Positions 1-64,000 of a DNA stretch of 64,000 bases are shown here, piece by piece; positions within the stretch are counted from its first letter, which is position 1, and every line of letters starts with the position of its first letter. Source of the DNA: Schmidtea nova (Eukaryota); NCBI GenBank assembly GCA_044892505.1, contig CM097882.1:172484001-172548000 (forward strand), in the 5' to 3' direction. The notes beneath the pieces are model-generated. The model made no database searches. It saw nothing but the letters and a program-made list of their open reading frames with translations, and was not told the DNA's origin. A program made the position numbers and the translations under genes.

Positions 1-899
1 AATTAACAAAATATTTTGACATTAAAATAAAAGAATTTTTTGATATTTTTCAGCAAATTCATAAAAATTAACTAGAAAAGAATTTGTTAAACAATAATAC
101 TTACGAATTTATGTGTTTCACTCGTTTAATTTAATTTGTTTCTTGCATTTTTTAAAAATTTTATTTGCTAGCTTGTAATTCAAACATTTTTCATCCATCT
201 CTTAAAAACAGTCGGGTAAGTTAGGATTTAATTATTCGTATATTAGTTAAAGATACAATCCTCCCTGGCAGCGATCTTGTATTTAGCTGAAAAAACTTAT
301 TAATAAATGAACTACAAAAAACCGATAAAATTCTGTTTAATCGATCTGACATTTTCAATTTTTATTGACCCAGTAACATCATTATAATACATATTGTTGG
401 GTTTTAATTAAATAGATAAATAACAGTTTATATATCTGACTCGTATTTATTAAATCAATCTGTTGGGTGGTCTGGTGAATTTCCATGACAAACCACACTT
501 CATGGAAATTACAAATCACTCGTACATACACCCGTGATTATTCCAAACAACCACGTTGGTAATGTCTATTGCCGCCTTTGAAAATTAGAGTGCAGATGAG
601 CATAGTTATCACGACTAATCTCCACTAAATTCTCACAAATGGGTTCACTTATGTGGATGGAAGACATTTAATACTGCTTTCTTGCCAAACTGGACATAAA
701 TTTTCGGCATTCTATTACCTTTACATACTTTAGCCTATACCTCCTAAAACAACTCCATATTTACTTTCAAGAACATGAAACAAACATATATTACTATTAT
801 GCAAAAACAACTACAATAAAATTTATTTTTGTATGTACATTTACAAGAGATTTATCTCGTTTAACAGGTCCAATTTGGTTAAACTGTCGAGGTATTCCA

Positions 900-1340
900 A
901 CTGTCTCGTTACTTGTCTATCGAACAAGCTTTCGTGTCGTTGCTTCATTTTTCGTCTCTTTTTAGCACTAAGTCGAGCGTGTTTCGTCTTTTAAGGCACT
1001 ACGTTCTGTTTGGTTTCCATCACTTTGGTCTGTTCAATTGGCGTAGTACTCCAATCTCGAAGAGTGATAGGATGAATTTTCCATCTCAACTCTCATTGTA
1101 TAAATTCTTGGATCATCTCTTTCCGGCAATTATTTAGTTCGAAATGCTTCGCACTTAATATTTCTTCCGATTTCTCATTAGCCCTTCTAAGATGATCGAT
1201 CTTCAAATGGGCTTTCTTTATTTTGACCGCGGAGAAGTATGACTTTCTAAATCGATAATTTTCTTCTTGAATTGCTCTAATACCTTCTCCCAAGCTCGTT
1301 ATTATCTGGCACACTTACATAACCATATGCCTTTCCCTGA
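900..1340 (-). pseudogene. Degenerate copy of unknown accessory ORF-B (homolog of 43240-43593)
   Basis: Minus-strand translation QFKKKIIDLE(fs)KSYF...ELNNCRKEMIQEFIQ*ELRWKIHPITLRDW aligns with [14 protein letters not shown]...[30 protein letters not shown]. Has a frameshift and stops; ends approximate. Confidence 0.75.
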
Positions 1341-1649
1341 TATCACCGTAGAAGTAGACATTAAGTTTAAGGTAAAAAAAATATAATAACCATATATGAT
1401 AATTTACGAAATCAATTCGCTACCATTCCACTAAGTTCCTTGCAATTACTCCAAACGAGTATACTGCCCTTATCAAAATAATTTTACTCGCTGATTATTA
1501 TACCTCATACTAAACTACATACATTCAATTTACCACATACAGCTAAAGATAAGAGAGAAAAACATATATTTTTTACTAAAAAGTTCATGACTATTAGTTT
1601 TTTGAGAGTTGAGGTCTTTAGTCTAAAATTAGGAGACTGATTATTGATA

Positions 1650-2000
1650 TCAACTCTTTACGAGAGATTGTACCATTTTGCAATATCTCTGAGATGCACT
1701 TGATTCCAATGAGAATCACTTGGAAGTAAGACGAGAGGCTGATGTAGTCCCTTTCGGCGTCTATCGGCTATTTATGGCTACCATGCCACAAGGTCTCTAC
1801 GTCAAATCCACGCAAATGAAGAGATATTGCCGGCTCGTTTCTGGCGTCATCCTAGAACTTTAGGATCCTCTCGATTTTACTCTCAACAACCAACCAGGAG
1901 CATTCGAAATATGAACTTGAATGGTGGAAATAGAGTCGATAATTTTTTAAATTTCATCAATGTTTGGCCTGATACTATGCGAAATATCATAAATTTAACA
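1650..2000 (-). pseudogene. Degenerate copy of unknown accessory ORF-A (homolog of 42439-42900)
   Basis: 1833-1744 (-) reads PAISLHLRGFDVETLWHGSHK*PIDAERDY versus [29 protein letters not shown] at 42627-42713. Ends approximate. Confidence 0.65.
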
Positions 2001-3039
2001 TATACCCATCCCGTGCTTACTGCTTATTCTATTGTTTACAATTTGCGCTTTGGTTGCTATAGACTTTGTTCAATAATGCTTCCTGTGTAATTTAATCTAA
2101 TTCGCGAGATGTAAATGTGATTTTTGTTAGATGAATTGGCAAAATTGCAATTTAATACGTTGATGTTCATATTTATTGACGATATATCATGACTACTTAC
2201 GGATGTGCATTATCGATTTATTAAGCCTGCCAAGAGCATTGTTGAACTTATTTGTAATTATAGAAAAATAAATTTGACTCAAGGGATTATTACTGAATAC
2301 TCATTGATCGTACTTTCTGCAATGGAATGTTTTGCTCCCGATGTTACTACTAAATTATTTCCTACTCGTATTTGTGCTTTCAGAGAAAAACTCAAATTTA
2401 AATGTCACTACTAAATAGTTGTTGTTGTACTCGCACCTTTGGGAAAACTCTAAATTTAACTGTTCACTGAATGTACTCGCGCTTTGAGAAAACTCGAATT
2501 ATTCGGCCACTACCATGCCTTAGACAGTAACATTTATTTATTTTCCTAATTTACTTAAATGTACCCCTAACAACTTTCATTATTTTACTAAGCTGATGAC
2601 CTCGGTTGCCCACCTCCGTTTCGCCTGTGTGATCTGGGGTCTTTCACTCTCTGGAAACTCGTTGCTGGGAAGCCAACAAAGTTCCGGAAACAAATTCATT
2701 TAAATGGATACAATGGTTGGAAACTACAGTTTCGTCTCTGCGAACCCTGGTTTCCCACTCATTGGGAACTTGTGGCTGGTTAGCCAACAAACTTCCAAAA
2801 TAAACTTTCATTTTAATGATGAATAGATACAAAACATGAGGGTTTACCCGTAATCATAATATCAACTAAAAACAAACGAAAATTACTTTATTTTCTGCTA
2901 CGATTCTCAATCAACGATTTTCGACCAAAGTTCAATCACAATAATGAGAATTAATATAAGTTGTAATGCTAACAAGTTACGAGTTGCCAAGTCGTTAAGC
3001 TAAGTCGTTCATGTTTTCTTGTCTCTTCTGTGTCTAAGT

Positions 3040-3090
3040 TTGACTGGTTCTTATATAGTAGTTTGTGATTTGAATCAACCAATCAGAATT
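3040..3090 (-). promoter_or_regulatory. Possible Pol II promoter upstream of the ORF-A/ORF-B cassette
   Basis: CTATATAA on - (3051-3058) and CCAAT at 3079-3083. Motifs are short and the genome is AT-rich. Confidence 0.3.
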
Positions 3091-3149
3091 GATTCGTCTC
3101 CGAAAATGTGAGAATTTATCATTATATTTTTAACTAATTGGATTTATTT

Positions 3150-5710
3150 ATTTTTCTAATTATTCCTTATACACTTCTCATCAATTTAAACGGGCTACAT
3201 TGTATGTTGTTATTTTGTGGTCTTAATAATATGTATTAAATTAGACTTGTGAATTTGGAAATTTTTATTTTTATTATGCATTGAATAGTTCCTTTCTATC
3301 CATATTTATGGTTACTGTACAATTATACATCTCTTGTATTTTTATGATTTCCTTCTGCTTTCGTTCCAAATTGAACTGCTTGTTTCATAGTATACATCTG
3401 TGTCCAAGTAAGTTACTTATTTTAGATATGACTTTATTTCTATAATTACTATAAAATCGCATTATTTATTTATCCCAGCTGATACCCATCACTGAGGGCA
3501 TGGGCATCCGCAGAAAATTTTCTATTGGGATCAAAATATTTTTAGTAATGTTTTAATGTAGTTTTAATTTACTGTAGCGTATTTGTATAGTGAACGACAT
3601 GAGACTGTAGTAATAAAGGGCATATTGTAGCACAAATTGTTTATAAACAAAATAGATGTATATAACAAAAAATATTACAACATAAATTTAAAATAAAATT
3701 TATTCTTTAAACAAAAACTGGAGTCTTCTGTTATCGCTACCAAACATATCTACAATTTTGTCCATAAAGTCTTTGTTGTTGCAGTTCACTTTGTCTCTGT
3801 GTACGCTTAACATGCACAATCCAGATCTAAGCCATGTTTATACACGAAATTATGTACCGAACGATCTCTCCACCGTACACGTTGTTTCTGTTAATGTTAG
3901 CAAAACTAGTAAGGCATACCTGACACTCGGATAAAACTTTGTAAAAGGTAACAAGTCGATTAAATCTTGGCTAGTTTGTATTCTTGCGTTTTCCAAAAAT
4001 CAAACCAACTCAAGGCTTCAGTTTCAAAATTATCAATGTGGTATACCTGATAAATAGTAGAAATTATATCCTTAAATTGTTGACTATTCAATTTGCACAA
4101 TTTCGAAGGATGTAGCAACACTAAGTTAAATTGTGCACTGTTGGCTTCACAAAATCGACTCTTCATTGAGTTAATTAGAGAATCTAAGTATGGAATGTAA
4201 ACTGTTTGTCTGAAGTACTCTTCAACACTTAGGGTTCCTGGATTACTTCTATCTTTTGTCTTCCACACTGTCTTGAGATAATCAGTTCAATATCCACTTT
4301 CTGTGCGAGTTGTACTGTTTTCTCAAATATATCCCTGAAATAGTTAACGGAATCACCACGGTGAAGTTTTACTACACTGAGCAGGTTTTGAACTTGTGGT
4401 TGGACTTCTGGAAGATCAATTTGAACAGCTTAAAGAGCCTGAGTAACTAGTTTCAGTGTGACAGAGTACTGCGAAATAATATTGAGACAAAATAAAAACG
4501 TGCTGGACTTTGATGAACAATATAACTGATGTGCAGCCTATCGTGTATTTCCACGTGCATGCAATGAAAATTCTTCCAGTTGACAATAAATAAAAATCCG
4601 AATACTTTTATACTTGCTAGTCCATCTTGTCTCAAACAGAAGAAGAATATTTGGGACAGAGGACCACATTTTTGGGCTTTTACGAAAAAATGTAATAATT
4701 TCTGATAGTACCAATAGTATTTCGTATCACTGCAACATTATTGAGATCACTTACTACGAGATTCAGTCTATGCGAGGCACAGTGAAGAAAGGCAGCCTTG
4801 GAGTAAATACTTCTAATATTTGCCTGATTTGGCCATTGCCGAGCACCCACCATAACCTTGACCCAGCAGATTATTAAGGAGAAGACCAAATGTTTTGATT
4901 TAAAATAAAAGTAACATTATTTGACAATTTTCAATCAATCCAAAGGGGGGCTGGCAAGTACCCATCTTTGTCCCCTGCCTGCGCCCATGACTGAGGGATG
5001 TTGTAATAAGTTTTCCAAATTAAAAAGAACTCTAAACATTAACTTAGCGACTCCAGATTTAAAAGATTTAAAATTTAGAATAAAGTAAATAAATGTAAAT
5101 CATTCAACTCATTCATATTGTTGGTGTAAAGGCTGTTTAATATTTGTTATAATTAGAATTCCCATAACCATTACACTTTCACTGATCTCACTTATGTACC
5201 CGTTATTACTCTCCGGTAATTATGTTGGCAATGTACACAGTGGTACGAGAACCAGTGAGCAGGTGAGCGTCGTTATCATAACTACTCCTTATTGCATTCT
5301 TCTTTTGGATTTCTGGCTGCCAATATAAGGTTTTAAACTCATGATTTCTTTCTTTTTTAAGTTCCTCTCCCTCATTAATTCATAACTTTTTAGAAGATTG
5401 CATAATATTATTTTACATTTACACCAATTTATCTGCATTGGTTTTTTAACGATTTGAATAGTTTTCCGCTCTAAATCTCAGATTCGATTCGAATTCTTCT
5501 ATCTTAATTTACTTGATCAAAATGTTTGCTCAAGAATCTGACTGTATTTTTCGATTTAAATTTCTAGACTTTGATTATATGTTTTACTGGATTTGCCCTA
5601 CCATTTAAACGCTAGATAAGTCCTTCAAGATTCGATTTTCGAGATTTGTGTACTAATTTCTTCCTCCAACTAGACAAATGACTCGAGCGAACTCAAGCCG
5701 TATCGCCAGC
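3150..5710 (-). mobile_element. Highly degenerate LTR-retroelement remnant (gag-like and integrase C-terminal-like), interrupted by the hAT element
   Basis: Weak motifs IEEFESNLRFRAEN (~5470), HPSVMGIS across the hAT insertion site, and TGGCGATACGG at 5708-5698 resembling a PBS. Confidence 0.35.
3499..4989 (-). mobile_element. hAT DNA transposon, internally deleted
   Basis: Perfect 8-bp TSD ACTGAGGG (3491-3498, 4990-4997); termini CATGGGC/GCCCATG; transposase fragments FLHCASHRLNLVV, YLDSLINSMKSRF, TCTVERSFG. Confidence 0.92.
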
Positions 5711-5989
5711 TGGAACCTTACAAGACCCCGAGAGGCCATTAAAGATTCAATCTTATTCAATCATTTGAGCCAGAGCAATATCAACAACAAAATAATAGAC
5801 AAACCAAAAATTTTACTTAAAATATATTATAGAAAAAAACAAGCCTGCAAAATTACCGATACACAAATTACAAAAAATACTTGTACAACGTTCCGCTAAT
5901 ATTACAAAATAAAATCATTTATTTTTCTCTTGATAAAGTTAATTTTTAAAATTATTTTATTTATTTTTTAATTACGTACTATTAATTCA

Positions 5990-7274
5990 CTGAAATTAAA
6001 GTGCATTCAACACGGTGCCTTTCTGCGTGTGTTGGTCCTATCTTTGTTATTTTAACTATATTTCAATGGGGATTTTTACTATAATTCTAATACATTATTC
6101 TATTTATTTTGGTACTATTTACTCATAGCTTCACTTAAACAAATGAATTATAACACCTAGATCTATAGGTTTTAGTAGACTGGTGGTATTCGATGGTACA
6201 AACTACTGTTGATAAGATTAGATGGCGTGTGTACAGGTGTATTTTTAATATTAATCATCACTTTAATCTGGATATCCTGAGACTTACAATAACATATGGC
6301 TTCAAGTATAAAATTATTGCTAAACCAATTTTTAAATGAAGAAGTTGTTACCAAACCTTTACAGCCAGACCTTTAAATCACTGGTAGGTTCGATTTTGAT
6401 TTGTTTTTTAAGGCTCTGAGACTTTAAAAATGAGAAACAAATAGTGGTTTAAATTTGAAATCACCAGTAGTATTTTCTTGTTGAATAAGTTTTGGCCGTC
6501 TTTGCCAGCCTTAAAATTAGGGAATATCTTTCCTTATGCACGGTGAATGTTCTTGTGAACATTTTATTTCCGACTTCATATAATAAACCTCTTATTATAT
6601 CAGGAAAAGAGGATGCTAATTCTATATTTACACTTGCAGATTTCTCTACTTTTTGCAATGTTGTACTGATGGAATCGTTGTTTCAAACGACAGAACTATC
6701 CATTTCTTGGTAGAAAATTCTCGTGTTTTGCATCGTTTTCGATTTCTTCTTTTAGTTTGTCAAAAGTCTGTTTAACGTTACTACTTCTAGTATTCTGGTC
6801 CACTGGATAATTCTTTACATTCACTTGATTTCTACATACTGCTTTAAAAAAGTCTCCATGCCGGCAATAATCCGATGTCGTTTATGAATTAAACTTGAAT
6901 ATAATGATTCAGCATTTTTAGCAGCATCAAAAACTTTGTTTTTATTTTTTATTATTGTGTGGACAGTAGTGTAAACAATGTGGAACCTCTGTGTTATTTT
7001 GCATGGTTTCATTCCACCTTCAAAATCTTTAATAATTCTGTATTTTGATTCCAAAGTTAAAACTTTTTTTTCTTTGTTGAGTTTGATGAATTAGACTTTT
7101 GTTTCACTGTCTTAAGGTAGGGCGACTCTAAATCTTTATTGCAAAATAAAGTAATTTAAATATAACCCGTAAAATATAATAAATTGATGAACTAATCATA
7201 TAATAAATAGATTTGGCTAGGGTTTCAATGAGAAATTACGTATCTCGGAATTTAAGCAAGTTGGGGTATTATTG
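5990..7274 (-). mobile_element. Tigger/pogo transposase pseudogene
   Basis: psq/CENP-B-type HTH start (6821-7054); DDE-region motifs GDFKFKPLF, FKNWFSNNF, NTTSLLKPIDLGVI; TA-flanked terminus near 7274. Left end approximate. Confidence 0.8.
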
Positions 7275-7949
7275 TATCATAAATAAAATATAGTATTACA
7301 ATGTTGTCTTTTAACACGAGGACCGCGTCAGGACTTCTGAGCTATACGAAGACTCCTAATTTATTACTGCCGAATGGGGTTTTAAAACTTTTTATTCTGA
7401 AATTGAAAAGATTTTTAAAAGTCATATCACAACCGCAACAAGTTTAGGAAATCGTGACAAGGCATTTTTTTGGTGGAGCTGATTCATAAATATGACAAGT
7501 GCACTGCGATTTTTCAAACTACGAAAAGAGATTAAGAAAAGCGTTCGAGCTAAGAAAAGACTTAGACATGGATTTGACACAGCCTTAAGATTTCGAAAAG
7601 AAAACGATTAATGTAATGAATTTTTCAACAAAGTGAAAAGTCCTATTGACAATGTACTTCGACACAAATAAACAAAACCAGTATTAATTTGATTTTTAAT
7701 GCAAAATGGAATGGGTATGGTAACAAAAAAGAAACTGAAGTTAAGAGAAGTTAAATAAGTTGATAAGGAAGTTATTACAAGAACGGAAAAAATTTTAAAA
7801 AACTTTCAAGCGAAGAATCATTTACTAGCATCTCTACATGAAAACAAATCATATTCTGATGCAGTCAAAAGCTAGAGAAAATGTCATTCTTTTTAACAGA
7901 ATAAGACATCAATATTCACTTTCTCTAGAACCAATTGTGTAGCAAACGT

Positions 7950-8250
7950 CAATGTATCAAATAAAAGTGGCTGGAAGAATGGGACCAAACGTTTTAAAGT
8001 GCAGAGATGTCGGGCATGAGGAGATCAAGGGCATATTCGAATAGAATAAAAAAATTAAAAATGTTCTCAATGATCCAAAATAGTCATTTCAAGTATTAAT
8101 GCTGGGACATCAGAATAAACCTTATTAAAACGGAAACATACGCCAACCGCATAAATTATGATGGAAGTCAAAAGTAGTTTGAATTCGGAAGTCAATACAA
8201 AAGCGGAAATCAATTTTCTGACAGAGAGAAACACCGAAGACAATGTAATG
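7950..8250 (+). pseudogene. Possible degenerate gag zinc-knuckle/protease remnant
   Basis: CRA*GDQGHIRIE* resembles CX2CX4HX4C with two Cys replaced by stops. Confidence 0.3.
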
Positions 8251-8339
8251 TGATGTGCAATTGCGAATATGACAAAGGCGATCTAATTCCACAGACTGGA
8301 ATTTAGAAAGATTACGAACAGCTAAAAGAGGAGGATGAA

Positions 8340-8860
8340 AGTTGAAATATATTCGCTGACTGCTTTCATTTTTGTACTGGCAGATTCTCCAGTAAATTGA
8401 ATATTAATTAAAGAAAACATTATTTTAAATTTGTCAAATCAACCTTTGCTTGTCATAAGTTCAATGGTAGAATCATTTTTATCGTCTTTTTCAATCTTCA
8501 TGCAAACTAAGAGCCTTTGCTTGAATTACTGATAAACACAACATGGCGCCTTTTTAATGTTGATCTTCAATCCATAAAGTCAAAGATTTTACCGTTTCAT
8601 CCATTACTAGACGATATCCGATGTACCTGACTCTTTTCCGGCTACGTGATTATTTTTTTATACGACAAAATTCATCTTTAACTAAAGCAAAGGATGATCT
8701 GATTATCAAACTGCGCACCCTACATCTTACCAATAAAAGTCATTTGGTGGCACTACAGTACATCTACACAAAAGGGAATCTTGCTTCCAGGGTTAAATCT
8801 ATTTCATTGACAGTGGCTACTGCAATTGCCCCAACGCAGCATGTAGTACTGCAGGAACAA
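8340..8860 (-). pseudogene. Second Tigger/pogo N-terminal remnant
   Basis: KSLTLWIEDQH*KGAMLCLSVIQAKALSLHED...MTSKG*FDKFK...GESAS matches the CENP-B HTH of Tigger transposases. Confidence 0.75.
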
Positions 8861-9301
8861 CTAAAGATAATTATAACACTTGTTAATATTTTCTCGTTCT
8901 TAAAACATATGGTTATCGTGATTGCTATAAGTTTTATAACGCGGCTGAATATTTACATTATCTTTGCACCATTTATTACTTTGGACCTAATCTCAATTTT
9001 GCTTTCTCCTTGCTTTTGAGTCTTCTTATTTTTAGTGTCATTTGCTGTCTCTTGACTTAAATGGCTCATTCCAATTCTCTTTCTAATGCACTTACATTGT
9101 TTTCCACTCTCTTTAGTTTTATTTGCTTTATAACTATTTCGCTCTTTTCTGTCCATAGTATGAAAGACTCCTAAATTCATTAAAATATCAAATTACGCCT
9201 TTAAAAAATTTACAAAACTTAAGAAATTCAAAACTTTTGAGAAACACAACTCTTATCATTTTTATAATTAATCTTTAAATGATTTTATTATATTTTTAAA
9301 G

Positions 9302-9545
9302 GAATGGTTGTTCTTGCTGCCAATCAAATTTGGTTCACATGGGAAGTCGAAGACACATTTAATAAAATCAAAAAAGGTCAACGTGCCGCTATGAAAGAAT
9401 TCGGAAAGAAAGTAAATAGTCAAATTTCTGAAATAGTTTATGCTGTTAGAGGTCGATTAGTGAAAAATGATATGAAAAAATTAGAAACAGTCCTAATCAT
9501 AGATGTTCATGCCAGAGATGTAATCGACAGCTTTATTCGAGATAG
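9302..9545 (+). CDS. DNAH10: Dynein exon 1 in window
   Basis: AAG|GA acceptor; [10 protein letters not shown]...[16 protein letters not shown]; AG|GTAAT donor. Confidence 0.9.
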
Positions 9546-12500
9546 GTAATTTGTTATCCATGAAATCTTTTGTTTATGTACTAAAAGTATAACTATAGCG
9601 GAAGAATTCGAATGGGAAGCTCAATTGAGGTTTTATTGGGTAAGAGATATTGACTGTATACGAATTCGACAGTGCTCTGGCGAATTTGGATACGGTTACG
9701 AATATTTTGGATTGAATGGCCGTTTAGTCATCACTCCACTTACAGATAGAATTTATCTAACGCTCTCTCAAGTTAGTATTACCATAACACATCATGTCAT
9801 ATATTAATGATATTTCAAATTTTACATGATATTTTGTCAAAACTTTACTAATACAGACTTACAAAAAAATATACTAACATTATGTAATATCTTGACATTT
9901 GGCAATAAATCTATTTAGAAAAGTTATGGTTTTATTTCATCCATTCAAAATTCAATATTTATTATACAAACAAAACAGTGATTATTAAAACACTGATATA
10001 TTTAATGATATCTTAACTCCCATTCTCTAAGAGTTTGTCCACTTTTTAGCCATTCGATTTTTCGTTTTTTTATTGCGGTAAAATACTTTATCTCAACTTG
10101 ATGAGGTGAGATGAATCTAATTACTTGAAATGACCCTTCATACTGAAAATCATCTTTCTGTCTTTTGTGAGGTTCCATTCGAATTAAAACCCACTCGCCC
10201 TCTTTAAAGTCTCTTGAAACCTACTTATCACTTTCAAATTGGCTCATCTTTATTGATGCTTTCTCTAGATTTATTCTGTTTTTATCAGTCGTCCGATCTA
10301 TACTTGTTTCTTAGACATTGAATTTAGAATGAATATTAATCTTAGTATCATATACTATTTCAAGTGGTGAAAAATCTGTGAGGCCTTGATGAGTTTCATT
10401 AATGTTGATTTCATTTTGTGCTAGTAATTCAAACCATCATTGTAGCGTTATTGGAAAAGCTACAATGATTAGATAAAATATATTTATATTAAAATACAAA
10501 TTATTTATCATTTTGTTGCATTTTGAAAATCTCTTCATTATGTTGCATTTTGAAAATCTCTTTATTATGTTGCATTTTGAAAATCTCTTTAATTAAATAT
10601 TGTGATAAATATTTATTATCGGAGGCACTACAATCATAATTGATTCTATTGCTAACCAACAACAATCAAATCTGTAGTGCCTCCGCCATATATATATATA
10701 TATATATTTTAACTTATTTAATATATTATATTTACATAACTATATAAAGTAAAGTCAGATATTTATAAAAAAATTTGTTTAAAAGAAAAAAAAACAGATA
10801 TCCGATTTGAAAATCAAACGCAAGCAATTTACAATAAATTTGAAATCCAAATGCAAGCAATTTACAATAAATTTGAAATCCAAAACTCAAGAAATTTATA
10901 ATTGATTTGAAATCCCAAACGCAAGAAATTTATAATAGATTTGAAATCCAAACGCAAGCAATTTACAATAAATTTGAAATCCAAACGCAAGCAATTTACA
11001 ATAAATTTGAAATCCAAATGCAAGCAATTTACAATAAATTTGAAATCCAAAACTCAAGAAATTTATAATTGATTTGAAATCCAAAACTCAAGAAATTTAT
11101 AATTGATTTGAAATCCAAACGCAAGCAATTTACAGTAAATTTGAAACCCAAACGCAAGCAATTTACAATAAATTTGAAATCCAAACACAAGCAATTTATA
11201 ATTGATTTGAAATCCCAAACGCAAGAAATTTATAATAGATTTGAAATCCCAAACTCAAGAAATTTATAAACTCAAAAAAATTGGAAAACTCAGAAAAGAA
11301 GATATTTTTTAAATAAATGTGTATTGAATATTTCTTCTTGTTTAATTTTGTTTTAGAGGTATCTGCAATGAAAGTTGCAACCCCTACAAAATCCTTCACT
11401 ATATATGTTCTAAGTAATATTTTCTTAAATATTATAGTGAAATATAATTTTATTCTTCTTTGCCGATCTTTTGTTCAAGTCATTGCTGATCAAGTTTAGA
11501 AATCACTGGTCGAATTTGTTTGTGAAAAAGATTATTCTTTCAGTTAAATGTTGTTGTTTTCACAACTATCAAAATAAACACATGAATGCATTTGATGAAT
11601 TTAAAGATTTCCTGCTCTACACATAATTACATTATAAAAAAATTTTCTTTTTTGTAAATGGATTTTTCATGAATTTTGATTTTTATTCAAAAATCTTGAT
11701 GTGTTTATTTCTGAAATAATTTTCTCGAGATTTTTAATTTATTATTTTTAATGTTTAAGGCATTATCAATGAATCTCGGGGGTGCTCCTGCTGGTCCAGC
11801 AGGTACTGGTAAAACTGAAACAACAAAAGATTTGGCAAAAGCATTAGGGTTGCTATGTGTCGTTACTAACTGTGGCGAAGGAATGGATTATAAGGCATGC
11901 TTTATTATTTTTTTTGTGAATATTTTTTGTCAGTAAATACAGATAATAGCTTATTATTATAACTTTATTACATTTTAAATATTAGATTTTCCAAAAATAC
12001 CGTTGTAAATCTAATACAAGCATTAGTCAATTTTTATCATTCGCTTTCTCACCAGGAACTTTGTGGGTGACTTAAGGAAAATTTCAATATTCTGGAAGAT
12101 CATAAGATACTAAGTTTAAAAGTGAAACTTTTCATACTATACCCAAAAAGTGAATTTTTCCGAAGAATCACTTGTAAATCCACGGAACGTAAAATAAAGA
12201 TCTTCGCTAAAAAATACAGATTGTAGTGAACTTTCACTCAGGCAATTCATTTGTCCTCATGTCATTCAGTGTCCTATCATCACATCTTATTCTTTTTTTC
12301 AGACTCTCAGAAAATTACCATTCTAATTCAGTAATGAGAATAGTTTAGTAATTGCCATATGTCTGCCTTCTTCAGTTAAAAGTAGTATTAAAAGTTTTTT
12401 TTAATTTTCAGGAGGAAGAGAAATAATAAATTCTACGTTTTCTACAAAGATATCGACGAAACGCCTTCAACAAAAATATTAAAATTTATAGACGTTAATC

Positions 12501-15500
12501 AGTGTTTCATATAATGTTAAACATTTGTTGACATCAGGATTCTCATTAATTGGGCGCTTAAGTGGTTATTTAAATGTGGTTTAAATGCTTTTTTTTTAAA
12601 AACGTTGAGAAATTTTATTTAAAAAATCTGATTATAAAGATGAATTAAGAAATGAATACATTTGTTTTAAAATACCTAATAAAAAGATGAATTCTTTTTT
12701 TAAAACATGATATTTTAATGTTTTAAACAACAAGGAAAACCTTTTATGAAAATGGTTAGTCAAAAGTCCCTTACTGTTTTCCATATATCATATACACTCA
12801 AGCAATATCTACAAATTCAGATCTATAAAATCCTGGAAAAGGTTTTAATTATTAGAAGCATTTTAAAGTCTGTTTCGTTGAAAGTGGAAATTCTTGAGAG
12901 TATAAAGCAAATTACAGTGGAAAGAGCACGAGAATAAATTACCCTCAAGTGTTTGCATTAACGACTACCTATTGAAAAACATACAAAATAAAGAGAATTT
13001 ATTGAAACATTTATTAAAAATATCCTAATTGCAATAATGATTTGCGCAAAAACAAATTTAGCTTTGCGAAGAGATTGTAGTAAAGTGGGAAAAGATGAAA
13101 CGGATAATTTTCCATCACGATTAAATTTTTTGATGAAATGTTAGGTCATATGCAGAGCATTCATTACAACCATACCTTAATAATCAAAACATTGAACTTG
13201 AAATTATGTAACTGTTGATTAAATATTTATCTTCTAAAGAATGCTTATTGTTCCATCAACAGAATTCTATTTTATGTAGGGTTCGCGTGAAGACCATATT
13301 CCTTGTGCCTTAGAATGTTTCTNNNNNNNNNNNNNNNNNNNNNNNNNNNNNNNNNNNNNNNNNNNNNNNNNNNNNNNNNNNNNNNNNNNNNNNNNNNNNN
13401 NNNNNNNNNNNNNNNNNNNNNNNNNNNNNNNNNNNNNNNNNNNNNNNNNNNNNNNNNNNNNNNNNNNNNNNNNNNNNNNNNNNNNNNNNNNNNNNNNNNN
13501 NNNNNNNNNNNNNNNNNNNNNNNNNNNNNNNNNNNNNNNNNNNNNNNNNNNNNNNNNNNNNNNNNNNNNNNNNNNNNNNNNNNNNNNNNNNNNNNNNNNN
13601 NNNNNNNNNNNNNNNNNNNNNNNNNNNNNNNNNNNNNNNNNNNNNNNNNNNNNNNNNNNNNNNNNNNNNNNNNNNNNNNNNNNNNNNNNNNNNNNNNNNN
13701 NNNNNNNNNNNNNNNNNNNNNNNNNNNNNNNNNNNNNNNNNNNNNNNNNNNNNNNNNNNNNNNNNNNNNNNNNNNNNNNNNNNNNNNNNNNNNNNNNNNN
13801 NNNNNNNNNNNNNNNNNNNNNNNNNNNNNNNNNNNNNNNNNNNNNNNNNNNNNNNNNNNNNNNNNNNNNNNNNNNNNNNNNNNNNNNNNNNNNNNNNNNN
13901 NNNNNNNNNNAATTTTTGGATACAATTATAAGCGCAAGATAAAATTTTCACATTTCAATAAAAAGAGTCCGGTCAGCAACTCAACTTCATTTTTATATAC
14001 GTCGCTTTTGAATTAAAACTGTCACATAGAAAGTTTGGATAGATCAAGTAATGCTTATGTCATATGTATTGGTGCTCCATTTCCTTTGTTTTGCCTGTCT
14101 AAAATCTTTTTCAACTGAAGCTCATGCTGCAGGATCCTTTAAATAATGAAATTGTCAACTAATTGACAACATCAATTGTAGACCGAATAATAACAATCTT
14201 TTTTGTTAATATTATCATTATGATTAATTATATCAGTATTATTTATAATATCAGTAATAATTTCAGTCTTTTGGGAAACTTTTATCTGGTTTGTGTCAAT
14301 GTGGAGCTTGGGGATGTTTTGATGAGTTCAATCGCATTGACGTGTCAGTTTTATCGGTTGTCACTACTCAAATCAAAACTATTCAAAATGCTTTGACATT
14401 GAAGTTGGTAACATTTTCTGTAAGTTTCTTTTACCAAAAATTGCCCTATTCGCTTTCAATTACTTTATATTGTATAAGTTTTATTTTAATTAAGTTTGAA
14501 GGACAAGAAATCAAACTTCTACATAATGTCGGGGTTTTTATCACAATGAATCCGGGCTACGCCGGAAGAACGGAGCTACCAGAAAGTGTGAAAGCATTAT
14601 TTCGACCTGTGGTAGTGATTGTTCCCGACTTGGAATACATTTGTGAAATAATGCTGTTTTCCCAAGGATTTCTTTCAGCAAAGGTTAACTGATTAAGAAT
14701 TATTATTATTATTATTTTTTAAATATTTTCCGAAAAAGGAGCTTGCAAAAAAGATGACAACAATTTATAAATTGGCCAAAGAACAATTATCACAACAATA
14801 TCATTATGATTTTGGGTTGAGAGCTCTTAAATCGGTTTTAGTCATGGCAGGAGATATTCGGCGTGAAAATCCGGAAGTATCAGAGAAAAAACTTCTTATG
14901 CGTGCCTTGCGGGATATGAATTTACCGAAATTTATTTTCGATGATGTACCATTGTTTATGGGCTTAATTACCGACTTATTTCCTGGTGTCGAGTGCCCAA
15001 GAGTTCCGCATCCTAGTATGTCAAAGGCGGTAGCTGAATATTTTGAATCTGAAAAATATGATGTTCTTCCTTCTCAAGTTAATACTAATTTAATTTTTAA
15101 TTTTTATTTTTTGTTCAGCATTTCATTTGTTTTAACCTAATTTCATTTCTTTATCAATAATAATTTTATAGACAGTAAAAATGAAACTTTTCGAATGTAC
15201 TCAGCTGATGTGTCAGCCATTATGACTCTGTTAACCAGCAGTAGAGGAATCCTAGGGCACTTGATCAAGTTAGATAATCTCGAGTCCCTTAAAAATTACA
15301 AATAATACAAGTCAACTACATTAGTACAGTAGGGATAAGTGTAGAGACGCGGGAATAGTGGAGAATACATACATATAAAAAGAGTTTTAAAAATGAGATT
15401 CTCTTCAGTCAGTGTGATGATGTCATAAAAAAAGATAAACTATAAATTTAAAAAAATGGACTGTGAGAAAAATGAAAAGGACAGAAAACGTGACGTTGAT

Positions 15501-18500
15501 TTTTACTCAAAGAAAATCGCAAAATTATTGGTGGTAAAGTAATCTGACATTTCATTAATCCGTGCAATATTTCGCGAAAAAAAGCAAAATAAAGACGAAA
15601 GCATTGTTGATTTTGCAAGAAGAATCAGAATGCATTGCATGAACTTGGAAAAAGATCATGAATTTTTAATTGTAAAAGTATTTATTAGAGGAGTCTGAAT
15701 CAGATATATAGCAAGTGTTTTGAAGTTTAAAAAGTCGAAAATATTAGAAAATATTTTAGAAGGTAAAAAAAACAAATTGAAAATTTCTACAGAGGAAAAC
15801 AAGCTTTTTGCAATTCAATGAAAGGTAAAATTGATCAATTTGATATAATTAAATCATTAAAAGAAGAAATATTAATGTTAAGGAGAACAATTGAATAATT
15901 GCAGCGATTCAAAGAAACATCGGACAAAATTGGGGACAAACAGGTCATTGTCAATTACAAGAAGTGGATACATGAAATATTTTAGACATGATCAAATGGG
16001 GCATAAAGCTAGGTTCTGAATATCATGGCTCAACAACAATAAAACTCCAATCAAATGTTTGTAGATGTAAAAAGGAAATTATTTTATAAAAGACTGCAAA
16101 AACCAGAACCATTTCAAATATTTTCAGGAAGAAAAGATTAAGTAAATTCACGAGACACTCAGCATAAATGAAAATAAATCCTTAAATGTTATTAATAAAT
16201 GGCACAAAGACAGAAAAATAAGTTTATCAACAATTTAGAAAATAAGCTAGCATTGGAAGAAAAATTTGGAAATTTTATAAATGGTAAAACCTCAAAACCA
16301 AGAAAACAATTCTATGCATATCAAGATACTTTTATATTCTATAGAAAGAATAAAGAGCAAAAAACAAACCAATTGTAGAATGCTCAATAGGAAATCACAA
16401 TGAAAAAATTTGTTCGATACAGGAAAAATTTAAATGTCATCAGCGAACAATTTTGCGAGGATTTAAAATACAAAACGATGCCATTAAAGTATATAAACCA
16501 ACGGAAGCGATAAAAAGTGTATTGGAAAAGTTGAATTAAGCGTTACAATAGGACCGGTTTTAACAAATTATGTTTTTGATGTTATGCCAAATATTTTCCA
16601 ACATTTATATGTTGGTATCAAAATTATGAAGAAATATGAAATAAAAGTCAGTCAATCTGATGATTGTATTGAGATTCGTGGAATCAAAGTTCCATTTTTG
16701 TCAGAAACTGTAATACCAGCTCCTTTAAACTAATACCTATCATGTTAGTAAGTTAGAATGCCGATAAGGGTGAGAATTAGGTTCGTAATTTATCTTTTAA
16801 TAATAATTAGAGTGATTTTGGCTAGTATTATAGAGATTAGTAATGTTATTCAATATTTTGTTAAGAGAATGATAATAAATGTCAGTAAAAATAAGATAGC
16901 CTATAAATTTGGAAATTTTATATTTAGTGGGGAAGAACAAAATATGGTTACAAGAGGATTTTTAGTTTGTGATTTTATATGGAAAACTGATGACGGATAT
17001 TTATTGTTAAATATATGTATGCTAGAAGGATGCTCGAAGACTTTACATGCTGGTACAACTCTTTGATTTGACGAGAGTATGGCTGAAATTGACGTCTCAG
17101 ATATTAGAAATATTTAGAAAAAAACACAAACAAGTCGATTAAAGTGGAAGATAAAATACAGTAATAAAAATTATTATTAACACATTGTTGGCCGGTCACG
17201 AGTTAATTCGTGATTGCACATGCATTAGCAATTTCAATTTATGAAACCCAGGGCAATATAGAATACTGCAAAAGCTTTGTTCATCGTGTTTAGACGTGTC
17301 CCTTTTATTATAAAAAATATTTTTCTAAATATTCAGATTTTTATAACAATTTTAGTTCTGTAAAAATTGCAAATATGGCAGATCGTGATAGCGAAGATTT
17401 TTTCAATGAATTATATGCGGATGACTTATCTGATTGTCCGAGTGATTTGGAAATAAATTGTAGTGATTCGGAAAGTGATAGTTTATCGGAAGACAGTTAT
17501 GAATCTGAGATTAAACCAGCAAAACGGCAAAAAATAAATGTACTAGAATCTGATAGTGAAAATGATTTTGAAGATGAGGGGATTGAAAGTGATATTACTA
17601 CAACTTTGAAGGATTATTCAAATATTTCGGGTGTATCTGTTGAACTTAGTGATGCACCGAGTATTAGTAAAGTAAAGGATTTACTTTTCGATAATGATTT
17701 TTTTAATCTACTTGTTTCTCAAACAAATTTATACCATTACCAAAGGAAAGAATTATATTAAAAGTCTGCTAGAACTTTATCATGGGCGGAAGTTACCACT
17801 AGGGAAATGAAGAAGTTTCTCGGATTAGTGATATTGATGGGACAATAAACATATTTTCAGCAAATATAAAATGTATATCGGAGTATCTGATGTAATTAAC
17901 CATGAAATTGACACAGGATCAGCAAAACCAATATAGTTTAAACCCAGGAAAGAACCTAGAGATTTAGAACAAAAAGTCCATAACATGTTAGGAGATTTTT
18001 TGGAAGTAAGCATCATTAGAGAGCAACTCCCCATGTAATCAATCAATTATTGAAAGCTAAAAAGCTAATATTGAAAGATTAATTACTGACTGTATGTCTG
18101 GTGTAAAAGATGAGCTCTATACAATATTACATAATAAATATTTTAGTTTAATGGCTCATGTCTACCGAATATCTAGCATTGTTAATACCCATTTGAAGAT
18201 TTCATGAGAATATTACAAGAATTACTATACTATTTTGATATTATTTTAATGTATTGATTAAATTGAAACGTTTTCGACTAGTAAATGATTAAAAAATCAA
18301 TTTTATTAATAACTACACTAGCCCTCGATTTGCACTGTTTCGGTTAAACACGATTGAAGAAATACGGAAACTACATGCTTGTAATATTAAAATATATTAA
18401 TTTTATTAAAACGAATTTTGTAATATTTATTCTTTTACTTTAGATTCAACACACATTTTTTCAATAATACATAACACAACAAGCATGGCACTAATATAAT

Positions 18501-21500
18501 TAACAACAAACGCCAATCCAAATATATATTTTGCACAATATATTTCGAGAACTTAATTCTCTTCATCAGGTGCTACCAATGTTACATCCAAATATAAATC
18601 AAATAAATCGATTTTTTCGAACAAATTAGTAATAATTTTTAAAATAAAATATATATTTTAAATTCTATTATAGTCAAAAAATTTAAATCGAAATACAACT
18701 TTTAAATTTAAATAAATTAATCTTAAAAATATAATATTCTTTTATTTTTATACAAAGAAATATTTTTTTTTAGAATATATTATAAATATTTTCATATTTA
18801 TAAACAACAGAATGATTGAAAACGATGTTACATCCAAATATAAATCAAATAAATCGATTTTTTCGAACAAATTAGTAATAATTTTTAAAATAAAATATAT
18901 ATTTTAAATTCTATTATAGTCAAAAAATTTAAATCGAAATACAACTTTTAAATTTAAATAAATTAATCTTAAAAATATAATATTCTTTTATTTTTATACA
19001 AAAAAATATTTTTTTTGAGAATATATTATAAATATGAAAATATTTATAATATATTCTTAAAAAAAATATTTTTTTGTATAAAAATAAAAGAATATTATAT
19101 TTTTAAGATTAATTTATTTAAATTTAAAAGTTGTATTTCGATTTAAATTTTTTGACTAATAGAATTTAAAATATATATTTTATTTTAAAAATTATTACTA
19201 ATTTGTTCGAAAAAATCGATTTATTTGATTTATATTTGGATGTAACATTGGTAGCACCTGATGAAGAGAATTAAGTTCTCGAAATATATTGTGAAAAATA
19301 TATATTTGGATTGGCGTTTGTTGTTAATTTTTTCAATAAAATATAAATTTAATTACTAATTTTACTGTTTCAATTTACACGATTTCGATTTACACGGTTT
19401 CGATTTACACGGGATTTTTAAGGAACCAATTTACCGTGTAAATTGAGGGCAAAGTATATTTCATAAATTATAACGCTTTATTTTTATTATTTTCAATTGT
19501 TCATAATATTTTAAATAATTATTAACAAAACATTAGAAGTATTTTTACATAAAAATTATTTAAGGTTGATAAAGTTGTTCAATTCTATGAAATACTATTG
19601 ACAAGACACTCGGTGATGATTGTTGGACCCACATGTGGTGGAAAATCAACAGTCATAAAAGCATTCTGTCAAGCGACGATAAGGTATTTTAAATTTGCTT
19701 TTAGGTCGATATTTTTATAAAAAGTTTGGATGAAGAAGTAAAAATAAACTATAAATAATAAACATGTTAATTTAAACAATTGTTTCCCTTTCATAACAAT
19801 TCAAAGTACATGTCAAACTTTGTAACATTGCAAAAAATATAATTTAAACACTAAAAGGATCGTAAAAGAATTTACAAAGAAAGCAAAAATTGTTAAAAAA
19901 GTAGCGACCTTTGCTTTCTTTTTATATTCTTTTTTCGATCCTTCTAGTATATAAATTATATTTTTTACAATGTTACAAAGTTTGACATCTACTAATATCT
20001 TTGATACACCAAATGGTACACATTAAAATGATTTTGTTTAAATATTAATAAAAAATGAAAAATTCGATTCAAACCACCAGAATAAAAAATTATAAAATGT
20101 AAATAATTAAAGGAAACTAAAAGATGCCTCCCACTAGTGCGGGTATTATTAACACGTTCGTGGACAAGCCGGCATATGCCGTCGATAAATTTAGAAAATA
20201 TAGGGACACTGCGGGAGATGTCGTTGTTCCTTTTTTCAGGTATTGGGATAAAACGGCATATGCATACATGAAATACCTTATAAAGTATTGAAATATAATT
20301 CAAACGACCCTTTAAAAATCATTTAATTTTCATATATGAGCAATTAGTAAGATTTCAATTGAAATACAAACCGTTAACACAGATTGTTGCAAAATTGGTT
20401 TCTAGAAAAGTCACTTCACTTTCCAACAACCAATTTCTACTGTCCGCCAACGTGTTAACTTTATTTTACAAAAAAATTAGTAAATACAATGTTTTTTGTT
20501 GAAATTAAATTCCTTAGTAAATGCGTACTAATGAGTTCTTTTATTGGTCGCGTCTTTTGACTACCAAAACATAGTGCTATCTAAATCTCATTCAGGTGTC
20601 GGGAAATATTATAGTAATATTTCAGAGAGATTTCAAGTCTTAAAATTAAACATTTCCATAGAAACAGATGTCTTAAGCTTAAAACGTCAAATAAATTTAA
20701 TTAGCCACATATACACTTATGATTTCTCTGTTTTTATCAAAATGTTAGTATTGTGTTTCGTGATTGAAAACCAATGGGTAGGTAACTTAAATTTTAAAAA
20801 TACTCCAAACTTTTTCTATTACGATCGACATTTACATAATTTATTATTAGTTCTCACAGAATTCAATATTTTATGTATCACAGTTCATCTCATTTACATG
20901 ACTTCCTTAAGAAATTTGCTCAGCATTTCTGATGGCTTTTGGCCAAAAAGTCACGAAAAGTTCGAATACGATTGGAAATAAGTTTCTTATATGTAACTAA
21001 TGAAATCCAAATAATCTTGCAACTAGTTTGCTATTATTAATAGCATTGAAAACTTTAATTTAAAATGTTTATATTATCTAAACTTTTGTGGTTCACAAAA
21101 ACAACAAAATCACACTTTGATATTTTATTTAAACTTTAAGGAAATTTTGTGAATTTTCAAAGTAAATTTTAAGAAAACAAATAATGACTAAGTCTAATGG
21201 CATAGAAAGAATTAAAATATCTAAGAAGATTTTGATTGACCGAACTAGATTATTTAATTTTTCTAATGAAATTATTTAAAATCTAGCCCGACCTACCAAA
21301 AGTCTCCAGTCAGGCAATTATTTTCATATTGTAGTTTATACTGAACAGTTTATAATAAACAGTTTATAATGAACAGCAATGGGAACAAATGTCACAAACA
21401 CACACGAATACTGAATATTTGTGGTGCTGAGAGAGTTAGTACTTCGTTATATTAACTTTCATCTGGATAACAAGGCGCACTCGTTTAGGCATTGTATCGA

Positions 21501-24500
21501 GCACTTTTGCCAGGAAATCAGGGGAGATGTTTGATCATTCCTCATGCAGATGTGTTTCCAGTTCGTAGGCGTTACGAGCAATGGGAATCCTTTTGCGAAC
21601 TTGTCTACCAAGGACGTCCCAAAGAAACTCAATAGGATTCAGATCAGGGCTTTGTGGAACCCAATCCAAAACGTTGATGCTGTGCCACAGAAAGAATTCC
21701 TTCATAATGTGCGAAGTATTGATTGGTGCATTATCCTGTTGGAAAATGAGCCACTTAATATCTGGGAGACATCATGTGATTGCTGCACTTCACTAGAGGG
21801 CCAGTTCCACGAGTTGAGAAAAGACTCCAAAGCATAATGGAGCCTCATCCATATTTCACAGTTGGCTGAATGCAGTCAGGGTGGAATCGTTCTCCTACAC
21901 GACGCCAGCAGAATTGCTGTCCATCAGATTTGAAAATAGTGAAACGTGATTTATCAATCCAAATGATTGAGCGCAATTGTTCTGCTGTCCAATTCCTTCT
22001 CTCCCGGCACCACTACAAGGGACGACTACGAATTGTTTCTGTAATCAAAGGCTTCCTTGCGCAGTATCTGCCATAGAAACCATGAAAATATAATGCGAGA
22101 CGAATGGTGGACATCCTGGTATGCACAGGGCCAGTGTTAAATGTGGGCACTAATTTGAACAGGGGGAGCTGACGATGAGCCACCACAAGTCGTTTCAGCT
22201 GCCGTTGTGTACGGATGCTCAGAAGTTTAGGGCGGTCTGAACGTTGCTTGTTGACATGTGTCTGCTCCTGGCGGTACTTCCTCAGGAAGTAGTTAATAGT
22301 TCCTTTGGGATGGCCAGTCAATGCAGCAGTTTCACTCTGACTTTTTCCACAAAGGTAAAATCCGTAAATAATGCTTTTCTGAAAGTCTGTAAGCTCTTTC
22401 CGAGTAGCCATATTCTTAGAAAATAACAATCCTTCATTAATATGACTCACTGTTATCCCTGTTGTGTGTTTGGTGTGAGAAGTCATATTCTATGTGTCTG
22501 TGTGTGAGTGCGTGCGTGTGTACATGTGCTTATACAGAATTTTGAAGGTGTTGGTGACCTTTGTTCCCATTGCTGTTCATATTTCCACTGCAGACGTTCA
22601 TTATAAACTGCAATATATAAATAACTGCCGGACTGGAGACTTTGGTAGGTCGGGGTATGTATAGTGCTTATGTAAATTTGCAATTAAATATGCTTTATTG
22701 AAAATAACGTAAGAGCCGCATTATAACACCACTTCAAAAAAAACTAAAAACAAAAATTATTTATTATAACTTGAATTTTTATTTAATCAAAGTATTCTAC
22801 ATTATTATTTAAATTCTATTTCATTTTCTAATGCTAGATTAAACATCCCAACAAAACTTTATACCATTAATCCAAAGGAGCGTACAGTAAATGAATTATA
22901 CGGAATATTGGATCCAGCAAGTAGAGATTGGACGGATGGGTTACTGTCTTCAATATTTCGTCAAATTAATCAACAGACTGATAAAGAGGAAAGGCGCTTT
23001 TTATTATTTGATGGAGATGTTGACGCTCTATGGATTGAAAATATGAATTCGGTGATGGATGACAACCGTTTATTGACCCTTGTTAATGGGGAGCGAATAC
23101 GTTTACAACCGCATTGTTCATTGCTATTCGAAGTCGGTGATTTGCAATATGCCTCACCAGCCACTGTCTCTCGATGTGGAATGGTATATGTGGATCCAAA
23201 AAATCTTGGATATAAACCTTATTGGGTTAAATGGGTATGAAATTCAAATATTTTATAAAAGGTTTTGTAATGATTAAGTCGCATACTCAATTTCCTTTCT
23301 TACAACTTCCTTCGCTAACAAGACGCCTCCAAATACTTAGATTATATAAAATTATTAATAGCTAAACAACTTCAGTGTAAAAATTTGCATGCATTTCTAA
23401 ACTGCGCGCTTTTACACAATAAAATGACTGGACAAATGAGGGGTACATTTTAAAATTAATTTCCAAACATAAAATATTTCAAACAAACGAAATCCATTCA
23501 ATAGACAATACTTAAGAACTCTGTTGTAGATATAACGGGTAGTCTTTCCAATATTTGTGGCATTACACCAATTTCATGAAAATTGATTTACGTGTTTAAA
23601 ACACAAACTAACGACCGAGTCATATTTATAAGTGAACATTCTACTAACTTACCAAGACGCGGGAACAATCCTTAATTGATCCGTACCCACATGTTTGAGA
23701 ATCTTATCCTTAAATTCTCTGAAACCCTCAATAAGTCAATACTAACAAATATTTCGTCTCAGCGCAATTAGATCGATCATTGTCCCTTTCCGAAATTAAC
23801 AAATTACTATGATGAGAATCAATAGGCACCTTACATCCAGACACACTTTTACCAAGATCAAGTGAATTCAACATCAACTTATCAATAGGTACTTTTGTCA
23901 TTCTCTCAATGAAAGGTTTAGAGTAGCCATTTTTAAGTGACATATCAACTGAAGACTCGACTATTTTTACTGAATTAACAAATGTAGAGTATAATGACTA
24001 TACATGAAAGACCAATTCTCTCACTATATTCTTTTATATTTAAATTCACAAAGATCGCTTTCAGTCAATTTCCTGTATATTTCAGTCTCATAATGTTTTA
24101 ACTTGCATTGAATGAGTAAATCCCCAAAACACAATAGATGAAATTATTTCTTCCTTGCAAGTAATTTAACGTTCGAATGTACACTATGTAAGGCCTTACA
24201 TATTCAAAATTCTCAAAAACGCAAAAAAATATCATCGACATACCATTTGCACACAGTTGTTTTAATAAGATGATATGACATACATAGCTTGTTGAAAAAT
24301 ACCTGAAATTAAAAAGTCACTCAATACTTCCAATTTCTACTGAAGTTTAAACGACGCCCTTGCAATAAGAGACAGTTTATACTCTTAGATTTCGTCTATT
24401 TCATGACCCACTACGCCGTCTGCGCCTACTTAAATTCCCAGATAATTTATGCATCATCTTAACTCATTGACGATATAATCTTTCCCCTCGCCTTAATGCT

Positions 24501-27500
24501 TTCTGAAGTGGTGATCCACTTTTTCTGCTTACCCAAACCCCTGATCATAAGCGATGAGCGTTTTTGAGTATTTGGATGCAAGCCATTTAGTTGAAGTTCA
24601 TAGAGAACAGTATCGAGGCATTATTGAAGCTCCTGTTTACTCTCACTAAATAACACTATATCATCGACATTAGTCATGATCGAATGTTGTATTCCGTTTA
24701 ACCTAAAACCGATACCTGTGTCTTTCTCCTTCTGGATAGCCAAATCAAATAAATTATTAAATAACACTGGAGATAATGTGTCACCTTGTTTCACGCTACA
24801 ATTGAACGTAGCATCCACTCCGGCAACGACTTTTGTAGCTTGCTTGTAACTTGCCTGTATATATGATACTAGTAGATCAGGATAGCCAGCGATTCAAGTC
24901 GCTCTAATAATACTTGCGTGATTCACTGAATCAAACACTTTCAATATAACTAAGAACGTTATTGCCAGACATAAAATGGAAGCCATCGTTGGTGCTAATG
25001 GAGAACACAAAGCGAAACTATCCACTCGTTTGCTAAAAAGAAAATTATAATAATAAATCTATGATTATTTAAACAAAATAGTAAAAATAATAGTAAAAAT
25101 ATTTTTCGTAGTTGGCGTTTTATCAGCCAGAAAACGATCGTGAGGCGTTGAATAAATTATTCGAAAAGTATATACCACCACTTATTGACCTTATTTTTGA
25201 CGGAATCTTTGGTTCTCTTCAAGTTAAAAAATTAAAAACAATAATCGTTCGAAATTCAATGAACCTTGTTAAACAATTTTGCAATGTATATTCGTCTCAA
25301 CTTCCAATTCAACAAGAAGAATTCATTATCACCAAAATTACAGACGATGAAGATGATAGTAAAGAGTCAGTTGGTGATATTGAATTCTTTGAAGCTTTAT
25401 TTGTCAATGGAATAATATGGTCATTTGGTGCATCTATTGCTGATGAAGATAGAGAACGATTTAATGATGCATTAAAACAAGTTTCTGGTCTACCATCCAT
25501 CGATGAAGATGAAAAGCGTTCAGTATCCAAAGGTAAATTTAAATTAATGTATTACATTTTGTTTCTTTTGGCAATGGAGCTGCAAATACTTATATAATAA
25601 ATTTACACTAACTATATAATAAAGAAATACTTCTAAAAATACAACATACACCACGTTTCACACACTGAAATCAGTTACACCGTTAACGATGACCAACATC
25701 TCCTATAATATAAAATTAAATTACACTAGAAATTCAAAACACTCACCTGTGTGTTATCGGTGTGCTAACATTCATTAACATCCTTTATTATGTGGTAGAC
25801 AAAAAGGATAGAAAAATTTTGTAAACCACAAAAAGGCATTATACACCCGGTTTCAAGCATTAAAAATAACTATGATACACCGTGTTTCAATGAATGCGTT
25901 CACCTATAATGCAGGTGAGTGAGATACATCACCAGTTATTATTACTCATTTTTTAAAACTTGTTGGAATTAGCCATTTTAAAATGGCTTTCAGGTAATTT
26001 TTGTAATTAGGATAACTTTAAGTCTTTTATTTTGATCACATAATGATATGAGATCACTATAAAAGCTTTAAAAGGTTATCTTTATTCATCAATTCTATTT
26101 TTATTTAATTTTTAAATAATTAGTAGAAAATGTTTATGATATTATGGAATTATTAACATCAAAGGTAAGTAAAAATTCAATTCTAACTAATATTTATTTG
26201 ATAAATACATTAATCTCCAAATATTTCAATTTTTCGAAAACATTTAGAAAAAAATCTGCAAACATGTAAGAAAAAGTTTTCCAAATCCTTATATTCATCT
26301 TTATTTAATTCGTTTTCAAGAGCTGTTTTCACCAAACAAAATCTGTCTTGGAAAGACATAGTGGAGAAGCTATTTGATCGGGATATTGTCTTCCTTAAAT
26401 TGTATTTGATTTTGCTAAATAAACTTTCGATTGGGTTGAGGAAAGGGCTATATGGTGGCCAAGTAAGCCTCCCAAATGGAAGTAATCTTGTTTATTTTCC
26501 TTTGCGTTTATGATTCTGGCTTTGTCGATATCTGAAATCCTATAAAAATCAAAAAACTTTTTAAATATTTATTATTTCATCTTACGATTTTCGAACATTT
26601 TTTCGGATATCGAATGAAATGCAGTTGTACGATGTCCCTGCAATATCTGAAAGGCTAAGACCATAATAAATATTTTAATAAATTAAAAAGGTGATACCAT
26701 TTTCCTAATTCATCTTCACGAAATGCCATTATTTCCAGTGAATTGTCTGAAAAACTGGGAAAATATAAATTTTTCAATACTTAAATTATAACACTTACGA
26801 TGATATTTCATCATTTTCGCGGAAACTCAATGTAGATTCATCAGATCCAATTATTGAAATTTTATTTTCCATTTTAATTTGCAATTTTCAAAATGATCTA
26901 AATTGAAGTGTAAATATGTTATTTTGTCTATAATTTTAAAATAATTAGACTGAATTATTTTTTTTGGCAACTGAAAACGAAAAAACTTTGCAAATAATTT
27001 TTAGTAATATATGAAATTTTATATTAAAATAAAACACGATGTTATCTATCCATTTTCTGGACAACTACCCTAGAAAATATTCCAAATATTTACCCAAAAA
27101 CCATATTTTAAAAATAAATAACTTTATTATAGGATTTTTAATAGCGAAATAAATAACACCCTTAAAAGTTTGCATGCAATTTTCATTATGTTTTGTGTTT
27201 GTATGTATAATTTATTTTTTCTTACAGAATGTCTAACACATATTAAATTTTTTTAACCACGAAATATCAAAATGCAACACCTACGTAAGTTTTCATTTGC
27301 TATTGGTTATTTTTAATTTATATTATCGAAATTTTTAATGCTTGAAACCAGGTGTATAGTAAAAACTGCATGCAAACTTTTAATGGGTGCAAATCTAATC
27401 AATCAGTAACATCCCATAATAAATCTTACGCACACAAAAAGTTGATATTTTCTTCATTTTAATTATTTTTTTATCGATTTTTAAAATGAAATTAAAAGCA

Positions 27501-30500
27501 AAAAAAGTCAACGTTATACGGTCATAATAAGAAAAATTTAGAAAAATACACACATAACTGTGCATCAATTACTGCTGTTTCAATCACTACACCGTATAAC
27601 GATGACTAGCATCCGCTATAATGCTAGTTGGTGTGCGTATTCATGATTACTCATGAATTTTCTTTGTTTTAAGTAAGAAATTTACTTAATTCTTTCATTT
27701 AAATATCACTTTTTTAGCATTTTGCCAACAATTTAATGGAATAATATTCACATAAAGTAAGTAACTATAGTAAAATTTATTATTTTATTACATTAATAAC
27801 ATTAATCTCCAGAGATATTTATTTTTTTGCAGCATTTTGGACTATTTTTCAAAACTCGAACAGTTTTGTGTATTTAATTAATTTTTTATTTGTTAGATTT
27901 GAAAAATAATTTTTTTTCTACATAATCTAGCAGTTTGTTTCCATTTTCTTCGGAAATCTTTGATTTGCTGCCACCGATTTTCCTTTTTGATATAAAGCCA
28001 AATTTTTTATACTTAATTACTATTGTTTTTATTGTGTTTTTAGTAATTCCTAACAGTTTACCAAATTGAAAATAATCCTCCCCATTTTCCATGGCATTCA
28101 CGATTTTGACTTTGTCAGCTTTTTTTCTAGTTTTTCTTTCCAAACCAAGCCCTGTAAAACTTGATTGCCCTTCATTAAATGATATTCTATAAAAATTTTG
28201 ATTTAATGATATATTAAAAAAATAATATTTACAAATTTAGCTGGTTGTTTTCCCGAAAGCTTAACGTGCAGCCTTCAGAAATATCAGAATTGCTATCAAA
28301 ATTTAATTATTTTTATAATAAAAAAATAATTTTTTTTCAAATTTGGCTGGTCATTTTCCCGAAAGCTTAACTTAGAGCCTTCAGAATTACCGGATTTGCT
28401 ATAAAAAATTTATTTAATTTTTAAATGAAAAAGACATCTTACAATATGCCCTCTTGAAATATATTTTTTTTCAATGATTTTGCTTTTAATTTCATTTTAA
28501 AACTCGATAAAAAAATAATTAAAATGAAGAAAATATCAACTTTTTTGTGTGCGTAAGATTTATTATGGGATGTTAGTGATTGATTAGATTTGCACCCATT
28601 AAAAGTTTGCATGCAGTTTTTACTATATAATGCCTTTTTGTGGTTTGCAAAATTTTTCTATCCTTTTTGTCTACCACATAATAAAGGATGTTAATGAATG
28701 TTAGCACACCGATAACACACAGGTGAGTGTTTTGAATTTCTATAGTGTAATTTAATTTTATATTATAGGAGATGTTGGTCATCGTTATACGGTGTAAAAG
28801 CATTTATACATAGAAAAATAACAAACATTGTAAAAATTCATGCTAGTTTTCAGATGCTGAAACCATTTTGGTCAAAAAAAGCATTTTACATAATTTTAAT
28901 TATTACAAGTATTGATCAAAACCCTTTCATTAATTCAATACTTTGAATTGTTGAGGAAATGAATAAATAATATTTTAAAATTTATATTTCAAGTTTTAAT
29001 AAATTTTATATTTTCATACAATTTTAAATGATACAATCGTTTCAGTGGTTAAAATGCACCATATAAAATTTCAATCACTATAAATATTAAAATTTAAAGA
29101 TGGCAAGGAAAAAATAATATCTTAAGTATTATATTTTGTAATTAAGTTAAAATTAATTTATATTTTCAAAGAATTTCAGAAAATACTTCACTAAAAACTA
29201 TTTCATTTTGTGAAGATGAAGAATTAATATTGAATCAGTTATTTTTAATTATAAAAATATTTACCATGTTCTAAGCCTTTCAGATATTCCAAGTACGTCC
29301 ACTGCCTACACTATGTTCAATTACAGAAAAATGTTCAAAAATCGAAAGTTGAAATACTATATATTTGACAAAACCAAAATAATAAATGTCATGAAAAATA
29401 ACCATGACTACTTTCATTTGGGAAGTTCATTTGGAATACCATGAAATCAGATAATATTATAATTCATAACTATAAAAATATGATTATCTACCAAAATGCA
29501 GAAAAGGTGGCAGCAAGCCTCGAAAATTAGTATTTTATAAATAAAGTATAGTTATAAATAATTTTAACTTTGTATGTAAATAATCCCAAAACCATCTATA
29601 AAAATCATAATTTCTGAAGTTATAAAAATAAAATTAAAATTAAATTATAGAACATAAATAATATTTTAAAGCTTTTATAGTGATTTTATATCATTATCAG
29701 ATCAAAATATAAGCCTTTCAAGTTATCTTTGTAAATTAACTTACCCGAAATCCATTTATAAAAAGGCTAATACATAAAATAAATATAAATGATAACTAAT
29801 AAACCTGCATGTGGCACACTCGCCTGTATTATAGCTTATTTTAGTGAGTGAAACACTGTAAATAAATCATTGTATCAATCCTTAAAAAGCGAAAAGATTT
29901 ACCAATCATTTTTAGATAACTCGTTAGTTAGCGTAAATTCTATGTTTCGGAAGCATCGAAAAGATTTTGCTTAGCTTATTAACTTTATGTTGAACTAAAG
30001 TGTAGCCATTGCGTTTACACAAAGCATAATTGTTATTATTTCTCTAATAGATTTTCTTCCCTCAGTCGGTTATTTAAAATTTGCAACAGTTTTCTTATGT
30101 AAACTTTTGTAAACGACACCGGTTTTAGCAGTTATTAATCTTTTAGGATAAACCTATTATTTATACATGGCTTTTCTAATATAAATCATACGTTATAGTG
30201 AAACTGTTTCACTGTTTTTTTGATTATTAGGGGAAATATCAATCTATAATGTCTAATTGAAATATGCGTCATTTGACGGATATGACGAAAACATTTAATT
30301 CTTTTCTTCACAATTTTCTCTGTCAACTACTACAGTGAACATTATTAATTTAGTTTTCACTACGAAATTAGCGGTATTTTAATTACCCATTTTGAAAAAC
30401 CAAGCAATTAATATTTCCAACGGTTTATTACTGTGAAATTAGTGGTTTTTTATTTACGCATTTTGGGAAAAAACATTTTAACAGTTTACTTATTATTGAA

Positions 30501-33500
30501 ACTTTAGAACTGTCATTAAAAACCTAACTTGGCTAGGGATTAAAATGACATATATAAATTGAATAATCAAAACTAAAAATACATAAAACAGATTTCGTAT
30601 TAAAATAAATCTGTAAATACGTCAGTGAATTAAATTTTTTTTTGAATATAAATATGTATATAAAGATTCTTATAAGATTTATAACCGCTAAATAATACAA
30701 TCAGTGCAAGTTGTCATTAGAAAACGTTAAAGCATATTTAAAATGCCTAATAACTTTCATACAATTGCAAGTAAATCAAAATTGTCAATTAAAATTTTAC
30801 CTTTGCATCTTTGATGTGTTTATGATTTTTGATTTGTTATTTCAATAAAGGTTATTTACCTAAAAATCATAAGAAGTTGCACTTCAGCCGGGTGTGTGTT
30901 CCAAAAGCTTACTTTGTTTTGTTTTATTCACGGGCGAAGAAGGGTAAAGCAGCTAGTTAAAAATAAAATATAATCGAAAAAAACCATCTTTGCTTACTTG
31001 GAACTTTTGGAATGAAAATAAAAGTTTATAAGAGGTTGCTTTATTGAATGTTGCTATTAGAGAGGTTTCTTATACAGAGCAGTTACTGAAATTTAGCAAC
31101 TTCTACACCCGTTTCCTTAGTTTTAAAGTAACTATGATACAAGTAGGCGTGTACACCTACGTGTTAATCATATTTACTTTGTTGAATTTATTTAATTTTT
31201 CATTTAGCCATTTTCTAAAAAATGGCTATCAGCTAAGTTTATTTATCAAGATTTTTAAAGGCTTCTATTTTGATCTTAAATGATATGAGATCACTATAGA
31301 AGCTTTAAAAGTTTACCTATATTTTACAATATTATTTCGATTTTATATTTATTAGCTTTTTAGAAAAATATGATTTTTATGAAGTTTTTTGGAGGTATTT
31401 TTGTTGGCAAAAATGAGAGTTGTTTGAATGAAGCGATAACACAGCACGTAGAGAACGCACAAGAAATAAATCTAAAACACTAAACAAAACATAGTAATCA
31501 CCAAACACTGAAATAATTAAATAAAACACGTTTAAAAATTAAAATGAACAAAGCGCATCAAATATACAAGTGAAAAACACACATATAACATTAAAACATC
31601 AATCATGGAACAAATTACAAATTAAGAAAAAATAACATAGAATTTGGAAGGAAAATTTTGATTTTTATCCTAAAAACTCATATAATATTAAAGAAAATTC
31701 TTTTAGATAAAAATTTATTAAATTAAACTAAATTAGAAAAAACTTTAATTCAAAAGTAAATATTTGGATTAAAAATAAATTATTTAGAGTTTTATAAAAT
31801 ATTTTTACAAAAATAATAATTTGATTTTGCGTAAAACTATAAAAAATTTAATTTTGAAAAAGTTAAAAATTCCTTCTTGAACAATTTGTTTTAATGCATC
31901 AACGAAAACAACACACAATACTTCCTATATATACCGCCATCAAAATCATATTTATCAAAATTTTTGCAACTATCAACTGGGTGACACTTAAAAGTTGAAT
32001 CCCTAACATAAAATTTTCTTCAACTACCATTCAGCAACTTCATAAAGAGAACCGTCAGACAATCAATGACCCTCACTCACGGAATCGGACTCGACTTGCC
32101 ACAAGTAATCAATAATCAACTGCCCAAGAAAAAGTCTTGAAGTCTCTAGGGATCCTATAAAAATCAGCCGATATCTATTTAATGTAAGCTTCGTGATTTT
32201 ATAGCAGGGTTGGTGATCATGCCCAACTAACAATGCCGGGTATTTTATTTTATTTGTTGTAACTCATATATGCATTATTTTATTATTATGATAAACTTGT
32301 TATCTAACATTTGCATATAATTATAGCTATTTTGAGTTATACTGTTTTTGTTTTTAATTTTTTTATGCTAGCTTTGGTTATCATTATAAAAAATATTTTT
32401 ATTTAAATTCTTTCATAAAATCATTCCACTCAAAATTACCGATCTATCGACTGTATGATTAATACATCTAAATAATTCTTTTTTTATCTCCTTACTACCT
32501 GAAGTCAGTCCGGTCCATGAGTTGTGCTGTATTATTCCTCATGTTTAATACAGTCACCTATTGTATAATACAGTATATAGGTGTACATGTATAATACAGT
32601 ACATGTATAATACAGTCACCTATTGAAAATAAAAATTTGCTAAGGCCTCGGTGGAAATTCAAAATTTGGATTTAAAATTTAATATAAATATAAATATTTT
32701 AATTATATTGTATAGCATAGTATCAGAAAAATAACATGCTACATAGATAAAAAATTACTGATAATTAATTATCCACGAATTTTCCCCCAAATCGAGTAGT
32801 GCACCTTTGTATTAAATAATTATGTATATGAATAATGCGTTTGCATGGTATGATGAAGTATGCCGATCGATGTAATTCGCACAAGTGTCTGATGAGTGCC
32901 TGATTTAAACCGTAAGATTAAAGCTTTTTATTTAATCTAGATGGAAGCAAAAATAGACGAGATACTGAGGAGGACGACTGAACACGCGCAATCAAACTGG
33001 CGCATCGGAGTCAGACTCGCTTACATGGAAGAGGAGAGGAAGGTCAATTCGGATGTTTTGAGGGAGATGACACTCCGAATGGAAAAGTTCCGGTCCCGCT
33101 GTCGTTCTATGGAAGCAACATGGACCAACAATGAAGACGAGGACAAGCTGAAGAAGCAAATTCAAGGTCTCCAGCAACAGACCGCAGAAGATGCAATGCA
33201 ATTTAGCCCATAGAAAATGTTAGTCAAGCACAAAGAAACAATAATCGCAAAGATGCAGGGGTAAAGCTGTATTATATCAGCCGTGTTTCCAAAAAATAAC
33301 TTACCCGCATTGGAGTTATTTCCTTCTCGTGCCGAAGATGAGGCACCGATCTCTCAATGTTCCATCCGAACAAAATGATTGAAGCCAAGCAAAGGCGCTC
33401 GAGCACGCCTAAAACGGAGGAAATAAGCTCGTATGCTTGGACAAATCCGAGACAATTGACCTAACAATATTGTGAAAAATTTGCAATAAATGTGAAAAAC

Positions 33501-35404
33501 CTTTGTTTGTGCTTATGTATGTACATATTCATCATGCAAACTGCTCTGTATCCTATGTATTGTCAATTATAATTTTCTTGTGTGTAAATTTATTTTCATT
33601 GTTATCAGTTATTATAATAAAGATAAGTAATACTATTATATTAATTAAGGTAAACCGATCACAGAATTCCGATAGCGACTTTCAGTATATTTAAAAAGTA
33701 AAGAGCGTGATAAATCATATTAAGGAACTCAAATGGGCAATAAAACTTCTATTGGTAACCCTTGAACCCATTGTGATGTTCGGCCAATCATAGTTTCGAT
33801 TTTTTGACGCTCACTGTTTGCGGACATACACCAATTTGTTGCATTACCAACGTTACATTGTGACGGGCAACAAGATGGTTAAGCTAATGTTTTGTGTTGA
33901 GTTGTTGATAGGAGCCACAGCAACATCAAGGTCATATTGACGGTCAACAACCCACCATTTTACATTAAATGTAAGTAAAGTTTACTTAAGAAATAAATTA
34001 GTCTCCTAATATTTCCAATATATTTGTTATACACTTATTTTTATTTAATTTTTAAATACTTTCTAGGAAATCATGATTTTTTAACTATCAATTTTAACTA
34101 AGATTTATTATAATTATTAATTTATAATTATAATTAAATAAAAATTTTCTATTTTTGAAATATTTTTTTTTGATATTCCAAGAAATAATTTAATTAGGCT
34201 TAATTTTTTTTATTTCAAGAATTGCCAAATTTTATTGTTCTACATTATCTCAGACTTCAAAATAATTTAAATTGCAGTGTATGTATGTTTAATTGTCTAT
34301 AATCTGAAAATAATAAGACGGGATTATTTTTTTGGTTACTGAAACGGAAATATTTTAGGAAATATAGGAAATTTTATAATGAAATTCATTAAAATAAAAC
34401 TTGCGATGTTATTTATCCATTTTCTCGACAACTCCCTAGGAAATATTTGAAATATTTAACCAAAAACCATATTTTAAAAATAAATAAATTTATTATAGAA
34501 CTTTTAATTGATTAAAAAACGTACTCTTAAAAGTTTGCATGCAATACATTGTGTGTTGTTTTTGTGTGTATAATTTAATTTTTCTTATAGATTGTCTACC
34601 ACATAATAAATCTTTTAAACTACGTATAATCAACAGTTAACATCAACGTAAGTTTTCATTTGCTATTGGTTATTTTTTTATATTATAGAAACTTTTAACG
34701 TAAGAAGACAGGTGTAAATTTTTATAAAATCAAAATACATACATTACCGTATTTTAAGTATTATTATTCTTAACTAAAATAATCAAATTTTAAGTAAATT
34801 GCCATTTTCAAATTTAGTTCTTCCACTCCCGTTTCAATCATATTACTCCATAAATTTAAGGTTGATGGTTAAAATATATTGGTACAAATATAAAAGTCAA
34901 AACAACATCCATTTCATTTAAGCAAAATATTTTGTAATGATTGTAATTTAATGTACTACTAATTTCCCCAAGTTACCCAATTTTGCGTTTGAATATTTCA
35001 TTATTAAAAACCCGTGACTCATGTATTATAAGCAAGGGATATCAACATATTCTTTAACATTTAAAGTTATAATTACTGATCTATAAGAAATATAATCTAA
35101 ATTGTGTCAGTACATAACATAATTTTTCACTGATTACATCTAGTATTGTTTTAAAAATGTTAATTTTTTATTAATTATACTATTATATTTAAAATTTATG
35201 TTATGTATCGGGGTTGCAACTTTCGTTGCCGATAGCTCTAAAACAAAAGTTATTACGATAATATACAACACTTATTTAAAAGATATCTTCTAAAGTGTGT
35301 ATATTATTCTCTTCAAATTCTGCTTCTAAAATGCTTTATTTCTCTTCAAATTCTCCTCTGCGTTATGTTATTAAAACAACTTCTTTTTTATATATGTCCA
35401 TATT

Positions 35405-35461
<57 letters not shown>

Positions 35462-38400
35462 ACGGAGGCACTACATTATGGATAAATAATAATAATTTAA
35501 TAATAAAATTTACAACATTAAATTATATTTAAAATTTAATTAATTAAAAATTAAGTAAAAAAATTAAGTAATACAAAATTACTTAAAAATACAGAAGTTA
35601 CGGACGATTGTACAACAGTAATTATATAATTTTAATAAATAGTCCAGAAATATTTGTATACAAAATGTAATGTATTTATCAAACGTAAAATATTTTGGTT
35701 TTTGATTGTGATATTCTGAATGCCATACAGTAGAATAAGCATCAGTGGATGATCTGCGATTATCTGAAAGTCGCTTCTATCCTAACTGGACTACAAGCAG
35801 GATACACCAAGTTCTATTGTTTTCTATGCTTTTTTTACATAGCCACTATAAAGACAATGTATTGCATAAGCGTGATTACTTTACTGTTGGACTAAAAATT
35901 GTTGCCAATTTTCAACTTGTTTCACCAAGTAAGACTATATCGGCTCTTAATATAAAAATTATGCCTCGCTAAAATATTTTGTGAAAGTGCTTGATAAAAA
36001 GATTGTGATGCAATGAAATTTTTGAAGACAAAATTAACAGAAGGTAATTTCATCGAACCACAGTTGAGGCAGCTACTACCGGATCAGCATTTTTATAACT
36101 CTCTGACATGACTGTCTTTTCGAAATGTTTGTAATAGTTTTCTTGGACCACATTAAAACTTTTTATTTTCTCCAGGATAACTAAATAATTCACACAAGTG
36201 CATTCATAACAATTTAAAATAACAAGTCTGACTTTCTGAATTTCTCTCATCCAGACTTTAGTAAGAAGGGGCCTCAAATAATATTCACAAGTATTTGATA
36301 AATATTTCCCAACAAGGAACATCTGAAAGATCATATGCAAGAATATATCCAGTTTCTACAAAAATATATTTTTGCTGAGATAATAATGCTGTTTAATTTT
36401 TAATTACTGGGTTTCTATCAGTATATTTAATTTATTTTTATTTCCAGGGTATTTACCAGCTACTTCTCCTAGTTTATTTGACTATACTTTCGATGAAAAT
36501 AATTACAAATGGTATCACTGGGGTTATCTCGTTCCAGACTTCATTTATAATCCGTCTCTAAGATTTACTGAAATTCTTGTTCCAACGGAAGAAACTATCA
36601 AAACAATGTGGATAATTAGAAAACATCTAGATTTGCGAATTCCTATTGTTTTAATTGGTGACACAGGTACTTCAAAAACGGCATCTGTTCAAACATTAAT
36701 GCGATCACTTGATAAAAGTAAATATAGTATGATGACGATTAACTTTTCATCGTGCACAACATCAATGGATGTTCAAAGAAATCTTGAAGCTAATATTGAA
36801 AAAAGAGCAAAAGGAATTTATGGACCAACACCTGGAAAATTATTAGTTACCTTTATCGATGATATGAACATGCCATTGGTAAGTATAATACAAATTTAAA
36901 ATTATTAGAATTTATTTTCTTTCCAATATAGTTTATACAATAGCTTTCTAGTATTTGATTATTTTATTTATATTTGTAGTCTGAAACTTTGGATCATTTT
37001 ATATCCAAAATTAATACTTAAACCAACATAATAACTCATATTATTTATTTTGATAAAATATGATTTAATTTAATTCAAAATTTTAATATTTTGTGATATT
37101 TAAGTAAATTTAAAGGACTTAAATAATCCATGTAATTCCATGTAATCTCATTTTTCCAGCAAGTGCTATAATGATATTAATAATTATAATAATACAAATT
37201 TTCAAATACAAAAAGATAATGGATAAGATGAAATAAATTAGAGGGCTAAAATAAATAACTTTCATTTTCCTAGTGTTTCAGATTATTTTATTCATATCCC
37301 TTGTAATTTACGCAGTCCTGCCATTATTTGTGCTAATGTATTTAGATGTTTGATATCAATTTATGCCTTTTGCAAATTTATTGGTTCTATTTTTTATTTA
37401 AATTTTAAAAATAAAAAAGTAATAATTTAAGTTTTGATACAATTTGAATGGCTAGGATAATATTTAACAATTTTTTATTTCAATAATGTTTTATAATGTG
37501 ATTTTCGATAGGATTGCTAATGGTAAACTAGTTTGAACCTTATTTGGTTTTAATCAGTACCATCTATGAAATTCGATCCCATCCGGAATTAAATTCATTG
37601 ACTTTATAGAATATACTTTTTAATAGATTTTATTATCTGACCACTTTGGCACCAAGTCACATCGAATATCATAATTTTTTAAACAAAATTTTTAAAATAT
37701 AGTATTTAACAAATATTTGATGTAGATTGATAAATATGGCACCCAACAACCAATTGCCATGATGAAACTTTTAATTGAAAAGAAAGGAATGTACGATAGA
37801 GGCAAAGAATTAACATGGAAAAAACTGAAAGATTTATCATATGTAGCTGGAATGGGATTACCAGGAGGAGGTAGAAATACAGTGGACCCCAGATTTCTTT
37901 CATCATTTTCAGTAATATATTGTCTTAATCCACCAAATATGTCATTATTAAAAATATTTGGATCAATTTTAAATGGTCATACATTCATATTTGATGAATC
38001 TATTAAAAAGATTGTCGATAAAATTACAAATATTACTCTAAAAGCTTATGAGTGAGTTAAATATTGAAAAGATTAATAATATAATTTTATTTTTAAAACT
38101 TCTTATGAACTATAAATACACACATTTTAATTTTAAAAACATTCATAAATTTTGAATTTGGTTGTTTTATCAAATCAATTTGTAATTTTTCGTTGTTGTG
38201 CAAATTTTAAATTACATTGTTCTTAAAATGCAATATGGTATTCAAAGACGCCAAATTAATAATTTATTATAATATAGTAGCTATGTCGAATTTAAATATA
38301 TTTTTTGATATTGGAAATTTTTTAAAGAAAAAGATTGACAATGAAGTGAAACATTTACATTCCAAGCCGAGATTGTTCAGATATTAATAATTTTTTAATG

Positions 38401-41400
38401 ATATATTATAAATTTAAGCGATTCATTAGAAAAGATTCAACACGAAAATTTAACCGATTTGTCAGTTTTGTACTCTGTGAAAGTTGATTAAAATTATTCC
38501 GGAAATACTAACAATAAGGATACGGATATTCGCATGAAAAAGTTGGATTTGATTAGCAATATGGGAATGACAGTAAGATCAGAAACGAAAGCACATTTGG
38601 AATCTGGCTGGTACTGATATATCAATGACATGTAAATTTGGTGTAGGTTTCTACTCGTCTTATCTAGTGGATAATAAGTCTAATTCACATTAAAATACAA
38701 TGATGATGATAAATATCTATGCAAATCATCAGCTGCCGGCTCGTTTACACTCAAGTATGAAAATTCTGAACCAGTGGGTAGAGGCATAAAGATCATTTTG
38801 TTCATAAATGGAGATTAAAACTGATAATGACAGAAATAAAATTCTAGTAGTGATGAATTGTAAAATTAATTTAGAAAAATGACTTAGTTTTATTAAATTT
38901 TTATCTTATTGTGTTTTATGAAATCAATATGGAAAAGAATACTTAAAGGAAATTGTGTTGAGATTGAAAATTAATTTTTTATGTCTTCTGTTATTAATTT
39001 TATGGCAATAAGTTATTCAAGAATTGAAGTGTATATATTTATCGGCTTGAAAGAATCAAAATTAAAATTTAGTTTAATCTTGTCAATTTAAAGAATTCTA
39101 AATTAAAAGTAATATAAGATTTACATTTACCTTAACTCCCATAAATGGGATACAACTATATTACAACCGATAATATATGTAACATCATTGGAACCTTGTC
39201 CAAATCCTAAAAGTATAAAAGTAAGAAACTGTATTAGTCAGATGCCAGAAAATTATTAATATTGTAAACTAAAAATCTTCCGTACTCCAAACTGAGAACA
39301 TTTAAATGTTTGCAAATATTTGAAAAATTTTATGCTTATAATATAACTAAAAATATTTATAATATCAAAAGCTGTAATCTAAGACTAGTGATTTCATACC
39401 AGGATCCCGGGCGATTTTTTAATATCGTAATACCGGTATTAACATCATCTCAATACCGAGAAGTTAGTGAAACATTTTACTTTTTACTGCTATTTCGATA
39501 AAATAATAGGATAATTTTATGTTGACTTGAAGTTGTAATGAAATAAATATTTTAAAATAGCATATAACATCTGTAGCTTACTTCACAAGTGTTATTGTTT
39601 TTGGATTTTTTAATGCGTGAAAATTATAATATGAAATAAATTTAATTAAGGCGAAACTAGTGAAACGTAGAAATTATTTTATTCTATTGCATTCGGTAAA
39701 GTTATTAGTGTTAGGTATTTTCATTAAAATCTTTCTTAAAATATTTATCATTAATATTTTTTATGATGAAATCTTTCAGCAATTTTCATTAGAACTGATT
39801 TTTTGCAAATCATTACACCATAATTATTATGATATGTATTTGATTTGCTGAAGATAAATATATTTAAATTTTTATTCTTAGAATTTCACAGTAATTATAC
39901 AATTTTCATTTTATATCCCCCATAGGAAATATGAAAGAAAGGTCAGTTTATGAAGTGCAGTTCAGTGTGGCTACAATTTTTGAGAGAAAAAATGGAAAGT
40001 CAGCAAAATGTAAGATTGAGAGATGTGGTACTCTTATCAAAACTTTAGGAGGATCGACAAGTGGTTTACATAAACATTTGAAAACAAAATAATAAAATCA
40101 ACACAAAGAAAACACCTAGCTCTGACGAAAATGTTGAACAACCGCCAAAAGTAATTAAAAAAAACAAAGATCACGGACTATATGATTGACAAAAAAACGA
40201 TGGAAGAAGTGTTTGCAAAATTAGCTGCAACAGATGGACTTTCATTTAAAGTTATTGCCACATCTGAGGAAATTTGAAACGGATTTATGGCAAGAGGATT
40301 TAAAAACATTCCGAAACATCCAGCAACTATTAAAAATATGATCATAGACTATTCTAATTCGATTCAGGAAAAAATATCAATGAAAATACTTGAGTTGAAG
40401 TCAAATGAGAAGAAGTTTAGCATCTTCTTCGATGAGTACACTTCTATAAAGAACATAAGATATCTCAACATTATTTTTTTCGAAAGCCAAAAGTTTTGGA
40501 ATATTGGTCTAGTTCGAATAAAAAGAAATTTGCCGGCAGATAAATCTTTGGATCTTGTTACCACACGTCTTGCAGATTTTGGATTAAGTTTAGATCATGA
40601 TATAGTGTTAATCACTACTTATGGAGCTGCTGTAATGAAGAGACTTGGTACCTTAGTACCGTGGTTTCAAAACTTGTGCCTAGCCCACGGTATACAATTA
40701 GCTGTTATTGACGTAATGTATAAGAAAAGAGCTTATGATAGCTGCGATTCTACAGATTATGAAGCATAAGTTTCTGATAGCGAGGATGAAGAAAATAACG
40801 ACAATGATGAGGACGATTCATATAGTATTGATAAAGAGCAAGAATTCCTACCAGAACTAACAGATATGAACAATTTCAACGGAACAATATAAAAAGTAAG
40901 ACGAATATTTAAGATATTTAGGCGATCTCCAACAAAAAATGATATTTTACAATAATATTGCGTCAAAGAACATGGTAGAGAGTTGCAGCTTCTTCTGGAT
41001 TCCAAGACTCGCTGGAACTCGATTATTATAATGCTTGAACGATTTTAATTGCTAAAAGATTTCTTTAAGAAATCGTTTATTGACCTTAATAGCGACAGAG
41101 TTAAGTGAATTAGATATTGAAATAATATCAACTGCAATAACAGCTTTATCACCAGTTAATTCCGCAGTGAATGCTTTATGCAAAAGTGAAGCAAATCTTT
41201 TAACTGCAGATGCGACATTGTCATTTACCATCAATAGCTTGCATAATGATAATGCGTAATCCATGGCTTTAAAGGAAAGTCTCACATATCGTATTTTAGA
41301 ATGTCGGACAGTTTTATCTAGTGTGTTGGATTATTTACATTTTGGAAGGAAAATCTCAAAAAATGTGATTTTTCCTAAAGCTTCTCAACAAACGATATTA

Positions 41401-44400
41401 AATATCGCCTCAAATCTCTTGGAACGTTTGTCAAATCAATCTATTGATGATGAACATGAATTATCCGAAAATGATTCTGATTCGGAAAAGTGGCGTAGCC
41501 GGGAATCTTTTCAATCAGTTGAAGTAAAACGAGCAAAATCTAGAGATTAAAATTTTTACTTAAGCTAACCATGTTTTATCATTAAATCACCGACATAGAA
41601 TCCAGCTTTGATATTTTGCAACGAGAGCGATCAAGTAGACAAATTTAAACTTATCGTCCCAAACCAATTGTTAGGATATAACCGATAAATTGACATAACT
41701 ACTCGAAATCCTGTATCGGGCGAAGTAAGGATAGGAAAAAGTTAATGATAAAACATTTATGAAAAACCACCACAACGAGTTAGTTTATTTGAACAGCTAC
41801 CTTATTTTTATCGTGTCTAGTCCAACCCAATTACCCTTATTCCCGTCGACAAACTAATGATAATAGGAATTAATTTAATTCACCCACTCCATGCCCATTT
41901 AGCAATGGATTTCCACATACAATCTCGAGAAAGTAATTATATATCGTAGTAGTACTTACCGATATCAAGTAGGGGAAATTTTAAGCCATATACCGCAGAG
42001 AGTAATTGAAATGCGTAAAGTGAGATCTCAAGTGGTAAATACTAGAGATTAATTCAGCAAAAAATTGGCATTAGAAATTTTCAAGTGCAGTAAAGCGGCA
42101 GTGACATATAATTCCTACCGAGAATTCAAGATCAGCCAAGTACATAGCTAATAAACTTGAAACTACTTGAGGAAAACTATTTAAACATTAGAAAGAATGT
42201 AGACAATGAAAAAATTTGATTTGGAAATTGCGCCGTGTTGACAGTAAATTTTCGTTAAAATTGTAATTAAAAAATGTAGGGGAAATTCCACTGAAAATAA
42301 TAAAAAGCCATTGTTAATAGTCCTGTAATCTGAATACTAAAACTTATATAAATCCCATCCTAAATCCTATGAAGGCATAAAATTAAATTTATCAATTAAC
42401 TTAAATATTATTTTTTTTCAAACAGAGAACAATTAATCATGGAACGCATCTGTATACGAGTCCAACATGTAACGAGTTACGTTAACGAAGCGGGTTCCGA
42501 TCATCAGGAGCCGAGGGCAAGGGAAGACTATCTAGTCTGGGCACTCCCTTTGTAGAACATACCGACGGATCTGGCGAGGCAGATCGTCGACGAACATTAA
42601 CAATTGTTTGAAAAAAAAGAGTTGTGCCTCCTTTTAGTCTACACCAGGATAGTCCGGACATTATCACGTGGCACGGTGGTAGATCGTGGCCCATCAATGT
42701 CGACCGGGACTATCCTAGAGGTATGCCGCAATACTTTGTGGAGTCGCCAACCGATATTCCAGGGCGGTTCCGAATGTATTTTACGGGATCGATTCCCCAA
42801 GAAGAATTCTGGAGCATTTTGTCCTAGATCCAGCTCCAACAGATCTAGCAACGTATTCACCACATAGCCCCTCAGGAGTGCAAGAGATGGACACGGACGA
42901 AATATGCATTGATTTTATCGATGTGTGTTAAATATTATTATCATTGTTATGTGTCGAAAATATTAATTAACTAGTTATGTTGTTCTTAAAATATTTAGAA
43001 TATCTAGTAATAATTTACTTTATTTATCGTAAACATTTGAGTAAGACTAAATTGCAGAGCAATAAAGCGAGTTTTCGGCAGAAGGGAATAGAGTTGAGTA
43101 TAATTGGGCAGGGATAGGATTATAAGCAAGACACATTTTAGGTTGCGTCGAGGAAAATGTAAGGTCGAAGGGAAGTCACTGAGATGGAGGAAAAGATAAA
43201 GTAAAATGAAATGATCCTAATTTTGTTTCAAAGTAAATTATGTCATCGGAAAAGGGGTTGATCGCAAAGTTGAAACGACGAATCTTGGATCTGGAGGAGA
43301 GCTACTTCGCACCGGCGGAGATGAAAGTGGTGCATGAGAGGTTGCAAAGGGCTCGGAAAATGATAGAGGATCAACGCGTGGAGTTAGAGGCCACTCGGAT
43401 CGAAACCAACAATTGTCGCCGAGTAATCACGCAGAATTTCGTGGACGCGCAGTTATCAGGGTTGATTAGACCCATAACACTCGAAAAATGGTTTCCTGAG
43501 CTGCCAAGGGAGGAGAGTACAATAAAAGTACCAAAGAAATCGAGCAAACCAAAACCAAAGAATCGCCGAAAATCTCACACACAGAGACGCTGACAGTTGA
43601 AGTAAAAACTTGCCGACGAGAGGAGTAAATTGACACCCGATACCACACTGAGAATGAGGAGACTGAAAATTGACGTGACGGATTATTTGAAATAATGTTT
43701 TGTATAATGTTGAAATATATGTAGTATTAAATCTTGTTGAAACAGTTTTAATTTGTTTGAGGTTTTATTAATAAGTAAATAAATGAAAGATAGGGTTAAG
43801 TTATTGAATCACCATTAGAAAGAGACGAGTAAGACAGAGTACTAAATTCACCCTAAATGAGAGACCTGCGACCGGGTGAGAAGTTAGAATGAGAAGACCT
43901 TCTATCGGTCAAGTAGAACTCGAACGATACGACAAATCAGGAGTAGTTTTTGTGAAGGAGCAACCTGTTGGTTTCCAATCGGCTGTTATGAGCATTTCTA
44001 ACATGAAGAATTTGGGTATTCACAGATGCATAAACAGTGAGGCTTTTATGGGTGTGTTGTAACTCTTGAAAGTAAAGCGAGGGACAGGTTAGGTTGTTGA
44101 GGATCCAAGTAGAGATGGAAAGATACACGATAAGAAATAGATATCAATTTCGAAACCTACAACACACCAAAAATATTCATACTTTATAGTGGAGCATTAT
44201 TAAAAAAGAAAAAAAAATTATTTATAATTCAGCAATCTATTTTTTATACATTTTTTCTATGAACATCCAATACCGGTATTAATACCGGGATCCCGGTAGC
44301 GAATATTTCAATACCATAATACCGGTATTGAAATTTGGTCCGGTATTGAAATCACTATAAGACCTTAAAATTAACAATATAAATTTATTTCAATTTAAAA

Positions 44401-47400
44401 CAATATTATTCAGAATAATCAAATTAAAACTGTTACCGACGCCTGCTAAATTTCACTATACTCTTAATTTGAGAGACTTATCCAAAATATTTCAAGGTTT
44501 GTGTCAATCAACTATCGATAGATTTACTCAACCAAGACAATTTATTCGATTGTGGAGACATGAATGTCTACGAGTTTTCAATGACAGAATGATTACCTAT
44601 GACGATAAAGAAAGTGTCCAGGTTAATACTTTATTTCATAAATTAGCCTCCGTGTTCAGTTAATAAACAATTTTTTTTAATAATTATTCAAATGTTAAGT
44701 GTCATAATATAATACACGAAATTCCGAAATCACAATATATTATTATAATGCCAAGTAACACAACGCGTTTAACCCTATAATGAGCATATTTATTTTACTG
44801 TTTTTTTAATATGTTACGACCACAACAATTACTGGCTGGCGCCTTAAGTCAAATGTGCATTAGCATCTCTGACCGCACTGTCTTAGCTTTTTTACTTTCA
44901 ATCACTTGAAGTATCTTTAAAAAAGAAAAAACTAAAACTTTACATTTTGTTAATTTTTTTAAAAAACAAACTGTCATCCGAAAAATATTTTTTATTAAAT
45001 TGTCGCATTATTTGAGATAAATTACTTTTAGTTAACTGCCATACTTGAATAAAACATAAATATCATTACTTCATTTTGTATTGAATAGTTGAAATTTTAC
45101 TAAAAATGTGTGTAATTACAGTCAAACCTCGGTTTTCCGCCGCAATCGGTAAGGAAAATTTTTATGTTGGGAAATGAGGCTGACGGATAATTGGGGTAAA
45201 TATTATCAAACTCTTTTTAATGTCATAACGAATATTATTGAACATCCTTTTGACAAAGAATTGTAAGAGTGCATTGTATTATGAGTAACTTTGAGATTAA
45301 TTTCCGGTGTAAAATATGAATAATAGTAACATCTGCCATGCGTATAAGAATGGCGGATGGTGGGATACAAGGGATGTCAGATAGTCCCAAATGTTTTCTA
45401 AATTTTGTTGGATGAAAATGGGGAACAGAAAATGAGTTTTAACTGTATTTAAAAAGTATGTAAAGATAAATGACAATACTTATTTCAATAATATATAATA
45501 ATTTATTACAATAATATAAATAATAATTTTAATATAAATAATAATTTACAATAATATATATTTCAATAATATATAATAATTTATTATAATAATTTATTAC
45601 ATATACATATAATAATAATATTCATTATTAATAAAAAATTTCAGAGATATATTTATAGTATTAAATTTATTTACTTAAATCAGTTAGTCTCGTAATCATT
45701 TTAATAAAAGATTATACAATTTTCATTTATTTAACACGTTCGCGGGCTCACGAAATGTGAAGTATGCTAGAAAAAACACACTTATTTTTATAATGTGTTT
45801 TAATTCATGACATCATCTCAAGTTGTATTTTGAAAAAAAAATATTTATTTTTTTTATTTTCCAAAAAAAATTCGTGCGGCAATAGCCGTTTTCTCCATAT
45901 ACATCGCATATTTGAACATCCAGGAACGCAACGGATATTTCCGCAACGGGGTAAATAAGGCTGTTTTGAACAAATAAAAGTCATATTTAGAAAAAAAAAC
46001 AATATGTAGGTATATTTATTATTATAATTATGAAGTAAACAAAAAAAACAATGCTAAATATTTTTTGTGCCAATTTTCAAAGCATTCACCTGCACACAAA
46101 GGTGGATTATCCTCACAGTTTTAACATCTATATGATGTTTCTTTTCGTAATTTTATTTTACTGCATACGACGCATCTTTTAAAATATGTCTTCCGTTTGA
46201 AGCCCTCTGGAATCGGAATTTTTTCAATGAAGTGACCATAACTGGATTCATCTACAGCACTGGTACTAGGTTCTATGTTTCTAATGGAATAGCCTCTCTT
46301 ACCTGGTTTGGAAGTGACATATTATTTTCCATCCATTTCTGTTTCGGAAATTCCTATCAATTTTTTGATGATTTGTCCAATAAATTCAAGACTTGAAATG
46401 GATGATGGTTTCAGCTTTTTATATAGTATATACGCATTGTGTACGGTGATATAGAGTAAGTGAAAAATTTCTTTTTTGTACCACCATAAAGTTTTCCTTG
46501 GGCAGGAATAATACGAAATCATCTGATCGCATCTATCGACTAGAGACATATTTTCGTTATAACGAGCAATCTCATTCGGTTTTTTTTCGTTTTTTGAAAA
46601 CGATTGGTCACTTGGACCATTTGAGGCTTATGACCAGTTGTGATACAAAGCACGTCTCTGTTATCACGCCATTTGAAACGTATACGTTTCCTCCACGTTT
46701 CCAAATATGCTCACCTTTTTTCAATTTAGCATGTACTACAGATTCAGGATTTCCTTTTCTATTAGATCTAAGAGTACCTGTAGTAAAAATATTTCTTTTT
46801 AGCAATTTATTTGATAATCCAACACTGTTGTAGAAATTGTCCATATACAAATGATGTACCCTTTCCAGGTATGGTTCCGTAAGTCTTAAAACGAAGGAGT
46901 CTACGCTTGAATCATTACTAGAGTTCTTGCCTTTAAAAATTTCAAAATTAAACACATAATCTTCTGGTGAACACAATTCGTAAAATTTAATTCCATATTT
47001 GGATTTCTTTCCTCTCATAATTTGACAAAAAATTAATCGTCCTCTGAACAATAAGAGTGACTTATCTAAAGACAATGCAGTGTCCGGATACATTGCATTT
47101 TGATATGACTTCAAAATTATTTTCTGCAATTCCTTGACTTTAGCCAGACGATCGTCATCCTCTTCGGTATTATCGTCACTCATATGAGAGCTGAAGCATC
47201 TCAAAATTATCTCGAAACGTCGTCCAGACATCGTCGTACCATAAATTGGATGGTAACGATGGTAACAGTGATGGAAAAGGCAATTGCTCCTGTAGAAGGC
47301 AAAGACCCAAAATCTTTTTCATTTCCATCATACTGACTTCTTTGAAAATACGCGATCTACTATGTCGTGTTTGAGGACGAGACTTATTCGACATGCTTGT

Positions 47401-50400
47401 TCCATAGCTATTCGTTGAAGAAAAAATCAAATTCAGCATGTCCTTGTTCCACAATTTTTCAAAAACTGTAAGTGGTGAAGGATTTTCTCCAAAATCAATT
47501 TTAACTCCACTTTGTGTTTCATCAAATGGATAATTAGGGATATCTGTATAATTGTCGTACCAATCAGTATCATCATTCTCATACACATTTACTTGAATGT
47601 TCTCAGGAACTAATTCGTCCTCGCTTTCACTCCTACTACTATTATCTTCAGAACTACACTCGTATTCAGTGCCTGATTCATTGAAATCCAACTCTTCGTC
47701 CAACATTTCACATTTATCGGGGCTATCCATTTCAGATAATAAATAAAAGAAATTTGATTAGCAAAACACACGAAACGCAAAAATATTAAAATAAACACCC
47801 ACTGCATACCGAACGCAAACTAATACTGAGGTATCATGTAGGTAGGTCGCTGAAGTGAGTCATCTTCAAGCCATGTTAAGTTCTAACAAAAATAGCCGTT
47901 TCGTTCCTAGTGATAACATTTTATCATGACGGCTATTACCGTTTCATCCCGTCCTAGACAAGCTCCTAGAGCGGCTATAACCGTTTCGTCCGCAAACGTG
48001 TTAAAAAAGACATTTTGTAAATCCTAAATAAATGAAAATTTATGCAGTTTAATGAAAAAACATGATTTAATTTGATTTCAGAAAATATTGCTTGATATAT
48101 TAAAAGAAGAATTCCCAAAATTAATAAGTCATCTTGAATCAAACCCTATTTTATATGGAGATTATTGGAATGCATCTTTAGAAGATGAACCTAGGCTTTA
48201 TGATGATCTTCAAGATTATGATGTTATCAAAGCATTTTTTCAAGAAGTGAATTTTTCAGAAATTGAAAATACGATTAAAAATATGATTTAGTTGATGGAA
48301 AGCTATAATGAATCAGATCAAGGAACTTTAGATTTAGTTCTTTTTGATGATGCTCTGGAACATTTGAATAGTATTCATAGAATTCTAAGAATGGACGGTG
48401 GGCATGCTCTTCTAGTTGCTGTGAGTGGATCAGGAAAAAGAAGCTTATCTCGACTAGCTGCCTTTTCAGCAGATTTGAGCTACTTCGAATTATCTTTGAG
48501 CAAAGGTTATGGTGAAAGGGAATTTCGAGAAGATTTGAAAGTTTTATACAATAAACTTGCTACAGAAAAATCTGATTACATGTTCTTGTTTGGTGATCAA
48601 CATGTTGCTCACGAAGGTATTTAAAAATCATGTTATTTTTAAAAATTTTTATAATATTTAGGATTTCTTGAATTTATAAATAATATGTTGACGATGGGCA
48701 TGGTTCCAACTTTGTTTGCCGATGATGAAAAAGAATCAATTCTTGAGAAGATCTGGGACGAAGGCGTTAAAACTGGTTACCCTGAAAATAAAGAAGGAAT
48801 ATGGCAATACTTTTGTGCATTATGTGTTGCTAGGTTGCATATAGTATTAACAATGAGTCCAGTTGGCGATACTTTAAGAAATAGATGTCGAAATTTTCCT
48901 GGAGTTGTTAATAACACTAATATAGATTGGTACTTTCCATGGCCTGAACAAGCATTGTATGCAGTTGCTTGCTATGCAATTGATCCAAAGGTAATATTAA
49001 CGGCAAAATTTATTATTTAAAATAATTATATAAAACTAATTTCATCTCAACACCAGTACTACAAGACCAGTCATTTTGACAGGTTAAGCATTTCTACAAT
49101 AAAAGGATAATGTGGGAAGAATTGAATGCCAATTTTCTTCAGTGGTTCCTCTCAACAATTCCGTTGCTCGATGGTCGGTAAGCGCATCAAAAAATACGCA
49201 TCAAAAAAATTTCTCTAATTGACGAGACCTAAATGAACCGCCATTATCCATGAGCAACTGGCACGGAGGTCCGCGTTCTCTGAATATTTATTCACAGATT
49301 CTAGTAATGGTCACATCATCCTCGTTACAAATCTCTCTCCATATTACGAGTCTACTCGGTCCGCAGTCGATACACGTCAAATAACGCTTATTCCGGTAGT
49401 GAGTCACGTCTAACGCCAATCTGGTCCAGTTACACTTCACCGTTAAATTTCCATGTTTCCATCTTACAGGTGCCGGATCTATCATTCGACACTTATTACA
49501 GTTTGATATCACACCTTTTACCACTCCATGAGATACGTTAGAAAGCAACTTCCTTACGAAATACAGAGTTCGATCCACTCCGAAGTGATGCGCCTAGTGG
49601 CACTTCCTTATTCTGTCGGATATTGATATAGTAGAACAACTTACTTGTTTAACCCATGTAAGCCAAGCTTTCTTAACTCTAGTTAAAATGTCGGCCTTTT
49701 TTTCGGTCGGGACAAACTCCACGGCTATCTTTAAGTTGTATGTCACTTGGAGTTCGTGAACAATTTGTAGACGCCTACGAATTAGCATCTTAGAAGATCC
49801 GTGAGTTTTTACTCGATGACTATCTGTCAGTAATGACCCCAGCCAACTTTGAACCGTTGCAGAATCTGATTTCAGGATAATTGAAGACAGATCACACTTA
49901 ATCGCAAGGTTAATTCCTTTAATTACAGCATCGAGTTCAGCCACGTTTATGTGCGCTGCGTCGTCTGTCTTTCTCAGCCAAGCGGCATCCTCCACGATCT
50001 CTCCGTTGATTTCGAGACAAACTCCAACAGCCAGATTGCTTGCATCACACCATACAACTCCATCTTTTGTCGGTGAAACATGCCAAACTCCACGAACTGG
50101 ATCATTTTTCTTAACGATTTCGAAAATTTCAGTTATTATCGTTGAAGCATAATCTCCAATAGTATCTTCCCACGTTGAACCAATACTCTGGCGCTTAACA
50201 TAACTACATGCAGTGCGCAACCAGCCAGCAACCGGGTAGTGACCGACCAGCTGACCGCACAAGGAAAACAGCTCCTTCCTCGTCATCGCTTAGTATGGTC
50301 CCATCTCATTGATTACGTTTCCTCTCTTCCAATATTTGCCTTCCGTGCATCTAGAGATCTGTAGTCCCAAAACTTTAGAAGTATCGAATTTTTCCGGAGT

Positions 50401-53400
50401 TTAAACTGCTAGCACGTATCTTGCCAGACGAGACACAACTTCGTCTAATTGTACTTTTGACGTATTGACAATGATATCGTCAATATAACTATCGGTTGCC
50501 TCTTTAATATCTTTGCGTAATTCTGACACTCTTCGCACTATGGCAGACATTATTTTCGGTGCTTGATTGAGGCCGAAACCCAATCTTGTCAAAACATATA
50601 TCTTTCCTTTAAACCTGACTTTTTGAAAATCCCACAGATCGGGATTTACATGTATTTGTAGATAGGCTTTCCTCAGATCGAGCATCTCAACTTTCTCCCC
50701 GAATCTTCGCCAATGCCGTAAAGATTCGTCGCAAGCTTCACTCTGACCCGTGTGGTTTGTTACATATTTATTCAGTTCGCGATAGTCGAGTACTGGTCGT
50801 ATTTTTCCTTTGTTAGATTGATTAACTGCCATTAATGGTAGTATACCATCTGAGTTTCCTTCATAAGGCATTAACCAACGGTTTCTAATCCATTCTGTAA
50901 TTTCCGCGTCAAATCCATTGCGTAGCTCTGGCTTAATTTTATAGTTGGCACATGTATTACCAAGTTCAAGAGGTTGATTTTTCCATTTCCAGCTCACAGT
51001 TCAATTGCCGGAAAGGAAATCGGCTGGAAAGTCTTCATCTCTAATTTTCAGAGACTCGGTATGTCGTTCGTCTGCCCTCAAGAAATCGGACTTTCTCCCC
51101 ATGGCGCTGGCCAAAGGAAACGATACCCCTTGCCTTGATATATTCACACCGCCGAGGATTCCTATAACATCCATTCCCAAAATTACACCAAAATCTCTTG
51201 GAAGGTTTTCCATCACCAGACAGACCACTCTCAGACTTCTTTTTCTGATAACAATGTTAACACTACGGTTTCCAAACTCTTGGCCAATGATCCATCAGCC
51301 ACCAGCACACTCTCGCTCTTCCCATACGGTTCGCTGTCCAAACGAGGACAAAATAATAGATTAGTTACAACCTGAATCTATTAAGGCTTTGGAAATCCTT
51401 CCGTTGACAGATACAACGACAGTCTGCAGCGCCATTATTGCTTTTCCTGAGTGAACACTGGCGCACGTGTTACTCCGATAGCCTTTCCCATCTTTTTCTT
51501 TGGGCACGATCGCGCGAGGTGGGCTTTATCACCACATATCCAACATTGTTTGTTTTTTCGGAAACATGCATTTTCATTGTGCCCTTTCTTTCCACAAAAC
51601 CAACACATTTGGTCTTTAGGATTGGCAATTCTTCTTTCTTTTACTCCCAGCATACAACTTTGCTGAGAAACTGCATTACTCAACATAGATCGAGCTATCT
51701 GTACGACCGCATCCATTGCCATTGTTTCAATGTTCGGAATAGCCTGTAGTGACTGTGATATTGACGCTGGAAGTCCAGTAACGAACGAACATCTAATAAC
51801 GTCATCATTGACCCTAGATAACTTACACAGAGATGTTAGTTCGGCCAGATAAACATTGACAGGCTCCTTGTTTCATGATCGATTCTTCAATTTCTCAAAA
51901 ACAAGAAACATCGACATAGAGAAGGCTTTCTTCATTGCTTCTTCGGTTTTGATGAAACTTCCTCTGACTTCATCGCTGAGATGTTGATACACCACATATG
52001 CGTTTCCTTTCATCAGTATCGGCAGAAACATCTCCAGGTTCTCAATCTTTTGAATGAGAGTTATCGTTCTTACTCGGGAGAAGCATACCGTCACATCACC
52101 CGTTCCAACAAATTTTTCAATATATTTAATAACTTCCATGAATTTAGCCGCGATAGCTTGTAGTCGAACGCACAAGAATGAATTTATTTATAAATTCATA
52201 AAATTAGCAATCACGTTTTTGACATTATTTAAACAAAAATAATTATCAATTATTATTACGCGTTCGACTTTTTAAAGAGTTGAAAATTCTCGGAATTCCT
52301 TCTGCCTAACCAACATTATAATAATAAATTCTTAAATGGTAACATACATTAATTTAATTAATTTTTAGAATCCATTAATACCACATGTGTTCTGGGAACA
52401 TGTGATCACGCATGTTGTCACAATTCACCGATCGGTCGAAATCGAATCGCAAATTTTCCAGCGTAAACTACGACGCGATAATTACGTGACAGCTACAAAT
52501 TTTATGAATTATATCAAAACATATTTGACATTATTAGAAACTAAAGATATGTAAGATTTCTTTGTTTTATACAAACCATTTTAAATAAACTGCAAATATA
52601 TTTGATAGGCGATTAATTAAAGATAATATTTTAGTATTTTTTAAATTTTCTTCACCAATAATCTATTTTTAATTTCTTTGACACAAGGAGCGTCGAAATT
52701 GATAATAAATATAAATCAATATTTGAAAAAATACTCTAAAAATGAAAATAAAGAATATAATGAATTTGAGCTATGTTGCAATCATCACCTTGTCATTTTC
52801 TTTAAACAGTCATTCATACAACGGCAGACAAATTGGTTGATAGATTTAAGCAGACTGAGGAAATGAGTAATCATTTGATATATTTTTTGCATTCTTCGAA
52901 AATGGCTTATTGGAAGATTCATTTCTTTATATTTGAATTGTATTAGATCAGCGGTTCTCAAACTTTTAAATTTCCTGCGTCAGGTCCCTTTAAAAATTTT
53001 TTGATAGCTGGCGGACCACTTTAATAGAAAAATAAAAGTGTAGTGAATAAAACATCATTTATCAATGTCTCCTAGGGACCGCGATCTCCACTTTGAGAAC
53101 CGCTGTATTAGATTCATGTTTGTTTAAAATTCATGACCTAAACACGTGATTCTTAACCAAGGGTGCTCGGACCACCTGGGGGTGCTTTCGAGAATATCAT
53201 GGGGTACGAAGTTGTAATTTTACAAATTCACCGTTGAATTTAGGTAAAACTAGTAAATTAAAAAATTAAAAATTCATTTTTGTTAGTAAAAATTATTTTT
53301 ATCCCATAGTTGCCCGATTTTCAAGCATAATTGAGCAAAAGCAAGAAAAAAAATCATTAACCATAAATTTATACTTCAGATAAGAATTAATTTTTACTAT

Positions 53401-56400
53401 AACTAAATACTAAAATTGTTATGAAGTACTGAATACTAGAAACTAGTTAAATTCAAATATTTATTAAACCTAAAATTTTAGTTATTAAAACAACTTTAAA
53501 TTAAAGATTGATTTAATATATATAACATCTCCTTCTCAAATCCAGTCCCCAAATCGGCCTGGTGGTTTTCTGTTCCTGTCGGGTCTGCCCTTGGTATCAA
53601 CGACCAATGTGTCTACTATCGGAATTTTATTCCGTGAGCTTCTATCTTCTGCAATTTGATTGTTACTTGTTAAAGTCAGGTTTGTTTCTCCCGGTTTTAT
53701 TATCCACGAGGTGTTGTTTCCCTTCGGCATTAAGAATATGGCTTGTTGGGATTCTTTTTCCGGTGTTTGTTTGTATGTTATCTTTTCTCCTTGTTTGAAA
53801 TTTAAGGAGATCGGCACCCTTATTTGTCGTCCGAATATTATTTCCGAAGGCGATTTGCCTCTTGAGTCTGTGGCTACTCTATGGTAGAATAGTACCTTTT
53901 GTAAGTACGATGTGAAGGGCTGGTGAGTTTGCGTTAGTTTCCAACACCGTATGTCCTTCTTAATCACCTGGACAGCTCTCTCTGCACTTCCATTCGCCAT
54001 TGGGAAATATGGAGGGCTTTCAATCTTCCGAATGCCTTGAAGCCTCGTTTGACGTGAATTCAGGGGCATTATCAGATACTAATGTTTCAGGAACACCAAA
54101 GCGACAAAATACTGTTCGCAAACATTCTATGACTGTCTCGGATGAGCGATTCCGTGTTCTGAATGCTTCTATCCATCCGGAGCCTGAATCAACAATAATT
54201 AAAATGTTTCCTACTTCAGCAGCATGAGCTCAATCTATATGTATTCTTTCGAATGGTTTTGCTATAGGCCACTGATCGACTGTTTTTACAATTGACGGGC
54301 GCAGTCGGTTGCAAACTGAACATTCACTGACTTTCTTTTCAATGTCACCATGCATACCATGCTACCATGCATACCATGCCACCATGCGGAAATGGATATT
54401 CTTTTAGTAGATGACTTGGTGCCAGAGTGTATTTCGTCGTGCGCTAATTCAAACGCTTCTCGCCTGAGTCTTGTAGGGATAAAAATTCGTGTCCCATAGT
54501 ATAGCATATTGTCTTCGATAGTCAACCTTTCTGATGCTCTTGCAAATGGCTTCTCGGCTTTGGAGCACGACGACCATTTTCCATTTGTCACTCGTTTCAT
54601 GATTCTTTGCATGAATTTGTCTTTGCTCAGTTCTTCTCTGATTTTGTCCTCATCTAAAATACATTTTCTGAATTGGGCGGTCATTGAATGTAAGATGGTC
54701 TCCGCTATTACTTCTTCTTCATCTTTAATGTCTTTTTTTACATATTTCAATCGGGACAGGGCATCGACATGTGGGATATCTTTCCCTCTTACGTATAAAA
54801 TTGAATAATCATACTGCATCAATAATAATGCCCTTTTCGTTCCTCTTACTGATGTAGTACTGGGAATAGCACTCTTGTTGCCAAACAGATATTGCAGTGG
54901 TTTGTGATCGGTTTTGATGTCAAACTTTCTTCCCAAGAAGAACTGCTTCAGACGAATCACTGACCATACAATCGCTAATGCTTCGCGTTCTATGTTGGGA
55001 TAGTTCCTTTCTGTCGGAGATAATGTCCTCGATACATATATTACTGGTGAGCCTTCTTGTGTTAGTATGGCAGCTATAGCGGTTTTGGATGCATCTGTAG
55101 TTAATGTTACTTCTTTTTCTAGGTTGTACGGTTTAACTATTGGTGACTTCAATATCTCCTTTTTTAATTCCTCAAACGCCGACTGGCATGCTTTGGTCCA
55201 TTGGAAGGCACCACACTTTGATTTCCTTAACTCGTTTATCGGACGTATTTTCATTGCAAATTGTGGAATTAATCTGCCGAAATAATTGATTAATCCGACA
55301 AAGCTTTCCACTTCTTTTCTGTTTCCCGGTGTCTGTATCTCACGTATTTTCGATACAAGTCTATCATCTGGTTCGATTCCTTTTTCGGATATTTTGAAGC
55401 CTAAAAACGTAATCTATTTTGAATGTAGGATAGACTTACTTTCATTCACTGTGACCTTTTTTTTTCTTTTAGCCTTGATATGACCGCATTCAATCTTTTT
55501 CTCAGCGCTTCATTGTTTTCTGCAAAGATTAAGATGTCGTCTTGGTAAATTAACAGTCCTTTAATGTCTGCTAGGATGTTTTCCATTGTTCTCTGGAAGA
55601 TTGTTGATCCGTTCTTCATTCCCATCTGCAGTCTGTTTACTTCGTACAGGCCTTTGCTCGTGTTTGTGACCGATAATTTCTTTGCTTGTTCGTCTAGCTC
55701 AATTTGCCAGTAAGCTGAAGTTAAATCTAACTTTGCAAAGACCTTGGCATTCTTTAATTTGGCGAAGATGGTCTCAATATTCGGGAGAGGGTAGGTATCC
55801 ATTTTGATTCTCTCATTTACATGCACCTTGAAGTCTACACACATTCTTAACTCCCAATTTCTCTTCTTTATCCAAATCACCGGCGAGGCATTCGTAACCG
55901 GGGTTTTGCATGGACTGATTATTCCTATCTTCTCTAATCGGGTTAGTTCATCGTTCACCTTGCTTTTTAATGCTAAGGGTATCGAACGTGCTCGACAAAA
56001 TACGTCTTTCGAGTTCTCGATTAGTGTCATTGACGCTTTTATTCCCTTTAACGACGGGAGAATTTCGGATGGGTGTTTTTTATTTGAGATTTGATTTATT
56101 GATAATTCCGTTTCATTTTTTTACGATCGAAAGAATGTCTCGGGCCAACAGGCCAAATTCTTTCGTAGATTGTACTACTATTAACTCGATCGGATATATC
56201 TTTGATTTCGTTTCGATGCTAGTGTTGAACTTACCGGTTGATTTCAGTACATGACCGTCATATGCTTCTAGAGTCTTCGTTGTTTTCTTTAGTTTGGGTT
56301 TGCCTAAGTACTCCCATATTGATGTCGATATTATTGATACAGTGGCTCCTGTATCCAATTGCATTTTTACCGGTACTGACTTGATTGTGTACGTCTCTAT

Positions 56401-59400
56401 ATTATCCCCAACTTGATTTACAGTCTCGACATGATATATGCCATACTCCTCCTCGTTATCAGATATATAATTCATTACCTTAGTTTCTTTTGAGAGCTGG
56501 GTCGATCGGCACACTTTTGCCAGATGGTTTCTTTTCCCACATAGTTTGCATTCTTTATTGAATGCTGGACATTGTTTTTTCTTGTGATTCGATCCGCAAA
56601 ATTTGCAGTTTGTAACAGTTTCATGGGTTGACTTTTGCTTTGAAAAGTTTATCTCGAATTCTTTATCTCCTACAATGTCTGTGATATTTTCTTCGCCTTT
56701 GATGAATAATTGTATTTGTTCTATGTTCTGAATAATGTTCTGGATCTCGTGAATTGATTTGCAATTGTTCTGACATTGTATGAAAACCTTCTCTTGTGTT
56801 GCTTTGTCCCGAATTCCTGTCAATACTGCTATTTTTAACATCTCCTCTGTGGGGTCGATTACATTCTTTAACTGCCCGAATTCACAGAATCGTGCCCTTG
56901 TCTTTAGTCTTGTGACAAAATCGGCTATTGATTCGTTGGCTATTTGCTTTGTCATATAGAACTTTGTTCTCTCCGCAATAACCAGTCTTCTTTTTGGTTC
57001 AAGATACTGCAACAGGGCTTTGTGAAATTTCTCGAATTCCATTTCTTCAATCTTCTCGGGTTCCACAATTGTCTGAGTGTTCATTAAGGCTTTAATTCCG
57101 CAACTGGCCATGAAATTGATTGTCGAAATTCTGCCACTGTCTTCTGATGTTGACAGGTTGCATCTCGATATAGCTGAAAATGCTAGGAGCCAGCATTTGG
57201 CTTCTTCTGCGCATTGCAGGTTTAATTCTCTTAACCTGTGCTGTGACGCTGTTGTTATGAAGTACTGAATACTAGAAACTAGTTAAATTCAAATATTTAT
57301 TAAACATAAAATTTTAGTTATTAAAACAACTTTAAATTAAAGATTGATTTAATATATATATATATATAACAAAAACTAAATAAGTTTATTTTTTCACTTA
57401 ATATAATTAAATTTAAGGGGTACGAGAATATTCTTTGAAAATTTTAGGGGTGTCGGTAGCGAAACGGTTAAGAACCACTGCCATAAATTCTAAATTTACT
57501 GATTAATTTTTGTCGAATTAATCAGTATAAAGATTTTGATAAATAGAGTTTTAGGATATTTTATTATTGGAGTAAATTATATCTTCATGAATATAGGGAT
57601 CTTGAACTAAAAAGACAACGACTGTCCGTTGGACTGGATAAACTTGAAGACACTGCAAAGCAAATTAAACTGCTGAATGCTAAAGTGGCAGAGCAAAAAT
57701 TAATTGTTGAAGAGAAAACAATATCGTGTGAACGATTAATGGTTGAAATAAACGCTTCGACAGAAGAAGCTACAATAAAAAAGAAACTAGCGCAAGAAAA
57801 ATCGGTAGAAATTACTCAACAATCTAAAGTGATTACAAAGGAAAAGGTTAAGATTTTATATTAGCAATTTAAAATTATTTATGAATTATTTTCAGGGCGA
57901 AGCAGAAGAGGCTTTGAGTTTGGCAATGCCAGCTCTTGAAGCTGCTAAGCGAGCATTAGATGAGCTGGATAAAAATGATGTAACTGAAATACGAGCCTTT
58001 GCGACTCCTCCAAAAGCTGTTCAGATAGTTGGTGAACTACTTTGTTTGGTATTACAATCTGGAGAGATTAGTTGGAAATCAGCTAGAGGATTAATGGCAG
58101 ATGCTAATTTTATTAAAGAACTTCAAACTCTAGATGTAGAAGCAATTCCACTGAAGAATATCAATGCTGTCAAAGGTGTTCATTAATGAATATTTAAAAC
58201 GTTCGCAGTATATTAAATTAATAATTAAACATTCTATTTAAATTCTCTTTTGAAAAAATAACTGGAATACAAAACAGACTTTTTATATATTTGTCACAAG
58301 CAGCTCTCTCTCTTCTTCCGTTATGAATACTTCAGCAAAGGGTCCAGATTGTCGGAAAATAAAGTAGTGACATATCTCATAGTTATCCTTTATCACAACT
58401 AGCTAATAGTCGGTATCATAGTTTGGCTTTAAAAATCGCCATTTAATTACATAATTAGTTTTTATTATTTTTCTTTGAGAGTGATGCCTTTGCAGTGTTT
58501 TACCTCGTGCATTCTTTTGTCATACCAGTTTTCTTGGAATATAATCTTTTATAATACAAGTATGTGTGTAAACCCACGCACGAGTCATAAAAAGCTATTA
58601 TCCTAAAAATTTAAATTTGGTCTTAATTAACAGCAAAAGTCAACCCTAATGCAATGATGTTATTTTTTGGAATTCAAATTTCATCTTGATAAATTGAAAT
58701 ATTTGAGAAAAATAGCAAATTTGCAATGAAAATCTTAAACATTTGCTATGGCATTGTTTCATTTGTAACGACCTTTTGTCCGAGCTGTTAAAGGCCCGAA
58801 TTGTCATGTGGCCCAGATCTCAGGGAACCTTTAATTTTATGGTAGTTTAAATATAAATAAACTTAATGAATATTGGAACAATATTTTCACTATCTTAGTC
58901 ATTAGGAGGAACCTCCGAGGAGTCGATATTTTCTACATTTTGTTGAGGATACCTAAATTCAAAATAAGATAATAAATAAACAAAACTACTTGGGGGAAAA
59001 TTGTCATGGGGAATGACACGATTGATTGGAGCCTGGGTAAGAAAACGGAAATAAAAAGGAATGAGAAATGAGAAGGGGAAACAAAAGAAAAGAAATCAGA
59101 CAAGCGAAACGAAATAGAGGTCAGCACTAATTAACTAGTGCAAATAGGAAGAAATTCTAAAGTTGGGATAAACAAAAACAACAACAAGAATTTTATCTTG
59201 ACAACCGGTCAGAGATAATGTGGGCAAAAAGCAAACAAGTCGGAGCGGCAAAAAGGAGAAAAACAGAGGTTATCTTGACAGCTGTCAAAGATAACTCCGT
59301 TTCTGAGAAAATGAATGAGAAATCATGTTGGAAAAATGGAACAACAGCTGATAATTTTAAGTGCTACAAAGTGAAGAAGTATAAAAGGAGGAAGCACCTC

Positions 59401-61630
59401 AGAAGAAAAAACACAACATTATATACAGAAGTTGTTAGAGAAAAATTGTAGCCAGAATATTTGAGAGACAACGTTTGAGACAGAACATTTGAGAGAACAT
59501 ATTTTGCGGAGAATATTTGCGTTTATAGACTGAAGTCAGAGGAAAACAGGAGAAATCTGAAGCAGGAAAACGTCCAGAGAAAGTTAAAGAAGAGTCAAAA
59601 GGAGAATCCAATAATTGAAACCAGAAACTAAGGGTTAAGCAACCGGAGCTTATTCAATCGTTTGAGAAAATAAAGCTAGTAAAATTCAGCGAGTAAATCC
59701 AAGTCAAATAAAAAAAAACAACCAGCCAAATTACCAACTGTTATACTCCCCAGCAGTGAGTGATTTCGAACATCGATTATACACTAGTGCTATTCTTCAC
59801 TATAGTGTCGTAATAAGCACTGTATAATCAGCTGTAGTTTGAATTTGGCCAGTTCATTGTAAATCGAAGTTATTTGTGATAATCAAAATTTACCTGCTGT
59901 CAGTTGTTATTGTGGGTCAATTAAAAGCACGTTTGGAGTCAGGGTAATAATTTGGTAATTATAAAGTCACCAACGACCCAATAACCCAACAATTTGTATA
60001 ATAAACAGCCATAGAAGAATATATCTAATTAATTAATGTTATTTTGATTATATTTTATGTGCATTCTATTACATTTTGATTGTGTTAAGTCAATGAACTA
60101 TTTAAATTTATGTCATAATTGTCAGGACACGAATAAACAACAGTTTTATTACCAGGTAAAGTAATTTTTTTACTAGGTGAAAATTTAACTTCAAATTTGT
60201 TGTTGGCTCCATCTGCGTATCTTCTTGGCGACCCTTCCAAAAAAAATTTCGTCGTGTGATAATTGTTAGATGGATCAGATTTGTGAATAACGGACTCGTA
60301 GCGAAACGGAAAACTATCTTGAGGCGATACAAAATTTATAATTTCTTTTGAGATTCATTATACTTATATTTTTTAATCTGTTTTTTTAATATTATCAGAT
60401 TTATTTTCTTTTTTTAATTTTAGCTTTCAAATTCCTTAAGATATCCAGGCAATTGATTATCAATATTTTTTTTCATTTCATATTTTCAAATCCCTATAGA
60501 AATTAGTTACTATAGGAAACGAATTTTAGTCTTTTTAAATTAAATTAAAATTTTATATCTAATTTTACTGACTAGAAATAAAACAATAAAGAGGGGGTCA
60601 CCATGTCCCAAAACTAGCAAATATAATAAAAATTGAACCTTTAGATAGATATTTTTTGGTCCGTCTCTTAAAAATATTGCCCACCACAAAGGCTGTCAAA
60701 AATTTTGAAGACATGTACCATGTACTCGTTCACCCAACGATGGGGTACCGAATACTCATTGACAGCGTTACCCACCACTGACCTAAAGTAATGAAATAAT
60801 ACGTTTCTATCTAATGCATAATTTTTCATATATTGTAATTTTTCCAATTGTATTTCATATAGATCTTGCTGGTCTTAATTTTCAAGTAATTTAAATCAGA
60901 AAATTTTAAATAATAGTTTTAAATAATAAAGCATTATTTGTTAGAAATTTAACTACTTCCCAGTTATGGGAAATTTAATAAAAACTAATTTTAAATTGTA
61001 GCAAGTCATTTATTGAATGTTTGTATAACAAATAAACAGATACTATGGCAAAGAGGAAATTGACATATGAAGATGTCAGATCTGCTAGTAAAGCAGGTGG
61101 AGGGTTTCTTAAATTCATAATCTCGGTACTTGGATTCTATGATGTTGCTCGAGAAATAAAACCTAAAAGAGAACGAGTGAAAATGCTGGAAAGAGAGTTT
61201 AATAAAGCAAAAAAAGAATTAGAACGACTTCAAGAAGAAGTTCAAAGATTAGAAGATCAGCTAAAAGCATTAAGAAAACAATTTGATGATGCTCAAGATG
61301 AAATGGAGAGATTAAATAAAGAAATGGCAATAATGCAACGACAATTATTAGCAGCAGAAAAATTAACTACAGGATTGGCATCAGAAAAACAAAGGTTTCA
61401 TCTTTTCCCATTTTTCCTCTATATATATATTTTTTTTTATTTATAGATGGATCAGTGATGTAGCTGGTTTTCAAGAGGAGAGGGTAAATTTATTAGGAGA
61501 TTGTTTAATCGCATCGGCATTTCTCAGTTATTTGGGACCGTTCACTTATGAATATCGTCACAACTTAATTGAAAATTCCTGGCTTGAAAGTTTACGAAGC
61601 ATAAATATTCCATTAAGTAAAAATTACAAG
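9302..61630 (+). CDS. DNAH10: Axonemal dynein heavy chain, DNAH10-like (partial; 20 exons in window, gene extends beyond both ends)
   Basis: Spliced exons give 2 nt + 1738 codons with matching phases. P-loops GPAGTGKT (AAA1), GPTCGGKS (AAA2), GDTGTSKT (AAA3), AVSGSGKR (AAA4); stalk coiled coils. Sequence such as [18 protein letters not shown] and [14 protein letters not shown] is close to DNAH10 as I recall it; paralog call needs a phylogeny. Confidence 0.9.
9588..9771 (+). CDS. DNAH10: Dynein exon 2 (after 42-bp intron)
   Basis: [18 protein letters not shown]...[17 protein letters not shown]; phase matches exon 1. Confidence 0.88.
10060..10440 (-). pseudogene. Ty3/gypsy integrase C-terminal remnant
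   Basis: FSPLEIVYD...[10 protein letters not shown]...[20 protein letters not shown] on -, with stops. Confidence 0.65.
10441..10632 (+). mobile_element. Solo-LTR-like element, CGGAGGCACTACA family copy 1
   Basis: TGTAG...CTACA termini; 5-bp TSD ATCAT (10436-10440, 10633-10637); internal 27-bp repeat x3. Confidence 0.75.
10673..11388 (-). mobile_element. Solo-LTR-like element, CGGAGGCACTACA family copy 2
   Basis: TGTAG...CTACA termini; 5-bp TSD AAATC (10668-10672, 11389-11393); contains (TA)n and a 33/34-bp minisatellite. Confidence 0.8.
10805..11265. repeat. Minisatellite, about 14 units of 33-34 bp in two subtypes
   Basis: Units TTTGAAATCCAAACGCAAGCAATTTACAATAAA and TTTGAAATCCAAAACTCAAGAAATTTATAATTGA; no spacers. 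Confidence 0.95.
11760..11894 (+). CDS. DNAH10: Dynein exon 3 (AAA1 Walker A); GC donor
   Basis: [30 protein letters not shown]...GEGMDYK|GCATGC. Confidence 0.88.
12750..13250 (+). pseudogene. Degenerate hAT (ZMYM1-like) transposase remnant
   Basis: [28 protein letters not shown] resembles the LALRGH...GNF motif. Confidence 0.45.
13323..13910. other. Assembly gap (588 N)
   Basis: Run of N. Confidence 1.
14267..14419 (+). CDS. DNAH10: Dynein exon 4 (AAA1 Walker B)
   Basis: TTTCAG|[24 protein letters not shown]...LVTFS|GTAAGT. Confidence 0.92.
14495..14683 (+). CDS. DNAH10: Dynein exon 5
   Basis: FEGQEIKLL...[23 protein letters not shown]...FLSAK; follows a 75-bp intron. Confidence 0.92.
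14739..15077 (+). CDS. DNAH10: Dynein exon 6
   Basis: [10 protein letters not shown]...[19 protein letters not shown]...VLPSQ; follows a 55-bp intron. Confidence 0.92.
15400..16720 (+). pseudogene. Degenerate Ty3/gypsy gag-protease remnant
   Basis: [17 protein letters not shown]...VKVFIRGV (gag motif), decayed knuckle- and protease-like segments; many stops. Confidence 0.55.
17181..17850 (+). mobile_element. piggyBac (PGBD4-like) 5' fragment
   Basis: TTAA at 17177-17180 then CACATTG terminus; acidic N-terminus (ORF 17375-17761) and [20 protein letters not shown]. Confidence 0.8.
18316..19456. mobile_element. pogo/Tc1-type MITE containing a large palindrome
   Basis: TA-flanked imperfect TIRs CACTAGCCCTCGATTTGCAC / TACTTTGCCCTCAATTTACAC; GATTTACACG subterminal repeats. 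Confidence 0.6.
18498..19329. repeat. Near-perfect AT-rich palindrome (~290-bp arms) with ~220-bp direct duplication
   Basis: 18498-18800 inverted against 19040-19329; 18579-18800 repeated at 18825-19045. Confidence 0.92.
19565..19683 (+). CDS. DNAH10: Dynein exon 7 (AAA2 P-loop)
   Basis: [31 protein letters not shown]; absent from the ORF track because it is short. Confidence 0.92.
19806..19992. repeat. Foldback/MITE-like inverted repeat
   Basis: ATGTCAAACTTTGTAACATTG... versus ...CAATGTTACAAAGTTTGACAT; imperfect arms of roughly 80 bp. Confidence 0.8.
20153..20454. mobile_element. piggyBac-derived MITE (302 bp)
   Basis: TTAA on both sides; 14-bp TIR CACGTTCGTGGACA / CACGTTGGCGGACA, similar to the ends of the 45735-48000 piggyBac. 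Confidence 0.85.
20500..21000 (-). pseudogene. Possible gypsy RNase H remnant
   Basis: PIGFQSR...[12 protein letters not shown] resembles PIAFASR...EKE.LAIVW. Confidence 0.4.
21285..22659 (-). mobile_element. Tc1-like transposon with ~120-bp imperfect TIRs, defective
   Basis: TIR CCCGACCTACCAAA(A)GTCTCCAGTC...GAACAGCAATGGGAACAAA at both ends; [31 protein letters not shown]; stops and internal deletion. Confidence 0.9.
22838..23234 (+). CDS. DNAH10: Dynein exon 8 (AAA2)
   Basis: [28 protein letters not shown]...[25 protein letters not shown]...VSRCGMVY. Confidence 0.93.
23700..25020 (-). mobile_element. Non-LTR retrotransposon RT remnant (R2/NeSL-like RLE clade suspected)
   Basis: [12 protein letters not shown]...[34 protein letters not shown] (decayed YADD). 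Confidence 0.75.
25112..25532 (+). CDS. DNAH10: Dynein exon 9
   Basis: [11 protein letters not shown]...[24 protein letters not shown]; AG acceptor and GT donor in phase. Confidence 0.9.
25678..27523. mobile_element. Non-autonomous Tc1/IS630-type element A1, interrupted by element B1
   Basis: TA|CACCGTTAACGATGAC start; 25678-25843 plus 27355-27500 is an inverted copy of 28480-28794. Confidence 0.75.
25844..27354 (-). mobile_element. Tc1/IS630-type element B1, internally deleted
   Basis: 24-bp TIR CACC(C/T)GGTTTCAAGCATTAAAAAT with TA duplication; remnant [20 protein letters not shown] fused to [12 protein letters not shown] (26426-26461). Confidence 0.9.
27590..28794 (-). mobile_element. Tc1/IS630-type element A2 with HTH ORF
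   Basis: TA-flanked ~33-bp TIR CACCGTATAACGATGAC; ORF 27886-28143 encodes a Tc1-type HTH. Confidence 0.82.
29034..29858. mobile_element. B-family MITE (inverted relative to B1)
   Basis: TA-flanked CAATCGTTTCA / CAGTGTTTCA ends; internal similarity to 25844-26760 in reverse. Confidence 0.7.
30929..30957 (+). mobile_element. Possible Helitron 3' terminus
   Basis: CACGGGCGAAGAAGGGTAAAGCAGCTAG|T resembles the GC-rich subterminal hairpin plus CTAG end; 5' end not located. Confidence 0.45.
31106..34714. mobile_element. B-family element with ~2.6 kb internal insertion
   Basis: TA-flanked degenerate TIRs; 31106-31380 similar to 25844-26100 and 34010-34714 similar to B1 internal/right sequence. The two halves could belong to two copies. 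Confidence 0.6.
32941..33213 (+). CDS. Intact 90-aa coiled-coil ORF of unknown function inside an inserted element
   Basis: GC-richer open frame in AT-rich DNA; TTTAATCTAG acceptor-like sequence immediately before the ATG. Confidence 0.4.
   Translation: MEAKIDEILRRTTEHAQSNWRIGVRLAYMEEERKVNSDVLREMTLRMEKFRSRCRSMEATWTNNEDEDKLKKQIQGLQQQTAEDAMQFSP
35204..35475 (+). mobile_element. Solo-LTR-like element, CGGAGGCACTACA family copy 3
   Basis: GGGGTTGCAACTTTC start shared with copy 2; about (TA)23 at 35412-35457; ends TGTGACGGAGGCACTACA; TSD ambiguous. Confidence 0.7.
36448..36878 (+). CDS. DNAH10: Dynein exon 10 (AAA3 P-loop)
   Basis: SLFDY...EILVPT...[10 protein letters not shown]...INFSSCT...FIDDMNMP. 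Confidence 0.93.
37726..38051 (+). CDS. DNAH10: Dynein exon 11
   Basis: [19 protein letters not shown]...[10 protein letters not shown]. Confidence 0.93.
38340..38820 (+). pseudogene. HSP90: HSP90 N-terminal (ATPase domain) pseudogene fragment
   Basis: [77 protein letters not shown] are collinear with cytosolic HSP90; several frameshifts and stops. Confidence 0.9.
42439..42900 (+). pseudogene. Accessory ORF-A (unknown function), disrupted
   Basis: ATG at 42439 after a TTTTCAAACAG acceptor-like site; two stops and two frameshifts; conserved P..SLH...WHG...PI...RDY block. Confidence 0.6.
43240..43593 (+). CDS. Accessory ORF-B, intact 117 aa, unknown function
   Basis: Open ATG-to-stop frame; coiled-coil-like N-half, NNCR...I.PITL..W block, Lys/Arg-rich tail; homolog at 900-1340 (-). 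Confidence 0.7.
   Translation: MSSEKGLIAKLKRRILDLEESYFAPAEMKVVHERLQRARKMIEDQRVELEATRIETNNCRRVITQNFVDAQLSGLIRPITLEKWFPELPREESTIKVPKKSSKPKPKNRRKSHTQRR
44414..44621 (+). CDS. DNAH10: Dynein exon 12
   Basis: [23 protein letters not shown]...[14 protein letters not shown]. Confidence 0.93.
45119..45445. mobile_element. pogo/Tigger-type MITE
   Basis: TA|CAGTCAAACCTCGGTTTTCC ... GAAAATGAGTTTTAACTG|TA imperfect TIRs. Confidence 0.65.
45735..48000 (-). mobile_element. Full-length piggyBac transposon, transposase frameshifted
   Basis: TTAA TSD (45731-45734, 48001-48004); TIR CACGTT(C/T)GCGG; [38 protein letters not shown]; C-terminal Cys-rich domain at ~46060-46190. Confidence 0.95.
48082..48246 (+). 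CDS. DNAH10: Dynein exon 13
   Basis: KILLDIL...PILYGDY...[10 protein letters not shown]...FFQE|GTGAAT. Confidence 0.9.
48292..48616 (+). CDS. DNAH10: Dynein exon 14 (AAA4 P-loop)
   Basis: [11 protein letters not shown]...[21 protein letters not shown]; follows a 45-bp intron. Confidence 0.93.
48662..48990 (+). CDS. DNAH10: Dynein exon 15
   Basis: [13 protein letters not shown]...[23 protein letters not shown]...[12 protein letters not shown]; follows a 45-bp intron. Confidence 0.93.
49040..52315 (-). mobile_element. Ty3/gypsy LTR retrotransposon, 3'-truncated
   Basis: 5' LTR 52315-52159 (TG...CA, 157 bp); gag with two CCHC knuckles, protease LIDSG, RT ([13 protein letters not shown]), RNase H (WCDAS), integrase (LALDV, LMDNG); no 3' LTR found. 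Confidence 0.92.
52369..52550 (+). CDS. DNAH10: Dynein exon 16
   Basis: NPLIP...[24 protein letters not shown]; phase joins exons 15 and 17; absent from the ORF track. Confidence 0.9.
52949..53105. mobile_element. hAT (Charlie-like) MITE, 157 bp
   Basis: TIR CAGCGGTTCTCAAA; perfect 8-bp TSD TATTAGAT. Confidence 0.92.
53143..57480. mobile_element. hAT (Charlie-like) MITE split by the gypsy insertion
   Basis: Ends CACGTGATTCTTAACC / GGTTAAGAACCACTG; TSD not clean. Confidence 0.6.
53417..57371 (-). mobile_element. Complete compact Ty3/gypsy (Mag/K02A2.6-like) retrotransposon, 3955 bp
   Basis: LTRs 53417-53527 and 57253-57371 differ by 1 substitution and 8 nt of TA repeat; PPT GAGAAGGAGA; gag CCHC, protease QLDTGA, RT YQDD, RNase H TDAS, integrase; frameshifts present. 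Confidence 0.95.
57597..57846 (+). CDS. DNAH10: Dynein exon 17 (stalk CC1)
   Basis: [18 protein letters not shown]...; absent from the ORF track. Confidence 0.9.
57896..58175 (+). CDS. DNAH10: Dynein exon 18 (MTBD)
   Basis: [30 protein letters not shown]; follows a 49-bp intron. Confidence 0.92.
58764..59991 (+). mobile_element. Putative solo LTR (~1.2 kb)
   Basis: TGTAAC...CCAACA termini; purine-rich segment, TATAAAA near 59380, AATAAA near 59670; TSD not clean. Confidence 0.5.
61040..61394 (+). CDS. DNAH10: Dynein exon 19 (stalk CC2)
   Basis: [11 protein letters not shown]...[14 protein letters not shown]...[11 protein letters not shown]. Confidence 0.92.
61447..61630 (+). CDS. DNAH10: Dynein exon 20
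   Basis: W...[23 protein letters not shown]; follows a 52-bp intron; GTTAG donor. Confidence 0.92.
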
Positions 61631-61759
61631 GTTAGAACAAAGTTTACACAATAAATATTGAAGAAACTTAAAGTAAATTAATTAAATAAAATGATTTTAT
61701 ATTTATTTTTAAAATATTTAAAATATACTTTACATTTACATCATCTCTATTGATATATC

Positions 61760-62386
61760 TGTTACGGTTAAAGCATCAACTTAGTCAATGTATACACCCA
61801 CTAGCTAAAGTATACTTTAACTAAACTAATCAGAGAAAGTATACATAAATAAATTTATGAATACTTCCACTAGTTAGTGTATGCACCTTCTACTGTAGAT
61901 AAGTTAAAGTATTTCAATTATTTGTTTATTGTATACTGTCATATATGATAAAATATTAATTTGTTCAAATTTAGTTTTATTTTAATTTAAAAGAAAATAC
62001 AGAATTATAGCCTAGTTGTTTCATAGTTTTCTAAAAATAATATATGTATTTTCGTAAAAAACGATTTTCATGATATTTTTATCCGAGAAAATATCATTAA
62101 TAAATTAGTGTTTTTATCATAATCTTTTTCATAAATTTCGCAAGATTTCTATTTGCAGTAGACACAACTAGCACAAGTCTTTAAAATTTTGAGGTTAGAA
62201 TCATTCAACTAATACTATCACTAATGCGAATCAGAGGGTGTATACACTCACTAGTTAATGAATGCATTGACTAGATACAGTATGTATCATTTGAAATAAT
62301 GTATACTTTCACTAAAACAACAAGTGAAAGCATACATCAACTAGTTTGTGTATACACTCACTTCAATTTATGCTTTAACTGTAACA
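61760..62386. mobile_element. Non-autonomous element with TGT...ACA TIRs and 4-bp TSD (Ginger-like MITE?)
   Basis: 17-bp TIR TGTTAC(G/A)GTTAAAGCAT; TATC on both flanks; repeated GTATAC/CACTAG motifs inside. Confidence 0.7.
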
Positions 62387-62639
62387 TATCCACTAAATAC
62401 TAAAATAGAATTTACTTTACTAATGATCTAAAATAAGTTTTATATCAAATTTTAAAGAAATTTATGACAGCAAAGTTTATCTAAAAAATCAGGCACGATC
62501 TTTTTAAATAGCTTTAAGAAATTCCTTGAGTTGAAAATAAAAATAAATAGAAATTATTCAATGTGGCCAAGGATGTCCAACATTATTAATAAGATCATGC
62601 TCACGGAATATTAAAATATCACATAGTTTCAAAACACAT

Positions 62640-62953
62640 TGTAGTAACTCTGAAATAAATTACTATCGATAATAAACATTTATTTAAATAAAAATGTCTG
62701 CGCTGCGATTTGAATTGCTTCCTTCTTCATATTGAATAAAACTGCTATTTTTGAATTTGAATTTGCTTGCTGCTTAATATTGAATAAAACTACTATTTTG
62801 AATCTGAATTTGCTTGCTGCTTGATATAGAATAAAACTGCCATTTTGAATCTGCTGCTTTACTTTTGAGTTTTGTAAAAGTCGGTTTATTTTTTTAATTC
62901 TCTCTTCTTTTTGTAAATTTAAACAACTCTGATTAATATTTTTGTACATAACT
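62640..62953 (+). mobile_element. Probable copy 4 of the solo-LTR-like family, running into the gap
   Basis: TGTAG start; CTCT.AAA...CGATAATA...ACATTTATTTAAA shared with copies 2 and 3; ~47-bp repeat x2.7 at 62732-62858. Confidence 0.55.
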
Positions 62954-63127
62954 NNNNNNNNNNNNNNNNNNNNNNNNNNNNNNNNNNNNNNNNNNNNNNN
63001 NNNNNNNNNNNNNNNNNNNNNNNNNNNNNNNNNNNNNNNNNNNNNNNNNNNNNNNNNNNNNNNNNNNNNNNNNNNNNNNNNNNNNNNNNNNNNNNNNNNN
63101 NNNNNNNNNNNNNNNNNNNNNNNNNNN
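62954..63127. other. Assembly gap (174 N)
   Basis: Run of N. Confidence 1.
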
Positions 63128-63559
63128 AAATTGTTGAAACGTTTATGTGCTCTCGGTATTTTCAATATGAACCTTTGTTATCAATAAAAGGAAACCGTAA
63201 TTTATACAGGAAAAAATGGATATTTAATGATTTAAATTGGTCATAGAATTTTTTATGGAAAAAATGATCTTTTATTTAATTAATTAAATATAAAAAATAA
63301 TTTTGACATAAATGATAATATAATTTATAATTAATTCTGTTATTTTAATAAATATTAATATAAAATAAATAAATATTTATATGAGTAATATAAATATTAA
63401 AGTAATAAGTTATAAAAATATTAATAACACTTAAATTATTTAAAAGTATAAAATGTAAGAAAATTTAATTAGACTTTAATCATATTGAAAACTGTAAAAA
63501 ACATTTCATCTCTGTTATTGAAAAAATAGCAAAACTCTTTTAAAAATGCACCTCTTAAA

Positions 63560-64000
63560 TTAGCTTCAACTCATTTCCTGCGTTTGATTTCAAGTTTTAA
63601 CGCGTTGTTGTGTATTGACGCCTGTGGAGTGATTTATGAACTCGTACTTATGGCAGACAGAACTATGAGTAAAATTTAAATTTCTCAGACCAAAGTAGCT
63701 TCGGTGTTCATCAGTCCAGATTGTTAAATTTTGTGCTACCTGTCTGCAAATTATTGGGACTGATTAAGAAGCAGTCTTATTGGGAAATACTGTGGCGAAA
63801 GCTCTTGAAATGTGTTCTTTCACTTCCACGATGCAAAGAGCATCTGTTTTATTGCTAAAGGACCGCCCACGATGGCTTTTACACTTCTAATTAAGCATCG
63901 TTTCATCTATTTGAATGATGCTGTGTGGTCCCCATAGTTTGTTATTGCAAAAATCAGATTCTGGAATTAAATTGACAAATTTTTTCTGTAATATATAATT
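63560..64000 (-). mobile_element. Merlin (IS1016/IS1595-like) transposase pseudogene
   Basis: GPHSIIQIDETML...HRGR...TIWTDEHRSYFGL...HSSVCHKYEFINHSTGVNTQ matches the ISXO2-type DDE layout; stops present. Confidence 0.8.

Follow-up and report, generated by a model that had tools for sequence, protein, structure and literature searches.

What are the two short open reading frames, ORF-A and ORF-B, that stand in tandem at two places in a 64,000-nucleotide stretch of Schmidtea nova DNA (the window)? A first-pass annotation had noticed a degenerate minus-strand cassette (copy A) and a plus-strand cassette (copy B), about 41 kb apart and with the same two ORFs in the same order, an arrangement that our analysis bears out. 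It had taken the ORFs for accessory genes of a retroelement or endogenous virus lineage, with gag- and integrase-like remnants upstream of both copies; this second part stands less well, as will be seen below.

The window consists of AT-rich animal sequence and carries, on its plus strand, an axonemal dynein heavy-chain gene. Judged by its sequence, this host gene is a DNAH10-like dynein, the exon at 22815-23231 matching DNAH10 with an E-value of 5e-70. Dynein domains span the window from ~9.7 kb to 61 kb, and the introns fall into two sizes, ~45-75 nt or kilobase-scale, the latter packed with transposable elements (TEs). Copy B lies in an intron, between an exon end at ~38050 and an exon start at ~44400. 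The position of copy A is upstream of all the dynein exons detected; since these encode the middle of the protein, it probably also sits within an earlier dynein intron. Among the other residents of the window are, on the minus strand, a young gypsy element (53416-57360; LTRs of only 109 nt, 99% identical; gag-PR-RT-RH-IN with few breaks), an older gypsy-type element, from a different clade, whose RT and RNase H are separated by a DUF7047 (49000-52190), a piggyBac-like transposase remnant (46322-47757; DDE_Tnp_1_7, E 5e-42), a Pogo/Tigger-like remnant (6200-7100; CENP-B_N, DDE_1) and a Tc1-like remnant (22013-22489; HTH_Tnp_Tc3_2). Dispersed repeats clustered at 25675-34716, direct and inverted, 150-480 nt long and 72-98% identical, are probably small non-autonomous DNA transposons. 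Tandem arrays occupy 10805-11269 (33-nt units), 18579-19049 (246-nt units) and 62711-62853 (47-nt units), an assembly gap of ~620 N runs from 13310 to 13930, and a degenerate stretch at 38480-38820 (+), within a dynein intron, resembles by eye an N-terminal fragment of Hsp90. The features that concern the cassettes are collected in Table 1.

Table 1. Position, strand and character of the two cassettes and of the features around them.
Feature	Position	Strand	Remarks
Copy A, 3' stretch	480..838	-	counterpart of 43693..44030
Copy A, ORF-B	841..1361	-	pseudogene; significant homology over 952-1283
Copy A, ORF-A conserved core	1636..1833	-	pseudogene; in-frame stops at 1854, 1770 and 1620
Segment upstream of copy A	2552..3141	-	CCAAT- and TATA-like boxes by eye; ~95-nt imperfect internal duplication
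hAT-like DNA transposon enclosing copy B	39386..44357	+	matching inverted ends; 6-nt flanking direct repeats
Integrase-like degenerate stretch	41629..42250	+	four motifs, at 41650, 41866, 41902 and 41940
Splice-acceptor-like site, T-rich	42406..42425	+	13 nt before the ORF-A ATG; putative function
Copy B, ORF-A region	42439..42928	+	broken across three frames, two stops
Copy B, ORF-B	43240..43593	+	open, 117 aa
Copy B, 3' stretch	43693..44030	+	possible nucleotide homology to 838-480 (-); suggestive

The two ORF pairs are true homologues, colinear and later decayed. The ORF-A cores, 1833-1636 (-) and 42627-42824 (+), are identical at 23 of 65 residues and reach a frameshift-aware score of 72, attained by none of 150 triplet shuffles (maximum 41) and by none of 188 other segments of the window (maximum 40). 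For ORF-B, 1283-952 (-) against 43258-43590 (+), the identity is 38/110 and the score 148, against maxima of 44 in 100 shuffles and 42 in the 188 segments, none of which reached it. In the annotated frame the BLOSUM scores are 98 and 189, and in the five other frames they are at most 12. By tblastx, ORF-B gives an E-value of 7e-10 over 65 ungapped codons, and ORF-A only 0.25. The protein-level relation proposed at the outset thus holds for both ORFs, the pairwise alignments beating every shuffle and every segment. All the motifs that had been quoted are present (in copy A a frameshift at ~1243 splits the DLE of ORF-B from its SYF), as is the basic tail of ORF-B, where each copy has 8 K/R among 15 residues, and the distance from the WHG anchor in ORF-A to the NNC anchor in ORF-B is 654 nt in copy A versus 739 nt in copy B. 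Outside the cores no significant homology was found, be it in the N- and C-termini of ORF-A, the region between the ORFs, the extension of ORF-B or the 5' flanks; the regions upstream of A and B cannot be aligned (10/20 and 119/200 shuffles did as well). No third copy was found in the 64-kb window with profiles of both ORFs (best other i-E 0.039).

Nucleotide similarity is weak, as had been seen by eye: the best blastn E-value is 0.19, and the local nucleotide score was matched by none of 200 shuffles for ORF-B and by 13 of 200 for ORF-A. The annotation had read this as long divergence under coding constraint, a reading supported by the ungapped 65-codon block, where 33, 38 and 20 identities fall at codon positions 1, 2 and 3 (Fisher p=0.002), although the block was itself picked by protein score. 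Third positions are near the random expectation of about 0.25-0.28 and none of five four-fold sites is identical, which suggests two lineages that diverged under protein constraint. Chance alignments guided by protein look much alike (0.50/0.56/0.34 over 395 codons), so that gapped codon counts and NG86 values are not independent evidence; what carries the case for constraint is how long and how high-scoring the match is. A dN/dS comparison between the copies, which had been proposed as a check, was computed (NG86), but with pS at 0.87-0.96 dS is saturated and no dN/dS value follows.

Beyond ORF-B, the similarity of the two 3' stretches (~340 nt) depends on how it is measured. With ends picked after viewing, 0/500, 1/500 and 0/738 shuffles did as well; with fixed starts, 9-10 of 500 did at 300-350 nt, and five other lengths were not significant. 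At the protein level the 3' stretches of the two copies do not match, and a third ORF there was rejected, 72/100 and 85/100 shuffles scoring equally. Neither a stable RNA fold (z from -1.2 to 1.6 in 16 windows) nor a meaningful Rfam match was found in them.

Three of the four ORFs are broken, copy B ORF-B alone being open. Copy A, rightly called degenerate, is a pseudogene in both ORFs: the candidate ATG of its ORF-B, at 1361, is followed by two stops, the frameshift mentioned above and further stops at 1095 and 993, and the frame terminates at the stop 843-841. In copy B ORF-A, the ATG at 42439 begins a frame interrupted by two stops (42553 and 42598), the core is open in a second frame (42612-42824), and a coding-looking piece in the third extends to 42928; homology to copy A is shown for the core only. 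The 117 open codons of copy B ORF-B were equalled in 1 of 100 shuffles. Another 33 codons, with two stops, run on to 43692, and their match to the tail of copy A is not significant. The codon composition of the cassette is foreign with respect to the host exons and nearer to that of the gypsy ORFs: GC3 is 0.45-0.56 in the cassette, 0.19-0.28 in six dynein exons and 0.34-0.46 in the gypsy ORFs of the window.

Copy B is nested inside a hAT-like DNA transposon, a circumstance that the first-pass annotation had overlooked. The transposase remnant of this element (39931-41550) has no detectable C-terminal dimerisation part. A zf-BED match (E 0.017) falls below the cut-off, the core has no match in Pfam, NCBIfam or PDB, and its TRWNS and catalytic motifs are hAT-like. 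Between this remnant and ORF-A lies the integrase-like stretch. Each of its four motifs is found a single time across all six frames of the window; they follow the gypsy order and lie 500-800 nt upstream of ORF-A. The patterns, modelled on gypsy integrases and written after viewing the sequence, miss both genuine gypsy integrases of the window. The stretch found no match in Pfam, NCBIfam, PDB or a protein database, nor pairwise with the window's gypsy integrases; a candidate search confirmed 0 of 8, and a five-piece integrase alignment was uninformative. Its openness does not exceed that of shuffled DNA (34/100), and it has 3.4 breaks per 100 codons, compared with 1.8 in copy B ORF-A and 1.9 in the hAT-like remnant. 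By its motifs, this stretch is likely, but unproven, to be an integrase remnant. Of the upstream remnants that had been claimed, therefore, what stands is a motif-level resemblance to integrase at copy B; none was detected at copy A, and Pfam gag and zinc-knuckle profiles found no gag remnant upstream of either copy.

The acceptor-like site ahead of copy B ORF-A belongs to a pattern found 22 times on the plus strand of the window, in six cases with an ATG no more than 20 nt away. Nothing equivalent precedes the ORFs of copy A. By eye, a T-rich tract stands ahead of an M-S start of ORF-B in each copy; in copy A the AG that the proposed ORF-B acceptor would need is missing. A 14-nt repeat at 41516/43594 was considered as a target-site duplication and rejected: 28 of 500 shuffles yield one, and the joined flanks do not resemble a hAT element.

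Upstream of copy A come, in order, short tandem repeats, the 590-nt segment of Table 1 and the end of another hAT-like element. The segment has a 20-nt flanking direct repeat (19/20; 2/300 shuffles) and no match to either 3' region, and probably represents an insertion in its own right or else an unpaired leader. A ribozyme or other structured RNA in 2560-2820 was rejected (z -1.1, no Rfam match). On the strand opposite this upstream region, 2110-2410 (+) contains ~97 codons with one stop and no Pfam match. A hAT-like transposase remnant thus lies further upstream of both copies, that of copy A (3499-4900, minus strand; Pfam E 0.11) being of another family; that both cassettes follow a same-strand hAT remnant is probably a coincidence.

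The ends expected of a complete element were sought around both cassettes. No direct-repeat pair that could represent LTRs was found around either copy, both of which appear truncated; neither has TG...CA ends, and no terminal inverted repeat (TIR) pair directly bounds either cassette. For a polypurine tract, there is no purine run of at least 10 nt downstream of A, and nothing but an A-rich run at 44202 downstream of B. Inspection by eye gave no convincing primer-binding site: a TGG-led site at ~2514 matches the end of the initiator tRNA over ~6 nt only. Copy A has no pol remnant, which truncation could explain. As neither LTRs nor gag are seen in these truncated copies, membership of Ty3/gypsy is not established. 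Even so, the retroelement part of the first-pass reading remains the best one, in view of GC3, the TE setting, the acceptor and the integrase motifs of copy B, while its claims of gag remnants and of an integrase before copy A did not hold. On balance, we consider it somewhat more probable than not that the cassette is the accessory module that occupied the region from pol to the 3' end in a Ty3/gypsy-type LTR retroelement lineage.

One question cuts across the possible origins: ORF-A and ORF-B could be exons of one spliced protein, as in the CERV protein of Cer1, a suggestion that is compatible with the other readings. Host introns are as small as about 45-50 nt, and the AT-rich spacers of both copies hold GT...AG candidates at a conserved spacing; yet the region between the ORFs does not align, the ORF-B ATG of copy B is preceded, two codons upstream, by an in-frame stop, and an M-S start is available to ORF-B in each copy. 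We regard a single spliced protein as unlikely, if plausible.

That the cassettes are instead one or more lineage-specific host genes, surviving as diverged paralogues that are now pseudogenes, copy B having been captured by the hAT-like element as a Pack-TIR, we think rather unlikely. Copy B does lie between hAT-like inverted ends, in place of the transposase C-terminus, and TIR elements of animals are known to capture sequence by gap-filling (PMC8277862); the AT-rich spacers look like introns, and copy A is without any retroelement hallmark. Against this, the GC3 of the cassette is about twice that of the host exons, integrase-like motifs stand directly upstream of copy B, and both copies are decayed amid TE debris.

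The integrase-like stretch, seen without RT or LTR, could also belong to an integrase-encoding DNA transposon (Ginger1- or Polinton-like), with the ORFs as cargo or possibly as downstream exons of its transposase. Ginger1 shares gypsy integrase motifs (PMC6839031), and an acceptor-like site lies past the stretch, but in copy B this acceptor is followed by a separate ATG. No inverted repeat of at least 11 nt surrounds B, and around A there are only short AT-rich ones; nor were Ginger1 TIRs with TG...CA ends and a 4-bp target-site duplication found, though old copies may have lost their ends. We hold such an origin to be quite improbable. Endogenous fragments of an undescribed non-retroviral virus would account for the foreign composition, the compact colinear ORFs, the lack of relatives and the basic tail, which is typical of viral nucleic-acid-binding proteins; but six-frame Pfam scans found no viral hallmark gene beside either copy and the integrase-like neighbour of copy B favours a retroelement, so that this origin is very improbable. 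Chance similarity or a low-complexity artefact, suggested by the weak statistics of ORF-A (tblastx E 0.25; nucleotide score 13/200 shuffles) and the partial coiled coil of ORF-B, has a negligible probability, since both ORFs, colinear on the expected strand, beat all shuffles and 188 real segments, and the nulls already refute it for ORF-B.

What the proteins might do has to be read from their own features. The ORF-B protein (117-150 aa, one conserved cysteine) was modelled from a two-row alignment with a mean pLDDT of 73 and a pTM of 0.31: helices are predicted at 3-22 and 25-72, the latter confidently, followed by a poorly ordered tail with 89-101 disordered. The heptad hydropathy phase is common to both copies, and so is the net charge of +12 of the basic tail, which is lysine-rich and not a pure arginine motif. 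The most conserved block outside the helices, L-x3-I-x-P-I-T-L, has the spacing of a class-1a nuclear export signal (NES) with four identical hydrophobic residues, and includes a proline. Such a register with four identical residues arises in 0.4% of 20,000 column shuffles, or 7.6% if hydrophobicity alone is asked for; NES-like patterns are common, a class-1a match arising in 34% of single-sequence shuffles of ORF-B. No membrane helix was found in ORF-B, the highest 19-residue hydropathy being 0.38 in that of copy A; a wider look for env-like features gave at most 0.86 in the pieces of copy B and 1.49 in the decayed copy A ORF-A, with no Pfam match. The ORFs begin with M-S and M-E, not M-G, and hence have no N-myristoylation motif. 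An env or sORF2/FAST identity is excluded by the absence of a transmembrane helix, a myristoylation motif and homology to fusion proteins. Retroviral Rev, Rex and Rec are the RNA-export adaptors to which ORF-B can be likened, and with its coiled coil, NES-like motif, basic tail and absence of a membrane helix, a Rev- or CERV-like export adaptor would be its closest counterpart, an assignment that we offer tentatively and think more apt to fail than to hold.

The core of ORF-A gives a beta-rich model of low confidence (pLDDT 54). Residues 2-67 of the copy B core align with an MBT repeat of L3MBTL1 at a non-significant E-value of 0.13; the match was not repeated by copy A, a two-copy profile, Pfam or a fold search with the low-confidence model, and is therefore a lead only. 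AlkB-like and ubiquitin-conjugating-like readings of ORF-A, based on motifs that we presumed characteristic, were rejected, both being absent from copy A and without support from Pfam or PDB.

The first-pass annotation had recognised no domain, and neither sequence, profile, language-model nor fold searches have found a homologue. For ORF-B, a word search gave 2 candidates and no match, phmmer against 1.84 billion representatives gave none at E<=0.001, the best ESM Atlas value (0.85) is at the level of a lead only, 0 of 69 pattern matches in GTDB were confirmed, and neither PDB sequences nor Foldseek against viral structures and PDB gave a match. For ORF-A, none of 171 candidates was a match in a word search that covered proteins of at least 138 aa outside the 1.84-billion set, the Atlas gave no usable match, and the best fold-search hit had a Z of 3.4 with the pLDDT-54 model. 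Both ORFs are without a match in Pfam, PHROGs and NCBIfam, and exact look-up returned 0 of 3. No description of the pair came up in full-text searches of the literature (main texts), which cannot match sequences, and the available text of PMC8532177 and PMC11410931 contains nothing further on accessory ORFs. The protein pair is real, constrained and apparently undescribed; it may already stand as an unnamed ORF in TE libraries or host annotation.

If the cassette is indeed a retroelement accessory module, what survives here would be two insertions, both truncated and decayed, that stem from separate and only distantly related families. The layout of copy B could have arisen by insertion into the hAT-like element followed by deletion of the hAT C-terminus and of the 5' part of the retroelement, or, alternatively, by gap-fill capture into the hAT-like element. 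Each ORF would be translated from a spliced subgenomic RNA, the T-rich acceptors lying just before each ATG; and if the RNA of the element has splice acceptors, a route of export for its unspliced genomes is needed. ORF-B, in this model, would oligomerise through its predicted coiled coil, its basic tail would bind the element RNA and give entry into the nucleus, and the conserved L-x3-I-x-P-I-T-L would recruit CRM1, so exporting the unspliced genomic RNA of an element whose RNA carries splice sites. Such a mechanism, similar to that of Rev, Rex or CERV, is an analogy that we put forward as a doubtful one. ORF-A may be a small, probably beta-rich, soluble cofactor. That an invertebrate gypsy lineage should have a pair of spliced regulatory genes like that of a complex retrovirus, consisting of an independent Rev-like exporter and possibly a chromatin reader of the MBT/Royal fold, is a speculation with little probability. 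As part of the same speculation, the module may have gone on spreading non-autonomously once pol had decayed, since the integrase-like stretch looks more eroded than the cassette and no pol accompanies copy A.

Export of unspliced LTR-retrotransposon RNA has been worked out for very few elements, the CERV protein of Cer1 being one example, and a second, unrelated export factor would, if true, extend the repertoire of regulatory genes of retroelements. Any new accessory family selected across diverged gypsy families would likewise widen that repertoire, and if the pair is merely another ORF in TE debris, its value is that of a new family for TE libraries. With its frame open, the ORF-B of copy B lends itself to direct testing.

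That elements carry additional ORFs behind pol is nothing new. LTR retrotransposons of bdelloids carry ORF3s of the env, GDSL, DEDDy and coiled-coil/transmembrane kinds (PMC5408684); the cassette resembles these ORFs, which are added behind pol in particular families of invertebrate elements, but consists of two tandem ORFs and has no Pfam match to GDSL, DEDDy or fusion proteins and no membrane helix. In the MDG1 group, sORF1 and sORF2 are a small accessory pair, one of them nuclear, sORF2 sometimes following pol (bioRxiv 10.1101/2025.03.14.642691). The small pair and the polybasic patch are alike, whereas a transmembrane helix and, in most cases, an N-myristoylation motif mark sORF2, features that ORF-B lacks. 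Retand (TRP28) has conserved ORFs between pol and the 3' LTR, possibly with a regulatory function (PMC11963269); the Retand ORFs are from plants and antisense, those of the cassette from an animal and sense to the integrase-like stretch. Copy B recalls animal Pack-TIRs in that foreign DNA is enclosed by a DNA transposon's inverted ends, but this DNA looks like a mobile element and not like host exons, and copy A lies outside any TIR pair (PMC8277862). The giant gypsy elements of planarians named Burro, compared here by description, also carry accessory ORFs, decay into fragments and live in an AT-rich invertebrate host type; their MATH, BIR, BCL2, ankyrin and env domains have no Pfam counterpart in the cassette (PMC6431247). 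CERV, the extra protein, distinct from Gag and Pol, of the Cer1 gypsy element of C. elegans, is made from a spliced RNA and multimerises (PMC10309623). CERV is a large protein that has G and M domains as well as a cysteine loop, whereas ORF-B is small with one conserved cysteine and has a second ORF beside it in the cassette; like CERV, ORF-B combines a candidate nuclear export signal with no resemblance to known retroviral proteins, a likeness that would be one of function, without a link in sequence.
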